Shown piece by piece: positions 1-64,000 of a stretch of 64,000 nt of DNA; the stretch's first letter is position 1, and the number at the start of each line of letters is the position of its first letter. A program made the position numbers and the translations under genes. Source of the DNA: an uncultured virus (IMG/VR IMGVR_UViG_3300030419_004292) (taxonomy: Duplodnaviria > Heunggongvirae > Uroviricota > Caudoviricetes); IMG/VR virus record IMGVR_UViG_3300030419_004292, one strand, 5' to 3'. The notes under the pieces were generated by a model that was not told the DNA's origin, did not search any database, and saw only the letters and a program-made list of their open reading frames with translations.

Positions 1-38
1 TCTATGCTGGGCTGGGAACCCGTTGTAACTCTAGAGGG

Positions 39-815
39 GTGGCTATCATGACAAAGTTTCTTTTTGTAATTGCCAATTACCCTGACTGGAGACAAGAGTT
101 TTTTGACAAATATATGTCTCCCAGAAACAAAGAATACAGCCACCACCACGGCTTTGAATACATTGAGTTCCGTGGTGGAGAACCTTTCTACAGAGACCAT
201 CCTACGTGGTGGAAATTTACCAAGCTAACCGACATGATAAAAGACGGCACAGTCAAAGAGGGAGATACCTTTTCTCATATCGACGCCGACATGTGTATAG
301 TTGATGGTAGAATGCCGTTTATGACTAACAAGACCTTCACGTATTCCGTGGACTCCTGCAACACTCACTGCATGGGACTCTATTCCCTGAAGATCAATGA
401 GTGGGCCTTGAAGATGCTCGACCTATTACTTGATGACCAGAGATATGAAGAGTTAAAGGATAAAAAGACTATAGGCTCGATGGGAGAACTTTCGGCTTTC
501 TGGGATATCTTCAGAGAGCAAGCCTCTTGGTACTCTCTTTGCGGTATACAGAGGCATAGCTGGGACTCATTCCTCACCATGCCTCACTATGGTTGGCATT
601 CAGAAATTAATGAATACACCGTTTACGATATACCAGAATTGTATGAGCATGTAGAAGTTCTTCCTCCCAACTGGAATGTAACAGAGATCCCAGAGGAAGA
701 TGGTGGAAATCAGTTTTACATCAATCCAACCAAAAAAGAAGACACTATAGTCAGGCATTTTGCAGCGGGCAGAGCTTGGAGGCCCGACTACTTTGAAAGG
801 CCAATTATACTATAG
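39..815 (+). CDS. Putative glycosyltransferase (GT-A fold, GT34/galactosyltransferase-like)
   Basis: DxD motif (HIDADMCI); 'NKEYSHHHGFEY' and 'PTWWKF' resemble the GT34 N-terminus; late 'EQAS', 'WNVT' and 'IVRHFAAG' motifs; GAGG upstream. Confidence 0.6.
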   Translation: MAIMTKFLFVIANYPDWRQEFFDKYMSPRNKEYSHHHGFEYIEFRGGEPFYRDHPTWWKFTKLTDMIKDGTVKEGDTFSHIDADMCIVDGRMPFMTNKTFTYSVDSCNTHCMGLYSLKINEWALKMLDLLLDDQRYEELKDKKTIGSMGELSAFWDIFREQASWYSLCGIQRHSWDSFLTMPHYGWHSEINEYTVYDIPELYEHVEVLPPNWNVTEIPEEDGGNQFYINPTKKEDTIVRHFAAGRAWRPDYFERPIIL

Positions 816-827
816 AGGAGGATAAAT

Positions 828-1289
828 ATGAATATAGGCGTAATGATGAACGATTTCTCATGCTCGCAACTATCTTTTTATGCGGTGAGAAATATAAATA
901 ACAAATCTAATAAAAGTGCTGAACATTCTTATGTGGGATTTTTTGAAAATCTTTCTAGCAATGTTATCGAACCCGCTTTCTGTATAATGAATATGACCGA
1001 AATATGGGGCTTTAGAGGGGTTCTTGTTGCTACTTCTTCATCCACGGCTCTCACCCTTATAAAATCAGTCACTGCTTCGGATAAGTATTTCTATGTTTGG
1101 GATTTAGAGTGGCTGAGAGATCCCGATAATTACCACACGCTACTTTCAATTTACAGGCATCCTGATATTAAACTAATAGCAAGAAGCAAAACTCACGCCA
1201 AAGCTATAAGGAATTTTTGCAACAGAGATGTTGTGGGTATCATGGATGATTTTAACCTCTCTGATCTAGAGGAGATAATAAATGGCTAA
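828..1289 (+). CDS. Hypothetical protein, possibly glycosyltransferase-related (Rossmann-like)
   Basis: GAGGAGG RBS; 'KYFYVWDLEW' resembles GT-B N-terminal segments; adjacent to a GT gene. Confidence 0.4.
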   Translation: MNIGVMMNDFSCSQLSFYAVRNINNKSNKSAEHSYVGFFENLSSNVIEPAFCIMNMTEIWGFRGVLVATSSSTALTLIKSVTASDKYFYVWDLEWLRDPDNYHTLLSIYRHPDIKLIARSKTHAKAIRNFCNRDVVGIMDDFNLSDLEEIING

Positions 1290-2058
1290 ATCTATAGATG
1301 AAGGCTTTGTTATAAAGCAGTACAGAGAAAATAAGAGTACCTACGAGATCGCTAAAGATCTTGGAACTTACCCAAATAAGATTAGAAGAATACTAATCAA
1401 AAACGGGGAGCAGGTGCGGGATAAGAGCAAGGCTCAAAAGGTTGCTTTAGAAACAGGAAGACACAAGCATCCCACCAAGGGTAAGAACAGAACGGATGAG
1501 GAAAAAATTAAGATCAGTGATGGCATGGCTCTTCACTGGGAAAACATGGATGATGATGAGAAGGAACGTCGTTCATCTCAAGCCAAGAAACAGTGGGAGG
1601 AGATGACAGACGTGGAGAGAGAAAACCTCAGACACGCTGCTGCTCAGGCAGTCAGGGTCGCTAGCAGGGAAGGATCAAAGTCTGAGAAATTTCTGAGAGA
1701 GGGGTTGACTGAGGCGGGCTACGATGTTATATTTCACAAGAAGGGTTTGATACCCAACCAGAATCTCGAAATTGATTTGTTTATTCCCGAATTGAAGACC
1801 GCAATAGAAGTAGATGGACCGGCACACTTTTTTCCTATATGGGGAGAAGCAAACCTAAACCATCACATTAAAGCGGATGCTGAAAAGAACGGGCTTTTAC
1901 TCGCCATGGGATATGTGGTGATTAGAGTTAAGCATCTAACTAAAAATGTTTCTAACAAAACTCAGAGAAACTTATTGTCCGCTGTTCTAGAGCAGCTATC
2001 TAAAATTAAAGATAGGTTTCCGTCGAAATCAAAAAGATTTATTGAATTGGAGATTTAG
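1282..2058 (+). CDS. HTH + NUMOD3-like + Vsr/DUF559-like endonuclease (homing-endonuclease-like)
   Basis: N-terminal HTH (STYEIAKDLGTYPNKIRRIL), NUMOD3-like 'KGKNRTDEEKIKIS', C-terminal 'EIDLFIPELKTAIEVDGPAHF' EDxH-type nuclease motif. Confidence 0.65.
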   Translation: MAKSIDEGFVIKQYRENKSTYEIAKDLGTYPNKIRRILIKNGEQVRDKSKAQKVALETGRHKHPTKGKNRTDEEKIKISDGMALHWENMDDDEKERRSSQAKKQWEEMTDVERENLRHAAAQAVRVASREGSKSEKFLREGLTEAGYDVIFHKKGLIPNQNLEIDLFIPELKTAIEVDGPAHFFPIWGEANLNHHIKADAEKNGLLLAMGYVVIRVKHLTKNVSNKTQRNLLSAVLEQLSKIKDRFPSKSKRFIELEI

Positions 2059-2838
2059 ATGTCCACAGAAGAATTGGAAACGGCAGGAATAGATATAGAG
2101 GATTTTGTTTTGTCAGAAGAAACCGAAAACGTAGAAGAGCAGGAAGAATCAGAATCTCCTTCCATGCTGTCTTCGGAGTGGAATGATTATGTCATGTCTC
2201 ATTTTGATGAGTCTGAACTAATCAACGGCAACCCTATTTGCGCTGGACTTAGACGTGTTTCCGAGTTGCTTCTCGGCTCAATCATAGAAAGTGGTCCGCA
2301 CGAAGTTCATCCTGCCACCGACTCCAATGGTCCCGGTAGAGCAACCGTTGTCTACAGGGTGGTTTTTGACTGGATGAATAGCGGTCAAATCAAAGTGTTT
2401 TCAGAAGTGGCAGACGTGTGGCACGGCAATACAGATGACCTATTTTGCGCCCATCCAGTAGCAACTGCAAGCACGAGAGCAGAAGGCAGAGCTTTAAGAA
2501 AGGCTCTCAAGCTAAGAAAGCTGGCAGCGGAAGAGCTTTCTAAGAAAGATATTGTTTCTATTGTGCAACAAACCACTCCGTCTAAACCTACTGACGGAGA
2601 CTGGAATCCAGAAGAAAAGATTAGTGTTCAGCAAGTTAGCTTCATAGATAATAAATGTCGCCAGCTAGACATTAACGTTTTGTCCTTTATCAATAGCGGA
2701 GATCAGAGATATGGTTCTATTCAGGATATAACCAAGGAAAAAGCTTCTTCCATGCTGATTATTTTAAATAAGTATCAGAATGGAAATATGGAAATCCCAG
2801 AAGATATTAAAGTTTACGACGAGAATTGGAGAAACTAA
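2059..2838 (+). CDS. Putative single-strand annealing recombinase (Rad52/Sak-like)
   Basis: 'ATASTRAEGRALRKAL' matches the conserved A-x-T-x-A-x-GRAL helix of Rad52/Sak-type SSAPs; C-terminal small helical domain. Confidence 0.5.
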   Translation: MSTEELETAGIDIEDFVLSEETENVEEQEESESPSMLSSEWNDYVMSHFDESELINGNPICAGLRRVSELLLGSIIESGPHEVHPATDSNGPGRATVVYRVVFDWMNSGQIKVFSEVADVWHGNTDDLFCAHPVATASTRAEGRALRKALKLRKLAAEELSKKDIVSIVQQTTPSKPTDGDWNPEEKISVQQVSFIDNKCRQLDINVLSFINSGDQRYGSIQDITKEKASSMLIILNKYQNGNMEIPEDIKVYDENWRN

Positions 2839-3173
2839 TGAAGGTTACTTACACAACTAACGGCGGAAGATTGTCAGCAGAATTTGAAGCGGACTCTCCC
2901 AGAGATCTGTTTTCCCAGATAGGAACTTTCCAAGAAGTCTTTGAGAATTCTGTCTGCGGCAAGTGCGGAAGCGAAAATCTGAGATTTGTTGTTCGCACGG
3001 TAGATGAAAATCAATACTATGAAATTAGATGTTCAGATTGTGGAGCAAGGTTGGAGTTTGGCTCCATGAAGAAGGGCGGGGGACTATTCCCCAAGAGGAA
3101 GGACAAGGAAGGCAACTGGCTTCCTGATGGCGGATGGGTCAAATGGAACCCGAAGACTAAGAGCGTAGAATAA
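2838..3173 (+). CDS. Zn-ribbon hypothetical protein
   Basis: CGKC...CSDC pairs; ATG at 2838 overlaps the upstream stop (TAATG), preferred to the TTG at 2826. Confidence 0.6.
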   Translation: MKVTYTTNGGRLSAEFEADSPRDLFSQIGTFQEVFENSVCGKCGSENLRFVVRTVDENQYYEIRCSDCGARLEFGSMKKGGGLFPKRKDKEGNWLPDGGWVKWNPKTKSVE

Positions 3174-3192
3174 ACACTGCGCTATATAGTTA

Positions 3193-3235
3193 AAAGAAAA
3201 GACCCGGTAGCATTTAGCCGCCGGGTCTTTTTTTT
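3193..3235. terminator. Bidirectional intrinsic terminator between convergent operons
   Basis: AAAAGACCCGG (3197-3207) / CCGGGTCTTTT (3221-3231) inverted repeat with an A-tract on the left and a T8 tract on the right. Confidence 0.85.
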
Positions 3236-3253
3236 ATATGGACAGTATAAATC

Positions 3254-4036
3254 TTATAGATATTCTAGAGAGAAGTAAAGTCCATACTTAGTCTTTGAAC
3301 CAATAGAAGTTGGCGATGCGGAAAGAGATACGAACCAGTCGTGTCTCATATCTACACCAGTTCCGCCAAACATCTTGTTGGTAACTCGCGAGTTCTTTCC
3401 AGCGAAAGTAGCGTCATCACCGATTAGTCTGCCGCCACTGCCGGGGTTATCCATCAAAGGAACGATAATACCAGTGCCGCCGACTGTTTCGAGCGTACCA
3501 CCAGCGGTCGCATTAATGCGAGCATCTCCGTTGGCCCCACCGACGAACACCACACCATTCTTATTTGTGTAGGTATATCTTTCGTCGTCGCCCCACCAAA
3601 GGGCATCGCCAGAACCAGCATTCGTAGTTGGATACGTGCTAACAGGGTTAGACATTTCCGCGATCATGGTTCTAACACCACTAGCGGGATAGTTGATATT
3701 CTCTCTGTCATACACACGAAGCTGTGCATTCTGAACGTTTACAGCGCTCGTATGATCAAATCTAATATTCAGAGTGGATCTACTACTTGGGACATGCAGA
3801 AGCCCACTGGTAGTCGGGTTACCACCATAAATACCACTATGAGAGTTTACGTATTTGATATTATCGGCATCTTGTGCCTGTGTAGTTCCATCAGCATTGG
3901 TTACAAAGGTAGTGTCTTGGAATGAACCAATTTGTACAGACGAACCGAATGTAGAACCATAGAATCCTAAGCCTGACCCCTGTAGGTGAGCAATGGATTC
4001 GCTGCCTTCACCGGCTAAAAATGTAATTGTAGCCAT
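3254..4036 (-). CDS. Hypothetical protein, probably virion structural (beta-rich)
   Basis: AGGAGG RBS, its own copy of the GGTGTA motif upstream, Gly/Ser/Thr-rich, starts MATITF. Confidence 0.55.
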   Translation of the reverse strand: MATITFLAGEGSESIAHLQGSGLGFYGSTFGSSVQIGSFQDTTFVTNADGTTQAQDADNIKYVNSHSGIYGGNPTTSGLLHVPSSRSTLNIRFDHTSAVNVQNAQLRVYDRENINYPASGVRTMIAEMSNPVSTYPTTNAGSGDALWWGDDERYTYTNKNGVVFVGGANGDARINATAGGTLETVGGTGIIVPLMDNPGSGGRLIGDDATFAGKNSRVTNKMFGGTGVDMRHDWFVSLSASPTSIGSKTKYGLYFSLEYL

Positions 4037-4050
4037 AAGTATTACCTCCT

Positions 4051-4070
4051 TAAAGTAATATACACCAATT
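4051..4070 (-). promoter_or_regulatory. Candidate phage late-promoter motif GGTGTATATTACTTTA
   Basis: Intergenic; the same core recurs upstream of four other structural genes. Confidence 0.6.
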
Positions 4071-4093
4071 TTGTTATTAAGGTTATATTTTCG

Positions 4094-4525
4094 CTATTTT
4101 TTTCCGCATCCACCACACCCACCTGATGGTCTATCCGTCCACATATCCCACTTATCTATAGGGCATTTCTCACTGGCCCAACCAGCCTTTATATTAATGA
4201 AACACCCGCACTCGTTGCATCTTGTAGTCTCTGAATTATAATGCTCACATCCCTGACATATACTAATCCTTTCTTCCTTAACATTAGCAGGAACTGATTG
4301 AAAAGAATTCATTGCGTGATTCACAACGGAAGCCCCAGCGTTCTTTGCCATCTGCAAAAAAGAGGGCGTTCCACTATTATTTTCCTTCGGCATATTTTTC
4401 TCTAGTTCTGGATCATAGTTACATTCCGTTGAAAACATTTCTGGCCCATAGGTGCTTTCTATGGTAAGCCCACAGTTTTTACACTGATAAGTATTTTCTT
4501 TTACTTGTTTAAATTCGCAGTTCAT
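4094..4525 (-). CDS. Small Cys-rich protein (DUF6171-like C-terminal domain)
   Basis: 'ERISICQGCEHY...RCNECGCFINIKA...EKCPIDKW' pattern; N-terminal CKNC; C-terminal GGCGGC. Confidence 0.65.
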   Translation of the reverse strand: MNCEFKQVKENTYQCKNCGLTIESTYGPEMFSTECNYDPELEKNMPKENNSGTPSFLQMAKNAGASVVNHAMNSFQSVPANVKEERISICQGCEHYNSETTRCNECGCFINIKAGWASEKCPIDKWDMWTDRPSGGCGGCGKK

Positions 4526-7500
4526 ATTGTAACCGTTATAGTTTCAGGTAAACAAGAGAATGAAACACCCTTCATAGTACATGGACAATCATGGGGCCAC
4601 GAATTCGGATGAGTTGTGAATTTTCTACATCTTGGTTCCATAATATTGGTAAAAGGATTAAGATACATACACCAGTCTCCTCCTTCAAATTTATCTGGAC
4701 ACGGAGGAACCCCTCCGATATTTGCAGAATACTCACGACCCTCTCTACACCAATCTCTAAATTCTCGGCTATAAATAATATCGGTTTCTCCAGCCGGTCC
4801 TTTTTCCGACTGTATCAATTTTATAACACCGTATGGCAAAGCTGTAAGAAAACCTCCAGAAATATCCACTATTATTTTTCCATCATGGCCAGCAGAGGAC
4901 TCAACAACCGTTTTAAAGTTTCTAAAAGTATTGGGGTTTATCGCTCCGTCAGTTCCCGCTGGCCCCAGAGCTAGATCCCAATTAAATTCCAATAGATTTG
5001 GGTCTGCGGAACCGTCTATTTTTAATGTGTATGTTCTTTCGGTTCCGTCAGTAGAAGTCAATTTGATTGTTGCGTTGTTAAATGTGTCTACACGATCTGG
5101 ATCTATACCCTGTCCCCTATTCAGATTAAATAGGGCGAATGCGTAGTTTTCATGATCCCAAGAACAAGGATCGCAAACGTGTATACCATGTGTGGGCCAG
5201 CCTAATTCTCCTCTATCTTTTTTTGGAAGGGTTATTTCCCCAGAGCACGCCCAATCCCATACAGGAGATCCATCTATATCATAATCATATAATTCATAAA
5301 CCTCTATCGGACTTCCTCCATGATACAACGTAAGGATCAACCCGGCTGTTCCAGCAATACCGACACCACCCACGCCAGTTAAAGACCATTTACGGAGATA
5401 AACATAGTCTATGAAAGAGTTTGGAAATTCAGCCCCCCATGCGCATTCTCCCTCTACGGGAGATAACGTAAACGTACCACCGAGAGGCTTTTTATCTTCT
5501 GTCCGTTCTCCGTTAAGATGGTTAATCCCCCAACAATCACTAGAAGAATTTATCGTAAAACTGGCATCAGATAAAGGTACATCACATCCATAGCAACACG
5601 GGCAGCGAGATATGTTAGTGAGTGGAGCACCAACAAAAAAGCCAAAACCATCTGGAGAATTCAGAGGATGTTGTCTTAACCTATCCTCGTCCAATTCAAT
5701 TCGGTCCAGTCGATATTCAGCAGCGCTACATGAAGAACTTCGGTGGTAGTAGCCATATCTCTCACCCGTTCGTCTACACGAATACGGTCCTGCTTTCTTT
5801 AAACCTTGCCAGCCGCTCGCGGCCCCCACAGCCGAGCCAAGAGTAGGATGATCATGCGCAACCCAACAGGGTGCAGGCATCCAAGGTGGACAGTCAAAGA
5901 AGCTTGCTGGATTGTCTCCATTAAAAATGGTCGATATGTAAACAGGTTCTCTTTCTGGACAATCCGGCTCAACATAAAATTCCTCGCATGAATACCCTGT
6001 TAATCTATACGCCACTACATCCAACCATCTAGTGTGGCCACCAAAGGGGTATTCTACCGTGTAGTTTGGAACGTCACAATCTCCACCAAGAGTAGTGTAT
6101 TGTCCTGACTGTTCAACGCTGTCAAGAATTGCCATAAGCCCATTAGTAATCTCATCTCCAATACCACAGACTTGGGTAATAATAGGAGCGTGACCAGCAT
6201 GAGGGAAACCAGAACTCCCGGCGAAAGTCGCGGGAGTCCAACGCCCATTTAAGCATACATATTGCCAATAATTTTCTATATATTCACATAAGGCGGGGTC
6301 GTCGGGATCATCGTAGTTCCCCGGCCTCTTACCGTTCATTCCAGCGATGTCAGTATCAATCAAGAATTTAAAATCATCAGGAATCCAAGTTCCACCACTC
6401 GTAAGACTCTGCCAAGCCGCCTCAATATCAGCGGCAGTCACGCGAGAACAACCCGCTTGAAACGTACCCAACTTGTTAGCTTCTTTTGGATAACATTCCA
6501 AACACAAATTTTCATAACAACGAGGGTGACATTCGGCTGGAGTCTCGCAGGACGGCCTCAACCCCCTCCAATTCCTCGGAAACTCACAACAGCATTGACA
6601 GCCCGGTCCTCCGGGCGGAAAACCCCAACATTCTGGATCTTGCCCCGCGACCTGTCGTATCGTGGGACAATTAGCAACACCGGGAACAGCCCAACTCGCC
6701 GGTCTGCAACAGGGGTCTTTATTCCAGCCATACATATCAGGGTCATGGTCTACTTCTGGACAGTTATCAAGCTCCATTAACCCCATGGGAAGACTACCGC
6801 CGCCACCACCACCTCCAGTTATACCGTTTATTCCAGCCGGAATGCCGTGACAACTACATTGCGCTCCGAAACCGCCATACACAACGGCATTCCGGTCGTA
6901 TCGCAAAGCATGACAGAGCGCCCCGTGATTATAGCACTCTCCATTACACCAAGACCCAGTAGTATAAGGAACAGCTAAGTTTTCGCTACCTTTAGTTTTG
7001 ATAACCTGAATTCTGACTTCCAAATGAGGATTTTTATCTATAAAATTTTGTATGTTGGCGGCGTCCGCATCAAACAAACACGAGCCTGTATTCCAAGTTC
7101 CTCCAATCTGGCTATCTGGGCAGCCATATTCATAATCACTGTCTATAAGAATTAAAAATCCAATCTTTTTGACACACCCTGCGGAGGGACAAACTTTTAC
7201 ATCGTTCGGAAGAGTGATATGGCTGGTATCCGAAAGTATGGCACCCGTCCGACTTCTCAAAGAAAAAACATTACAACCAAAGCAATCGAAGTCCCCATTT
7301 AACCCGTATTCATATAGCTCATAATTATTTACTCCATAGTTTGTAATAACAGGAGGATCGCCGGGATTTGCCCCTTCTTCTCCTTGTGCGCCAGCACATA
7401 TACAGAAAGGATCTGTAGCTTGACAATCTGATACCGCAGTCCCCCCTATGTTTTTAATCCAAGGCCAAATTCCGGTCACTGGGTCTGGCCCTTTCAGTAG

Positions 7501-8871
7501 TGTCGTTTCTTTCATGGTTGGAACTGACACAAAAAGCCTAGGAGCGGGACCAGCACAACAGTGTCCCATTCCCCCTACAATTTCGTCTGCTCCCCCGTCG
7601 CCAAATTCAAAACCAGTATTTCCATCGTATACAGTTACAGCCTGATTGCCATTTTGTCTAAAAGTTTTATTTGCAGTTACACAGAAAGTGCAAAGATTAT
7701 CTGGCCAAACCACAGAGGATGGATTGCAATCCGCTGGATCATCAAAACTGCCCAACGACGGCCTGTCAACTAACCATTTTTTTGGGTATACACCGCCCGG
7801 AGCGTGTCCACAGCAAGTTTCTTCTACTTCTTTTATTGCCTCTCTTATCAGATCTCTTAATTGAGAACAATTTTTTACAATCTCAGCGCTCTCAGGAAAC
7901 CCTTCAAACTCGCTCATCAATGGAATTTTTATACCCCCAGAAGATCCTGATGGATCTGGATCTGGACCACCGACTTCAATTATGTTTCCTTCGCCATCTT
8001 TTTTAACTTTTATAAACCAAACATGAAATTTATCACCAACATCATCAGTAATCCAAAAATATTTTCCATCAAGCTGGTCTGCAATAAGACTAAGACCGTC
8101 ACTATTAATACATTGATCTATGGTTCCGTCAGGGACATTAAGATCCCATGAACTTGGAGTAACATTACTTCCAGCAGGACAAACAGGACTAACATTTACA
8201 TATTGTTCAAATTCATCTCCACACTCCATGGTAAAAGGATCATAATTTATTGACCCAAAAATATTACCGTTCAAGCTGTGATTCTTCCACGTACCTCTAT
8301 GACTGTTGTTATAGCATGGGGAACATGGCCAACCACTAACCCATCCCGAGACAGTTCCTGTTATATCAACAGAAAAATTCTCCCCAGCGCAATTCATATC
8401 CTCCCTAATTCCTCTTTTAAGATGCCCAATATTATTTGGGTCATGATCCAAACAAAGTTCTTCTAATTCTAACCAAGCCGAAATAGCGCCGTTGGATTCA
8501 CCAAAAGCCGCCCGCTCGTCCGGTGTGCGGTACGGCCCGGACAGACATTTGTTAGGAAGGGAGTCTCCAGCAAAGGCACAATTGCAATAATGATTCCTGA
8601 GTGGAGTGTGAATCCAACCCGCATCACTCCCTTGAGCTTTCCGAGACATCACTATTGGATAATACCCTAGACTTTTAAAGCCGGGACAAGGATACTGCTC
8701 TGGGTACAGATGGCCGGGTGGCGCTGTAACAGGAGGAACATCGTTTACAGTGAGACCAGCCAAACACAAGGTGTATGTGCCTTCACTGGGGCATTTTTGA
8801 CAGAAACAGGCGGATGATAATCTAGCATCATTTACTGGACTTTCTGGACCGCAACAGCACGAATAGGTCAT
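4522..8871 (-). CDS. Very large Cys-rich protein, probable tail-tip/host-recognition protein
   Basis: 1449 aa; about 80 Cys by manual count; translationally coupled to the upstream tail protein; last large gene of the tail module. Confidence 0.55.
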   Translation of the reverse strand: MTYSCCCGPESPVNDARLSSACFCQKCPSEGTYTLCLAGLTVNDVPPVTAPPGHLYPEQYPCPGFKSLGYYPIVMSRKAQGSDAGWIHTPLRNHYCNCAFAGDSLPNKCLSGPYRTPDERAAFGESNGAISAWLELEELCLDHDPNNIGHLKRGIREDMNCAGENFSVDITGTVSGWVSGWPCSPCYNNSHRGTWKNHSLNGNIFGSINYDPFTMECGDEFEQYVNVSPVCPAGSNVTPSSWDLNVPDGTIDQCINSDGLSLIADQLDGKYFWITDDVGDKFHVWFIKVKKDGEGNIIEVGGPDPDPSGSSGGIKIPLMSEFEGFPESAEIVKNCSQLRDLIREAIKEVEETCCGHAPGGVYPKKWLVDRPSLGSFDDPADCNPSSVVWPDNLCTFCVTANKTFRQNGNQAVTVYDGNTGFEFGDGGADEIVGGMGHCCAGPAPRLFVSVPTMKETTLLKGPDPVTGIWPWIKNIGGTAVSDCQATDPFCICAGAQGEEGANPGDPPVITNYGVNNYELYEYGLNGDFDCFGCNVFSLRSRTGAILSDTSHITLPNDVKVCPSAGCVKKIGFLILIDSDYEYGCPDSQIGGTWNTGSCLFDADAANIQNFIDKNPHLEVRIQVIKTKGSENLAVPYTTGSWCNGECYNHGALCHALRYDRNAVVYGGFGAQCSCHGIPAGINGITGGGGGGGSLPMGLMELDNCPEVDHDPDMYGWNKDPCCRPASWAVPGVANCPTIRQVAGQDPECWGFPPGGPGCQCCCEFPRNWRGLRPSCETPAECHPRCYENLCLECYPKEANKLGTFQAGCSRVTAADIEAAWQSLTSGGTWIPDDFKFLIDTDIAGMNGKRPGNYDDPDDPALCEYIENYWQYVCLNGRWTPATFAGSSGFPHAGHAPIITQVCGIGDEITNGLMAILDSVEQSGQYTTLGGDCDVPNYTVEYPFGGHTRWLDVVAYRLTGYSCEEFYVEPDCPEREPVYISTIFNGDNPASFFDCPPWMPAPCWVAHDHPTLGSAVGAASGWQGLKKAGPYSCRRTGERYGYYHRSSSCSAAEYRLDRIELDEDRLRQHPLNSPDGFGFFVGAPLTNISRCPCCYGCDVPLSDASFTINSSSDCWGINHLNGERTEDKKPLGGTFTLSPVEGECAWGAEFPNSFIDYVYLRKWSLTGVGGVGIAGTAGLILTLYHGGSPIEVYELYDYDIDGSPVWDWACSGEITLPKKDRGELGWPTHGIHVCDPCSWDHENYAFALFNLNRGQGIDPDRVDTFNNATIKLTSTDGTERTYTLKIDGSADPNLLEFNWDLALGPAGTDGAINPNTFRNFKTVVESSAGHDGKIIVDISGGFLTALPYGVIKLIQSEKGPAGETDIIYSREFRDWCREGREYSANIGGVPPCPDKFEGGDWCMYLNPFTNIMEPRCRKFTTHPNSWPHDCPCTMKGVSFSCLPETITVTI

Positions 8872-11800
8872 ATTATAGCTCCTCCGGTAGCCAATATATC
8901 AATGTTACGTTGGATACCTGACGCTGGAGATTCAGCCAGTGAACCCTGTGCAACTGCGGACCCATCTGGAGCAATAGCGCACCCAATGTAAATAGGTCTC
9001 CAAGTTCCACCTATTCTTATAGCTATACAATACGCATGATTTCTATGGGTTGACGAATCATAATCGAAATGTAAAGATGGATCTCTATTTTCTAGAATAA
9101 TACTTTCACCTGTATCCATGCCGTCAGAACCAAGAACAAGGGCTTCGGCTTGCGTTGGATTCTGAACTCCGTCTGGCCCGTTCAAATTTTCAACAAGCCT
9201 ACATTCTATCATTTCCCATCTCGTAGCCCATACGTTTCTGACATCGTCCCAGTACATCTCCACAGGACCACTCTTCCATTCCTGACTTTTTCTCATGTGG
9301 TCAGGAAGAAAACTTTCGAATAAAGCGCCGCCTCGCCCCATAAACCCCAAGTTAACACCACTGTACGCAGGGGGCACAGGGTCTCTATAAACATCATAGC
9401 CCCAACCCGTGACTATAAGCGGACCCCTTAATCCGATACCTCTGTACTCCTCCTTTGCATAGCCGCCCTTTCTGATATTCAGATCTTTAGTGGTTTTATC
9501 TCTAGCGATAGCCTGAATATCGTGCTCTCCGTTTCCAGCAAACAAGGGATTCAAATCACTTTCTGTTGGATAAATATTTTCTCTGGTGAATTTACCATGC
9601 GCTCCAGAAGGAAGAATTCCCGTCTCATGAATCATCAACGCTACACCGCTAGCAGCCGAAACCCCTGACGCCGCCACTCTTCTAGTTACAAACGGCCTAA
9701 ACAAACCGTCGTGACTCATAGCAAACTTTTTATTGTAGTTTTTATTGATCTGAGTCATGGTTGTCCCAAGAGGCTGCATAACCACATTGGGGACTATTGT
9801 CGGAGAACCTTGAACATAATCCGCAACCAGCATCTGGTTACTATTCCCTCCATACTTATCGTCCTTGCCCCCTCCTTTTCCACCCGCCGCACCAGTACCC
9901 CTACCACCCAATGGCGGATTCTTAGATTTCTCCCTCATCTCCTGAAGGAACTTCATGGTGTTTTTATTGATTCTAGAGATACGATCAATATTATACTTAG
10001 CTAACTTACCAAAATCTAAAGTCCAAGTTTCAAATCTGTATTTAGTACTAACTTGACTGGTACTCATGCTTACAGATATCTGGCTGAGATAAGGACCATT
10101 ACCACCTATCTGCTCAGCCAAACCTATCGTCGGCAATTCAGCTACTTCTATTTCTCCAGATTCTGAATTCTGAAGATTCATAGTGGTGGCAAATGCCTTG
10201 GTTATACCGGCAGCGTTCATCAGGGCGGTTGAACCAAATGTCTCGGGCTTTAGAGAACCATCATTCTCTACTTCCGCCCTGCCACTCAAGCTACCCTGAT
10301 TCCACCAAGGACCATAAACATGTCTTGTGCTTTGCTGCGCAACACCCACAGCGGTAGGCATGATCGCCGCTTCGGCCACTTTAAAGTTTGTTGTGTCGGC
10401 ACCAAACCCAGTAGAGTGTGGGCCTTCATTAATGATATAAGATACTGGAGCATTCTTATATAGAGAGGCCAAACCTTTCTTAACGGAGAATTTATCTTCT
10501 TTGGTAACTTTGGGAACGGTACATAAAACATATGGAAGTCCACCAAGAACAAACTCCTCCCAATGTATATCCTCTTCAATATTAATATCTTTGACTACTA
10601 CGCTACCCCCAATAGGGTTACCATTCACTATAGCTGCCAAACCATCGATATAATAATTATCTGTTATGTTGGTATAGTTATATTCTGATCCATAAGGATA
10701 AAAAGCATAGGGTTTTAATCTACCTTCTCCATCGTAGTAACTTATGTCTGCTATTGGTTTTGGCTCTACCCAAGCTGAATTAGAAATTTCCCAAGCTGAT
10801 ACGGCGTCCATATCCTCAGAAAGAAACTTTACATTGTTACTAAATCCACCGGGTTCAAAAGGAATCGCAACAAAGAATTTCTTTCCATAATATTCGTCTG
10901 CCGTTCTTTTTATTGACTCATAGATTTTGTCTATGGTTTCCTGTATACCCTTCTGAGTAGTAATTGCCCACTGAACAGCCGCAGCCCGACTAGTATTTGC
11001 GACATCAAGAGAAGTGGCAGAACCGTTGTTCATTCGGGTTCCCAAAGCACTTCCGCCCACTATAACATCTGTTGGCGCAGCGATAGACTGAAGTTTTTCT
11101 CCACTCTGAAACAGGTTGTGGATAGTTGGATTGTATCTAGCAGCGTAAACCTCCCAAGCTTCTCTGCTAACCATTGCGCATCTTAATTCTAAAATAGTGC
11201 ATTCATAAAACGGATTTCCGGGCACGACACTATTTCCATCAGAAATTCTGACATACACTTTTCCATCATCGTGATAATGGTCGCCCATCATTATGACGCC
11301 GTTTTGAATATCCCATACCGGCCTGATGGTTTGTTGAATTTGCCCCTTTGTTCCAAATTCTGCGCTATAATTCTCCCACATTCTAGACTGAGGTCCACCA
11401 AACACCATTTTTGATGTGGTGGTATCTCCAAATTCTAATCCCGCCTGTTTATTAACTAGTATGCCGGATGATTCAGCCTGATTTATATAAGATGTCAAAA
11501 CACCCAACGTTGGAGACGACTGTCTGGGTATGACCCTAATTTTTATGGTGGGGGGTGTGGTGCATACTCCAGTGACAGGATCTGGATCACCACCAACCAA
11601 CTGAACCATAAAGTCTGCTGAAGCAGCTTCACAAACGTCTTTAATTACAGCCAACAGACTTGTAGTTGTACCAGAAACCCTATACCAATAAAGTCCTCCA
11701 GCTAGTTGAGAAATTTCACTCAAATCAATTTTAAATAATGTTTCTCCCAACCTTATATATTGACCACCAAAAGCCCCGCCAGCATAATTGTTGTTAACTA

Positions 11801-12257
11801 AATTCTGTATATCTTGAAGAAGAACCCCCCACGGATATCCCGCGCTGTTGGTAAAAGCTCCCCCAAAAATCCCTCCATATGCGTAGTTTTCTCTTGCTCC
11901 GAACGGATTAAAAACGTTATGAATAGGAATCAACCCTTCATACGAATTCATAATTACTTGAGAACCCTCAAGGGCAGTAGTCGGAGAATTCAAGCTCACA
12001 CTAAAAGTTTTTCCGCTACCAACACTTACATTCTCTGTCCACTGCTGAAGTATTCCCCCAAACTCTAGATTTCCAATACTAAAAATATAGGCAGTACCGG
12101 GATTTGCGGGATCAAAATGCGTTGCTCCAGCAGTCTGAGGGTCTTCAACGAGATTCACCGAACAGGTGCTAGTTTCGCTATTCCACCCTGCGGAAGCTGA
12201 GAAATCTATTACAGCCGCACCCATAAAGGTTTTTGGAGAACTTAAAATTGCTGCCAC
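8868..12257 (-). CDS. Putative tail tip / baseplate hub-like protein
   Basis: Position downstream of the TMP; N-terminal beta-strand hub-like pattern; 1129 aa; GTG start with AAGGA RBS. Confidence 0.5.
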   Translation of the reverse strand: MAAILSSPKTFMGAAVIDFSASAGWNSETSTCSVNLVEDPQTAGATHFDPANPGTAYIFSIGNLEFGGILQQWTENVSVGSGKTFSVSLNSPTTALEGSQVIMNSYEGLIPIHNVFNPFGARENYAYGGIFGGAFTNSAGYPWGVLLQDIQNLVNNNYAGGAFGGQYIRLGETLFKIDLSEISQLAGGLYWYRVSGTTTSLLAVIKDVCEAASADFMVQLVGGDPDPVTGVCTTPPTIKIRVIPRQSSPTLGVLTSYINQAESSGILVNKQAGLEFGDTTTSKMVFGGPQSRMWENYSAEFGTKGQIQQTIRPVWDIQNGVIMMGDHYHDDGKVYVRISDGNSVVPGNPFYECTILELRCAMVSREAWEVYAARYNPTIHNLFQSGEKLQSIAAPTDVIVGGSALGTRMNNGSATSLDVANTSRAAAVQWAITTQKGIQETIDKIYESIKRTADEYYGKKFFVAIPFEPGGFSNNVKFLSEDMDAVSAWEISNSAWVEPKPIADISYYDGEGRLKPYAFYPYGSEYNYTNITDNYYIDGLAAIVNGNPIGGSVVVKDINIEEDIHWEEFVLGGLPYVLCTVPKVTKEDKFSVKKGLASLYKNAPVSYIINEGPHSTGFGADTTNFKVAEAAIMPTAVGVAQQSTRHVYGPWWNQGSLSGRAEVENDGSLKPETFGSTALMNAAGITKAFATTMNLQNSESGEIEVAELPTIGLAEQIGGNGPYLSQISVSMSTSQVSTKYRFETWTLDFGKLAKYNIDRISRINKNTMKFLQEMREKSKNPPLGGRGTGAAGGKGGGKDDKYGGNSNQMLVADYVQGSPTIVPNVVMQPLGTTMTQINKNYNKKFAMSHDGLFRPFVTRRVAASGVSAASGVALMIHETGILPSGAHGKFTRENIYPTESDLNPLFAGNGEHDIQAIARDKTTKDLNIRKGGYAKEEYRGIGLRGPLIVTGWGYDVYRDPVPPAYSGVNLGFMGRGGALFESFLPDHMRKSQEWKSGPVEMYWDDVRNVWATRWEMIECRLVENLNGPDGVQNPTQAEALVLGSDGMDTGESIILENRDPSLHFDYDSSTHRNHAYCIAIRIGGTWRPIYIGCAIAPDGSAVAQGSLAESPASGIQRNIDILATGGAII

Positions 12258-12269
12258 GTTAATTCCTTC

Positions 12270-13700
12270 TTATTGATAAGTCCATTCTACATTGAGACTA
12301 TATGAACCATTTGACGGTTGCCAAGTTTCGTTAATTGGTCCCTGAATCACAGTAGTTCCAGTTGGTATATAGGTAAGCGCCAAAGCTTTAGCATCAGAAC
12401 TTGGAGGACTTGTTCTATTGGCTTTTTTCATAACCGCCTCTATACTTACCCTCTGCTTCTTCTCTCCGGTAGTTCCCATTTCCTGCAAAACTGGTCCTAA
12501 CGCTCTTCCTATAACCGGAATTGAAGCAAACACACTCTCAGTTCCATCTGCATTGTTGTATTCTACATTTATATTAGTGGAAAGAGAGTTTGCTAAAGCT
12601 GGGGCAAGCCTATCGTTAAAGGTTACACTATATGTTATAATACCGCTTACCTTATTGTGTCCCACAGTTTTTCCTAGTGGGTCACTTAAAAGAGTCCCGG
12701 CCCCTGTATAAAGGGTGTTGGCCAAAGCATGAAGAGCCGAATCTGTAGGGAGCACAGCCAGCGCATTGGAGTATGCAGATGCTCTTGTTTTTGTGGTCTC
12801 AGAACCAACCTCTGTGGCAAGACCGGTTATTGTTCCACTAATACTTATATTAAAATCACCCTCGGTTGCAGAAGTTTCTACGCTAATCTCAAGCTCCTGA
12901 GTAGCGTTAACTTTTCCGAGAGTCCATGTATCTGTTTGAGAAAAACTTCCACCAGCCTTATTAACATTCTGCACCCTTATGTGATTGTATGCGTTTAGAA
13001 CATTGGCGTTAATTGAACTCGTAGAAGTGCTTCCCATCTGCTCCACATCTAGAGCACTGGTACTTCCGGGCATTTCCGAAAGATTAACATTAGTCGGTGA
13101 ATCTCCACACACTGCCTTTACATAAAGTTCAGCTTCTTTCCAAGCATCATTTGTAACTGAACCAGAAGACATCAAACGTCTACCAGTGGCTTCCACTGTA
13201 TGTGTCAGCGTGTAGGTTTTGTATGGGGTCTCGCTGGCTATATCAAATGTTAAAACCCCTTCATTTTCCTGAAGATCCCAAGTTTCTGATACATCCTGTA
13301 CTTGATATGCAAATAGGGCGTCTCCCGATTCGTAATCAGCTTCGCAGGTAATAGAATATTGAGCATCCTGTATCCACATGGATTCATCAGATGGCTCTGG
13401 AATATCTACACTTGTAACTGAAGCGTTTGGAAACGTGAAAGCTCCACCCAGTCCACCATACGGAGTGACTTCAAGAGTTCCGAGCTTTCCAACTGTAAAA
13501 GTGCTTTTGAGCCTCGACATCAAATCGCTTTGACCAGCACCAGTAGTTGTAAGCGAGGCTGTACTGATAATATCTCCGGTCAAAGTAATTTGATAATTTT
13601 GACCTATTATAGTTCCATCGCCAGCCTTAACGAACTCTTTGGTCACCGAGACTTTTGGCGTTGGATTTTGAAATGTAGTGCCAACATAACTAACGGGCAT
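12270..13700 (-). CDS. Putative distal tail/baseplate structural protein
   Basis: Tail-module position; repeated beta-rich units (V-x-ETW ... YTLTHTVEATG; ETWQPSNGSYSLNVEW). Confidence 0.45.
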   Translation of the reverse strand: MPVSYVGTTFQNPTPKVSVTKEFVKAGDGTIIGQNYQITLTGDIISTASLTTTGAGQSDLMSRLKSTFTVGKLGTLEVTPYGGLGGAFTFPNASVTSVDIPEPSDESMWIQDAQYSITCEADYESGDALFAYQVQDVSETWDLQENEGVLTFDIASETPYKTYTLTHTVEATGRRLMSSGSVTNDAWKEAELYVKAVCGDSPTNVNLSEMPGSTSALDVEQMGSTSTSSINANVLNAYNHIRVQNVNKAGGSFSQTDTWTLGKVNATQELEISVETSATEGDFNISISGTITGLATEVGSETTKTRASAYSNALAVLPTDSALHALANTLYTGAGTLLSDPLGKTVGHNKVSGIITYSVTFNDRLAPALANSLSTNINVEYNNADGTESVFASIPVIGRALGPVLQEMGTTGEKKQRVSIEAVMKKANRTSPPSSDAKALALTYIPTGTTVIQGPINETWQPSNGSYSLNVEWTYQ

Positions 13701-13714
13701 TGTTAACCCCTAAA

Positions 13715-16700
13715 TTAGATACCAGAAGCAGAATCATTATAACCTCTTATCATAAACGTAGATACTCCAGAATGCACACCAACCGAAGCGGGAATAGATA
13801 ATGGTATAACCCCGGTTGCATAGTAAACAGAACGAGTAAACAGGGGCATAGAACCACTAGTATCAGTGTTTCCGATATATAGATCTAGACCGGCATCGGG
13901 AAATGTTCCGTCAAACGACCTGCTTGCAAATTGCTGCCCACCAGACAGACCCTTTATCGGCATAACTAAGTTCATAGAGCTACTAGGTAATACACCAAAA
14001 GGAGTGCCTGAAGTTGTACCCAAGAATAAATTCATTCCGCCTGTAGCGGGAGTAAATATGTTAGCTTCTTTCTTTGTTTGAGTATTGTGTAGGTATAGAG
14101 TTATATCCTCGGTCGGATGTGCTGGTGTCAACAGCGATAGATTCATGTTTGAAGTAACGTCAACCTTGGTTTGTGGCTTTAGGAACAAGTTCATATAATC
14201 TGCAAAGTTGGCGCCGCCCTCAATACCGGTGGATTGAACCCACAGGTTCATATAAGAAGAAGTCTCAACTTCAGTTGTTCCGACCGATCTAGTATAAAGA
14301 TTTATGCCGCTTGATTCGGGATAGACATCTCTTACTTTTGCAAACAATCCCATAGAAGTGTTTGAACGAGTTCCCCAAGCTTGATCTATACTTCCTTCTA
14401 CCAACAGACCCATTGTGTCGCTGGAAGATAGCGGTGCTGGATCTATATAGAGAGACATTCCATCTGGGGTAGAAGCCCTCTTGTTAATAACCTGAATTCT
14501 CCAACCCATTCCAGAATGCAGCCCACAATGCACGTACAGATATTCTGGGGCGTCGTCTGGAACATGAAATTCTAGTTGTCCACCCTGAGTTGATCTAGAG
14601 CCGGAAACACCGTTTAGATATTCTTCAGCGTAGTTACTGTCTGGACCGCCGCCATCATTAATTTTAGATATATAGAATGTATGCCCAGAGTTGCTAGAAT
14701 CAGATAGGTCAAATACGTAAGATCTTCCCCTTTCCAATATAGGATCTCCCCACTCGTATTCTGGAGGATTAGCATTATAGTAATAAGGTGGATAGTTATC
14801 GTCAATATGGAAAGCATTTGTATCGTTCGTATAGAATCCTGATTGAACAGTTATATTAAACTTTCTTGCGTATCTATGGTCTTTAAGGTTCCAATATGGC
14901 CAACCCGCAGAAGAAGCTCCTATTGGCCCCTTAGTCACAAGAGATAAGGTGGAATAGGTTCCGGTGTTTTGTTCTGGTCCTGTCATTGACGCCTTCATGG
15001 TTAAATTGAAGACTGTTTGATAAGGAGACCATCCCTTAGTGTGAAGAGTTCCGGTAGCATTAATTCCAGACGGACCCAAAAGCATCAAAGTGGTGTCTTC
15101 GTTAGCTGGAGTCATTCCCTCTGTAAACAGTGGGGCTAGACCAGACGAACCCACAACACCATCCGTGAACAAAGTCGTGTTGGAGTTAGATTCCAACGGA
15201 CCCCTAATGTTTAGAGGCATAGAGGAAAGGTATCTATATAGTTCTATTACATTAGCAGACTCTGAAGTATTCTTACCATATGTTAATGATACCAACTGAG
15301 CATCATTACCCTGCTCAAATGCAACGTTGTTGTATCCAAAGAATTGATTAGAGACGACTTCTTCTCTAACAAATTTCTTTATTTGATTTCCACCCTTTAT
15401 ACCAAATACATAGATAGCTCCAGTATTAGTTCCTGCGGTATCTGCCGTGGTTGACGGAGCCACCCCATAGTCATGCTTCGGAGATCCAATCAGAACCGTA
15501 TCTTCGTTAAGAATTGATACATGATATCCAAACAGGTCATCGGCAGAATGCACCACTGAACTATCAGAGAATGTTTCTGTTGGAATAATGGTATACTTCA
15601 ACGACCAAGTTCCTCCAGACTTTTCAAGGATGTAGGCTTCACCCGCCCTGTCCTTACTGGAGACTTGTTTTTTAGGAGCGCCGACAACTATGTTGTGTCC
15701 ATAGAAATCTAGGGATGCGCCAAAGTTAGCATTATAATCAGCCGACGTATAGGTTATAGAAGAATCTACTGTACCATTATTGGTACTGCTCTGACCCCTA
15801 GAGTAGAAAGCCTTGGTAAATGACCAAGTGCCAGACTTATCAAAGATATATACGGCACCACCACCTTCAACATAACCTATTGAAGTGTCCCCATTCTTAA
15901 CCCTAAGAGACTGAGAGGGAGCGCCCACAACAATAGTGTTATCCTTAATCTTACAAATTAAACCGAAGTAGGATTGCTCATATTCGTTTTCATTCAAACA
16001 TTCGTAATCAATATTTCTATCTGGATTAACTAGCTTTTGAGTTCTCTCCCATCTTGATGAACCGCTGTCATATTCAAATACATAAACGGCCCCACTATTT
16101 ATTCTACTGTCTTTAATTGTCGTGTCTGTTCCGTAGTCTTGACCCGGAGCACCAACAATTACAACGCTGCTATCTATGGCAACGTAGTGACCAAACCTAT
16201 CGCCCAATTTCTTGTCGTTAACAGAAGGAGAACTTCCATCAGTCAACACGGTCGCCCCATCTACTGTAGCCTCATATGCCCAAGTTCCACTTGACCTTCT
16301 ATAGATATGAGCTTTCCCTGTATCATTTGTATCTGAAGCAGGTTCACCAATAACCAGTAAACCGTTTGTGTCATCGACTGCCACAGAAGCACCAAATTCT
16401 GAATGGTTCGGAGCTACCTCTGTCGCGTTGTTAGGATGTTGTATTGTTTGAGCAAGAGACCATGTGTCAGTGTCACCATCCCAGCTATAGATTTTTACGC
16501 TACCGTTCTCGTGCGGAGGGTCATTAAAACCGATTGGATTAAATTCGTATTTGACTCCGGGCGAACCAACGGCCATAGACTTGCCGTGTATATCTATGGT
16601 GTCATTTTGTTTCTTTAGATAGTGTTGTTTGTGGGCCTTTGCTTCTTCTGAATATTCATCAGAATCACTATCACCCAAGAAGTCCATTACTCTGGAACCC

Positions 16701-19700
16701 CAAATCCCGCCTTCCCTGTAGGAGTCTCCGGTAATAGTCTGCTGCTTAGTAAGTTTGACTATGCTGTGTGAAGATGTTGCGGAAGATGCGTAGCTTGGAT
16801 CGTATTTTGTGAATAGTGTTATGCTACGATCATCTGGATTTAGATCTGTGCCATCGGGATCAGATTGTGCCGGTGGAACTATACTGGCGGGACCAGCAGT
16901 ATAGAGTTTAATGCCGTCATCAATATCCCCGGTAATCTTTTCTAGCGTCAAGTTAAGAGTGGTATTATCCGAGGACAAACCCCTTGTATATAGAGATGTC
17001 TGCCCGGAGGCCGGGAGATTATAGGGTCCAGTAATATTGATTCCGCCGGTAGCAGCGATTGGCCCAGTCGTATAAAGAGATCCGGTAGCCGTGACCTGAG
17101 TAGCGTCACCGCTTACGAACAGTGATGGATAACCTTCTGGGTATGTGCCAACAGGAGAGTTGAAGCATAGGTGACCCTTATTATGAAGAGTTATGTCCCC
17201 AGAAGATGGTAAAGGCCCAACAGTAAATAGATCTGCTGTTCCACTTGCGGCAAGGGGAGCCTGTACGGTCAGAGGCATTCCGCCGGTATACTGGAAGTTC
17301 TTTAAGAACATGTCCAGATTTCCGGTAGCCCTAAAGGTCATAACAAGAGGCATACTTCCGCTGCTAAGAACCGCACCTCTGGTATAAAGAGATGTGTGAC
17401 CCCTCGCTCTCAAGGGACCAACATAGAGAGGCATGGCGTGAGAGAACTTTGCGTGCGCTTTTGGTATGGTTAGAGTTATATTTCCACTATCCAGAGCGTG
17501 ACCCTTGGCGTGTGCATCCATTCCGCTAGCTAGGAGATATACACCCTTTGTATGCATAGAAAATACATGCGGGAAGTTTCCTCCGGGGGTTCCGGGGTCA
17601 CCATAACCACGACAACCCAATCCTACAAAATCACGATGGCTTACTGATCCACTGCCGCCAAAAGTCGTGAACAAATTATAATTATCTCCCAATGAACCAA
17701 GTCCATCGAGTGCGTACTCTGGACCCCCGATAATAATATCTTCCTTAGAAAGACCTACAGATCTTCCGTAATCTTCAACATCTGAAGTTCGTCCATCCCT
17801 TCCTATCGGAGCTATAAACTCATTTGTTTGTTTCCACTGATCTCTTGGCTCCGTAAAGTCAATATTAATTCTCGGCCTAGCATCTAAACCGGTTTCATTT
17901 CCATCGCTGTACCTAAAGCCGTAATTTGCAGAATAGAATATCTTTTTACCATTTGAAGGATCTTTTGATTCTTTCGGACCAAGGATTATTACAATAGAGT
18001 TGTTATCTGACCAGCCCGGACGATCCACAATTTCTTGTATGACACCGGCTATAGGGGCTGTTTGGACCTTTTTTCCAGCCATAGTTCTAGTCAATGTCCA
18101 ACTCACCTTATTCAATGTTTTTTTAGAATTTAACTTTGTTGTAAAGTTGACATACTCATCTCCTGATTCTCCCGGCGAGTCATCTTCACCACCAGAAGGC
18201 ATCTCTCCGTCATCTTCGTCGAATGCATAAATTGTTATCGTTGTCGCAATATCATCGTCTGCCGCAGCAGTCATCTCTATATATGCATTGTGAATTTGTG
18301 ATCCACGAGGAATTCCCATGTTATTAAATCTTAACAAGCTATAAAGTGAACTTGTCAAGTTTCCTCCAGCAGCTATGGTGTCGGAGCTATCGTCATAACT
18401 TTCGGCGCTTGAATTAATAGTAGCATCGTCCAAATCTGCCGCTACATTAATATTCTCATTAACTCTGGTGTCTTCTCTATTGCCCTGTCTCTGAAATAGA
18501 TAGGCTCTACCGTTTCCAACATAATTAGTACCACCGGTAGGAATACCCGGCGCCCAGCCCCCTCTATACAAAATGTTTAAGTTGTTGTTGTCTGGTAAAC
18601 TATTTTCATTCCAGCTTGATTCAAAACCGCTTACCTCGCCCTCTCCGTCGCCACCCTTAAAGTATTCTGTTGAAAGCTTTTCTCTAAAATTCAAAGTTGT
18701 ATACAGGCTGGCATCATAATCATAGTCCAATCCCCCGCCAGCAAACGGGGCGCCAGCTAATAAATTATTTCCACACAGAGATAGAGATGCACCAAAATGA
18801 CTGTAAGCATCTCTGCCGGAACCAATTACATAAGTTGGATCTGTAGTATTTCCAATGTGTGGGCCATAATAAAAACCGTACTTTTCATCGTTGTGACAAA
18901 TTTTCTGGTCAAATACATAATTTCCACCCGGCTGCTTTTCCCATATGTATACTGCCCCTCCCTCTTCCTTCGAAAAATCTCTCCCCATCGCAGCACCAGC
19001 ATGTCTGGGTGCGCCGACAGCAAAAAAGTTTTCATTTATCGCTACCGAATATCCAAAATTATCATACTCATCTCTATGATGTCTAATATTAGCGCCAGAT
19101 ATAGCGACAGCATTTTCATCAACACCAACATATTTCGTAAACAGTGCTCCAGAACCTTCAGGTTCTATTGTATCAAAATACCCACTATGACTTGATCTTG
19201 TGAACAGGTAAGCTGCTCCAGCATCTTTTATATATGAACGATATCCTAGATGATCAATATCAACACCCAAACTATGTCTTGGAGCACCAACTATGGCGGT
19301 ATTTCCCTTTATGCCAACAGCCCATCCAAAGCGGTCTTGTGCGCCCCTTCCGTCAGTAATATGCAAAGGATGATTGTCGTTATAGATCCTATGTTCCAGT
19401 CTCTGCCAAAGATAGGAGTCTTCGATAGGAACAACGTCCACCATCTCGCCATTGTCAGATACCTTTTCAACACCAATTAGGTTATTTATTGTAAATGCAC
19501 CGGAACACTTTATATCACTTTGATTATAAAGAACTTCGCCTATAGTTTCGTTTCCCATATAAAGGTTGGGAAGCCCTCTCCATACAGAGTAGCTGGCATT
19601 TCCACTATCTGGATAAGCCCCTATAAAAGCATAGGTATGACCAACTCTATTTATGACATCTCTAGAAGGAGGTGTTCTGGTTACAGAAGACCCCCCTGTT

Positions 19701-21829
19701 GATTCACCTGACCCACCTGTTTCAACGCCGCTTGTGCCACCAGCATCACCTGTTCCGGGTTCTGGCACTAAACCTCCTTCTCCAATAGTTTCGCCATCTC
19801 CGCTACCATCTCCCGTAAATTGCTCATCTCCACCGAAGCCTCCACCGCTAGGTTCAGGAACTTCGTCTCCCTCAGATGGGATGTCCTCGTCAGACTGAGC
19901 TTCTTCCGTCACGATCCCTGTTTCGTTTTTATCTATACGAGCATAGGGTGCTCCTACCAATATGGTTACAGGGTTATCTGGTCCAAATGGAGCGCCCTCA
20001 ATTTTTGGAGAGAACGCGACAGAATGTCCAAAGTGCCCATCTGTTCCTCGAACATATTCACTACTTGCAGAACCATTGGGGGTTCCCATGTTGTACGTAA
20101 TCTGAGAATCTTCTGATGTGCCGTACAAGTGCTCTGGAGCTATTCTCGCATTTGGTACTACACCCTCATACCCAGCGGTATATTGAACCTGATTAAATGG
20201 TGAGGGGGCTATCATACGAATTCCCCTACCCGTATAATCTAAATGAGGATTTGGATGGCCTAAAGCGCTATAATATCCAGCACCCCCAGCAGACTCATCA
20301 GCCCTATCAAAATGATATATGTAGACCCTGCCAGAAGTAGATGTGTCTCCACTAAGCTGATTTAACTTGTCAACCCCATATGAAACTGGACCTCCAAATT
20401 CCCAAATTGCCGAAGTCTCGGAAAACGAACCAAGTCTAGGCTCATTGCCATTCGTGTCTACCCCGCCAAGATACCAGCCACCAAAATCAGTGAAGCCATT
20501 ATCTACCCTTTTACCTCTTGGTTCACCGATCAATACCCATTTATCTTTGAGGTCAACAGACCAACCAAATCTCGCGTCTGAATACAAGGGAATGTCTGCA
20601 TCTTCTCCGGGGTCAAAAGATTTTATATTGGCTTCGCTCCAACCACCCGGAAACGGGGCTTCAATAATTCCAGCCTGAAGCCAAGAGTCTCCACCCGAAC
20701 CTTTCCAACTACCTCCGAATTTGAAAGCTCCATTTCCACCGACCGGGTTTGTTAGTTCTCTATCGTGGTATAGTGATGCAGAAGTAGAAGAAATGTATTT
20801 CAGGAAGTAATCACCATTAGCAGCAGTATTACCGCCCACCCCTTCAATTTTAATTCTGGCACCATCCAATTTATTGGAACTGGCAGAGTGTCTTTTATCG
20901 CCCAAGCTTCCCCAGCCATCGGTCGTGACAACTATCGGGCTAGCATTTGTGGCGTTAGTAATTAAACCTCTGGGTTTTTTGAAAGTGTAAACAGCCCCAC
21001 CCTGAGCATAAAAATTTGCGGCGTATCCAACAACCGAATTTGAAATAGTTGTTTCTTGATATAGAACTTCGGTTCCCGCCTCGTCTTCTGTAAAACCTAT
21101 ACTCCAAGTGCAACCCCCGGTCCCTATCCAGCAATCTTCACTACTGTCACAAGGGTACGCTTTTATGGTAGCACTTCCCTCTTCACCAACCCCTCCTCCG
21201 TCATAGCTTGTGAGATACCAAGTAAAAGCCGACCAAGATGATGGAGAAGATGCTCCGGGCGCAGTGAGGTCTCCAGCAAAAGTGAATTCCTGACCTAGAA
21301 ATGTAAATTTGTCGTATACTCCATCCGCCCAAAGACTTTGTAAATCGCCGGTAACAGTTATGGTTATTACTCCGAAGCAATCTTCCGTATGGGGCGGCAT
21401 GCCCTCAATATGGGTTTGCTCAGCGACGACAGGCAAAGAAACGGTCTGTGAGGGACTTACAAAAGAGAATTTTTTCCAAGCATAGGGAGCGCCTACAACC
21501 ATGTAGTCTCCCTCTGTAGCAATAGAGAAACCTATACCTTCTCCATAACGAGTGTCTAGGGCGACTGGGCGAATATAACTACTAGAGGAGTCTAGGGGCA
21601 AAACATCACCGGCTCCATCGGCGTGCGTAGCGTCTCTACTGTGTCCCGTTTGTATTTCGTTGGGTTCCCAGTATGTTGCGCCACGAAGATTATATCCAAC
21701 CTGACTTTCTACAGTGCCATCAGGGCTTACGGGCGTACCTATACCACTCATCACCTCCTTGGTGGACTGACCGCCGGAAGCAGGTGGAGCACCTATATAT
21801 AAGCCTATGTTATTGGTGTCTGACGCCAT
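13715..21829 (-). CDS. Giant FG-GAP (integrin-like beta-propeller) virion protein with FCCH-like, DNRLRE/CBM-like and cupredoxin-like domains
   Basis: Many FG-x-S-V-A ... VGAP ... GAVYVF repeats in two blocks; 'ITNATNASPIVVTT' FCCH-like; 'LRFNNMGIPRGSQIHNAYIEM'; 'GHTFY...YVHCGLHSGMG'. Confidence 0.75.
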   Translation of the reverse strand: MASDTNNIGLYIGAPPASGGQSTKEVMSGIGTPVSPDGTVESQVGYNLRGATYWEPNEIQTGHSRDATHADGAGDVLPLDSSSSYIRPVALDTRYGEGIGFSIATEGDYMVVGAPYAWKKFSFVSPSQTVSLPVVAEQTHIEGMPPHTEDCFGVITITVTGDLQSLWADGVYDKFTFLGQEFTFAGDLTAPGASSPSSWSAFTWYLTSYDGGGVGEEGSATIKAYPCDSSEDCWIGTGGCTWSIGFTEDEAGTEVLYQETTISNSVVGYAANFYAQGGAVYTFKKPRGLITNATNASPIVVTTDGWGSLGDKRHSASSNKLDGARIKIEGVGGNTAANGDYFLKYISSTSASLYHDRELTNPVGGNGAFKFGGSWKGSGGDSWLQAGIIEAPFPGGWSEANIKSFDPGEDADIPLYSDARFGWSVDLKDKWVLIGEPRGKRVDNGFTDFGGWYLGGVDTNGNEPRLGSFSETSAIWEFGGPVSYGVDKLNQLSGDTSTSGRVYIYHFDRADESAGGAGYYSALGHPNPHLDYTGRGIRMIAPSPFNQVQYTAGYEGVVPNARIAPEHLYGTSEDSQITYNMGTPNGSASSEYVRGTDGHFGHSVAFSPKIEGAPFGPDNPVTILVGAPYARIDKNETGIVTEEAQSDEDIPSEGDEVPEPSGGGFGGDEQFTGDGSGDGETIGEGGLVPEPGTGDAGGTSGVETGGSGESTGGSSVTRTPPSRDVINRVGHTYAFIGAYPDSGNASYSVWRGLPNLYMGNETIGEVLYNQSDIKCSGAFTINNLIGVEKVSDNGEMVDVVPIEDSYLWQRLEHRIYNDNHPLHITDGRGAQDRFGWAVGIKGNTAIVGAPRHSLGVDIDHLGYRSYIKDAGAAYLFTRSSHSGYFDTIEPEGSGALFTKYVGVDENAVAISGANIRHHRDEYDNFGYSVAINENFFAVGAPRHAGAAMGRDFSKEEGGAVYIWEKQPGGNYVFDQKICHNDEKYGFYYGPHIGNTTDPTYVIGSGRDAYSHFGASLSLCGNNLLAGAPFAGGGLDYDYDASLYTTLNFREKLSTEYFKGGDGEGEVSGFESSWNENSLPDNNNLNILYRGGWAPGIPTGGTNYVGNGRAYLFQRQGNREDTRVNENINVAADLDDATINSSAESYDDSSDTIAAGGNLTSSLYSLLRFNNMGIPRGSQIHNAYIEMTAAADDDIATTITIYAFDEDDGEMPSGGEDDSPGESGDEYVNFTTKLNSKKTLNKVSWTLTRTMAGKKVQTAPIAGVIQEIVDRPGWSDNNSIVIILGPKESKDPSNGKKIFYSANYGFRYSDGNETGLDARPRINIDFTEPRDQWKQTNEFIAPIGRDGRTSDVEDYGRSVGLSKEDIIIGGPEYALDGLGSLGDNYNLFTTFGGSGSVSHRDFVGLGCRGYGDPGTPGGNFPHVFSMHTKGVYLLASGMDAHAKGHALDSGNITLTIPKAHAKFSHAMPLYVGPLRARGHTSLYTRGAVLSSGSMPLVMTFRATGNLDMFLKNFQYTGGMPLTVQAPLAASGTADLFTVGPLPSSGDITLHNKGHLCFNSPVGTYPEGYPSLFVSGDATQVTATGSLYTTGPIAATGGINITGPYNLPASGQTSLYTRGLSSDNTTLNLTLEKITGDIDDGIKLYTAGPASIVPPAQSDPDGTDLNPDDRSITLFTKYDPSYASSATSSHSIVKLTKQQTITGDSYREGGIWGSRVMDFLGDSDSDEYSEEAKAHKQHYLKKQNDTIDIHGKSMAVGSPGVKYEFNPIGFNDPPHENGSVKIYSWDGDTDTWSLAQTIQHPNNATEVAPNHSEFGASVAVDDTNGLLVIGEPASDTNDTGKAHIYRRSSGTWAYEATVDGATVLTDGSSPSVNDKKLGDRFGHYVAIDSSVVIVGAPGQDYGTDTTIKDSRINSGAVYVFEYDSGSSRWERTQKLVNPDRNIDYECLNENEYEQSYFGLICKIKDNTIVVGAPSQSLRVKNGDTSIGYVEGGGAVYIFDKSGTWSFTKAFYSRGQSSTNNGTVDSSITYTSADYNANFGASLDFYGHNIVVGAPKKQVSSKDRAGEAYILEKSGGTWSLKYTIIPTETFSDSSVVHSADDLFGYHVSILNEDTVLIGSPKHDYGVAPSTTADTAGTNTGAIYVFGIKGGNQIKKFVREEVVSNQFFGYNNVAFEQGNDAQLVSLTYGKNTSESANVIELYRYLSSMPLNIRGPLESNSNTTLFTDGVVGSSGLAPLFTEGMTPANEDTTLMLLGPSGINATGTLHTKGWSPYQTVFNLTMKASMTGPEQNTGTYSTLSLVTKGPIGASSAGWPYWNLKDHRYARKFNITVQSGFYTNDTNAFHIDDNYPPYYYNANPPEYEWGDPILERGRSYVFDLSDSSNSGHTFYISKINDGGGPDSNYAEEYLNGVSGSRSTQGGQLEFHVPDDAPEYLYVHCGLHSGMGWRIQVINKRASTPDGMSLYIDPAPLSSSDTMGLLVEGSIDQAWGTRSNTSMGLFAKVRDVYPESSGINLYTRSVGTTEVETSSYMNLWVQSTGIEGGANFADYMNLFLKPQTKVDVTSNMNLSLLTPAHPTEDITLYLHNTQTKKEANIFTPATGGMNLFLGTTSGTPFGVLPSSSMNLVMPIKGLSGGQQFASRSFDGTFPDAGLDLYIGNTDTSGSMPLFTRSVYYATGVIPLSIPASVGVHSGVSTFMIRGYNDSASGI

Positions 21830-21844
21830 CTATAAAAATCCTTC

Positions 21845-24800
21845 TTATTTGCCACCAGTAACCCTATTAGGTCTCTTGCTTAGTTGATCATTAACAAGGT
21901 TCTTCACATGGTCACCTAGAGCCTCTGTAATAGCATCGGCAAAACCGGGAACATCAATTCCGCCCAATGTCAGCGGACCCTCAAAACTAATGTTGCAAGT
22001 CATTTCCAATCCATTCAAAGTGCCAGCAGCAGTGTTAAACATTGTGGCAGCGGAGCTAAGTCCCGCCACAAATGCATCAAGTCCAGATGCGCCAACAGCA
22101 CCAGCAAACGAACTAGTAAAGTTATCCAAAACGGGCTTCAATGAACTACCAATACCCTGCCCCATCATGTTCCCAATAGCGGGAGCCTGATTAACAAGGG
22201 CTTCAGCTATACCAGCACCATCTACATTAATTCCACCATTACCATTACTCTTAACAGGACCGTTAGTAGAACCATGCTGTAAATACTGTACCAGCCCGCC
22301 CTTATTATAACCCTGAATTCCGCCCCTATTTAAACTTTTCATAAATCCGGCGCCATATTTACTAACAGCACCCTTGGACATAATAAATTCACCGGGTGTT
22401 AACATGGCGGGAACAGTATCAGAACCCATAGAAGGAATAGATCCACCCATAGCTCGCCACACTGGATAGCGCCTTGGATCAACTCGGAGGGGCGGCTGCT
22501 GCTGCTGCTGTGCTGGGTAGTTTGCGAACATTTTTTTGATTGCCTGTTCTGGTGTCATTCCAGCGGGTGAGGAGGGGAATTGGGGTCTTGCGGGATCTAT
22601 AAAGCCTTCAGGAAGTTCCCCGCCGAAAGTTTGCTCGTATCCGCCGGGATTAACGATTCTATCCATAACTCCTCTACCAGCCTGCCTGACTGATTCCGGC
22701 ACCATGCCCCCGATAGCTCCTCCGATAGCCGCACCTGCTTGCGCTCTTCCGCCCCTAGTACTAACTAAATCTCTAACTTCACCCTTCATTTGCGCAGCTT
22801 GAAATCTTTGATTTACAGCCTGAAGTCTCGTCTCTTGTCTTGCTATCGCCTTGTCTATTCCAGCCGTGGCTTTACCGGCACTCTTTAGCTTATCCCTTCT
22901 AGCCCGCAACTTGGCAAGTGTCTGCCGAATTTTAGCAACGGTTTTACCGTGCTTTATACTAGCTCTTTGTGCCGCTTTATGTCTTCTGGTGGGTTTTCCC
23001 TTGCTGTCCGTGGCGCTAATTTCTCCAGTTATTCCAGCTTGCAATCTCATTGCAGCCCTAGAGACAGTGGTGTAATCTCTTAGGTATTCTGGGAGACCCT
23101 TTTGATATGCCGTCAATTCCCCCGGACCAAGAGGTCCGGTGCCCAACAAGGGAGGCGCCCCAAACGGGAAGGATGAAAGAATATCTTCCTTCTTTCCTAG
23201 TGCCTTTTGAGAAAACTGTATTTTTCCTGCGCTGGCAGACGCTATCATTCCTTCAGATAGAAGATTTTGCAATGATCTTGCACTACTCATAACAGCCGGG
23301 AAATATTTCTCAGTATCGCCACCACCGGCTATATCTCTGAAAGCACCTCTCCATTTTTTAGGAACTTTATTGAATGGAGTGTTAGATATTCTATCCTTAA
23401 TAATTTGACTTATTTTTCCGGGGCTATAGATGTTGGCTGTTCCGCCAGCCGCCGAAGCTCCAGCAGAAATTGCACCTCCCAAGTTTGCAGGGGCAGCCGC
23501 CGTTCCGGGTGGCGTGACTGCGGCGGCTCCTCCCGTCGCGGCTGCTTGCGCCGTCGTCGCCGTCTGTGGGCTTGATCCAGTCATAGGCCCACCACTCGGA
23601 GCAAACGGGTTAGCGACTTCATTCGGCGCGTCACCCTGCTGCGTCTCTGTCGGGTCTTCTTTCTTTTTGGCGCCTTCTCTAATCCAATTTGCGGTTGCAC
23701 TCAAAGAAGCTATGCTTAAAACATTCGATAGCCACTTGACTGGCTTACTCCCCACTATCCTCCCGAACAAAGTCTTTTGCTTTTCCTTCGCCCCTTTCTC
23801 CCCATCCTTACTCTTCTTGCTGGCCGCTTCTTCCTCTGACTTCCTTGCTGCGGCTTCTTCCTCTGCCTTTTTTGCTGCTTCTTCAGCTTCTTTGGCCTTT
23901 TTTCTCGCGGCGGCGGCGGCCTCGTCTGCGGCCTGCTTTTCTTTCGCGACTTCTGCATCTGCTCTCGCCTTGGCTTCGGCTTCCGCCTGTTTTCGTGCAG
24001 CAACAGCAGCTTCCTCAGCTTTTTGTCTCGCGGCGGCCTCTGCGGCGTCTGCCTCGGCTTTTTGTCTCGCGGCTTCTGAATCTGCTCTCGCCTTGGCTTC
24101 GGCTGCGGCATCTTTCACCACAGATTCATCAAGGAATTCGGTGGCGTCTTTATTTCTTGTTGCTGTGTCCGCTGCTACTTCGTCACTTTTTGCATTCGTC
24201 TCTTTTGCTTTGTTTAATTTGTTTCTTATGTTGTTTTCTGCTGCGGCATTCTTATTAGCCTCTTGTTCTATTGCTTTCTGTTCATTTAATTTTTTAGTTT
24301 CTGCGGCTCTCTGTCCCCCGCGAATTCTTCTCGCCTTAGTTAAGAATAGCTTTTGAGCAGCCGCTTCTCCCTGACCCCACTGACTTGGCGGCTTACCGTT
24401 AGCACCCTCTACCGCGCTCCAATTTTTCACGCCCTTCGGAGGTGTAGGTGTGCCAATTTGACTTTCAATATCAGCCTTCAATGCTCTCCAATTCGTCTCA
24501 GTGCCCTTTTTCCCACCTTTGATAGCACTCCCGCCCTTGTTATTCGACAATCCACCTTTTGGAATCTTCGTGGTGGACATTAAATCTGTAGGAGCTTCCG
24601 CCTCAGTCTTTTTTGCCGCCTTGGTGACATCGTCTGCTGCCTTTTTAACCTGCGCCCTTGCCTTGGAATCTCGTAGTTTTAGGGCCGCAGCGTCTGTAAC
24701 AGTTGGGCCACCAACCTGTTTCAAATCTGCTGGTGCAGCTTCAGAGAGAATCACTTTCTCAGGCTGTGATTGTTCTATGAGTTTTTGTGTTTGCGCGTCT

Positions 24801-27800
24801 GCTTTAGCTTTAGGTTCGACATGAGTAAGCTTTAGCATTTCCCCCGCTTTTACTGGCTCGACTGGCGCTGGCTTTGCTGGCGTTGCTGCTGGCTTTGGTT
24901 GTGGTGCTGGTGCTGCGGCAGGAGCGGCTGTTCCACCCCCTCTTCCTAGTCCACTCGTCTTCTTAAAAGGATCGAAAGATGGATCTGTCGAGGAGCCTTT
25001 CTTATAAGGCTCTCTACCTGAAGCAAGACTCCTGTTGTATCTGTCTACTAATGGTCCTCCTTTCTTTAGAGTCTCAGCCTCAGTCAATCGTCTCATGACT
25101 AGCGGATCGCCGCCCCTGTCGGGATGGTGTTTTTTCTGGAGCGCTTTGAACCTTTTTTTCAGTGTAGCCACAGCATCAGCACTAAGCGGCTTACCGAACT
25201 TAGGCCCACCCGGCCTATATTGAGGAAGACCCGCAATATCATACAGAGTATTTCTTGGGTCTAGAATGAACTCTGCTTCTGCGATCCTGACTGGATCGCC
25301 CTCGTACCTAGCTCTCGCCTCCCCTAGCTCCGCTTCAAATTGCTTTACCTGCGCCTCAGTCGGATCAACACCCTCAAACCGCCCCCGTCTCCGAGTACCC
25401 TTTGTAGTACCCTTTGCTTTTTTTGACTTTGCCTTTTGTGCATTCATTCCTTCTATCGTTTTATCAACAGCCCTCTGCCTATCCTTGGCATCTTTAATCC
25501 TGTCAATTCTCTCCATCCTCGCTTTCAGCTTCTCGGCCTTACCCTTATTAGCTTTTAGCCATTCCGTTCGACTGAGGCCATCGGGATTAAGCCTCTTATT
25601 TCGAAGCACTTCTTTAAACAACTGCCTTGCTTCTTTTGAATATTTTTTCCCCGTTCCACTCGCAGCAGTGTCGGTCGTCTTCTTATTTTTACCCTTTTCA
25701 GCCCTGTTTTGAGCACCTTTCTTTGTCTTGTTTATATTATTAACGGTTTCCGCAGCAGCCTTGTTAGCAGCCGCTGGACTGTCGGCACTGGCAACCTTAG
25801 CTCTCCCAGACTTGAATCCCTTTCCTAGACCAACACCAGCAAAACCTCCACCCATCAAGCCGCCCATCATGATAGCATCCATTAAACCCGAATCCCAAGG
25901 ATGATCAGGATCAACTCCAAATTCTCGCATTACTTGATTCTGAGCAAGTCTGTCTGCCCCACCAGCCGCAGCGCCAATAGCAGCACCTTTTGCAACAGCC
26001 AATGTCCCTTCGCCCGCGATCCGTGCATAGACCTTGCCTGCCCCCCCACCAAACTTTCCAGCCCCTTTCAATTTCGCCAGTTTACTCAGTGCTCTAACAC
26101 TCGTTCCACCGCCAATTTTACTCGCCGCTCCAAAAGTAATCGCATCCAATAACGCACTAACCGCAGTAGCACTAACCGCACCTTTAATTTGATCGCCGCT
26201 ATTTCGCCATTCCCGCATAGCAAGTTCAAATACTTTTTGTTCGTCTTCGGCGTTGTACGGTTTTCCAGACTCTTTTATCACCGCCAAATAGTCCTCTTTT
26301 GCCTTATCCGCTATCTTCTGTCGCCCCTCCTCCATAAATCCTACCAGCCCCAAACTCCCGCCAACTATCGCACCCGCGCCCATAGTAGCCCCAGCCCCAG
26401 CCGCAGCCGCACTAGCTCCAGTAGCTGCTGTTAGACCAGCGGTTCCTCCTATAGCAGAAGCTCCAGCACCCGCTGTGCCAATCGCTAAAGCAACAGTCCC
26501 CGCCATCCTTCCGACTCCTTCAGCACCCTCAAATCCTTTGGAAGCTTTTCCAACAAGTTTATCTTCGGCTCTTTGAATGGCGCCCACGGTATCTGTACCC
26601 GCCGCCAAGTCAATTACCGAACCTCCCACTTTCGCCATAGTTCCAACAATACCCTTGGCTGTACCGGCAGCAAAAGCTCTAACCGTTTCCATCGCCCCAC
26701 GGTCCCCGGTAAATTCACCTCTCTTAAATGTCTGATAACCTTCCGCAAAACTTTGCGGTCCTTTACCAAGCTGATTTGCACCAAGTACACCACTCTTGCC
26801 TGTGGAAACTCCCTTTACCTTACCCGGCGATGCTTGAGGATTTTTCGCTTTTGCATCTAGGTATTGTCTTAACGCTTTATCATCGGTTTTTAACCCTACA
26901 TTAAGTGTTGCCGTCCCACCCTTGGACGTTATACCTTTAAGATCTGCATATTTCCTATCCCATGCATCCCTTTCATCACTACTGCTGCTCCACCAACCCG
27001 GTCTTGGAGGAACCTTAATCTGTTTTTCACTTAATTTCTTTCCTGCCTTACTCAATCCTCCTTCTTCAGTAAATAGGCCATACAAACCCATATTAGTATA
27101 ATCTTTTACTGATAATGCATTTATTTCCGCAGCAGTAAATTTTCTAGTACTCGCAAGATGCTCTCTGGCGGCAATCAATCGCTGATCTCTAATATCTCCA
27201 TGATCCCCAGCAATTATTTTTTCTAATGCTACTTGGTCTGGGTTTTGATTCCTGTAGGCCGCCTGAAAATCCTTTTTGGAAAATCTTTGGGGTGCCCCCG
27301 ACCACGCCTTTCCACCATTCTTCAAATATTGCACCACCCCACCGCCACTGTAATATCCAGTGTTAATAGCGTTTAGCGCCCCAACACCAATCTTATCGAC
27401 GGCGGATTTGCGTACAACAAACTCACCGGGCGTAAGCATAGCGGGCACTGTGTCAGTGCCTCTTGGGGCAAAGACTGAGCCACCGGCAGCAAAGGGAGCA
27501 ACTTTTCCACCGCTCAAACCAAGTGCTGCGGCATTGGAGTATGCCCTAAACTTATCTAGCCATGACGGTTTTTTGTCCATGGCCTTTCTTATATTCTTTG
27601 CGGCTTCCTTGCCAGATGCCTCTGGTGATTGCCCAGTACTTAATGCACCCTTAACCGCATCCCCGACTCCTTGCCCAACAGCCTCTGATATTTCACCCTT
27701 ACCTATTATCCCTTCTATTGCACCTGACGCAAGCGAGCCAGCAGACGCACCAGCACTAGCCGCGCCCCTCTGCATCATCCCCTCTACGATATCTTTTGCC

Positions 27801-30800
27801 GCATCTCCAAGAGCGTCTATAATCGCTCCCTTATTATCTTTAAGTTCTCCTACTAGAGACTCTATTGCTTTTGTAAGTCGATCTGTAGAATCTGTTAAAG
27901 GTTTAAATAGACCACCCAGTCCCGGTACGCCACCCCCGCCCGGAACTTTTCCCTTCTGAGCATACTTGGCGTTCATGGCTCTAAGAAGAGGCGCATTCTC
28001 CTTAGTAGCGCCCGCATTCATAATCGCCTCGCCCTCTTTATCCATCCATACTAGATCATCATCCTTACCCTTTGGCCCATTAATGATTCCCTTTACAGCA
28101 TATGGAACATGTCCCTTGGCAATTGTAGGTACAGCAACCCCAGCAGCACCGCCGCCTCCACCGCCACCAGTCGCAGCCTGAAGCTGCACTAACATGTTGT
28201 TTAGTCTGTTAATAAAGTCCGTATGCATCTGCTGAATGGCGCTAAGAACCTGAGTCTCTTGCTGTGCTAACACTGCAATCCACTGTTTTCTAGCGTTGTC
28301 CTCCGCAGCAAACGCCCTTTGTAAGTCCCCAATCAATCTGTCTTCTTTTGATGTGCTTTCGAAGATCTGCTTGATTTGTCTTTGCGTAACTCCTCCACGA
28401 CCCTGAGCCTTGAGCATCTTGTCAAGCACCCTGACTTGGAATTGCTTGGCAATTTTATCTCCGGTCATACCGGGAATAAGCTCCACGTCCGCGAACTGTT
28501 CAAGTATCTTGCCCACGGCGGGACGCATTTCGTCTGAAATAGCATCAATATCACCAGCATTAATCGCTTGAGTCAAAGCAGCAAAAGATTTATTAATTGA
28601 TGCGCGGCCTTCATTTGTGGCAAAAGTCCAGTCTTTAAGGAGGGTCGATCTAACCTCCCGCTCTTTCTTTGCTAAATCAAGCTCTTCCTTTATATCGGAT
28701 GCTCTACCTTGCGCGGACGTGACCAAGTCCTTCAGGGCCATTGTTAATCTTTTGGACTTTTCATTTAGCTTCTGTAAGTTTTTTGCTTGAAGGGCATACT
28801 CGTTAGCTAAATCAGCGCCCATCCTGCCGGTCGCACTGAACCCCTGAAGTGCCTTGTCGGCCCTTCTAATCTCATCCTTAGTTTTTCTAAGCTCGTTGCC
28901 TATGCCTACAGCATTACCAGCTAAACCGGCATTTTGAGGACCGAGAATAGCTCTCTGTCTGTCTCTTCTGAAATTCTCTCTAGCTCCCAGACTAAGCCTG
29001 CCTCCCCCAACTTCAGACAGCGTCTTGGCATTCTTTAACTGGGCACTGACTAGATCAGATTCCGCCTTTACCCTCTCCATCGTAATCTTTGTTAACTGCT
29101 TAAAGCCATCTCCCAGCCTCTTTATATTCTGGTTGAATTCCTTTAAGCCCTTACTCAACAACCCGTTTACTTCATTAAACTCTTTAGCTAACTTATCAAC
29201 CTCTGCTTGTACTTCCTGTGCTGTTAGAGGTTTACCCTTCAAATCTTGAATCTTTTTTGTAATAGCCGTGAGAAACTTGTCTCTAAGCTCTGGAGGCAAT
29301 GCCGCCAAAATCGCTGGATCAAGAGTGTCAATTGCGTTTTTCACATCGTCCAGTCCTTGCCCAGCACTTAAACCAGCCGAAGCTAGCGTGGTCACAACTT
29401 CGGGCATTCTCCGAAACACCGTTGCCACATCAATAGCTTCTTTAGCTAGCTTTTGACCGGCCTGTCCAAATATCGCCCCGGCCTGATCTGCAACCCGTTT
29501 AAATCTTCCCAAATCCCCTACTTTACTAACGTCTTTTATTACGCCAGAAAAATCTACTCTCTCTGCCCCTACGCCCCCTTGACCAGCTATAACTTTTAGA
29601 TCCCTCATTCCAAGCTTGGCGTCGTTTGCTGCTGCGCCTAAAGCATTCAGCCCAATATTTAATACGTCCACCCTTTGTCTGAGAGCGGCGAATGCCGCTG
29701 CTTGAGCCGCCGCCGCCGCTGCCAGCCTAGCCTTTTGTTCAACTTCATTCTTAGCAGACGCTTCTATTTGATCTATAGCCTCCTTAGCATCATCTGTACT
29801 CATCCCCATCGCTTCGAATATTTTTCTGAACAGGGCCATGCTCTTTTCGAATTCAGCAGAATTCTTAATTTGAGCAAAGTCTTTTCCGGCGTCAACTTGA
29901 CTCTTTATGTATGAAGATAGACCCTTTCTTAAATTCTGCTCTTGACCACCCAAAGTGGCTTTTACCTTATCGGCCTGTTCTTGATACGCCGCTACCAATT
30001 CTTTATTACCTCCAGCGGCTTTGACCGCATTCGTCCTATCTTGAAAGACTTTGGCATCAGAGGCAATTTGATTGATAGCACCAAATGTGTCTACAAAAGC
30101 GTCTCTCCCCTGTAGACCCGCTCTTGTGATAGCCTCCATCGCCATCTTAAATCTCTTGCCAGACGCTGTTACTGACGCAGCAAATCCACTAACGTCACCT
30201 TCTTGACTTCTTGTGGTAAAATTAGTGGCCCCACCGGTGACTGAGTTAATCCATTCAAGAACATCATTAAAATATGTAGCAGCGGTGGCAGCAGCGGCTA
30301 GAGCAACCGCTAATATTTTAAGTGGTCCCGGCAATTTCGAGGAAGCAACCGCCAATCCCGCAAGAGTCGAGCTAACACCGGCCACAGCCGTAGTTTGCTC
30401 TAACTGAGCGGACCTTGTGCCTTGGGCGATGGCTTCCTGCACATTACCCGCCTTGATAGCCGCCTCGGTCGCCTCGTTTGCAGCATGAGCAAATTCTTGT
30501 AGTACGGTAATCCCCGCTGCCGCTGCAACAGAGAAGCCAAGTAATGCAAGTCGGGCCGCCTTAGTCTCACCCTTATCTGGTTCTTCAGGTGCTTCTTCTC
30601 CTTTTTCCGCTGCCTCTTCTGCCGCCTTTCTAGCATCATCAAGTGCTTTAGCCGCCTCATCCGAAGCCCTCTCTATATCCCGCAGAGCTTTACCGACACT
30701 AATGAATAGAAATGTGAGTACCCCCACCTTACTACCAAGGGTCGTAAATTCCTTGATTTGCTTTCCAAGCACTCCTTGAAAGTTTATCATTTCCGCTACA

Positions 30801-33800
30801 ACTGGAGCTAGCAAACTACCTATAATTGCGATGTCACCAAAATCAACGCTACCGCCACCCTGAAATTTTTGAACACGACCTACAGCACCACCGGCAGCAA
30901 ATTTACCAACAGAGTTCATACGCTCCAGATTACCACGCCCGATTCTACTGGCAGAATCCTTATTGATAACGAACTCGCCCGGAGTAAGAAGTGCGGGAAC
31001 CGTGTCAGTTCCTACGCCACCACCGCTGGCAAACTTCTTAACCTGAAGGTTCGGAAATTCTCGCTGAAGAGCCGCAAGCATTTGCATGGAGGCTTCGTCA
31101 CCGGCTCTAGGAGCGCGCTTCGTACCTCTTAAAGCTTTTGCACTTCTCTTATCTAGAGGGTCTCCTCTGCCCACCTTTGATTTGGCAGCCCTGCGTCTTC
31201 TCTGCTTATCTAGTTGCTCATCGCTTGGAGATAGGTAAATACCAACCCCACCGGTTTTTCTAGCTAGGGCGATTTGATCGAGAACATTATCAATCTTATT
31301 CCCACCCAGTTCAAAAGTTAGCTGGCTTGCCGTACCGGCATCAGCAAAGTTCATTAGAGGCGCAGCACCCAACTTTTTAGACTGGAAGGTTTTACCCGAA
31401 CCAGAAGGCCCAGCAATAAAGTTAATCTTTTTGATGTTGGGATAAGCCCCACCTCTTATCTCTGCCGCGAACTTCTTAACAGCCTGCCACGAACCCAGTC
31501 CCATTGTATCTGAAGAAACTGAGAAATGCCCTCCCGCCGGGACTTCTCCACCATCTATAAATCCAATAGCCCCACCTCTACTCTTCGACGCCCTAGCAGC
31601 CATTCTTTTGGCTGTAGCATCGGCTTTAGCATCTTCTTTTTTCTTGGCCTCTAATGGTTTTGCCAACCTCTCGTCATTGATTCCATTTTTATATTCAAGG
31701 TCAATAACTTTATTAATCGCGGACATCTTACTGCTAGCAGACGAAAGACTTTCAGTATTAAAACCCTTTTTAACTATCTCTTTTGCGTTGTCCGCAGTTA
31801 ATGAAAGTTTAGCATCAGAATACTTCGGTGCTTTGTGGGCTGGTTTTGTAACAAGTTTATTTAATTTTTTCCTATCCCAATTGGTAAAATCAAAAGCTCT
31901 CTCAGCCCCTTCCGTATCTTTGGCAATATCTATGGGATCGTTGCCCAGAGCCTGCGTCACTAAATCTTCGAAAACTATTCCAGCCGCCACAGTGATACTG
32001 TCTTTTTTAGGTTTTTTTCCTTCCGTTAATTCTTTTACGGCATCTTTCCCAGCGAATGCGAAGTTATTTGCAAGTTTGTCTACATCCTTCGCATTTATTC
32101 GCTTGAGAGCGGATTTTGCCCCATCCCTCAAAATCCCTCTTGCCGCTGATATTGACCTTTTCCTTCCGCCGCCCCCTCTTGCGGTCATTACTTTCGTCTT
32201 ACTACGTTCTCCTTGGACGAGGTTTTTGTCATACTCTGCTCCAATTTCTCTAGCAAAACTATTATACAACTCAGCGGGTTCACCCTTGTTGACAAGATCG
32301 GCATCAACCCGAGCACTAAGCTGAATACGCTCAGCAATACTTTTCGCAATTCCATCAGTACCTCTTCCAACCTTACCTTTACGTATGTTAATACCAAATT
32401 TTTTCATGAAAGCTTGTTCAATAAGTGGGTCAAATGACTCAATTGGCTCTTTCTTAGCTAGAGCAGTCCTATTAACCCAAGTCCCCTCGTAAGTCCCCGG
32501 CCCCACACCTTTCCCGACACCCGCAGACAACATTCCCAATATTTGGCCTATTTCTAGCCTTGCTGCAATTCCGCCACCATTCAGTCTCTGTATAAAGCCC
32601 CCCATGTTCTGGAACTGAAGACCTGACTCTTTTCCTTCTTTAGCAATAGTTTTTAGCTGTTTTCCAACGAGGCTGCTTTTGGCAGTATCACTGAAACTAT
32701 TCTTGACATCTGCGTACTTAGCGTTTTTAAAAAGATTGTATTGTTTCTGACCAATAAGATCAGCAAATCCGGGGTCGGCTGTTTCTCCTTCTTTAAATTC
32801 CCATACCTGCTTTCCCGACCCTTTTTTGAATACCCCCGTAAAACCCCTGATGGAAGCTTCCGCCAAACTTCCCGTAACAGCTTCTCTTTGCTCCTCTAGA
32901 ACATTTGCAATCTCTTTTTGATAGTCTGATCTCTGTCTAACTGCTCGTGGACCTCTGGCAGCTATCTTTTCCAAGCTTTGCTGAAGAGGTTTTGCTACGT
33001 CGGCTTCAAAATCTTCTCTGAATGTATCGCTGGGGTTGTATAATCTGGTAGCCGCTGTAACTTTCGTGACTTTTATTCCTTTCTTCTTTTTTGTATCAAT
33101 AAGCCTGTCCAACCTCTCTTTTCCAGTACCGGCATCTCTTCTTGCTGTACCTATACCAACTTCCAATTTTTGGGAGCCACCATCTTTTCCCCCGTTCATT
33201 ACCAGAGCACCAGTCCTTTCCCTGCCGCCCGTAATCCTAATTTCCCCCTCCTTCATAGTCTGCCTTTTTGGACCACCACCATTACTGAAACGCTGTATTG
33301 ACCCGCCACGACCACGCTCATTCATCTGCTGAAGATTGCCAGCCCCAAGGCTTTTTACGGAACTCTTCTTGATAACAAATTCGCCCGGAGTTAACATCGC
33401 AGGAACGGTATCCCTGTTTCCTTGACCCGGAACTACGCCCCCACTGGCAAACCTTTTAATTGGTCCACCACGCCCTCTGGTTACTGGAGTTGCAAGACCT
33501 CTAGCAAAAGAGGGAATCGCCATACCTATTCTAAGTGTAGAAAGTGTTACAAGCATGGGAAGCAGTGGAGTAAGAGCATCCGCCACCTTAATGAAAGCAG
33601 AGGCTAGCTTAAGCCCCAAATCGACCATGGTGCGGAATGATTCGCTGTCAGCCACCTTACGCACCAGTGCCGAAAATTCTTCTTTAACTTTAGATATCTG
33701 TACCTGCAAAGCTTTCTGAGCTTTTTGAGCGTCGGCTGTAAGAGAGTTAGCTCCCCTTTGGGCAACGGTGTAAGCTCTAGTGGCCACATCAAATTGCTGG

Positions 33801-34843
33801 ATTAAGGGGATGACTTTACTGATCTGACGGAAACCACCAAGCTGTTCGACGATCTGGTTGAATCTGAAGTCCTTGGGGTCCAAGGTTTTAAGTGCCTGAC
33901 TCAACCTTCTAATAGCTTCCATCGGACCAACAAATTTACCCCTAACATCCTGCAACTGGATACCCAGTTTTTTTAGCTGGTCGATAGTTTCTACGCGCTG
34001 TATTCTGGTAAAAATAGTACGGAAACCAGTAGCGATTGTTTCAGCACTTTCTCGCGTGGTCGATCTAACAGAAGTAAACAGTCCAATAAGTTCATTTAAA
34101 TTGCCACCGGCAGACTTAAACACTCCACCAGTACGACGTACTGCGGTAATTAAATCGGCAGATTCTACGGCGAATTTCTTTGATACAGCATTGATAGCGC
34201 CTAACTGTTTTTCTAAGTTGGCAATATCTTGCGCAGTAGTTCTTCCCTGAGAACCAAACTGTCTCAGGATGGCAATGGCACCTTCTGTGGTCGCCGTTAA
34301 ATTATCAAAAGTGGGGGCGAGGTCAGTCTTGGCCAAGATATTCATAGCCTTGGCAGTTTGCCTAGCGGTCAAACCTGCCTGAGCTAGTGTTCTGGATACC
34401 GTCAGCAACGAAGAGGATGCAACACCCATAGTGGTTGCTGTGTTCGTAACTGCTGAAGTAAAGTTTTTTAGGTCTTTGGTGGTCTTCCCTGTGACCTGAC
34501 TGATTTTAACTAATTCTCTTTCAAAGGCTATTGCTTCTTTAGTAGCGTTCGAAACTGCTCGTGCCAGACCTACAATTGCTGCGGTAGCAATAGTGAAACC
34601 GGCAAATCTCTTAGCGGCCAGACCAGCATTTCTACCGAAAGCTTCCATGCTATTGCCAGCTTCATCGGCACTTCTTCTTGTTCTCTCAAGAGCGGTTCTT
34701 GTTTTCTCTAGATCTCTAGTATCGGCTTCAACCCTGACCGTAACTACTACGTCCTTAAGCTCACGCCTAATAGTTTTAGCAACATCTCTAATATTGACAG
34801 CCTGAATGGTAAGCTCTGCTGTCAAATTAAATCTACTGGACAT
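21845..34843 (-). CDS. Tail tape-measure protein (TP901-like core) with multiple inserted domains
   Basis: N-terminal TMP core ('FERELVKISQVTG', 'INAVSKKFAVESADL', 'TRESAETIATGFRTIFTRI'); Ala/Gly-rich helical sequence; DTVPAMLTPGEF repeats; follows the tube and chaperone genes. Confidence 0.9.
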   Translation of the reverse strand: MSSRFNLTAELTIQAVNIRDVAKTIRRELKDVVVTVRVEADTRDLEKTRTALERTRRSADEAGNSMEAFGRNAGLAAKRFAGFTIATAAIVGLARAVSNATKEAIAFERELVKISQVTGKTTKDLKNFTSAVTNTATTMGVASSSLLTVSRTLAQAGLTARQTAKAMNILAKTDLAPTFDNLTATTEGAIAILRQFGSQGRTTAQDIANLEKQLGAINAVSKKFAVESADLITAVRRTGGVFKSAGGNLNELIGLFTSVRSTTRESAETIATGFRTIFTRIQRVETIDQLKKLGIQLQDVRGKFVGPMEAIRRLSQALKTLDPKDFRFNQIVEQLGGFRQISKVIPLIQQFDVATRAYTVAQRGANSLTADAQKAQKALQVQISKVKEEFSALVRKVADSESFRTMVDLGLKLASAFIKVADALTPLLPMLVTLSTLRIGMAIPSFARGLATPVTRGRGGPIKRFASGGVVPGQGNRDTVPAMLTPGEFVIKKSSVKSLGAGNLQQMNERGRGGSIQRFSNGGGPKRQTMKEGEIRITGGRERTGALVMNGGKDGGSQKLEVGIGTARRDAGTGKERLDRLIDTKKKKGIKVTKVTAATRLYNPSDTFREDFEADVAKPLQQSLEKIAARGPRAVRQRSDYQKEIANVLEEQREAVTGSLAEASIRGFTGVFKKGSGKQVWEFKEGETADPGFADLIGQKQYNLFKNAKYADVKNSFSDTAKSSLVGKQLKTIAKEGKESGLQFQNMGGFIQRLNGGGIAARLEIGQILGMLSAGVGKGVGPGTYEGTWVNRTALAKKEPIESFDPLIEQAFMKKFGINIRKGKVGRGTDGIAKSIAERIQLSARVDADLVNKGEPAELYNSFAREIGAEYDKNLVQGERSKTKVMTARGGGGRKRSISAARGILRDGAKSALKRINAKDVDKLANNFAFAGKDAVKELTEGKKPKKDSITVAAGIVFEDLVTQALGNDPIDIAKDTEGAERAFDFTNWDRKKLNKLVTKPAHKAPKYSDAKLSLTADNAKEIVKKGFNTESLSSASSKMSAINKVIDLEYKNGINDERLAKPLEAKKKEDAKADATAKRMAARASKSRGGAIGFIDGGEVPAGGHFSVSSDTMGLGSWQAVKKFAAEIRGGAYPNIKKINFIAGPSGSGKTFQSKKLGAAPLMNFADAGTASQLTFELGGNKIDNVLDQIALARKTGGVGIYLSPSDEQLDKQRRRRAAKSKVGRGDPLDKRSAKALRGTKRAPRAGDEASMQMLAALQREFPNLQVKKFASGGGVGTDTVPALLTPGEFVINKDSASRIGRGNLERMNSVGKFAAGGAVGRVQKFQGGGSVDFGDIAIIGSLLAPVVAEMINFQGVLGKQIKEFTTLGSKVGVLTFLFISVGKALRDIERASDEAAKALDDARKAAEEAAEKGEEAPEEPDKGETKAARLALLGFSVAAAAGITVLQEFAHAANEATEAAIKAGNVQEAIAQGTRSAQLEQTTAVAGVSSTLAGLAVASSKLPGPLKILAVALAAAATAATYFNDVLEWINSVTGGATNFTTRSQEGDVSGFAASVTASGKRFKMAMEAITRAGLQGRDAFVDTFGAINQIASDAKVFQDRTNAVKAAGGNKELVAAYQEQADKVKATLGGQEQNLRKGLSSYIKSQVDAGKDFAQIKNSAEFEKSMALFRKIFEAMGMSTDDAKEAIDQIEASAKNEVEQKARLAAAAAAQAAAFAALRQRVDVLNIGLNALGAAANDAKLGMRDLKVIAGQGGVGAERVDFSGVIKDVSKVGDLGRFKRVADQAGAIFGQAGQKLAKEAIDVATVFRRMPEVVTTLASAGLSAGQGLDDVKNAIDTLDPAILAALPPELRDKFLTAITKKIQDLKGKPLTAQEVQAEVDKLAKEFNEVNGLLSKGLKEFNQNIKRLGDGFKQLTKITMERVKAESDLVSAQLKNAKTLSEVGGGRLSLGARENFRRDRQRAILGPQNAGLAGNAVGIGNELRKTKDEIRRADKALQGFSATGRMGADLANEYALQAKNLQKLNEKSKRLTMALKDLVTSAQGRASDIKEELDLAKKEREVRSTLLKDWTFATNEGRASINKSFAALTQAINAGDIDAISDEMRPAVGKILEQFADVELIPGMTGDKIAKQFQVRVLDKMLKAQGRGGVTQRQIKQIFESTSKEDRLIGDLQRAFAAEDNARKQWIAVLAQQETQVLSAIQQMHTDFINRLNNMLVQLQAATGGGGGGGAAGVAVPTIAKGHVPYAVKGIINGPKGKDDDLVWMDKEGEAIMNAGATKENAPLLRAMNAKYAQKGKVPGGGGVPGLGGLFKPLTDSTDRLTKAIESLVGELKDNKGAIIDALGDAAKDIVEGMMQRGAASAGASAGSLASGAIEGIIGKGEISEAVGQGVGDAVKGALSTGQSPEASGKEAAKNIRKAMDKKPSWLDKFRAYSNAAALGLSGGKVAPFAAGGSVFAPRGTDTVPAMLTPGEFVVRKSAVDKIGVGALNAINTGYYSGGGVVQYLKNGGKAWSGAPQRFSKKDFQAAYRNQNPDQVALEKIIAGDHGDIRDQRLIAAREHLASTRKFTAAEINALSVKDYTNMGLYGLFTEEGGLSKAGKKLSEKQIKVPPRPGWWSSSSDERDAWDRKYADLKGITSKGGTATLNVGLKTDDKALRQYLDAKAKNPQASPGKVKGVSTGKSGVLGANQLGKGPQSFAEGYQTFKRGEFTGDRGAMETVRAFAAGTAKGIVGTMAKVGGSVIDLAAGTDTVGAIQRAEDKLVGKASKGFEGAEGVGRMAGTVALAIGTAGAGASAIGGTAGLTAATGASAAAAGAGATMGAGAIVGGSLGLVGFMEEGRQKIADKAKEDYLAVIKESGKPYNAEDEQKVFELAMREWRNSGDQIKGAVSATAVSALLDAITFGAASKIGGGTSVRALSKLAKLKGAGKFGGGAGKVYARIAGEGTLAVAKGAAIGAAAGGADRLAQNQVMREFGVDPDHPWDSGLMDAIMMGGLMGGGFAGVGLGKGFKSGRAKVASADSPAAANKAAAETVNNINKTKKGAQNRAEKGKNKKTTDTAASGTGKKYSKEARQLFKEVLRNKRLNPDGLSRTEWLKANKGKAEKLKARMERIDRIKDAKDRQRAVDKTIEGMNAQKAKSKKAKGTTKGTRRRGRFEGVDPTEAQVKQFEAELGEARARYEGDPVRIAEAEFILDPRNTLYDIAGLPQYRPGGPKFGKPLSADAVATLKKRFKALQKKHHPDRGGDPLVMRRLTEAETLKKGGPLVDRYNRSLASGREPYKKGSSTDPSFDPFKKTSGLGRGGGTAAPAAAPAPQPKPAATPAKPAPVEPVKAGEMLKLTHVEPKAKADAQTQKLIEQSQPEKVILSEAAPADLKQVGGPTVTDAAALKLRDSKARAQVKKAADDVTKAAKKTEAEAPTDLMSTTKIPKGGLSNNKGGSAIKGGKKGTETNWRALKADIESQIGTPTPPKGVKNWSAVEGANGKPPSQWGQGEAAAQKLFLTKARRIRGGQRAAETKKLNEQKAIEQEANKNAAAENNIRNKLNKAKETNAKSDEVAADTATRNKDATEFLDESVVKDAAAEAKARADSEAARQKAEADAAEAAARQKAEEAAVAARKQAEAEAKARADAEVAKEKQAADEAAAAARKKAKEAEEAAKKAEEEAAARKSEEEAASKKSKDGEKGAKEKQKTLFGRIVGSKPVKWLSNVLSIASLSATANWIREGAKKKEDPTETQQGDAPNEVANPFAPSGGPMTGSSPQTATTAQAAATGGAAAVTPPGTAAAPANLGGAISAGASAAGGTANIYSPGKISQIIKDRISNTPFNKVPKKWRGAFRDIAGGGDTEKYFPAVMSSARSLQNLLSEGMIASASAGKIQFSQKALGKKEDILSSFPFGAPPLLGTGPLGPGELTAYQKGLPEYLRDYTTVSRAAMRLQAGITGEISATDSKGKPTRRHKAAQRASIKHGKTVAKIRQTLAKLRARRDKLKSAGKATAGIDKAIARQETRLQAVNQRFQAAQMKGEVRDLVSTRGGRAQAGAAIGGAIGGMVPESVRQAGRGVMDRIVNPGGYEQTFGGELPEGFIDPARPQFPSSPAGMTPEQAIKKMFANYPAQQQQQPPLRVDPRRYPVWRAMGGSIPSMGSDTVPAMLTPGEFIMSKGAVSKYGAGFMKSLNRGGIQGYNKGGLVQYLQHGSTNGPVKSNGNGGINVDGAGIAEALVNQAPAIGNMMGQGIGSSLKPVLDNFTSSFAGAVGASGLDAFVAGLSSAATMFNTAAGTLNGLEMTCNISFEGPLTLGGIDVPGFADAITEALGDHVKNLVNDQLSKRPNRVTGGK

Positions 34844-34858
34844 GATTAACCTCTATAT

Positions 34859-34911
34859 AAAAAATATGGGCATACTGGTAGCGCAAAAAATTCACGCTAT
34901 CCAGTACACCC
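34859..34911 (-). terminator. Terminator/attenuator-like hairpin upstream of the TMP gene
   Basis: Minus-strand RNA GGGUGUACUGGAUAGCG...CGCUACCAGUAUGCCC (16 bp including two G-U pairs, one bulge) followed by AUAUUUUUU. Confidence 0.6.
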
Positions 34912-34924
34912 ACACTTCTACCCG

Positions 34925-35836
34925 TTAGTTTTCTGCTTCTTCAGTTTCCTCTTCGGTCTTCTTCTTTCTTGTAGTTCTTTTCTTTTTGGTAGCCGTCGCG
35001 GTCTCGGTTTCCTCACCGGGTTTGCTAACCGGCTTTCCAGAGTCATCTAGAAACGGTTGAAATTCAACCACATAATCTCCCTCTTCAGTAAGAGCATTGC
35101 CTTCAATATCAATAAAATATTCTTCACCTTTATCATCATAGGCAATGAAACGACCTTCTTCATTGATAAGTCTTCCTTGGCTATCTACAAGATGTCCATC
35201 ATCGTTGACTAGCCTAAGATCCTCATTAACAAATGAGTAATCCTTTAGGAACTTATTTTCAGGAAGGTTATTATCATAATTGGGATCGAGATCATACAGC
35301 ATATTGGCTAGTTGGCTGGCAGCCTCTACAGCCCAAGGCTGGGAAGCAACAGCATCATAATCTTCGAGGGTTTCGAATTTTTTAACATTGTTATTGTCTG
35401 AACTTACAACACACTCTCCTATTAGAGCATTGAATCTGGCGTTGTCTGCCTGACCTTCAGCCGTATTACCATCCATGACTGTTCTTTCAGCAATAAGATC
35501 TCTTAGCTCACCTCTGGCAACTCTCATGTCTAATGCTAAAGTTTTAGCTTCAGACAAACTAATTCCACCCTTAGCCAACTTTTTCTCGCCGTCTAGAATG
35601 GTTTTATTTACATCATCATATTGTTTTTGCTTGGCATCATCCCAGATACCCTGCTCACGCATATGATCTTCGAGCTTCTGTCTAAGAAGTGCGCCCGATT
35701 CCAAGGCGTCTCTAAAAGCTCGGTTATAGGCCAACTGGGCCTCCCTTAGATGGTTAGACTTCGGCTTCAAGACAGCCACCTTTACTTCGTTACCATCTTC
35801 ATCATTAGACACAACAACTCTAACATCATCAGACAT
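34925..35836 (-). CDS. Putative tail assembly chaperone
   Basis: Immediately upstream of the TMP; ATG at 35836 with GAGGAGG RBS; helical N-terminus; 'LVNDDGHLVDSQGRLINEEG' repeats; acidic/basic tail. Confidence 0.55.
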   Translation of the reverse strand: MSDDVRVVVSNDEDGNEVKVAVLKPKSNHLREAQLAYNRAFRDALESGALLRQKLEDHMREQGIWDDAKQKQYDDVNKTILDGEKKLAKGGISLSEAKTLALDMRVARGELRDLIAERTVMDGNTAEGQADNARFNALIGECVVSSDNNNVKKFETLEDYDAVASQPWAVEAASQLANMLYDLDPNYDNNLPENKFLKDYSFVNEDLRLVNDDGHLVDSQGRLINEEGRFIAYDDKGEEYFIDIEGNALTEEGDYVVEFQPFLDDSGKPVSKPGEETETATATKKKRTTRKKKTEEETEEAEN

Positions 35837-36209
35837 TTTCGTCCTCCTCATTTTCCACATTAATAACAGGTAGTGTTACATGATATCTTTTCCAACTGAT
35901 ATCGTACTGAGAAACCTCGGTTTCTAGATTCCTAATCTGAGAATTTCCTCGGTCTAAAATTTCTGCTCTCGCTTCATCAAACAAATTCTTCATGTGTTCT
36001 TGTTCTGGGGTCAACTCTTCAGAGTTACCATGTCCCCACAGAAACCCAAAAAACTTCTCTACCGTACTTAGAGAACCAATCATTGTAGTCTGTATTTTTT
36101 TCTTAGCTATCTTAGACAACCTACTTGCTGAAGCTTCCTTGTACTTCTCTTCTTTTTTCTGTTTAAAATCCATAGAAGCTTTTATTAATTGATTATAATC
36201 CTGATCCAT
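35829..36209 (-). CDS. Hypothetical protein (tail assembly region)
   Basis: GGAGG RBS; 126 aa; helical. Confidence 0.55.
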   Translation of the reverse strand: MDQDYNQLIKASMDFKQKKEEKYKEASASRLSKIAKKKIQTTMIGSLSTVEKFFGFLWGHGNSEELTPEQEHMKNLFDEARAEILDRGNSQIRNLETEVSQYDISWKRYHVTLPVINVENEEDENV

Positions 36210-36223
36210 TTTATCCTCCCTTC

Positions 36224-37258
36224 TTATCTGCGATTTTTGAATTGTTCTCTGGCCTGAGCCATTATACCACGTCTTACATCCGGTAACTGTGAATCTTTAA
36301 CAGGTCCATCCATGCTGTCTTTATAAATCTGTCTTTCCTTCTTGATCATAGTCGCTACATCATCATTCATAGACTCAACCTCAAGAGCATCCTCTCTATT
36401 GTGAGCCATAACAAAGATGTCATCAGCTTCAGAATTCCTTCCAAGAACTCCCTCGGCTTTTTTCTTCTTCTTTTCTTGTTCACTTTTTCTTCTTTGATGA
36501 ATTAGCCATCCATCTAAAAGATCGTCATCCTCTATAATTTCTTCTGCTGGGGCTTCTGGAGATTCATAAACACTGTCATATAACCCAGACCACATACAAA
36601 GACTCTTTTGTTCTGAAGTAAATTCGGATGCTGGCTTTCCAAAAATAGAACCCTCTTTTTTACTGGCTGACCAAACCTGTCTCCAATTATCGCTTCTAGA
36701 CAACTCTCTAAATTGTTTATCTGACAACATGTCATCTCTAAATTTTTGTAATATAGTAGAAATACCGCAAACTCCCCAATTGAAATGTGTTCCATCTTCA
36801 AAATATGTACAGTTTTCTATAATCCAATTCCATCTAGCATAAGTTGAAAGACCTTCACACGTAACAAAATCATATGAATGTTTTTTCACTATCACTTTTT
36901 GAAGCTGTTCTTCCATATTTCTCAAAATTTTTCTTCTTGTCTCTCTCTCCTGTAGTTTAAATGCGTTCTTAAACATTTCAACTTTAATATTTTCTATGTC
37001 CTTGGGTATTTGTTCCTCTCTCTTGACATCCAGAGGTGTCCACATATCATTTTCTATCATGATATTTAAGATATCCTTAGATGTAAATATTCCCCGATCT
37101 TCTGCTAACTCATAAGTTTCACGAAAAACTTCTTGAGCTATATAATTTTGATCAATAGTAGCAGGCTTAACTATAACAGAAACATTCTTTGGTAATTTGT
37201 ATCTGGAATATCCAGCTATTATTTTAGCTAGTAAAAACTCCTGCTGATAAACTTCCAT
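36224..37258 (-). CDS. Hypothetical protein, possible tail assembly chaperone
   Basis: Directly downstream of the tube gene; 'P..EIIEDDDLLDGWLI' motif seen in chaperone-like phage proteins. Confidence 0.45.
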   Translation of the reverse strand: MEVYQQEFLLAKIIAGYSRYKLPKNVSVIVKPATIDQNYIAQEVFRETYELAEDRGIFTSKDILNIMIENDMWTPLDVKREEQIPKDIENIKVEMFKNAFKLQERETRRKILRNMEEQLQKVIVKKHSYDFVTCEGLSTYARWNWIIENCTYFEDGTHFNWGVCGISTILQKFRDDMLSDKQFRELSRSDNWRQVWSASKKEGSIFGKPASEFTSEQKSLCMWSGLYDSVYESPEAPAEEIIEDDDLLDGWLIHQRRKSEQEKKKKKAEGVLGRNSEADDIFVMAHNREDALEVESMNDDVATMIKKERQIYKDSMDGPVKDSQLPDVRRGIMAQAREQFKNRR

Positions 37259-37276
37259 ATCTCACCCACTAGATAT

Positions 37277-37374
37277 AAAAAAAGTCAGTTCGATAACTTG
37301 CCTGTCCTTATATTTACATATAGGCTATCGCTTACGAACTGACAAAGGAAGGGGGCTAGTAATTTCCTAGCCCC
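37277..37374 (-). terminator. Double stem-loop / terminator downstream of the tail tube gene
   Basis: GGGGCTAG/CTAGCCCC hairpin (37352-37374), then GTCAGTTCG/CGAACTGAC stem (37284-37343) followed by a U7 tract on the minus strand. Confidence 0.6.
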
Positions 37375-37393
37375 GCAAAACCCTCTATTTATC

Positions 37394-38407
37394 TTAGATA
37401 AGTCCAGTGTTATCAATACGACCAGTTACATCAAGCTTGTTGAAGGTTGAGTAACTATAAGTTACGGTCGCGTTACCCCCACCGGTATCTCCACCAGTGT
37501 AAGAAACACTCGACAACTTGTTCTTAGTACCAAGGTCAAGAACAGTACCAGCATCGTCTTTGATAATGATGGTTCTGTTGCTCAAGTTCTCGTAGTCGCC
37601 AGAAACGCCAACCAAGTCACCAGTGGTGGAAACGGTTTCGAATTCTGAAGTAATTTCAAACGGGAACGTAGCGTATCGGTGGAATGGACCGAAACGACCA
37701 AGTTCCAGAATGTTTTCACGACCAAGGTCAGCACTAACGCTGATATTCTGGAGGTGACCCTTGTTGTCGCCAACATTGGGAACATCGCCGGGAATAGTTG
37801 AACCAGCAATATCAATCTTGGTACGTCTTACAACACCAGAAGGAGCAGCATCGTTACCATCAAACGTGTTGAAAGTACCGGCGGCGCCCATTGCTGTGCT
37901 AATTCTGCCAGCAACGTTGGAGTTAATAGCTTCGTGTGCTTTGTTCCAAGCCTTATCGTTGCCAACAAGCGTAACAGATTCAGTGGCGTTACCATCTACG
38001 GGATACGTATAAGCAACGGAACTGACATACATACCAGAAGCCATCATGACTGAGTTCGGAGTAACACCCGAAATGTAGTCGTTGGCGTCATCAAAGATGG
38101 CTAGATAAACATCGCATCTATCATTAGAACCGGCAGCAATACCGTTTCTCGCGTTGCGAGCAGCCATCAAGTAAACCAAAGCCGTGCCGTCGATAACCTT
38201 TTCAATGTTTACTTCAACGTCAGCAACTTCTTCCATGTTCTCGTAAATTTCAACCTGACCGAATTCAAAAGCTTGGTCAAGGGTAAAGTTACTGGTTACA
38301 CCAACACTTTGGACACCAAAGACGGAGTATTTACCGGCTGGTAAAGTACCCATGGGTGTGATAGCAACTCCTTGGCAAGCATAAAAGATTCTTTTATTTT
38401 GAGCCAT
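37394..38407 (-). CDS. Major tail tube protein
   Basis: 'GVQSVGVTSNFTLDQAFEFGQVEIYEN' and duplicated 'LQNISVSADLGRENILELG' tube-like beta motifs; strong RBS, own promoter motif, downstream terminator. Confidence 0.7.
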   Translation of the reverse strand: MAQNKRIFYACQGVAITPMGTLPAGKYSVFGVQSVGVTSNFTLDQAFEFGQVEIYENMEEVADVEVNIEKVIDGTALVYLMAARNARNGIAAGSNDRCDVYLAIFDDANDYISGVTPNSVMMASGMYVSSVAYTYPVDGNATESVTLVGNDKAWNKAHEAINSNVAGRISTAMGAAGTFNTFDGNDAAPSGVVRRTKIDIAGSTIPGDVPNVGDNKGHLQNISVSADLGRENILELGRFGPFHRYATFPFEITSEFETVSTTGDLVGVSGDYENLSNRTIIIKDDAGTVLDLGTKNKLSSVSYTGGDTGGGNATVTYSYSTFNKLDVTGRIDNTGLI

Positions 38408-38472
38408 TGAGATATCTCCTCGTTATTTTCGAAAAATGTTCTATCCAGCTTAATCGTCTAGTAGGGCTAATC

Positions 38473-38488
38473 TATAATACACCAATTT
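38473..38488 (-). promoter_or_regulatory. Candidate late-promoter motif GGTGTATTATA
   Basis: Intergenic, upstream of the tail tube gene. Confidence 0.6.
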
Positions 38489-38509
38489 TATCAAAATTGC
38501 TGTAAAATA

Positions 38510-39481
38510 TCATATTCCAGTTACCTCTGTGGTCATCCGAACAGTACCAACGTAAAGATTTGGATTCAACATGGTTAAACCCTGAGATACACAGGTTGGT
38601 ATAAACATCTTTTTCCAGCGTAATCCACCATCTGCCGTATCCGATACCAAGTCTGGATATCTTCCGCTGGCAAGAGCATGAGTTGTTAACTCACCCCTGT
38701 AATTCAAGGGGTATTTATTTTGTGTGGCAAGTAAGTTAGTGTCAAACATCCACAGCGTTTTTTCTTCTTGTAGGGTTACAGTGTCTACTAACTGCGAAGC
38801 GGTATATTCCTCTTCCGCCAAAACATGCAGTAAAACATCTGTATAGGCTCGTCGAGTAGAGCCTAATTCGTGAGGTTCAAATCTTCTTCTAGGAACCACC
38901 TCTACCGCTATCGCGGGAAGTTGAACCCTGTTTTGCCCCAATTGAGACCAATCGCCAGATCCCGTCTGGAGAAAATGGTCACTGTCAACTCTCTGTGAGT
39001 TATACTGAATCTCTCTAAACCAAGGAATTCCCTCGGCCTTAATAACATTTACCCACTTATAGCTAAACTCAATTGATACAGTAGAAGTTGTGGCGATTGC
39101 TGTATCGAATACAACCCTACCGTTTGGATAGTCTACATGGTGTGCATATGTACCAACACCAGTTCCGGGTTGAAAGTCTCCCCCGACATAAACACCGGAT
39201 ATTTGAATGGGTTGAGTACTAGGAGCAACTCCAGTTTCCCAAACCCAGTTAGATCTATACCCCTCCCAGACCTGCCCAGCAGTATAATTAGGATCATCTA
39301 CTAGGCGAAGCTTATGCTTATCACCACCATACAAGCCGCTTGCTGGCATATTTACATTGAAGTATCCGCCAGCTTCAAGGAGTCCCCAGTTAAAAAACTC
39401 TATTACATTATCGCTGACCTGTGTAGAGATCATCGAATTTGCGATATTGCTTACGCCCTTTAGCTGTGTGTAGTCTGGCAT
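38510..39481 (-). CDS. Putative tail terminator / neck protein
   Basis: Immediately upstream of the tube gene; 'VQLPAIAVE' motif typical of tail-completion proteins; 'VDYPNGRVVF' insertion. Confidence 0.5.
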   Translation of the reverse strand: MPDYTQLKGVSNIANSMISTQVSDNVIEFFNWGLLEAGGYFNVNMPASGLYGGDKHKLRLVDDPNYTAGQVWEGYRSNWVWETGVAPSTQPIQISGVYVGGDFQPGTGVGTYAHHVDYPNGRVVFDTAIATTSTVSIEFSYKWVNVIKAEGIPWFREIQYNSQRVDSDHFLQTGSGDWSQLGQNRVQLPAIAVEVVPRRRFEPHELGSTRRAYTDVLLHVLAEEEYTASQLVDTVTLQEEKTLWMFDTNLLATQNKYPLNYRGELTTHALASGRYPDLVSDTADGGLRWKKMFIPTCVSQGLTMLNPNLYVGTVRMTTEVTGI

Positions 39482-39485
39482 AATA

Positions 39486-40124
39486 TCATCCCATATGTCT
39501 TCTTATTATACGACTTATCCGATTTTCTGAACCCTTAAAAGCTCTAGTTATAAAGTTGTTTTCTTCTGTACCTGAAAAACTTGGGTTGACTCTAAAAGTT
39601 CCGCCTTCTGACATTGATGCGAGGCCGCTTCTTCCAGAACCGTCTTTATATTCGACCTCAAACTCTGTAATTATAATTTTATCCCCAAGAGTCAAAAGCC
39701 ATTTCAGCCAAGGCAAAGCGGTCCCCTTCTCTGTAACGACTTTAGCATTTGGCAAATTCAATAAATTAGAAAGGTCTTTTGGTTGAATTTCTATAGCGAG
39801 TCCCCCAGAAAACCCGCCTCTACCCCCTCGAACTAATTTGAACTCTACATCTACGCTAGCAACAATTGCTTCTATAATTTCTAATGTTGGGTCTATTTCT
39901 TTAGGAATACCAAAAGCCCCCCTCAACTCACCATTTCTTAAAGATTGAATTTCTGGGGATACTTTTAATAAGTCTCTTACAAGCGCCTTCAAGTCTCTTT
40001 TAATTTTGTCAACGCTTAATCTTAATTTATTATTAAATTGTTCCGCAATACCTTGTGACAACTTTCTTTCTATGGTCTTTACATCGTCTTTTAAATTGAT
40101 TCTCACTCTTAAAGCGCGAGTCAT
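39486..40124 (-). CDS. Putative neck / tail-completion protein
   Basis: Connector-module position; C-terminal 'GTEENNFITRAF' resembles HK97 gp10-like proteins; ATG at 40124 overlaps the upstream stop. Confidence 0.45.
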   Translation of the reverse strand: MTRALRVRINLKDDVKTIERKLSQGIAEQFNNKLRLSVDKIKRDLKALVRDLLKVSPEIQSLRNGELRGAFGIPKEIDPTLEIIEAIVASVDVEFKLVRGGRGGFSGGLAIEIQPKDLSNLLNLPNAKVVTEKGTALPWLKWLLTLGDKIIITEFEVEYKDGSGRSGLASMSEGGTFRVNPSFSGTEENNFITRAFKGSENRISRIIRRHMG

Positions 40125-40633
40125 TATCCCCTCCTCTCCCAAAAGTTTACAACATATTTTACCGGATTTTGTTTAAACCCTTGGGGATAAGAGGAACCCA
40201 TTCTTTGAAATCTAAATGTTTCATAGGAAGCTATCTTGTGTTCTTGAAGTTCCATATATTGACATCTAGTTATCTTGGGCATGTGGGTCATGTCTGCTAC
40301 GGTCTGAATAACATTGTCTGGCACATCAATCGGAATACCGACATCTACCCAGTTTTTTCTATTCCAATAAACTCTCATTGGAATTTCATCACTAGAAAGA
40401 GTCGCCTTGTATCCAACGCCACCACAAAGCGGACAAGGCATTCCACGGGGGAAGGGATAGTCTCCCCCAGACCTATAAATACTAGTAGATCTGGAGGATC
40501 GACCTATCGTACTAATGATGCAGTTTGGACACTCTGTTCTTTTCTCTGGATATACTAACTTACACGTTCTCTCAAAAAGAACAATCGCCTCATTATACTT
40601 AGAGAAAACGCCAGATGGTAAGCTAATAGCCAT
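40124..40633 (-). CDS. Putative head-closure protein with Zn-finger insertion
   Basis: ECPNC ... CPLCGGVG; connector-module position. Confidence 0.45.
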   Translation of the reverse strand: MAISLPSGVFSKYNEAIVLFERTCKLVYPEKRTECPNCIISTIGRSSRSTSIYRSGGDYPFPRGMPCPLCGGVGYKATLSSDEIPMRVYWNRKNWVDVGIPIDVPDNVIQTVADMTHMPKITRCQYMELQEHKIASYETFRFQRMGSSYPQGFKQNPVKYVVNFWERRG

Positions 40634-40649
40634 GTCTAATTACCCTTAA

Positions 40650-40868
40650 TTAGTCAGCAGTATCGCCTGCATAGTAACGAGGTTCATCAAACTTGTGGTC
40701 ATAGATAGTATTTAGATCAGACACAAAGTTTGCATTTGTAACTGTGGGATCAATTGTAAGATTTGAACCGGTGTTCCTTGCAGCAGCCAACCCTTTTGGA
40801 CCGCCAACAAAAACCGCTCCATTGTTACTAGTTGTCACACTATCGTGCGCAGTTTCTACTATAGCCAT
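40650..40868 (-). CDS. Small hypothetical protein
   Basis: 72 aa; AGGAG RBS; fills the operon gap. Confidence 0.55.
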   Translation of the reverse strand: MAIVETAHDSVTTSNNGAVFVGGPKGLAAARNTGSNLTIDPTVTNANFVSDLNTIYDHKFDEPRYYAGDTAD

Positions 40869-40878
40869 AATTTACTCC

Positions 40879-41391
40879 TTATTCGAAATTCATAGATCTA
40901 TCTGTTAGTGATGTTCTATTAACATTATCGCTTGCCGGGGAATACGGACTAAGAATAGCTTGACCGGCTATACTGTTGCCCGCCTTCCACTGCATTATAT
41001 AGTGGTCGTATTTATTACACATATCTTTATATATAACGTGCAATCCAGATGTTATTCCCCTCATATCAATACTAGAAGGACCATCTTTAACGACAATAGC
41101 ATTCAATGCGTTAGTTCTGACTTCACTTCCCAGTATGATACAGGCGGCTTTTAAAGAAGCTAGATTAATAAATGCATCATCTTTGGTTGTGAGGGTTGTA
41201 GGATCTGGCGACATGTCCAAGGCATCTGTATCTATAGTATACGTGTTATCAAAATCTACTTCTTTTAAAAGCAATTGAGCAGCAACAAGAACAGACTCTT
41301 CTAATCTGTCATCTGTAAAAGTGTAATTAGAAGAATCTAAATCATTGATAAGATGTCTTACAATTCTAACCATTTCATTTTGCCAAGCCAT
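40879..41391 (-). CDS. Putative head-tail adaptor
   Basis: 'VRHLINDLDSSNYTFTDDRL' resembles the adaptor signature (R..I.D....F.D..L). Confidence 0.6.
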   Translation of the reverse strand: MAWQNEMVRIVRHLINDLDSSNYTFTDDRLEESVLVAAQLLLKEVDFDNTYTIDTDALDMSPDPTTLTTKDDAFINLASLKAACIILGSEVRTNALNAIVVKDGPSSIDMRGITSGLHVIYKDMCNKYDHYIMQWKAGNSIAGQAILSPYSPASDNVNRTSLTDRSMNFE

Positions 41392-41400
41392 TTTTATCCC

Positions 41401-41721
41401 CTAGAGGTTTCTATGAACCTTAAATGTATGAATATCAGAGTGAAAAGTCTGATCGCTTATTATTACTTTTGCTTGCATTTTCCAGATACCATCTTCATCT
41501 AAATCACCAGACACTGTTGTGTAGTATAATTTACCATCAGTTCCATCTGTGTTAAATGATGCAGCTTTGTCCATGGTAGAACCTGATGGCTTCTTGAAAA
41601 TAATTCTTTTATTAGCAGCAGTAGATCCTGTTCCGCTAATGTCTACAGTAGAAGAACCATCTTTCATGGTTACTAAAAATTTTGTACCTATGTCGCTAAT
41701 ACGTATTTCGTTTTGAGGCAT
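41401..41721 (-). CDS. BppU N-terminal-like Ig-fold structural protein
   Basis: 'DIGT', 'FKKPSG', 'DGKLYYTTVSGDLDEDGIWKMQAKV'. Confidence 0.55.
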   Translation of the reverse strand: MPQNEIRISDIGTKFLVTMKDGSSTVDISGTGSTAANKRIIFKKPSGSTMDKAASFNTDGTDGKLYYTTVSGDLDEDGIWKMQAKVIISDQTFHSDIHTFKVHRNL

Positions 41722-41722
41722 T

Positions 41723-44083
41723 TTATCTCTCCAAGCCGACTGAGAGTTCTCGATCTATATATCTAGATGTTGACAATTGTGAATCTATATTTAAGTCGGT
41801 GTTCATTTGTTGGAATATATAACCGTCTAAAGCTTTGTTCTGATTTATAAAACCTTCCAAACTTTCAACTTGATTTATATACAAAGTAATTAAAACATTG
41901 TCCGGTAGGAACATTACTGGCGTAGCAGTAACGGTCGATGATCCAGAAACATCCAACTTTCCTCTTAAAGTCTGCGCACCACTACTAGAAAATGTAGCGG
42001 CAGACTCTATGGTCGTCTTCCCTCCAGTATACAATACACCATTTAATACGGCACTTGCTTGATTAGATAGCGCAACTGTCGTAGTTCTTAACCTGACACC
42101 AGCTATAGACAGTGTGCCCGCGCCAGAAACAGATGCGGCTGCGGTTCTTAAAACCGATCCATTTGCGGCAACAGTGGATGGGCCAGTAAGTATACTTACA
42201 GCCTTTAATTTTATTCCTTCTCCTATAGACATACTCGCAGAAGACGAGAAAGAAACTGGGTTAGCCCACATGGTCTGGCTTCCGTGAGCGCCCAATCTTG
42301 AAGCACTTAAGTCAAATGCGTCACTGAACTCTTGATTAAATGCTCCAAGCTGATTTATTGAAAGTATGCCTCTCAGTGTCATCCTGCCAACAGTTGTCTT
42401 CGTAGCGACCCCAGATGGAGAGACTCCTCCAGCCACGCTTAAGCTGGCCTTCGTCGTTAAAGTACCCTGTCCTGTAACAGATACAGCAGCCTGTACAGAC
42501 GAATACCCGGCAGAGGAAAGTGTCGAAGAAGAGCTTGTAGACAGTTTTCCAGCTACTTTTACCGACCCATTGGTTGATAGGGTTGACGGCCCTGTTAGTA
42601 TTCCAACTCCTGTTGGCATGGACGTGCCGCTTGCAGACAGCGTTGCAGAAGAGGATAGATTAAGACCCCCCTTCTGAACTGGCCTTCCATCTACACTTAA
42701 TGTTCCCTGCGTAGAAATGGATTGTGCGGCAGACAACCTCAACGAGCCGTCAGAAGCAACGCTTGCAGATCCAGAGATGGATGCTGCACCAGCCATTATT
42801 AAATCGTTACCCTTGGCGTCTGGATCAAGAAGTTGAACACTTCCTGTAAATGACTGAGCACCCTTTAATTTAAGATGTGCATCGGAAGAAAGTGCTGCGG
42901 TTCCAGAAATTGAGACTACACTTCCTGTGATTATAGAGCCTGTTACACCAACAGTAGCTGGCCCCGTACTAACAACCACACCTTTAAGTTTAGCTGGACC
43001 CTTGAAAGTAGCGGTTGCAACGGAGGATAGATTGACAGCAAAGCCAAGTGTCAGCTTTTCATCACCAGATAACGAAGCAGAGGAAGAAATCGAAGAAGCG
43101 CCACCAATCTTTATTTCTGAATCAATTTCCATTGTCGTGTTAGGGACATTGAAAATATCTGGTATTATCGGTGGACTAGATCTGTATATTGAATAAGGAT
43201 TGATATACAGTTCTTTTATCTGAGACGCTGACAATGATTTCTGATAAATTAACGTAGACTTTAGTCTCATATGGGTGGGATTAAGTCCACTAAAAGAATC
43301 GTTGCCCCATCTAAGAGTAGAGCTATCCAGATCTAAAGCTCCGACACTGGCGCTATCTTTTTCTACGCCATTTATATATACCCTCTCTGTTGACCCGTCA
43401 TACGTTACAGCAATCTGTTGCCACTCATCAAACGTCAGAGAGGCATCGCTATACGTATTGCTTTCTCCAACGTGATCAACTTCTATTTTGCCGCCAGAGA
43501 CAAATATCAATATAGACTTATCAAGTCCACTATATGCAGTATGGTTCCAACCATTGTGAAAAATACAACCCTGCCTACCAGAACCACTCTCGCTACCAGC
43601 CAGCTTTTGCCACCAAACTATAGACCAAGAATTTGATCCGTCTAGGGCGTCAACAGCTTTTCCGGTTTGTTCTATAACGGTAATATCGTTAGGGGTGCTG
43701 CTATCAGGACTATTAAGCCTTAAACATCTTTCGGCAAGTGGGCCATTTATGTCCACCTCCCAGTTAGGTGCTCCCGGCTCCATAGCCCTACCGGCAAAAT
43801 CCCAGTGATATATTTGAGCATCGTTGTTATATGATGATACATCGTGGGCAACGTTGCCAGCGCCCTCATATAAAGCCAAGGCGCTTACTAGCCCATCGGA
43901 CATCGGTTGAGCTAGGTTTAGTCTGGGTAATTCTGGTTTTCTATTTCGAGATAAGCCGCCGCGTGGAATAATAATTGGCTCACGACCAAATTCAACGGCT
44001 CCGTCTACATATGAAGCTTCCGCTGCCACGCCTGCTGCTGCGTGTGAAAGCGGAGCTTCACTGACTGCATGAAAACCAAGCAT
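41723..44083 (-). CDS. LamG/ConA-like domain fibre or adhesin with Ser/Thr-rich repeats
   Basis: 'WQQIAVTYDGSTERVYINGVE ... IYQKSLSASQIKELY' LamG motif, followed by about 20-aa S/T/G/A-rich repeats. Confidence 0.7.
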   Translation of the reverse strand: MLGFHAVSEAPLSHAAAGVAAEASYVDGAVEFGREPIIIPRGGLSRNRKPELPRLNLAQPMSDGLVSALALYEGAGNVAHDVSSYNNDAQIYHWDFAGRAMEPGAPNWEVDINGPLAERCLRLNSPDSSTPNDITVIEQTGKAVDALDGSNSWSIVWWQKLAGSESGSGRQGCIFHNGWNHTAYSGLDKSILIFVSGGKIEVDHVGESNTYSDASLTFDEWQQIAVTYDGSTERVYINGVEKDSASVGALDLDSSTLRWGNDSFSGLNPTHMRLKSTLIYQKSLSASQIKELYINPYSIYRSSPPIIPDIFNVPNTTMEIDSEIKIGGASSISSSASLSGDEKLTLGFAVNLSSVATATFKGPAKLKGVVVSTGPATVGVTGSIITGSVVSISGTAALSSDAHLKLKGAQSFTGSVQLLDPDAKGNDLIMAGAASISGSASVASDGSLRLSAAQSISTQGTLSVDGRPVQKGGLNLSSSATLSASGTSMPTGVGILTGPSTLSTNGSVKVAGKLSTSSSSTLSSAGYSSVQAAVSVTGQGTLTTKASLSVAGGVSPSGVATKTTVGRMTLRGILSINQLGAFNQEFSDAFDLSASRLGAHGSQTMWANPVSFSSSASMSIGEGIKLKAVSILTGPSTVAANGSVLRTAAASVSGAGTLSIAGVRLRTTTVALSNQASAVLNGVLYTGGKTTIESAATFSSSGAQTLRGKLDVSGSSTVTATPVMFLPDNVLITLYINQVESLEGFINQNKALDGYIFQQMNTDLNIDSQLSTSRYIDRELSVGLER

Positions 44084-44094
44084 GATTTACTTCT

Positions 44095-44502
44095 TCAAGA
44101 AATTATTGTTTCATAAACTTCTGCACTTACCGTTATGGCGGAATTAGAATCATTGTTTTTAGCGTAAACTTTGAAACCCTTCGCACTAACAGGTATTTCA
44201 ACTGTCTTAATTGCAGGATTATCAGTATTAGTATCTAAGGTCGCTATATGCATACCGTGTCCAGCAGTATCATATTCATCTGAACTCGCTGCATCTGGAT
44301 CTCCAGTAGTATAAAGCAGAAAAAAATCAACGGTGTCGCCAGAAGCGGGAGTCCCTCCGTGATTAGCCTTAATAGTGATCATTGCAGTCACAGAATTGGA
44401 ACTGAAAGTATGAGCATCACTAGTTTCATTACCACTAGAGCTAACCGACTTTGAAGTTGCAGAACTCCAAGTTACTTGAGTATTACTCTTTGAAATAGCC
44501 AT
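44095..44502 (-). CDS. Hypothetical structural protein (beta-sandwich)
   Basis: Coupled ORF in the fibre cluster; S/T-rich. Confidence 0.5.
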   Translation of the reverse strand: MAISKSNTQVTWSSATSKSVSSSGNETSDAHTFSSNSVTAMITIKANHGGTPASGDTVDFFLLYTTGDPDAASSDEYDTAGHGMHIATLDTNTDNPAIKTVEIPVSAKGFKVYAKNNDSNSAITVSAEVYETIIS

Positions 44503-44954
44503 TATGCCCTCGCTTTTATTATATCGTCTCTTTGAAGCGGCAAACGAATATTCAATTCATGCGCCCTAGAAACCGTTTGTGTGGCGGTGGTATAAAGATC
44601 GTTTTTATCTGACTCACTCAAAATTTCCGCAGCGACTAAAGTATCTAACATTGACGCTCTATCAGAAAGATTCAAATCCAAGTCTGTACCGTCTCTCTCA
44701 ATCATCTTCATTGCCGCCCAAGCGATAGACCTTAGCTCGTCGGTCTTAGTTTCATCTTCCATGGCTCTCTTGATTTTCATAAATCTACCGCTCATGGCAG
44801 ACCAAGCCAAAAGATCGTCCGATCTAATTGGAATTAGAACGTCCCTATCAACCTCGATAAGAGAGTGTATAACTTCTACTTCATCCATAGAAGCATACCC
44901 TCTACCTAGAGGATCATTTAATAACTCGTCTCTTAGCCTAGTATGGAAACTCAT
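44502..44954 (-). CDS. Hypothetical protein
   Basis: Coupled ORF; 'L..DPLGRGYASM' N-terminal motif. Confidence 0.5.
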   Translation of the reverse strand: MSFHTRLRDELLNDPLGRGYASMDEVEVIHSLIEVDRDVLIPIRSDDLLAWSAMSGRFMKIKRAMEDETKTDELRSIAWAAMKMIERDGTDLDLNLSDRASMLDTLVAAEILSESDKNDLYTTATQTVSRAHELNIRLPLQRDDIIKARA

Positions 44955-44963
44955 TACAGCCCC

Positions 44964-45404
44964 CTATGCCATGCTAATATCAATATCACCAGCGTTAAAT
45001 CTGAAAATGTCGCCGTTAGTTACAATTCTTGGTGTTGTGAGGGCGCCATAAAGAAGTACGTTGCCCTTGCCCCATCCGGTTGCATCTACAATAGCAACCC
45101 CAGAAATATAACCCCAGTCTGCGGTAGCCTGAGCAAACTCGATTGCAGAGACATTTGTAGTTGTTGGAGTTACTGTTCCTGATGGAATTGAGAAATAAGT
45201 ATTGCTCGGACTACCGAGATTCTTACGAACGTATGCTCCACCGGCGTGATCGCCAGCAATCTCGGGGATATTGGCGCCAGTATTTGCATCTACAGGAACA
45301 CCTGAACATAGAGCTAAACAGATTTTGCTCGGCTTAGAGATAGTTTGGCCTCTAAGAAAATGATCGATAATTCCTGATTCTAGATAATCAGACATTGCTG
45401 ACAT
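44964..45404 (-). CDS. Phage fibre/structural protein (small beta-sandwich)
   Basis: 'MSDYLE...LDH' start and 'F..ATADWG.I...AI.DA...GN.L..G.L..P..V..GD.F.F.AG' pattern of a common phage minor structural family. Confidence 0.65.
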   Translation of the reverse strand: MSAMSDYLESGIIDHFLRGQTISKPSKICLALCSGVPVDANTGANIPEIAGDHAGGAYVRKNLGSPSNTYFSIPSGTVTPTTTNVSAIEFAQATADWGYISGVAIVDATGWGKGNVLLYGALTTPRIVTNGDIFRFNAGDIDISMA

Positions 45405-46240
45405 TAGATTATCTCCTTAATTGTAAGTTCTGGTTTATAATGTAAAGAAGTACTTGTTGATTTGGTTACCCCACTATTATGATACACCAAACCCTCTATG
45501 TAATCGCCTGAAGCTAAATCCAAAGTTATCGTAAGTGTAGACATCGGTCTAGCAGAACCATGACTAGAGTAGTCAAAATGATACTTTTGCACAGTTGACC
45601 CATTTAATTTAAGTCCAGATGCAATATATTTATGTTCAAAAGCTTGAAGAGAATTGTAAACGACAATCTGATATTTTCCCGCCCTCTTTATAGTCACCCT
45701 GTATGTAGAGCTTGTGTCGGCAATAGAACCAACATCAAATACTTCGTTGTCATAATTCACGACTGTAATAATATCGTGACTTATACTTTGTGCGGCATCT
45801 CTGGTAATTTTTGCATGAAATGGAATCAAATTCTTTTCCAAGATATGCCAGTTACTACCGTCGCTTTGTATCTTAACAGACTCATACTGCATATATAGGT
45901 TGTAAGTCGTTGCCCCATCTATGGTTTCGCTACTGTTGCCGTCGATAATAACCTTATAGGTTTCACCAGAGTGTATCTTCTTAATATTGTATATTCTCTC
46001 ATTAGCTGAACTGGCAGAAGGAAGAGTGATAGTTGCGTCGGCAGCAGAATTGTTTACAAGTATTGTGGCAAATTCAGCGGCTGTATAACTCCCCGTTACT
46101 GTGGTAACACCCATCTCTGTAGAATCGGTAATATCCGTAACTATATCCCTGATATCCTGTGCGGATATTGAACCGGAGGTGTTGTCTGCCAAGTCGGCAT
46201 TTATGTTAGTCTGTAATGTAGACTTAGTTCTTTGTGTCAT
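45404..46240 (-). CDS. Fibre protein with C1q/TNF-like C-terminal domain
   Basis: 'TITLPSAS...RIYNIKK...ETIDG...QSDGSNW' fibre domain, then 'FHAK...VNYDNEVFD...VTIKRAGKYQI...LDLASGDYIE' C1q-like. Confidence 0.6.
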   Translation of the reverse strand: MTQRTKSTLQTNINADLADNTSGSISAQDIRDIVTDITDSTEMGVTTVTGSYTAAEFATILVNNSAADATITLPSASSANERIYNIKKIHSGETYKVIIDGNSSETIDGATTYNLYMQYESVKIQSDGSNWHILEKNLIPFHAKITRDAAQSISHDIITVVNYDNEVFDVGSIADTSSTYRVTIKRAGKYQIVVYNSLQAFEHKYIASGLKLNGSTVQKYHFDYSSHGSARPMSTLTITLDLASGDYIEGLVYHNSGVTKSTSTSLHYKPELTIKEII

Positions 46241-46242
46241 AT

Positions 46243-46761
46243 CTAGTCACTTATATTAATGGCGGCTTTAATTGTAATGTTCGGATCTGACGCATCAAAG
46301 GGACTTAAATCTAAAACTACTCCGTTAATCTCCTCTACGGTTCCAGCCCCGTCCACCTCTTCCTCTTTAGCTATAGCCATTCCAGCCACGGACTTTATCC
46401 AGTCAAGCAGAGAACCGATATACTGGGCGCGGTTTTCCCAGCCGTTTGCCCTTGCCTCACTGTACAGAGCCTGAAACATTTGCTGTCTAAACACCGGATA
46501 TTTTTCAGCGATATACTCTGCTGTCTGTCTAGAAAGCTCTTCTTTTCTATGATCTCTCGTGGGCGTTAGTAGATAGTCCTCTATGTTGTTGTTATAGATA
46601 GCCCAAGCTTCTTCTAGCTGTTCTTGGGTTACACCATCTACATGGAGATGTCCCCCTTCAAACCTGTAATATTCCGCAGGACGAGAACCACCCGGTTCTA
46701 GACCTAGGATCTCGATTATCTTTGGGATATTATGTTCTGGTGATATTTGAATACTAGCCAT
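46243..46761 (-). CDS. Hypothetical protein, possible fibre assembly chaperone
   Basis: Downstream of the long fibre gene; C-terminal 'AGTVEEINGV' resembles fibre-chaperone termini. Confidence 0.4.
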   Translation of the reverse strand: MASIQISPEHNIPKIIEILGLEPGGSRPAEYYRFEGGHLHVDGVTQEQLEEAWAIYNNNIEDYLLTPTRDHRKEELSRQTAEYIAEKYPVFRQQMFQALYSEARANGWENRAQYIGSLLDWIKSVAGMAIAKEEEVDGAGTVEEINGVVLDLSPFDASDPNITIKAAINISD

Positions 46762-47108
46762 TATACATACTCTGGACCAGAGGGTGGTGTCTCCACCTCT
46801 AGGTTAATTTGTCCCAAGGTGGAATCAACTGTATCTTCGATTGTCTTATGGGCGCTGTCAATTTCTTTGTTAATCTCATAATCTTTGATTATATTTTTTA
46901 TATAATCCAAAAGGCATAAGACAACAAATTCATTTTTTAAAACCGTTAGTTCTTCTTCGGTAGGATTATTAGCATCTTTGTTTTCTAAAAAATCGGCCCA
47001 CAGTCCACGCTTTTTAAAAGAGAGAGCCTCTCCAGCTTTTCCAATTAAGGAGTCTGGATATGTTATTTTGATATCTTTCCCAGCAAAGCTGGCTGTTATT
47101 TCCGCCAT
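46761..47108 (-). CDS. Hypothetical protein
   Basis: GGAG RBS; 115 aa. Confidence 0.5.
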   Translation of the reverse strand: MAEITASFAGKDIKITYPDSLIGKAGEALSFKKRGLWADFLENKDANNPTEEELTVLKNEFVVLCLLDYIKNIIKDYEINKEIDSAHKTIEDTVDSTLGQINLEVETPPSGPEYV

Positions 47109-47137
47109 TATTTTCTCCCAGTTAAATCGTTGTTATA

Positions 47138-50100
47138 CTACGGCCCACCACCGCCGCCACCGCCACCGCCACCGCCACCGCCGCCACCGCCAGTGGCAAC
47201 ATACAACGGAAGATAGTATGTAGTTCCGTCAACTTTAATTTCTAAGACCTTGCTGTCATATTGATAATCACTTCCAGAATCAGCGGTGGTCCCTTTCTTA
47301 AAATCTACAATCTTACTTCCGTCAATTACCACTGCTTCAGTGGGAGTAGACCCTGCTTTAATTGATAAATTACTGCCAGTTTTTGATAATCCACCGAATG
47401 TTGTTCCGCCGTCTTTTAAAACAATATCTGCTCCATCGGCATCAAGGATAATATCTTGTCCAGAATCAATAGTAATGTCGGCAGCAGTAGCCCCATTTCC
47501 AATAGTTACGGCGGCATCACCAACTGAAATGTCGTCAGCCGCCACGCCTCCGCCAATATTCGCCCCGTTAAATTTTAATGTTCCGCCCTCATTGTATAGT
47601 GTATTCGTAGTCACCGCAGGGGCGTTGTCTGTCAAAACTATGCCAGAAGCACCCACTTTAACTCCACTACTCTGAACCCAAGCATCGTGTCCGAAGGCGT
47701 CTATTGTATACGACGGGCTTTCTGTTCCGACGCCAAACTTGGCATTCAGAACTGACATATAATCTCCAAATTTCCCTGAAAGCAATGCGTCATCAGCTAC
47801 CGTTGACCCACTCGCTACAACAAAACCATTTGCAGGAGCTTGTGCATAACTACCAAGAGCTATACCGTTAGCGCCTAATGAATCTGAATTGTCTCCTATT
47901 GATATACCGTTAGCGGCAGCTACCTGAGCACTATGCCCAATTGCAATACCATAGTTTCCAGCAGACTGAGTTGATTCTCCAATAAGCACACTAAATCTTG
48001 CAGAATTGCTTGATCCAGCGTTTTTACCGATTCCCACGCCATCACGAGGACCGTCAGAAGCATACCCGATAGAAACTCCGTCTTGATTGGCGTAAGAGTC
48101 CTTTCCAACTGCAACACCATCATTTGCTGCTGTTTGGGCATAATCTCCAATTGCTACCCCCGCCTGAGAAGAAGATGAGGAGTGTCCAACAGCAACACCA
48201 TATCTAGCAGAAGTACCCAGTATACCAACTACTGTAGCGGTATTATTGGTTACATAAGAACCACTCCCTAAAGTCAAAACTTTTGTGTATGAAGCGTCTG
48301 CACTATTCGACAAAATATTTCCGCTTGCAATCAGCAGTCTGTTGGTTTTGTCCCAAGCAAAAGCAGCATCACCACCAAAACTCCCACCATCGTTAAACTG
48401 AACCTGAGTATCAGAACCACCGGGACTTCCACCCCCTCCACCAGCAGCAGCTTCCCACGCAGCCGTTCCATCAGCCTGAATAGTTAAAACATCTCCATCT
48501 GAAGCTCCAGCGGCGCTAACAATACCCATAGCTCCTGCCGAAGTTCCAGCAAGAATGCCTCCCGTACTAATAGCAGAAATATCAGCCTCTATGCCGCCTC
48601 TCTCATGCGTTAATGTTCCAGCATTTATGTCGCTGGCGTTGTGGTTGTGAGAAGATGCTGCTTTGCCATCAAGCTGCGTCTGAATTGCAGAGGTGACTCC
48701 ATCAACATAATTAAGCTCTGTTGTACTGAGCGTTGCCCCATCAAGAATGTTTAGCTCTGTTGCGCTTGAGGTAATCTTAGTTCCCTCTAGATAAACACCA
48801 GAAGCCCCAACCCTAACTCCGCTAGCCTGAACCCAAGCGTCATGACCATAAACGTCTAACTTATAAGAAGGTGACGCCGTGCCAATACCGACCTTGTCAG
48901 CGCTACCATCAACAAAGAGCAAGTTAGCGTCAGTGTCACCTTCAACTCTAAAATCAAAAGACTCGCCTTGCTCATTGATACAAACCTCATTAGCGGAGCT
49001 AGCGTCTATTGATAAATACTCCTTACCGCCAGCGACAATACGAAAATCGTCCCCGCCAACAAAATGGAGAAAGGTATTAGAATCATCCTTATGAAAGACC
49101 TTCTCAGCTATTTCGATATCTCCATCTATCTTCAACGTATCGGTGGCATGACCCCACGTTAAATTAGACTCGTATTCGAAATCATCCCCACCAGCATTCA
49201 TGTAAGGTATCTGATTGTCAGAACCAAAAGAAACTGAGCTACCACCACTAACCGTAGACCAATAAGTAGCTCCATTAGCGTTACTTGTAAGAACTTGACC
49301 TGCTGATCCTTGACCAGAAGGAAGGATAAGATCGTAATCTACATGGCCAGTTAAAGCGGTGGGAGTCTTGAGAGTTACACCGGAACCAGCGTGGTTATGT
49401 ATAGCGACTCCAGAACCCGCATAAACACCACTGGCATATAAGTTTTTATAACCTATGGCATAAGTTCCAAGATCTATATCATGCAGGACCACAGGAAGAA
49501 TACCGCCATCAGTAACTTTAACTTGATGGGCGTTGTCGGCATAGAAATGTATTTCATTAGCCGTTTCAAAATCAACCTTGGTTTCATCATCCTCACCTAT
49601 TTTGATATCGGTGGCGAGCAGAGATGTTATCGTTGTCTGTGCAGCATCAACAGCAAAACTTCTATTGGCACTGATATCTCCACCACCGCTTAAGCCGTCA
49701 CCCGCCGTAAGAGTAACTGATGTATGGTCAATATGTTCATTGGCTACAAAATTAGTTAAAGAATCGTGGTCTGCTAAATTGACTACACTCGCCACATCAG
49801 CCTTACGAATAGCGTTGCTATTATCCGCATCAGAAATTAATAATTCGTCTCCAACCGCTGGAGACCCCAGATCTGTTGTACCATTAATGTCCACGTTAAT
49901 GGTTCTCGTGGAGGCAATAGTGCCACCACCACTCAATCCGTTACCGGCAGTGATACTAACAGAGGTGTGATCAACATGTTCATTAGCCACAAAATTGTCG
50001 GCAGCGTCGTGATCTACGGTGAAAGTTAAATCATAGGGATCACCATCTGTTCCGTTGTCTGTGTCAGTCCAGTTAATGTCAATTCCAGCCCCCTCAATGA

Positions 50101-52630
50101 ATTTGACTTCCTTGCTTTCAGTGATAGTAACCTCAGTACCATCTCCGTCCTCTAATATGAAACCGTCACCCATGCTGTTCGTATCATTATCAGCGGCCCA
50201 ATAAGTTGCCCCTCCTCCATTACTTTTTAAAACCTGTCCAGCACTGCCAACACCAGAAGGCAATATAAGATCGTAATCTTCAAAGCCTGTTAATGCGGTT
50301 GGAACTTTTAGAGTTACGCCAGAGCCAGCATGGTTGTGGATAGCTACACCAGATCCAGCATATACCCCACTGGCATATAGGTTTCTATAACCGATAGCAT
50401 AAGTTCCCAAGTCTATATCGTGTAAACGTATTGGATTAACTGCTCCATCAATTATCTTAACTTGATGAGCGTTGTCAGCATAGAAATGAATCTCATTGGC
50501 TGTCTCAAAGTCAACTTTTGTTTCATTATCTTCACCAATTTTAAGATCTGTGGCGAGAATGGAGGTTATGTTTGTTTGCGCGGCATCAACTGAGAAGGTT
50601 AAATCAAAGGGATCTCCATCACTGCCGGTACTGGTGTCTGTCCAGTTGGTAGTAATGCCGTCACCAATGAATTTAACTTCTTCATTGTTTGAAATGGATA
50701 CTTCATCCCCGCTATCATCTTCTAATATCCATTGAGACATGGACCCACCGCCTGCGGCAGTTGCCCAATAAGTATGGACCCCGTCAGAAGTCAATATCTG
50801 GCCATCTGAACCCGTGCCAGATGGCAATACCAAGGTGTAGTCTCCAAATGTAGCTGGAGCTTCGATCATTACCCCCGACTTGGATGATCCATGTATCGCA
50901 ATACCAGAACCTGCGTATAGCCCACTCGCGTATACGTTTTTGTATCCGGCTGCAAAAGTACCCAAATCTACATCATGTGCAGTAGCTGGATTAACCGCCC
51001 CATCTATAACCTTTATCTGATGCGCATTATCTGCGTAGAAATGTATCTCGTTGGCTGTTTCAAAATCAACTTTAGTCTGATCGTCTTCTCCAATTTTAAT
51101 ATCTGTGGCTAATATAGAAGTTATTGTGGTTTGCGCGGCATCAACGGCAAAACTTCTATTGGTGCTAATATCTCCACCGCCACTTAAGCCGTCACCCGCT
51201 GTAAGCGTAACTGAAGTGTGGTCAATATGTTCGTTCGCAACAAAATTATTAGCTGCATCGTGATCAATTGTAAATGTTAAATCATAAGGGTCGCCGTCTG
51301 TACCGTTATCCGTATCAGTCCAGTTAATGTCTATACCGGCGCCTTCAATAAATTTAACTTCTTTGCTTTCAGTAATAGTAACCTCAGTGCCGTCCCCATC
51401 CTCTAGAATGAAACCGTCACCCATACTGTTTGTGTCATTATCGGCAGCCCAATATGTAGCACCGCCGCCATTACTCTTCAGGACTTGCCCAGCAGTTCCT
51501 GCACCGGACGGTAATATTAGATCATAGTCTTCAAAACCAGTTAGTGCCGTTGGAACTTTTAGCGTCACTCCCGACCCGGCATGATTGTGTATTGCTACCC
51601 CAGAGCCAGCGTAGACCCCGCTAGCATAGAGATTCTTATACCCAATAGCATAAGTACCTAGATCTACATCGTGTAGAGTGACTGGTAGTAGCCCACCATC
51701 GACAAGCTTTACTTGGTGTGCATTGTCCGTATAGAAATGTATTTCGTTTGCAGTTTCGAAATCGACTTTTGTTTGATCATCTTCACCGATTTTAATGTCT
51801 GTGGCTAATAAAGAGGTGATCCCAGTCTGTGCTGCGTCTACACCTATAACTGAATTTGTCGCAGTGAGTCCATCACCGGCAAACAAAGTAGCCAGATCGT
51901 GAACGGCCTCTTTTCTACTGGCGTTAGAGTCGTTGGTGTCTATAATAGCTATAAAGTCACCATCAGCAACAGACGCCGCAGTCAACTCATTCAAATCCAA
52001 AGCCAAACTTACGCCGCCGCTGGTTCCACCACCACTCAAACCGTCTCCAGCAGTTACACCAGTGATATCACCCGTAGTTGTAGAGTAACCATAAGACTCA
52101 ATTTTATCTGCGATAGAAGCAGATGTCATTAAGCTTGTGTCATTATCGACAAATGACTCTGCTGACTTCTGTAGGGTGGTAATTCCAACGCCATCTAGAA
52201 TAAGACCAGAAGCTCCTATTCTAATACCGCTAGCTTGAACCCAAGCATCGTGACCGTAGACATCCAAATTATAGGATGGGGAATCAGTTCCTATGCCTAC
52301 AAAACCACTGCCATCTTTAAATATAGCTTTATCGCCGGGATAGGTTGCAAATACGGTGTGCGTACCACTACTAAGACTAATTTTACTACCAGTGCTACTG
52401 GCAAGAAGGGTTGTTCTAGCCAGCGTGTCTGGGGAAGCATCGGTGACTGTGCCTAGACCAACTTCCCACGCAGTACCATTAGCATCTGTAATTGCATAGT
52501 ATGTAGTATTACCATCACCAACACCAGCTACAAATGTTCGAAAACCACTAGCTGCGCCAGCTAAATTTACAGTACCTGTACCGGTTGTTGTGGTAGTTTC
52601 TTTTACTCTGTCAACTACTTTAAGAGCCAT
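47138..52630 (-). CDS. Long fibre protein with internal repeats and YadA-like head repeats
   Basis: 'DRVKETTTTTGTG' N-terminal anchor; VGIGT-SPS repeats; four about 60-aa repeats; YadA-head-like AIG repeats; C-terminal poly-Gly. Confidence 0.75.
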   Translation of the reverse strand: MALKVVDRVKETTTTTGTGTVNLAGAASGFRTFVAGVGDGNTTYYAITDANGTAWEVGLGTVTDASPDTLARTTLLASSTGSKISLSSGTHTVFATYPGDKAIFKDGSGFVGIGTDSPSYNLDVYGHDAWVQASGIRIGASGLILDGVGITTLQKSAESFVDNDTSLMTSASIADKIESYGYSTTTGDITGVTAGDGLSGGGTSGGVSLALDLNELTAASVADGDFIAIIDTNDSNASRKEAVHDLATLFAGDGLTATNSVIGVDAAQTGITSLLATDIKIGEDDQTKVDFETANEIHFYTDNAHQVKLVDGGLLPVTLHDVDLGTYAIGYKNLYASGVYAGSGVAIHNHAGSGVTLKVPTALTGFEDYDLILPSGAGTAGQVLKSNGGGATYWAADNDTNSMGDGFILEDGDGTEVTITESKEVKFIEGAGIDINWTDTDNGTDGDPYDLTFTIDHDAANNFVANEHIDHTSVTLTAGDGLSGGGDISTNRSFAVDAAQTTITSILATDIKIGEDDQTKVDFETANEIHFYADNAHQIKVIDGAVNPATAHDVDLGTFAAGYKNVYASGLYAGSGIAIHGSSKSGVMIEAPATFGDYTLVLPSGTGSDGQILTSDGVHTYWATAAGGGSMSQWILEDDSGDEVSISNNEEVKFIGDGITTNWTDTSTGSDGDPFDLTFSVDAAQTNITSILATDLKIGEDNETKVDFETANEIHFYADNAHQVKIIDGAVNPIRLHDIDLGTYAIGYRNLYASGVYAGSGVAIHNHAGSGVTLKVPTALTGFEDYDLILPSGVGSAGQVLKSNGGGATYWAADNDTNSMGDGFILEDGDGTEVTITESKEVKFIEGAGIDINWTDTDNGTDGDPYDLTFTVDHDAADNFVANEHVDHTSVSITAGNGLSGGGTIASTRTINVDINGTTDLGSPAVGDELLISDADNSNAIRKADVASVVNLADHDSLTNFVANEHIDHTSVTLTAGDGLSGGGDISANRSFAVDAAQTTITSLLATDIKIGEDDETKVDFETANEIHFYADNAHQVKVTDGGILPVVLHDIDLGTYAIGYKNLYASGVYAGSGVAIHNHAGSGVTLKTPTALTGHVDYDLILPSGQGSAGQVLTSNANGATYWSTVSGGSSVSFGSDNQIPYMNAGGDDFEYESNLTWGHATDTLKIDGDIEIAEKVFHKDDSNTFLHFVGGDDFRIVAGGKEYLSIDASSANEVCINEQGESFDFRVEGDTDANLLFVDGSADKVGIGTASPSYKLDVYGHDAWVQASGVRVGASGVYLEGTKITSSATELNILDGATLSTTELNYVDGVTSAIQTQLDGKAASSHNHNASDINAGTLTHERGGIEADISAISTGGILAGTSAGAMGIVSAAGASDGDVLTIQADGTAAWEAAAGGGGGSPGGSDTQVQFNDGGSFGGDAAFAWDKTNRLLIASGNILSNSADASYTKVLTLGSGSYVTNNTATVVGILGTSARYGVAVGHSSSSSQAGVAIGDYAQTAANDGVAVGKDSYANQDGVSIGYASDGPRDGVGIGKNAGSSNSARFSVLIGESTQSAGNYGIAIGHSAQVAAANGISIGDNSDSLGANGIALGSYAQAPANGFVVASGSTVADDALLSGKFGDYMSVLNAKFGVGTESPSYTIDAFGHDAWVQSSGVKVGASGIVLTDNAPAVTTNTLYNEGGTLKFNGANIGGGVAADDISVGDAAVTIGNGATAADITIDSGQDIILDADGADIVLKDGGTTFGGLSKTGSNLSIKAGSTPTEAVVIDGSKIVDFKKGTTADSGSDYQYDSKVLEIKVDGTTYYLPLYVATGGGGGGGGGGGGGGGGP
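47144..47191 (-). repeat. GGN codon run encoding Gly16
   Basis: 16 consecutive Gly codons (GGC/GGT, one GGG) before the final Pro and stop. Confidence 0.9.
49260..51835 (-). repeat. Intragenic protein repeats in the fibre gene
   Basis: Four copies of DAAQT.ITS.LATD.KIGED..TKVDFETANEIHFY; three of ILED..G.EV; three of DHD...NFVANEH.DHTSV. Confidence 0.85.
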
Positions 52631-52700
52631 CACATCTCCCAGTATATTGCGAGTATATATATATTGCCTGCATCAATTCCATTGCAATAGAAATGATTCC

Positions 52701-52716
52701 TAAAGTATTATACACC
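52701..52716 (-). promoter_or_regulatory. Candidate late-promoter motif GGTGTATAATACTTTA
   Basis: Matches the 4051-4066 copy at 15 of 16 positions; lies just after the capsid terminator. Confidence 0.65.
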
Positions 52717-52722
52717 GTTTAT

Positions 52723-52755
52723 AAAAAAAACCGCCCCCTTTTATCAAGGAGGCGG
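52723..52755 (-). terminator. Intrinsic terminator after the major capsid gene
   Basis: Minus-strand RNA CCGCCUCCUU-gauaa-AAGGGGGCGG followed by U8. Confidence 0.85.
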
Positions 52756-52780
52756 CTTCTTATGTCAGCAAGCGAGCTTC

Positions 52781-53791
52781 TTAGAAGGACGCCGCGATAA
52801 CTCTGCGGTTATCTAGGACTGCGAAGCCCATTTCGGCCCAACCGTAGTAACCCTGTCGTTGCTGACGGTGAAGAGTGTCATCTTCAAAGATCTGGATTTC
52901 CTGCTTCATCGGCATGATGAAACTGTCGTTCGCGCCAAGATCAAGACCAATAACCAATTCCTTATCGGCTGACTGTAGCCCACCGGCTAGGTCAACGTCA
53001 AAGAATAGCTGGTATTCTTGACCTTCACCGAACTCATCGAGATCGTGAAGATTAACACCGAAGATTCTCGTAAGAGGCGCGCCGTCATCGGCAGATACAT
53101 AGATCTCGCGACGAGTTACTTCGTCTACCTGATCGATGCCCCAGTTACGGATATCTTCAAGACCTTCGGGACTCAGGAACATGTCGGTCAAACGACCACG
53201 GTTCACTGAGGCCGTGTTCCCACCGCCGTTACGACGCATGACAGTCTTCATAAGAGAAACTAGTCTCTTAGTAAACTGACCAGCCGCAGCGTCACTGTCG
53301 TAAACCAAAATGTTGCGGTCCACAGCAGCGGCTAGAAGGGTGTGCCAGCCATCATCGTTAATCTTCTTAACGAATGAGGCTTCAAGTACCTGTAGCGCAC
53401 GGCCAACAACGTCCCAGCGAGCCTCACGGGCATATCGCAGAAGAAAATCAATCGAAGAACTAATGCCGTAGGTCGGGACCATGACATAATCGCCTTCGAC
53501 GTGACGTTCTGGAATACGTCCGTGGCCGGGATTGGTGTAGGCAACGTACTGGTCTTCTTCACCGGGAGCCAAGAGATCCAAGGGGAACTCTGTGGTGGTT
53601 CCGGGTTCCATAGCGATGGTTTCAAAAATACCTGTAACAACATCGCCTAGAAGGACGCCCTTACGCAGAGGTAGTTCTAGAGCCTTGGCGATTTCTCGTT
53701 GAGCATCTAAAGCTACGCCTTTCTCTGAACTGCCAGAAAGTTTTAGCAGTTCGATAAACTTTTCGTCGGGTCTGTTCATGTTAGTACCCAT
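52781..53791 (-). CDS. Major capsid protein (HK97 fold, inferred)
   Basis: 336 aa; follows the portal, protease and decoration genes; C-terminal 'GYYGWAEMGFAVLDNRRV' P-domain-like strand; strong RBS and terminator. Confidence 0.85.
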   Translation of the reverse strand: MGTNMNRPDEKFIELLKLSGSSEKGVALDAQREIAKALELPLRKGVLLGDVVTGIFETIAMEPGTTTEFPLDLLAPGEEDQYVAYTNPGHGRIPERHVEGDYVMVPTYGISSSIDFLLRYAREARWDVVGRALQVLEASFVKKINDDGWHTLLAAAVDRNILVYDSDAAAGQFTKRLVSLMKTVMRRNGGGNTASVNRGRLTDMFLSPEGLEDIRNWGIDQVDEVTRREIYVSADDGAPLTRIFGVNLHDLDEFGEGQEYQLFFDVDLAGGLQSADKELVIGLDLGANDSFIMPMKQEIQIFEDDTLHRQQRQGYYGWAEMGFAVLDNRRVIAASF

Positions 53792-53821
53792 ATCGTTTTA
53801 TCTCCTTAGCTTAGAAGCTGA

Positions 53822-54316
53822 TTAAACATTGGTGTTAGGAAGGTCGATAGCTACCTTGTAGTAATCATCTTCGTCAGCACCGGACAAGAATCGGCCAACA
53901 AGTCTTGTTGAACCGTCAGCATCGGTGTCGTCGTTAGACAAGTCTGACGCAGCGAGATTACCACTGTGAGCTAGATAAGCAGGATCTCCAGCGCTGGGAG
54001 CAGTGCCTTCAATGTTGCTAGTTACAACCCAACCTCTGGTTAGCAGGGTAACTTTGCCACCCCTAGCGATCTCATCCTTGTGCCAGTTAACGTGCTGGCG
54101 GGTGAGGTCGATATCAACCATGTCATTGAGCAGCAGGCCAACAGCGACCTTGCCTGAAGGTACAGCAGCGTAGGTTACTACGGCCTTACCCTGATCCATA
54201 GCAGCACCAGAACCAGTGGTCGAACCGTGACTTACAACACCGCCTCTGGTAGCAGCTTCATCCATAAAGAAACTGATATCGGTCTGTAGTTCATGTCTGT
54301 CTGATTTAAGAGCCAT
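53822..54316 (-). CDS. Capsid decoration/cement protein
   Basis: Between scaffold and MCP; 'GLLLND', 'GGKVTLLTRGWVVT', 'AGDPAY', 'VGRFLS' beta-tulip-like pattern. Confidence 0.65.
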   Translation of the reverse strand: MALKSDRHELQTDISFFMDEAATRGGVVSHGSTTGSGAAMDQGKAVVTYAAVPSGKVAVGLLLNDMVDIDLTRQHVNWHKDEIARGGKVTLLTRGWVVTSNIEGTAPSAGDPAYLAHSGNLAASDLSNDDTDADGSTRLVGRFLSGADEDDYYKVAIDLPNTNV

Positions 54317-54334
54317 GATATTGTTTACTCCTTA

Positions 54335-55813
54335 TTAGTTATTATCTAAGTTAGCTGTTGAACGAAGAACGTTGTTCTCCAACCACTCGCTAGCAGTAGA
54401 TCGTGCCGAAACGACAGAGTCGTCTTCAACAGTGTCCGCTAGGGCGATCTCTTCAGCGCTTTCTTCAACTTCTTCTAAGGAGTCAGCAGTAGCTTCTGCC
54501 TCATCAATCTCCTCATCAGAAACAGTTTCGACGACTGAAGCTTCTTCTTTTTCTTCTTCATCGTCTTCAGTCTTCTTCTTGTCATTCCACTTCGCAGTTA
54601 GCAAAGCAACAATTTCATCGAACATTTCGTCGTCTGCACTAGCAAACTTTTCGATGATTTCGTCTACTTCTTCTGCGCCAGCTTCGACCAGAGCAGCCTT
54701 ACGGGCAGCTAGCTTAATTTCGACTTCGTGAGCCTCAATCTTCGCTAGAGCTTCTGTAAGCTCTTCCTGCTTCTGAGTGATTTCGGCTTCTAGAGCTTCA
54801 GTCTTCTCAGTAGCTTCTGTAAGCTGTGCTTCAAGAGCGGCAGCAGCTTCATCTTTTTCAGAAATAGTAGCTTCAAAAGCTTCTACCTGAGCCTTAACTT
54901 CTTCTTCTTGTTTTGCAAGAATTTCTTGTTTGGCGGCTTCCGCAGCTTCCCTTGCACCAGCAAGTTCAGCTTTTAGCTCGTCCACCTGCATTCGCAAACT
55001 ATCGTCGGACATATTAATCTCCTTGATATTAGTGTCACTAATAAGCGTTGCTTTAGAGTTTTGAAAAGGATCGGTTGTATTAGGAAGTATGACGCTTCTT
55101 GGATTAGCTGGATTATTTACTAAGCCCTTACCAGAAAATGAAATATTTCTCAGCATACGCCCCACTTTGTAGCCTTCATACTCACCAGTACCACCATAAG
55201 CCCTCAAATGTTTAGTCAAAAATGCTGAAGCCTCGTCTCTCTGGACAATCTGGTTGTTACCTTCGGGAGAAACTACAGCGTAATCAAAATTATTAAATAA
55301 GCATTCCATGGATACAAACCATTTACCATCTTCAATTTCAGCGATAAGCCTTTCCATGCGTTCTTTTAATTCTGGATCACTCCAACTATTGTATAGCACT
55401 GCGCTTGTTACAATATTGAAGGACTCTGGAACTTCGGTTTGGTCGTCACTGATAACATTGCCCTCAAAATCAGTAACAACGTTTGCGGTAATATGCCCGA
55501 TGATATCCGATTCATCGTGCATAAAATTAAACTGTTTATCTTCTGGAGTATTTCTTGCGGCCCAAGTTTCTGCAATGTCAAAGACATCGTCGTTTTTATT
55601 CCAGCCGGTAGAAACTAGCACAGAATTTAGATAATATAAATCAACCTGATTTAAATTACTTTTCCCCTGTGACTTAGTAGCCAGAAGTTTTGCCCTCTCC
55701 ACCTGTTCCTCAGAAGGAACATAAGCACATGCAACAGATGCGTAACTAATTGCACCAGCTTTTGCTAAAGATGACTCAAGGCCATCCGCTATTTCTTTGG
55801 GATATATATTCAT
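54335..55813 (-). CDS. Prohead protease-scaffold fusion
   Basis: 'NKNDDVF', 'NFMH', 'IIGHI', 'VSMEC', 'FSGKGLVNNPANPRSVI' protease motifs; acidic coiled-coil C-terminus. Confidence 0.75.
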   Translation of the reverse strand: MNIYPKEIADGLESSLAKAGAISYASVACAYVPSEEQVERAKLLATKSQGKSNLNQVDLYYLNSVLVSTGWNKNDDVFDIAETWAARNTPEDKQFNFMHDESDIIGHITANVVTDFEGNVISDDQTEVPESFNIVTSAVLYNSWSDPELKERMERLIAEIEDGKWFVSMECLFNNFDYAVVSPEGNNQIVQRDEASAFLTKHLRAYGGTGEYEGYKVGRMLRNISFSGKGLVNNPANPRSVILPNTTDPFQNSKATLISDTNIKEINMSDDSLRMQVDELKAELAGAREAAEAAKQEILAKQEEEVKAQVEAFEATISEKDEAAAALEAQLTEATEKTEALEAEITQKQEELTEALAKIEAHEVEIKLAARKAALVEAGAEEVDEIIEKFASADDEMFDEIVALLTAKWNDKKKTEDDEEEKEEASVVETVSDEEIDEAEATADSLEEVEESAEEIALADTVEDDSVVSARSTASEWLENNVLRSTANLDNN

Positions 55814-55831
55814 TTTGTATTACCTCTACAA

Positions 55832-55848
55832 AAAATATACACCACATT
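55832..55848 (-). promoter_or_regulatory. Candidate late-promoter motif GGTGTATATT
   Basis: Intergenic, upstream of the protease gene. Confidence 0.6.
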
Positions 55849-55867
55849 TGAAAAAAATCACTTTTTT

Positions 55868-58057
55868 TCACTTATTTTCCATAGAGATGGCATAAGCAGA
55901 CGATTGAATTTGACGCATTTCTTCTATAGAGGGCTGCTTTTCATTCAACTCCACAAAATCCTGCTTTAGATTTTTACAGGCGGATGTCATTTCTGCGGTA
56001 ATGGGAGTACCATCGTCCAACAATTCCTTAACGACCGTTGGATCTACCTCCATATACGGCTCCATGCCGCACAAAACGCACAGCTTAATATATTCTAGTT
56101 CATCCATTTGAGACTTAGTTAAACTGCGTACATTTTTTTTGTCGTAGTGAGAAAGGAGGGCTGGAGTTATGAGATCAGCAATTTTTTTCTGAGCATCGTT
56201 AGCCCATAAAATAATATTAACTAGATCAGCGCTAGTTCTCGGTTTAACTTCTTTTTGCTTTCTTTTTTGCTGGTCTTTAGAATTTCTCGGTCTGCCGTCT
56301 TCGGGTCGACCAACAGGCTTCTGCTTCTGCTGCATTTGAAAATCTCTCTCTTCCTTGAGCTTTCTTTCTTCCTCTGCCTTATCATATTTTGGCCGGTCAG
56401 CAGGCATGGTAAGAGGATGATCCCCGGCTTCATCGGCTGGAATTATACCGAGATCGTGTGGAGCAACCGTATCTTTACCCAAAGCAATTTTCTCCAAATC
56501 TTCTCTGTGTTGCGGATTGTGATATGGGCTGGCTTTAGATGGCAAAGTTTCCATGTTTCTACTTCTTGCCTCTCTCTTAACCCTGATCTTTTCGATCTCT
56601 GGAAGCTCACCGAATCTTTCTACAATGGTTTCATCACTAACAATGTTTCTATCTGCCAATTGAATCAACAGAGTCTTTTCTGCTGCTTCATCGGATAGAA
56701 TCATTTGATCAAAATGAATCTTTGCTGGAAATCTAAATCCCATAGCCTTTTGAACAATTTCAATTTCCGAATTCCAAAACTCAGTCAAAACATCTCTACC
56801 ATACTCCAGTCTTTCAACTAAAGTCTTAAGGGAGATAAAGTTGTTTGTGAATCCTCCACCATTGCTAGCCAGACCGGTTAGAGTTGGAGGAATACCAAGT
56901 CCTGCGTAGATATTATTTAGAACTGGCTTATATTTTTCTTCCCCCAAGAACCGGAAAACCTGCGTGCTGGATTCTTTGAAATCAAGTTCTGGACCCCATA
57001 CGAGATCCATAGTTCCCCCACCAACATTACTAGCAAGAATATTTCTTAGCTTGTTGATGGCGGCTTTCGTCGGGAGAATCTTTTCTTCTAGACTGCCAAG
57101 CTTCCAAAGTCTGATATTGGAAATGGCTCCATCTAACGCGGCGATATCAGCTAGCTTCATTTTTTCTAGCATCATAATATCGTCTAAGATAGCGTAGATC
57201 ATTGGATTGGACCAAAGCATCCAATCATCTTTTTTATAATAATAAGCAGACACCTTTTCCTCGTCTAGAGGAATAAGTTGATCACCGTTTTTGAGTCTTT
57301 GACTTATGTCCTTTGGTAGTGCTGACAAAAGATACTTGTTATTTCCCACCTTGTCGTTGACCATGTTACGAACCATCTTAGACACACGTAACGCAAACTT
57401 AGGTTGTCCGACAAAAGTTGACAGGTAATCATCTCCGATTACCTCTACAGACAAGGGGTTTAAAATATCATATTGCCAAGGAATAACCCTGCTCTGCACC
57501 TTGATATCTTCTATCTTCATATCGGGGGCAGCGGCAGTCTTTCGCATCTCCTGCTCTTTACGCGCACTTAACTTGGCGGTACGCCTCTTAACTATGACGT
57601 TGCCACACCTATAAAGAGTGTTGAGAAATCTTTCTGATCTCGCCTTGCCGTCGACCTTAGAGAACCACTTCTTGTAGAACTTCTCTATGTTTTTATTTGG
57701 ATGTACTAATGTAATCCCCTGAGATGAAAAGTCACCCATCAAGTCTATAACGTTACGAATAATGCCCACTCTATCATAGGCATCCATACACATCTTGATG
57801 ATATCTTTTTGTCTTTTCGGGGTCGCTTCAGAAGCTCTAAATCTATTGTAATCCTGTCTACCAAACTCTGGACGAACAGACCTGTTTGGCTCTATATCTA
57901 GAAAATTACGATACCCAAAAGCTTGTGCCTTCTGAATGCCATCATAATAATCTACAGATTCAGAAAAACTGCCCAAAGCCTGATGCTTCTCGGATTCACT
58001 ATTCCAAGTTACAAAGGCTGGTTCTGGAGAGTGATTTTTGATTATCTCGTCTGCCAT
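55868..58057 (-). CDS. Portal protein
   Basis: Directly after the terminase; 'GIIRNVIDLMGDF', 'GNV', 'IYAGLGIPPTL' portal-like motifs; 'GRP' low-complexity C-terminus. Confidence 0.8.
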   Translation of the reverse strand: MADEIIKNHSPEPAFVTWNSESEKHQALGSFSESVDYYDGIQKAQAFGYRNFLDIEPNRSVRPEFGRQDYNRFRASEATPKRQKDIIKMCMDAYDRVGIIRNVIDLMGDFSSQGITLVHPNKNIEKFYKKWFSKVDGKARSERFLNTLYRCGNVIVKRRTAKLSARKEQEMRKTAAAPDMKIEDIKVQSRVIPWQYDILNPLSVEVIGDDYLSTFVGQPKFALRVSKMVRNMVNDKVGNNKYLLSALPKDISQRLKNGDQLIPLDEEKVSAYYYKKDDWMLWSNPMIYAILDDIMMLEKMKLADIAALDGAISNIRLWKLGSLEEKILPTKAAINKLRNILASNVGGGTMDLVWGPELDFKESSTQVFRFLGEEKYKPVLNNIYAGLGIPPTLTGLASNGGGFTNNFISLKTLVERLEYGRDVLTEFWNSEIEIVQKAMGFRFPAKIHFDQMILSDEAAEKTLLIQLADRNIVSDETIVERFGELPEIEKIRVKREARSRNMETLPSKASPYHNPQHREDLEKIALGKDTVAPHDLGIIPADEAGDHPLTMPADRPKYDKAEEERKLKEERDFQMQQKQKPVGRPEDGRPRNSKDQQKRKQKEVKPRTSADLVNIILWANDAQKKIADLITPALLSHYDKKNVRSLTKSQMDELEYIKLCVLCGMEPYMEVDPTVVKELLDDGTPITAEMTSACKNLKQDFVELNEKQPSIEEMRQIQSSAYAISMENK

Positions 58058-58099
58058 TATCTAATTCCTGTAATGGGATTACATTCGGATTGCAATTAT

Positions 58100-58116
58100 A
58101 ATATACTACACCAAAT
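58100..58116 (-). promoter_or_regulatory. Candidate late-promoter motif GGTGTAGTATATTATA
   Basis: Intergenic, upstream of the portal gene. Confidence 0.55.
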
Positions 58117-60084
58117 TCAATACACATCCTTCATTTTTTCCGTCCACCAAGATGGACCCATAAACATTGGCCCCTCTTCTTTGGATTGCAGACCTCCCAC
58201 AAACCCCCCAACACTCTCATAATCTATGGGCGGTGGAGTCCTACGCATAGTTCTGGCGGCCATATTGGCCATAATTAAAGCCGAATACCTATCCTTTCTC
58301 AAACGGTCCTTTCTTCCCCCCGGCAACTTAATTTCCGGCGTATCCCACTTATCTCTACCTGAAGGGGTTTGACTCATCATAATGAGGGACAACTCGTTTT
58401 TTAACTCCTCTATTTCCATAACACAATCTTCCAAGGTGTCCATTTTTCTCTTAGTCATTTTATCATCAGACAAGGCCAAACCTAGACTAACGGAATCAAA
58501 GTACGGAAACAATAGCACTCTATCTTCAAAGTCTTTTCTTGTTCCGTGATTAGCTTCTGATACCCAGTCCGCTTTTGCAAACTGACACATTTCTAATATA
58601 TGTAAACCCGGATTTCCGTCCGTATCCTTTTCCTTGTCGTCATCTATTATTTCCCAGATAGGAAGTTCTCCATCCTGAATTTTATCTGGGTCATGAAGAG
58701 CTTCCATAATGGCAATACCGCCGCCTTGAGCATCCAAAGCAATCCTTTCACATGGAAAGAGCTTCATTAAATCTCGTATCTTTCTTGAGCAATAAGAATA
58801 AAAATCGCTCTCTTTTACCAAACCCCTCTTTAACTTGTCTTTATGCTCACTTCTATTGGTAGTCCAACAATGCACTATTCTACTATGATCTATGTGCTGC
58901 TCTAAAACTATGATACTAAAGTTGTCAACCTCGGAAGCAGGGTCTATACCAAAAACATATCTCTTATTTGGATCTCCTCTTAGTACCGATTCAAAAAATA
59001 CTTCACCACTAGGCAAAACAACTGGTTCATTTTTCTTAACAACGCAAGACTCTATCAGAGATCTCTTGAAGAACCCTTGACTATCTGTCGTAAAACACGC
59101 CCCAAACTCCATCTGATAAATGCCAGAATGAACAGTGGCCTTTGACCTAGCCACTTGAGCAGCGTCCATAAAACCCTCTGGAAGCAACTCATACGGGATT
59201 CTAATAATACTATATTCTTTCCAGTCAAACCCAGAAGGAAGTTCCTCCTCCTCTCCAAATATTTCCTTTAATTTAGAAGGATTTCCTTTGCTGTTTATTA
59301 TCGCCTTCCACTTCTTCCAGTACTCTGCGAAATGGTTGAAATCATAGTAAGCAGTACCGGATAAAATAATTTGGTTAGCTTTTACTAGCTCGTCTTCTTT
59401 AATGGCTTCTTGTTCTTTTCCGAGTTCTTTAGCCTTCTTTCCAGCGGCTATTCTTTTGACATTTTCAACAGGAGAAGAACTAACTGCGGCAAAACCAGCA
59501 ACCACATTTTCAAAAATCTCTCGTGGAATAGAGGCGAATTCATCGGCAACAATATCATTGGCACGCTGACCTCTAATCTTACTGCCGTCACCAAGAGGGA
59601 GGCATGTAATGGTACTATCACCTATATGCATAACACATCTGTCAACGTCTCTTCTGGGACCACTATTGCTAGCAGAGAGATCTCTTAATATGGGGGCATT
59701 TTTCCATATCGTATCCATATACTCAAACAAAACCTTAGATTGCCGGAAAGCAGCGCCCACAATCACGATCTTGCGTCTGGGCATAAAAAAAGCCCTCATC
59801 ATCGAATAGAGTGAGAGGACAAAAGATTTACCGAAGCCACGACTCGCTATAAGCATGGGAAACTTTCTGTTCCACATTTCTTTTAGCATCAAAGCCTGAA
59901 CTGGAAGTAAATCTATATTAAATATTTGCTTGCAGACCATTGAGAAATATTCTGGCTGCATCATCAACCAAGACAACCTCAAGTGTAAGTCGTCTGTGTT
60001 TCCTTGTCTAAATATAAAATCTACCGGATCAAACAGAGAGTCTTCTTCTACGTCTATATTCAGCCAAGCATCTTCTAGCTTCAT
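58117..60084 (-). CDS. terL: Terminase large subunit
   Basis: Walker A 'ASRGFGKS', 'IRGQRA', Walker B 'IVADE', RNase H-like 'FGIDPA', terminal 'KDRYSA'. Confidence 0.92.
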   Translation of the reverse strand: MKLEDAWLNIDVEEDSLFDPVDFIFRQGNTDDLHLRLSWLMMQPEYFSMVCKQIFNIDLLPVQALMLKEMWNRKFPMLIASRGFGKSFVLSLYSMMRAFFMPRRKIVIVGAAFRQSKVLFEYMDTIWKNAPILRDLSASNSGPRRDVDRCVMHIGDSTITCLPLGDGSKIRGQRANDIVADEFASIPREIFENVVAGFAAVSSSPVENVKRIAAGKKAKELGKEQEAIKEDELVKANQIILSGTAYYDFNHFAEYWKKWKAIINSKGNPSKLKEIFGEEEELPSGFDWKEYSIIRIPYELLPEGFMDAAQVARSKATVHSGIYQMEFGACFTTDSQGFFKRSLIESCVVKKNEPVVLPSGEVFFESVLRGDPNKRYVFGIDPASEVDNFSIIVLEQHIDHSRIVHCWTTNRSEHKDKLKRGLVKESDFYSYCSRKIRDLMKLFPCERIALDAQGGGIAIMEALHDPDKIQDGELPIWEIIDDDKEKDTDGNPGLHILEMCQFAKADWVSEANHGTRKDFEDRVLLFPYFDSVSLGLALSDDKMTKRKMDTLEDCVMEIEELKNELSLIMMSQTPSGRDKWDTPEIKLPGGRKDRLRKDRYSALIMANMAARTMRRTPPPIDYESVGGFVGGLQSKEEGPMFMGPSWWTEKMKDVY

Positions 60085-60575
60085 TGATTTTTTTCCGCAT
60101 GAACTAATTCATTTACTCTTTTGAAGATACTGTTTGTTACAAGAAATGCGTTATGCTTACTTCCACAGAAAAGTATTTTTGTGTCATACCACATCTGAAA
60201 CTCTAACAAAGACTTCAGCATATATCTTCCGGTAACCTTTACCTTAGATTGTTGAGCTTTAGGAATTCCAGAGTTCTCTGGAAAATTAATTATATCGTCC
60301 ATATCAAATTCACATACCAAGAATGAGAATCTAAAATCCTTCATTCTTTCCATCTCATTCTGAAAAGGCTTCTTTTTTCTTCCAAGGTTAGTAGATATTT
60401 CAGCCGTGCTAGCCTTACGCTCTATGCATATAATGTCTTCACATCCCTTTATGGTATAGTCACCCGTCTTCATGGTTTCAACAACCATTCCCTCGCAGCG
60501 ATCATACGGCTTAAAGAAATATCCGTCTTTTTCTCTTGTGTCTTTTATGACAGTGTAATTAGGAACCTTTTTCAT
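60081..60575 (-). CDS. ERCC4/XPF-family nuclease
   Basis: 'VIKDTREK', 'GDYTI', 'IERK' = DxRE...GDY...ERK signature. Confidence 0.8.
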   Translation of the reverse strand: MKKVPNYTVIKDTREKDGYFFKPYDRCEGMVVETMKTGDYTIKGCEDIICIERKASTAEISTNLGRKKKPFQNEMERMKDFRFSFLVCEFDMDDIINFPENSGIPKAQQSKVKVTGRYMLKSLLEFQMWYDTKILFCGSKHNAFLVTNSIFKRVNELVHAEKNQ

Positions 60576-60831
60576 TTCTCCAAGCTATATCAGATAATAG
60601 CGCCTCATAAAAATGTTCTTTATTTGTCACCTCTTTGTGGCACATATAACACAAAGATATCCCATTAGATGTTTCATACCTTAGACCAGATGCAGTGCTC
60701 CACTTTTTTATGTGGTGTACCTGAAGCTTGCATTTACGCTTGCCACATCCCGGCATTTGGCATTTAAATCTATCTCGTTTTAAAACTTTGATTCTCCAGT
60801 CTTTGTAGACCGGATCGTTGAAGTTCCTCAT
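60559..60831 (-). CDS. HNH endonuclease (possible terminase-associated)
   Basis: 'RDRFKCQMPGC...VHHI...NGISLCYMCH'. Confidence 0.85.
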   Translation of the reverse strand: MRNFNDPVYKDWRIKVLKRDRFKCQMPGCGKRKCKLQVHHIKKWSTASGLRYETSNGISLCYMCHKEVTNKEHFYEALLSDIAWRNEKGS

Positions 60832-61355
60832 TTTGAAACCAAATTTTCTTGACTATTATTGCTAAGACAGTCAGGACACATCTTATGTTTCTGCTTGTGC
60901 ATCTTAAGATGGTGCTGCGTCCTTAAAACATTTTGTATAATAGCCGTGTCTCGCATCACCGAGTGCTTATGCACATTCTGCAAAGCAACGGCTAAAGCGG
61001 CAGTTCCAGCATCAACTTTAACAGTTGGTTCTTCTCTGATAATAACGGCTTCTTTAGTTTTAGTTTTACCTTCTCCCTTAGACTTATCGTGAATTTCAGA
61101 GCATTCTGGACAATTCCAAGTTGGTCCTTTGTGCGGTTTAGCGTAATGGAAGATTCTAATAATCGTATCCATTATGGTGTAAGTTCGAGCATTCTCTCTT
61201 GCGCTGTTTCCGTATATGTCCTCAAGATGCTCTTTAATAAAGGCCATATCCTGCTCTTGTCTGTCAATTACTACCTGTTGCTGGTAAAGAGTGTAACCCA
61301 TAGAAATAGCTACACAGAAACATAGAGTAGCCATCACAACGTTTTTATTTTCCAT
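60828..61355 (-). CDS. Membrane-anchored protein with duplicated H-x4-H-x6-CPxC motif
   Basis: N-terminal hydrophobic helix, coiled coil, two His/Cys motifs. Confidence 0.55.
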   Translation of the reverse strand: MENKNVVMATLCFCVAISMGYTLYQQQVVIDRQEQDMAFIKEHLEDIYGNSARENARTYTIMDTIIRIFHYAKPHKGPTWNCPECSEIHDKSKGEGKTKTKEAVIIREEPTVKVDAGTAALAVALQNVHKHSVMRDTAIIQNVLRTQHHLKMHKQKHKMCPDCLSNNSQENLVSK

Positions 61356-61605
61356 TTGGTTTAATCCTCTCGACCTTCTTAACTGAAATATTCTCTTTTA
61401 TAAATATAACGAATTTTTTCCTAGTTGAGTTCCTCTTTAGCTTATAAATATTTTGGCAAATCTCCTCTATCGCTTTTTTACAAGCATCGTCTGGATCAAT
61501 TGCCTCGATATACACAAAAGCTATTTTGTTTTTATATATTCTAATATTTTTTTTCTTAAGCTCTGTAAGAACTTTCGACATATCTACTGTGACTTTGTAT
61601 ATCAT
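61345..61605 (-). CDS. Small basic hypothetical protein
   Basis: 86 aa; 'IEAIDPDDAC' motif; overlaps the gmd 3' end. Confidence 0.5.
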   Translation of the reverse strand: MIYKVTVDMSKVLTELKKKNIRIYKNKIAFVYIEAIDPDDACKKAIEEICQNIYKLKRNSTRKKFVIFIKENISVKKVERIKPNGK

Positions 61606-62680
61606 TTTTAACCATACGTTCTACTAGTTGACTAAAAGATATGTTAGGTTCCCATCCTAGCTTATCCTTAGCCTTACAATAGCTCCCCTTGAGATAAGGA
61701 ACTTCGCACGGCCTAAAAAATTCTGGATCGATGACTACGTATTGTTTGTAGTCTTCAATATCAATACACTTAAATGCCACTTCAAGGAAGTTTCTTATGG
61801 AATATGCCTCTCCAGTGGCTATAACATAATCGTCTGGAACATCCTGCTGTAACATCAGCCACATTGCGTAAACGTAGTCTTCAGCATGACCCCAATCCCT
61901 GTACGCATCCAAATTACCCAATCTCAACTTTGGAAATGAAGGATTCCTTACGGCGTCCAGAAACATTCTTTCTTGTGGAATTCCTATATCTTCATATGTG
62001 TTGTCAAATGTGAACCTGTCGCCTTTTGATGGTAGTTCTATAGCGCTTTCTTTTTCCCAATTAATAAACTCTCCAATCCACTTTGTTATCTTTCTAGTTA
62101 CAAATTTCTCTCCCCTTCTTTCGCTCTCATGATTAAACAAGATGCCACAACTTCCATGGAGATTATAAGACTCTCTATAAACCCTAACCAAGTTGTGTGC
62201 TGCCAGCTTTGCTACAGCATAGGGGGAATTAGGTGAAAACTCCGTAAGCTCATCTTGATACTTATCATCTTCATCATATGTAAAATTACTACCAAACATT
62301 TCACTTGAGCTTGCTTGATAGAATCTAATGCTATTGTCGATAGAATTTATTGCCTCTAGTATATTCAGACACCCTTTAGCTGTTATGTCCCATGTCAAAC
62401 TCGCTTGCTTGAAAGAAGTTCCTACATGTGACTGAGCCGCCAAGTTATAGATCTCCTGCGGCCTATACTCCATAATGAAGTTGCTCACACAGAAAGCGTC
62501 TGTAATATCCCCTTCTTTAAAGATGAAATTTTTATTTTTTAGAACCTCAGTTAATCTCTCTGTGTTATCGGTACTAGACCTTCTAGAAACCCCAACAACC
62601 TTATAGTCCTTTTTGAGTAACAGTTCCGCCAAATAAGATCCGTCTTGTCCAGTTACTCCAAAAACAATCGCCGTCCTCAT
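61556..62680 (-). CDS. gmd: GDP-mannose 4,6-dehydratase
   Basis: 'GVTGQDGSYLAELLL', 'NLAAQSHV', 'FYQASSSEMFG', 'SPYAVAK', 'GILFNHES', 'LGNLDAYRDWGHAEDYV'. Confidence 0.95.
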   Translation of the reverse strand: MRTAIVFGVTGQDGSYLAELLLKKDYKVVGVSRRSSTDNTERLTEVLKNKNFIFKEGDITDAFCVSNFIMEYRPQEIYNLAAQSHVGTSFKQASLTWDITAKGCLNILEAINSIDNSIRFYQASSSEMFGSNFTYDEDDKYQDELTEFSPNSPYAVAKLAAHNLVRVYRESYNLHGSCGILFNHESERRGEKFVTRKITKWIGEFINWEKESAIELPSKGDRFTFDNTYEDIGIPQERMFLDAVRNPSFPKLRLGNLDAYRDWGHAEDYVYAMWLMLQQDVPDDYVIATGEAYSIRNFLEVAFKCIDIEDYKQYVVIDPEFFRPCEVPYLKGSYCKAKDKLGWEPNISFSQLVERMVKNDIQSHSRYVESSYRA

Positions 62681-62682
62681 TC

Positions 62683-63264
62683 TCACTCTCCTTTATCCGG
62701 TAACTTAGTTGGAGGTAGTTCCTGAAATGTGATACCTCCATTTTTTGTAAGACTTCCGCCCCCCTGACCTCCTGTCTCTCCACCATCTCCCATTGGCCCT
62801 TCTGAGCCGTCTCCTTCGCCCTCCTTAGCCTCCCCCATTCCGTTCTTGCCCACGACACCCTTTCCAGCTTGAAGGCGTTCTAGAGCCTCCTGAGCGCGTT
62901 CATGGAGTTCTCTGTCATAGGGTAACTTGTAAGCTCTTGGAGCGTCTGTATCGTCCTTCTCAAAAGAAAGCCACCATTCACCCTTTTTTTCTTCAGCTTC
63001 AAGTCTTTCAGCCCAGATATACACAGCCCCTTCTCCCCCCTTCTTGTCTGGTTCTTCTATCACTATCCAATGAACTCTAAATTCTTCTGGCAAAGAAGTA
63101 TTAGAAGGCCAACCTTCAAAATTCTCTAGAGAGAAGTTGATAGACAGACAGAAGTAAAGGGCCGCAGCTATAGTTGCCGCTTTTAGTCCCCACATTCCAC
63201 GAGAACCTATAACGAACCATAGAACAAGGCTAATAATTATAATGAAAGATGCGATTATTATCAT
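62683..63264 (-). CDS. Membrane protein (two N-terminal TM helices), third gene of the MotA/TolQ-like module
   Basis: Hydrophobic N-terminus; 'GWP', 'IEEP', 'IYxW-like', 'PRAYKLPY' motifs; coupled to the upstream gene. Confidence 0.6.
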   Translation of the reverse strand: MIIIASFIIIISLVLWFVIGSRGMWGLKAATIAAALYFCLSINFSLENFEGWPSNTSLPEEFRVHWIVIEEPDKKGGEGAVYIWAERLEAEEKKGEWWLSFEKDDTDAPRAYKLPYDRELHERAQEALERLQAGKGVVGKNGMGEAKEGEGDGSEGPMGDGGETGGQGGGSLTKNGGITFQELPPTKLPDKGE

Positions 63265-63866
63265 AGTGGCGTTTGCTGTCCTTTAACAGCTAATTTTTTT
63301 GGTAACTCATTTACATCCACAACTTTACCCTCGTTATCTAGAGTAAATCTAAAGGCTGTCTCCTCGTCTCCGGTAACTCTTAGTACAACCCTCTTGATTG
63401 TGACCGTCTTGTATGGGTTAAGTTTTTCCAACTTTATAACAACCGGAATCTCTGTTGCGGTACTACGCTTCATGTAGAGATGAACGTTTACAATATACTC
63501 GCCCTTGGCTATCCCTCTTAAAGTAACTAACTCTCTATTCTCTGTATATTCTATAACCCCAAACTCTGTCAAGACACTATCGTTTCTATGTCCCAAATCA
63601 TCTCTATCCAAATGCATCAAGCCTTCTTCTCTTCTCATGAAGGCTACTAAATTTCCACTGGGGTCTTCTACGTATGTATCAACATCGTCATCCAAATCAC
63701 TTGGCCACTCAACGACCACCATAAACTCTGCTTTTGTTTCAGTATTGTTTTCTTGTTTGGTTGGGTTTATTAAAACTATAGCCAAAACAAAAAATGCGGC
63801 GAAAGCCAATAAAGTGTTAAATAGTAAATCTAGGAACGCTAGATTAGTATGATAATTTCGCTTCAT
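63261..63866 (-). CDS. MotB/ExbD/TolR-like single-TM protein with YfaP/DUF2135-like domain
   Basis: TM with conserved Asp 'LAFLDLLFN'; 'VEW...DVDTYVEDPSG...LDRDD.G...NRE...GEYIVNVHLY'. Confidence 0.6.
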   Translation of the reverse strand: MKRNYHTNLAFLDLLFNTLLAFAAFFVLAIVLINPTKQENNTETKAEFMVVVEWPSDLDDDVDTYVEDPSGNLVAFMRREEGLMHLDRDDLGHRNDSVLTEFGVIEYTENRELVTLRGIAKGEYIVNVHLYMKRSTATEIPVVIKLEKLNPYKTVTIKRVVLRVTGDEETAFRFTLDNEGKVVDVNELPKKLAVKGQQTPL

Positions 63867-63999
63867 TTTTCTGGACCCTATCAACAGCTTGGTTAAGGTT
63901 AAAGTATTGAATCTTAAGCAATAAGCTACAGATTAGTCCTGCTAAAGTCGTATAGAGTGCTGTAGACATACCAGTCCCCAACTCTTTGATAAGAGCCTG
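63844..63999 (-). CDS. MotA/TolQ/ExbB proton-channel family protein (3' end only, truncated by the window)
   Basis: Manual translation QALIKELGTGMSTALYTTLAGLICSLLLKIQYFNLNQAVDRVQKNEAKLSY*; G-M-x-x-A-L-x-T-T-x-x-G is the family signature; not in the ORF track. Confidence 0.8.
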   Translation of the reverse strand, partial: QALIKELGTGMSTALYTTLAGLICSLLLKIQYFNLNQAVDRVQKNEAKLSY

Positions 64000-64000
64000 A

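Follow-up and report, generated by a model that had tools for sequence, protein, structure and literature searches.

Recurring joint modules and two bays of exchangeable cassettes in a giant tape measure protein encoded by an uncultured phage

The window, a stretch of 64,000 nucleotides from an uncultured tailed phage, contained at positions 21845..34843 on the minus strand a single open reading frame (ORF) of 4,332 aa, with an ATG start, no internal stop and a ribosome-binding-site-like AGAGG 7 nt upstream of the ATG. The ORF was located in a one-strand phage structural block, with a terminase and major head and cement proteins upstream and large FG-GAP and fibre-sized proteins downstream, a gene order that fits a tail to distal-tail placement. 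Upstream of the ORF, two smaller ORFs (126 aa and 311 aa) overlapped, the second lying in the +1 frame with its own GGAGG and ATG. The overlap contained no slippery site, and a programmed G/GT frameshift was not evident. Among the neighbouring genes no protease candidate was found, and PDB sequence searches with two of the neighbouring proteins were empty or weak. A search at the DNA level returned no close phage record for the window. The same 12,999 bases were present at 100% identity in a second assembly (G001:C177), whose genome was 69% complete and in which Phage_sheath_1 was not found. When the cargo of the large protein was searched in 61 related genomes, with prophages in mind, it was present only in G001 (1 of 61).

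The N-domain of the protein matched Pfam PhageMin_Tail (PF10145, aa 175-337; E 2.6e-22, 80.1 bits, cut-off 33.2) and NCBIfam tape_meas_TP901 (TIGR01760; E 3.5e-26, 92.1 bits, cut-off 28.8), and PHROG tape-measure families also matched the ORF. On these profile matches we assign it as a genuine TP901-type tape measure protein (TMP), which confirms the 4,332-aa TMP proposed in a first-pass annotation of the same DNA. Hydropathy peaked at aa 80-98, 414-445 and 1332-1528, and predicted membrane-active segments were accompanied by long helix-prone stretches, as expected of a TMP. The Gly+Pro content was 22-27% in the joints described below, 7.7% in the N-domain, approximately 10.5% in the core and 12-20% in the cargo blocks; the alternation of helical and non-helical parts was judged by this crude measure alone. 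The closest relative, P0003, is a collinear TMP of 4,300 aa from a different source. The features are, from the N- to the C-terminus:

33479..34843 (-), aa 1-455: N-domain, TP901-type (PF10145, TIGR01760), hydrophobic at aa 80-98 and 414-445
33239..33478 (-), aa 456-535: joint M1 (module HMM E 3.4e-32; motif at aa 478)
32603..33238 (-), aa 536-747: bay 1 block A, an orphan earlier claimed to be nuclease-like (58.5% identity to P0003)
32558..32602 (-), aa 748-762: stand-alone mini-joint (GGFIQRLNGGG), directly after which identity to P0003 collapses
31598..32557 (-), aa 763-1082: bay 1 block B, an orphan claimed to be nuclease-like, replaced in P0003
31553..31597 (-), aa 1083-1097: stand-alone mini-joint (RGGAIGFIDGG...), where identity to P0003 resumes
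31064..31552 (-), aa 1098-1260: P-loop NTPase-like cassette (Walker A GPSGSGKT at aa 1145-1152)
30824..31063 (-), aa 1261-1340: joint M2 (module HMM E 5.2e-29)
28088..30823 (-), aa 1341-2252: backbone core, four hydrophobic segments (aa 1332-1528) followed by a long helix-prone region
27914..28087 (-), aa 2253-2310: degenerate fifth joint
27509..27913 (-), aa 2311-2445: Gly/Ala-rich backbone stretch (by composition), directly preceding M3
27284..27508 (-), aa 2446-2520: joint M3 (module HMM E 3.5e-31)
25694..27283 (-), aa 2521-3050: bay 2 aromatic-rich block (aa 2521-2700) and hydrophobic Gly/Ala, glycine-zipper-like region (aa 2701-3050)
25274..25693 (-), aa 3051-3190: bay 2 Lys-rich stretch (27-32% Lys+Arg per 60 aa)
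24944..25273 (-), aa 3191-3300: bay 2 probable J-domain (HPD at aa 3240-3242)
22469..24943 (-), aa 3301-4125: remainder of bay 2, Pro/Ala-rich low-complexity (aa 3301-3530), Ala/Glu/Lys helix-prone (aa 3531-3700) and a block at aa 3701-4125
22244..22468 (-), aa 4126-4200: joint M4 (module HMM E 5.5e-28)
21848..22243 (-), aa 4201-4332: C-terminal tail

The backbone thus runs from the N-domain through joint 1, bay 1, joint 2, the core, the degenerate joint, the Gly/Ala stretch, joint 3, bay 2 and joint 4 to the C-terminal tail. Its conserved parts are the N-domain, the membrane/helical core, the C-terminal tail and the joints, and it appears to be ancient. The N-domain was covered by 91-118 of 118 relatives (97.6% identity to P0003). 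N-terminal alignments of 117 relatives all stopped before aa 580, 85 of them within aa 500-550. In the core, at most 42 of the 118 relatives aligned over aa 1760-2240 (97.5-97.9% identity to P0003), and approximately 40-60 aligned over most of the C-terminal tail (99.2% identity). The Gly/Ala-rich stretch at aa 2311-2445 was 99.3% identical to P0003. Comparison with lambda, Douge and T5 would place the C-terminal tail in the tail-tip hub.

The joint is a module of approximately 75 aa with the core DTVPA[ML]LTPGEF. Four near-identical copies of it and a fifth, degenerate one were present, together with two mini-joints standing alone. The recurring module and the short GG-x-I-x-x-F-x-x-GG linkers noted in the first-pass annotation proved to be real: the linker pattern matched six times (mean of 0.03 in 1,000 shuffled sequences), [FY][ASNQK]xGG eight times (0.9 in shuffles) and the core motif four times (0 in shuffles), and none of the 1,000 shuffles reached the observed count of any of the three. 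At the DNA level, the four copies differed at most third codon positions and other synonymous sites, with only scattered bases invariant, so selection acts on the protein. An AlphaFold2 model of the joint (101 sequences) had a pLDDT of 64 and a single short helix, giving no pointer to a self-cleaving fold, and a self-folding or self-cleaving domain was rejected. The joints are thus predicted to be short, glycine-flanked linear elements without a fold of their own.

The joint profile matched residues 733-801 of lambda gpH. By this sequence match, the joint is homologous to the gpH segment just after the glycine-rich stretch in which gpH is cut. In gpH a G/A-rich stretch is followed by the joint, the same order as that of the Gly/Ala stretch and M3 in the window. 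Lambda gpH matures to gpH* and gpHC (PMC12617516). A mass of approximately 14 kDa for gpHC would put the cut near residues 710-722, ahead of the joint by 10-25 residues. The joint was not the Pfam family Tape_meas_lam_C (PF09718), which maps to gpH 627-701 in lambda, outside the joint. This family gave no match in Pfam scans of the pieces of the TMP, and its one match in G001 (12 bits) was on a different contig from the TMP. The joint HMM did not find T5 pb2, the TP901-1 TMP or P23-45 gp96.

All of the 120 giant relatives (2,394-6,352 aa) contained joints, two to eight each (median 4, 496 in total). On a tree comprising 142 copies of the joint (42 proteins), position labels needed eight changes versus 70-86 in 200 shuffles, and protein labels needed 134. 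The copies were therefore grouped by position and not by protein, which argues against gene conversion between copies. M2 was the positional orthologue of the joint that directly precedes the core in the relatives, and M4 the orthologue of their final joint. At the loci read, every joint-bearing TMP ORF was a single reading frame. At three loci (L097, L101 and L103), two or three separate shorter ORFs carried one joint each.

Sequence between the joints varied, and near-identical phages had swapped whole blocks for unrelated sequence of differing length. Between the window's TMP (P0001) and P0003, the backbone was 97-100% identical, and three blocks had identities of 26.9%, 27.2% and 30.9%. 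The edges of these blocks were located after GGFIQRLNGGG, at RGGA.GFIDGG and after VQYLKNGG, i.e. three of four exactly at joints. Of the 134 breakpoints in identity counted over 13 close pairs, 50 were within 30 aa of a joint, versus 25% expected (binomial p = 0.001), an enrichment of only about 1.5-fold. The alignments of relatives thus bear out the exchangeable cassettes envisaged earlier, with modules kept and content varying between them, and we conclude from these comparisons that the two bays hold lineage-specific cassettes, apparently exchanged among related phages and preferentially at joints. Recognisable domains were found between joints elsewhere: the relative P0030 carried an ADP-ribosyltransferase domain (aa 923-1135; E 5.9e-10, above the cut-off) between joints at 826 and 1157, and L092 two LysM domains. 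A GH19 or SLT domain followed the single joint in three of 13 shorter ORFs. In 32 further joint-bearing large TMPs (20 from IMG/VR, 12 giant relatives), no family was found outside the N-domain save weak glycine-zipper/C19orf12-like matches. Most inter-joint sequence is 'dark', with no recognisable domain. When the segments between joints were clustered by single linkage, 311 of 547 fell together via residual joint flanks, and the clusters were used for the rows of the window's TMP only.

Bay 1 consists of two orphan blocks and the P-loop cassette. A HMMER search with aa 536-1265 against 1.84 billion representatives gave only nine matches; block A had one homologue in this set (P0122) and a partly overlapping fragment (P0126). 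Block B was 26.9% identical to P0003 amid a backbone of 97-100% identity and had no family or PDB match. The two blocks were not significantly similar as mutual duplicates (E 0.69). Both had been described as nuclease-like, a description that no search supported. A D-x-K type motif was their sole nuclease-like trait, and no nuclease matched in Pfam (E<=1), NCBIfam, PADLOC, PDB (sequence and profile) or the ESM Atlas (0.79). The block A profile likewise retrieved no nuclease from PDB, its best match being a lipoate ligase (E 0.18). A PD-(D/E)xK nuclease identity was thus unsupported for both blocks, which matched no nuclease family or solved nuclease.

The P-loop domain of the first-pass annotation, in contrast, was upheld. 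The PDB matches listed for the cassette profile were P-loop NTPases, with FtsE the best (E 6.3e-7) and a designed phosphate-loop protein at E 1.8e-6. Pfam matches were all below threshold (AAA_16, AAA_22, AAA_33, Zeta_toxin, nSTAND). The G, G and K of the Walker A motif were nearly invariant among 11 sequences, and a Glu 27 residues past the Walker A Lys was invariant. The cassette was 92.6% identical to P0003 and was also present in other joint-bearing TMPs, with three in tandem in P0019. Sequence and profile evidence supports its prediction as a P-loop NTPase.

In bay 2, the aromatic-rich and zipper-like blocks were 27-31% identical to P0003, and none of the 118 relatives aligned with this region (aa 2521-3050). 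It contained an uncharged run of 58 residues (aa 2780-2837) and 18 small-xxx-small-xxx-small matches, in agreement with the hydrophobic Gly/Ala region annotated before. The Lys-rich stretch was 86.4% identical to P0003. Further downstream, identity to P0003 was 33.5% for aa 3301-3530, 67.6% for aa 3531-3700 and 84.2% for aa 3701-4125, and no Pfam family matched within aa 3301-4125. By composition, a large share of bay 2 was Lys-rich, Pro/Ala-rich or Ala/Glu/Lys coiled-coil-like.

The DnaJ domain annotated in this bay was retained as a probable J-domain (aa 3191-3300), on the strength of its HPD motif and of concordant PDB and Atlas matches, although it remained below the Pfam threshold. The HPD was flanked by sequence resembling helices II and III. 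The match to Pfam DnaJ (PF00226) had an E of 0.027 (15.0 bits, cut-off 27.8) over 22 residues, and that to HscB an E of 0.013. All eight PDB matches were J-domain proteins (E 0.035-1.1), and all 30 ESM Atlas matches were DnaJ clusters at 0.92; the block shared 143 of 256 Atlas features, below what the family typically shows. It was 89.1% identical to P0003, with the HPD conserved there, and hydrophobic segments were located upstream of it in the same bay. No free-standing homologue was found, as none of 145 candidates scored. The J-domains of TIM14/Pam18, Sis1 and CbpA among the PDB matches offer a comparison with class C proteins of the membrane/translocon type. E. coli DjlA is a further membrane-anchored class C J-domain protein. 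The block differs from these in its sub-threshold Pfam score and in being embedded in a virion protein. A comparator among phages is Rki of phage RB43, which is cited in PMC12619734.

Tape measures are known to set the length of the tail; those of lambda and T5 are cut, and some carry a single enzyme. They exit the tail and reach the envelope ahead of the DNA, and cassettes within them would thus be carried into the host. We consider it probable (roughly 0.6) that the ORF encodes a true TMP in which an ancient backbone and joints frame two bays of exchanged cassettes that enter the host. The sequences themselves show the architecture, the homology of the joints, cassette exchange and both the P-loop and the J-like signature. 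The cassettes would ride in with the TMP, probably alongside the DNA, and may act inside the host; a membrane-anchored J-domain, for example, might recruit host DnaK at the entry pore. The joints may act as processing or hinge sites.

The same protein might instead be a pure ruler, with all 4,332 aa measuring a tail of approximately 650 nm and the variable blocks being fast-evolving spacers with incidental motifs and no host function. In favour of this, no domain can be recognised in most of the variable sequence, and bay 2 is in large part of low complexity or helix-prone. In addition, the 5,002-aa TMP of Thermus phage P23-45 (gp96), the nearest giant to have been studied, is described, in the text cited, as uncut in virions and as defining an extraordinarily long tail (PMC10770324), which weakens the earlier argument from tail length (about 650 nm for a pure ruler of this size). 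We nevertheless consider a pure ruler unlikely. The interval holding the core was of constant length (1,268 ± 215 aa), unrelated to total length (r = 0.09) in 40 relatives with totals of 2,425-4,413 aa. Replacement of whole blocks by unrelated sequence of other lengths between near-identical phages does not fit a ruler, nor does the ADP-ribosyltransferase domain of P0030. The P-loop and J-like blocks were 89-93% conserved with P0003, whereas their neighbours were at 27-31%. The reading of the variable blocks as cargo thus found support in the P-loop cassette, the probable J-domain and the relative's ADP-ribosyltransferase and did not extend to most of the variable sequence, which is not recognisable as enzyme. 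The overall interpretation of the first-pass annotation was accordingly supported in part.

A possible alternative, to which we give appreciably less weight than to the cassette reading, is that the joints serve for docking or as hinges, with the tail-assembly chaperone, the lumen of the tube or one another (in a trimer or hexamer) as binding partners; the protein would stay uncut and the cassettes would be passengers. The joint as modelled, without its own fold, would resemble a linear binding motif with a single helix after it, and the positions of the joints are anciently fixed. The lambda cut may be located upstream of the joint and outside it. P23-45 gp96 stays intact with an RNA polymerase as passenger (PMC10770324), but it is joint-less, and its intactness therefore says little about joint-bearing TMPs. 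Against docking, lambda gpH, the only experimentally studied single-joint TMP with data, is cut within approximately 25 residues of its joint, and the TMP of phage TM4, which has a joint, is described in the cited text as probably processed (PMC1796659). That joints are DNA-level recombination linkers, i.e. conserved nucleotide stretches promoting cassette shuffling, would explain why the edges of exchange coincide with joints. This is very improbable given the divergence of the four copies at most third codon positions and their grouping by position over 42 proteins, which leaves no place for gene conversion between copies. Assemblers can be misled by repeats, and a chimeric ORF joined at repeated motifs was considered too; it is hardly credible given the identical 12,999 bases in another assembly, the collinear P0003, the non-identity of the repeats at the DNA level and a plan common to 120 relatives.

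A more far-reaching and rather doubtful extension of the cassette reading is that the joint is a conserved recognition element of a widespread TMP maturation, of which gpH to gpH* would be one instance, that the multi-joint giants are polyproteins and that the tail is a programmable effector injector based on cassettes. The giants are at present candidate polyproteins, the one argument being the homology of the joint to the gpH region beside the gpH*/gpHC cut. They would be cut at assembly or ejection, and the pieces would be delivered in a fixed order. The distal, gpHC-like piece (joint 3, glycine zipper, J-domain, joint 4 and C-terminal tail) would be the first out and might insert in the inner membrane, its J-domain recruiting host DnaK as an import ratchet in the manner of Pam18 or Sec63 in translocons. 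The pieces from the proximal bay 1, among them the P-loop NTPase, would be the last in, beside the leading end of the DNA.

New here is a grammar common to the family, in which positionally orthologous joints, homologous to the region of lambda cutting, fence two swap bays. A full-text literature search, covering main texts, found no description of it. Should the joints serve for cutting or docking, the question of gpH cleavage in lambda would gain a concrete, mutable target, and one backbone common to TMPs of 2,400 to 6,350 residues would be explained. The tail lumen would then be a general route by which finished proteins (a J-domain, an NTPase or an ADP-ribosyltransferase, for instance) are delivered before the genome or together with it.

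Known systems share parts of this arrangement. The 'polyvalent proteins' of phages and plasmids are giant injected proteins, each of which combines many activities. Lambda gpH (853 aa) has one joint, no inserted cassettes and an N-domain of another family, in contrast to the multi-joint, cassette-bearing TMP of the window. TM4 gp17 (1,229 aa) has one joint at aa 699-770 and an N-domain of the TMP_3 family; the cited text ascribes a peptidoglycan-hydrolase motif to it (PMC1796659). P23-45 gp96, which carries its active virion RNA polymerase into the cell (PMC10770324), scored -0.5 bits with the joint HMM and has one N-terminal enzyme instead of bays. T5 pb2 is described as cut after R1127 during assembly, which separates its muralytic domain from the membrane-active part, the small enzyme part remaining in the tail (PMC10038345). 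The cut is followed by A-E-G-G, resembling the joint edge [FY]-A-x-G-G in a four-residue motif only; the best score of pb2 with the joint HMM was -3.4 bits, elsewhere than the cut. The contractile-injection effectors Sle1 and Tme have a TMP-like carrier with exchangeable functional domains and are ejected from a tail-like tube; the cited text mentions neither a joint motif nor cutting (PMC13277306), and they belong to bacterial nanomachines, in contrast to the virion considered here. Two joints were present in Douge gp16 (1,699 aa), at aa 960-1028 and 1411-1473, both outside the residues resolved in the structure as cited (1658-1699; PMC13033339).

The tape measure is encoded by a single open frame with an AGAGG 7 nt 5′ of its ATG; its stop lies 15 nt before the start of the next gene:

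21845–34843, minus strand: tape measure ORF, 4,332 codons

All 12,999 bases of the ORF recur at 100% identity in another assembly (contig G001:C177), and a collinear relative of 4,300 aa (P0003) came from a third source; the ORF is therefore no assembly accident. Residues 1–455 form a TP901-type N-domain (Pfam PhageMin_Tail, E 2.6e-22; NCBIfam tape_meas_TP901, E 3.5e-26), also matched by several PHROG tape-measure families. The same-strand neighbours make up a phage structural block, with the terminase large subunit, major head and cement proteins and a Gp80-like protein on the 5′ side, and a 2,704-aa FG-GAP protein followed by three more large proteins on the 3′ side. The cargo part of the tape measure was present in one of 61 related genomes, namely G001, in which (at 69% completeness) the sheath family PF04984 was not found. 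No matching phage record was found for the DNA of the window. The source is an uncultured and probably lytic phage; its contig had been placed in a bacterial genome bin.

The protein consists of the N-domain, joint 1, bay 1, joint 2, a core, a degenerate joint, a Gly/Ala stretch, joint 3, bay 2 (aa 2521–4125), joint 4 and a C-tail. The joints are copies of a glycine-flanked element of about 75 aa, and the bays are the variable segments between them; bay 1 comprises block A (aa 536–747), block B (aa 763–1082) and a P-loop cassette (aa 1098–1260). The family consensus of the joint, from 428 copies, is GG-x-[IV]-x-x-[FY]-A-x-GG-x-V-P-x-G-[TR]-DTVPAMLTPGEFV-[IV]-[NR]-K-x-A-x-x-x-I-G-x-x-x-L-x-x-[MI]-N-x-G-x-[YF]-[AN]-x-GG-x-V-x-x-[YF]-x-x-GG. 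Its flanking GG...[FL]..GG part also stands alone in bay 1:

aa 748–762: mini-joint after block A
aa 1083–1097: mini-joint after block B

The recurring module and short GG linkers described in the first-pass annotation are genuine features of the protein, as the observed motif counts were reached in none of 1,000 composition-preserving shuffles. Third codon positions mostly differ among the four joint copies; their conservation therefore stems from selection on the protein and not from recent duplication or gene conversion. The joint belongs to no Pfam or NCBIfam family and is matched four times by PHROG 35029 (unknown function). AlphaFold2, run on an alignment of 101 rows, returned a model of mean pLDDT 64 in which a short helix after PGEFV is the sole folded element; in this model the joint appears to behave as a linear element rather than a domain.

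Giant relatives were obtained from a word-indexed search (120 of 128; 2,394–6,352 aa). In 120 proteins, the query and 119 relatives among the matches listed, an HMM detected 2–8 joints per protein (median 4, total 496), and joint number correlated with protein length (r = 0.55). With P0003 set aside, BLAST coverage of the query by the other 118 relatives was sharply bimodal.

Table. Number of relatives (n = 118) aligning to parts of the tape measure by BLAST.
aa 1–520: 91–118
joints: 59–118
aa 1760–2240: up to 42
aa 4200–4332: about 40–60 over most of the stretch
aa 601–1080, 1401–1640 and 2641–4080: 0

The N-terminal alignments ended before aa 580 in all 117 relatives that had one, and at aa 500–550, just past joint 1, in 85 of these. 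The joints are positional orthologues: in a FastTree phylogeny of 142 copies from 42 proteins they grouped by position (first, before the core, after the core, last), with 8 label changes compared with 70–86 in 200 shuffles, and not by protein (134 changes; the lowest possible number is 41). This grouping, resting on about 75 columns, suggests that the four-joint plan is ancestral. The interval holding the core measured 1,268 ± 215 aa in 40 relatives and did not follow total length (r = 0.09).

Comparison with P0003 revealed exchange of cassettes within a near-identical backbone.

Table. Amino acid identity between segments of the tape measure and P0003.
N-domain: 97.6%
joint 1: 88.8%
block A: 58.5%
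mini-joint after block A: 73%
block B: 26.9%
mini-joint after block B: 60%
P-loop cassette: 92.6%
joint 2: 100%
core: 97.5–97.9%
degenerate joint: 100%
Gly-rich stretch: 99.3%
joint 3: 86.7%
aromatic block: 27.2%
Gly/Ala region: 30.9%
Lys-rich stretch: 86.4%
J-like block: 89.1%
Pro/Ala low-complexity: 33.5%
Ala/Glu/Lys stretch: 67.6%
aa 3701–4125: 84.2%
joint 4: 93.3%
C-tail: 99.2%

Edges of replaced blocks fell right after GGFIQRLNGGG, at RGGA.GFIDGG and right after VQYLKNGG; a fourth, near aa 3060, was not at a joint. Thirteen pairs of proteins sharing at least 95% identity in the N-domain had 134 identity breakpoints in all. Of these, 50 were no more than 30 aa from a joint, where 25% would be expected (binomial p = 0.001), and 37 lay inside a joint, the joints spanning 5–19% of the chains. 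In six of the 13 pairs, a swap starting just past joint 1 had both edges no more than one residue from a joint. The enrichment is real but modest, since many breakpoints reflect drift in low-complexity stretches. Alignment of the relatives, in which linkers are kept while the cargo varies, agrees with the earlier proposal that cassettes are exchangeable. The relatives P0030 and P0035, with N-domains 98.9% identical, differ in the joint-bounded segments aa 510–827 and 873–1158.

The cassettes had been annotated as containing two nuclease-like domains, a P-loop domain, a hydrophobic Gly/Ala region and a DnaJ domain. The P-loop domain was supported by a Walker A motif at aa 1145–1152 and by a nine-sequence profile that matched P-loop NTPases in the PDB (FtsE, E 6.3e-7; a designed phosphate-loop protein, E 1.8e-6; best 60 of 287 matches at E ≤ 10); its Pfam matches were all below threshold. 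All further occurrences of this cassette were in joint-bearing tape measures or short fragments. It occurs three times in tandem in the relative P0019 (aa 1197–1812), and another relative, P0127, has two Walker A motifs. The Gly/Ala region is also present, with an uncharged run of 58 residues and many small-xxx-small repeats; the available text of PMC10240207 connects glycine zippers, both of tape measures and of a T6SS effector, with passage through membranes. The DnaJ assignment held in part. The J-like block carries HPD at aa 3240–3242 and matched HscB (E 0.013), all eight of its PDB matches were J-domain proteins (including Sis1, TIM14 and CbpA), and all 30 ESM Atlas matches were DnaJ clusters at 0.92 (recognition 3101; only 143 of 256 features shared), but its Pfam DnaJ score stayed below the cut-off (E 0.027; 15 bits vs. 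27.8). The concordance of motif and matches makes a J-domain probable. Among 121 proteins compared, the block was present only in this phage and P0003. The nuclease reading of blocks A and B found no support in searches of Pfam, NCBIfam, PADLOC, the PDB and the ESM Atlas; among 1.84 billion representatives, block A had one homologue of 236 aa and one overlapping fragment. The remainder of bay 2 is largely Lys-rich, Pro/Ala-rich or Ala/Glu/Lys sequence.

Recognizable domains also occur between joints elsewhere. P0030 (3,195 aa) has an ADP-ribosyltransferase exoenzyme domain between two joints (aa 923–1135; Pfam E 5.9e-10, above the cut-off), and one further locus (L092) has two LysM domains between joints. 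Among 13 shorter joint-bearing ORFs, three had GH19 or SLT after the joint and none matched a Pfam TMP family. In 20 IMG/VR tape measures and 12 giant relatives, only weak glycine-zipper or C19orf12-like matches were found beyond the N-domain.

The joint is homologous to the processing region of gpH, the phage lambda tape measure that is matured to gpH* and gpHC. Against solved structures, the joint profile matched two entries: the mycobacteriophage Douge tape measure, in which it occurs twice (aa 960–1028 and 1411–1473; E 4.3e-11), and gpH at 733–801 (E 6.8e-5; 2.7e-9 when gpH was scored alone). The core of the gpH joint reads P-A-G..H-R-G-E-F, flanked by F-A-x-G-G. In the available part of the Ur-lambda paper (PMC12617516), gpH residues of about 690–817 are unresolved, residues 818–849 bind gpI, and the exact cleavage site and its catalyst are not established. 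From the lambda sequence, the 14-kDa C-fragment would begin near residue 710–722, 10–25 residues before the joint. An identification of the joint as Pfam Tape_meas_lam_C was rejected; that family covers gpH 627–701 and is a distinct element. By HMM, the joint was present in TM4 gp17 (aa 699–770; E 3.4e-9), a tape measure probably processed according to the accessible text of Piuri and Hatfull (PMC1796659), and was not found in the TP901-1 TMP, P23-45 gp96 or T5 pb2; in pb2, whose cut was mapped by intact-mass LC-MS, only A-E-G-G after the R1127 cut resembles its edge.

The joint is widespread, occurring in at least 666 IMG/VR stretches (639 confirmed), in 417 confirmed stretches of bacterial genome assemblies and in 172 cultured-phage records; most of these records are of Gordonia and Mycobacterium phages, with T4-like cyanophages represented too. 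The accompanying N-domains included the TMP_3 and PhageMin_Tail types. The 78 joint-bearing ORFs of the genome loci had one (54), two (17), three (6) or four (1) copies. Two-joint prophage tape measures were seen in cultured bacteria, with a TMP_3 N-domain in a Ralstonia condita strain (L141) and Methylolobus aquaticus FWC3 (L146) and a PhageMin_Tail N-domain in Amycolatopsis minnesotensis JCM 14545 (L121). In the T4-like cyanomyophage Synechococcus phage S-SM2 (L083, 3005–5305), the joint lies inside a 766-aa membrane protein whose gene is flanked by those for baseplate hub gp26 and a transglycosylase-domain protein; the element is thus not limited to non-contractile tails.

As far as the available text of each source goes, single embedded enzymes are already in print for the tape measures of TM4 (PMC1796659), T5 (PMC10038345) and P23-45 (PMC10770324), cutting for those of lambda (PMC12617516) and T5 (PMC10038345), and tape-measure-like effectors for contractile injection systems (PMC13277306). 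P23-45 gp96, a giant enzyme-bearing tape measure (PMC10770324), is a precedent without joints by the HMM. Full-text literature searches turned up no paper describing repeated joints of the gpH type as boundaries of exchangeable bays.

Tape measures occupy the tail lumen, exit first and form or line a trans-envelope channel, according to the accessible portions of PMC13033339, PMC12617516 and PMC10770324. We hypothesize that the bays ride along with the tape measure and may end up in the envelope or cytoplasm. Were cleavage to follow the lambda pattern, with a cut ahead of joint 3, a gpHC-like distal piece of 1,890 aa would result; it would exit first and contain the glycine zipper and the putative J-domain. 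Bay 1, adjoining the N-domain at the head-proximal end, would enter last with the DNA end.

Several further features of the window were recorded:

1–3173, plus strand: five ORFs without clear family matches, facing the end of the structural block; change of strand at about 3.2 kb (minus from 3254 onward)
13715–21829, minus strand: 2,704-aa protein directly after the tape measure gene, FG-GAP repeats in four stretches (Pfam E 1.4e-40), followed by ORFs of 476, 1,129 and 1,449 aa without family match
22001–28000: G+C of 0.49–0.50 in the tape measure gene, vs. 0.37–0.46 in the rest of the window
34925–36209, minus strand: overlapping ORFs of 126 and 311 aa, 5′ of the tape measure
41401–41721, minus strand: BppU_N-like protein of 106 aa
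41723–44083, minus strand: 786-aa protein with a ConA-like lectin domain
44964–45404, minus strand: Gp80-like protein (podophage GP4 fibre I family, E 1.3e-30)
47138–52633, minus strand: 1,831-aa ORF flanked by the major head gene and the head-tail genes, weak PHROG match only
60081–60575 and 61556–62686, minus strand: ERCC4-type nuclease gene directly 5′ of the terminase gene, and a nearby nucleotide-sugar epimerase homologue (PHROG E 7.9e-70)

The FG-GAP protein and the three ORFs after it presumably represent unusually large proteins of the distal tail or fibres. The higher G+C of the tape measure gene probably reflects Gly and Ala codons. The overlapping ORFs showed no canonical −1 slippery site (G/GT type); the 311-aa ORF lies in the +1 frame with a GGAGG of its own and its ATG at 35836 (overlap ATGTCTGA). 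The Gp80-like, BppU_N-like and lectin-domain proteins mix podophage and siphophage adhesion-device features.
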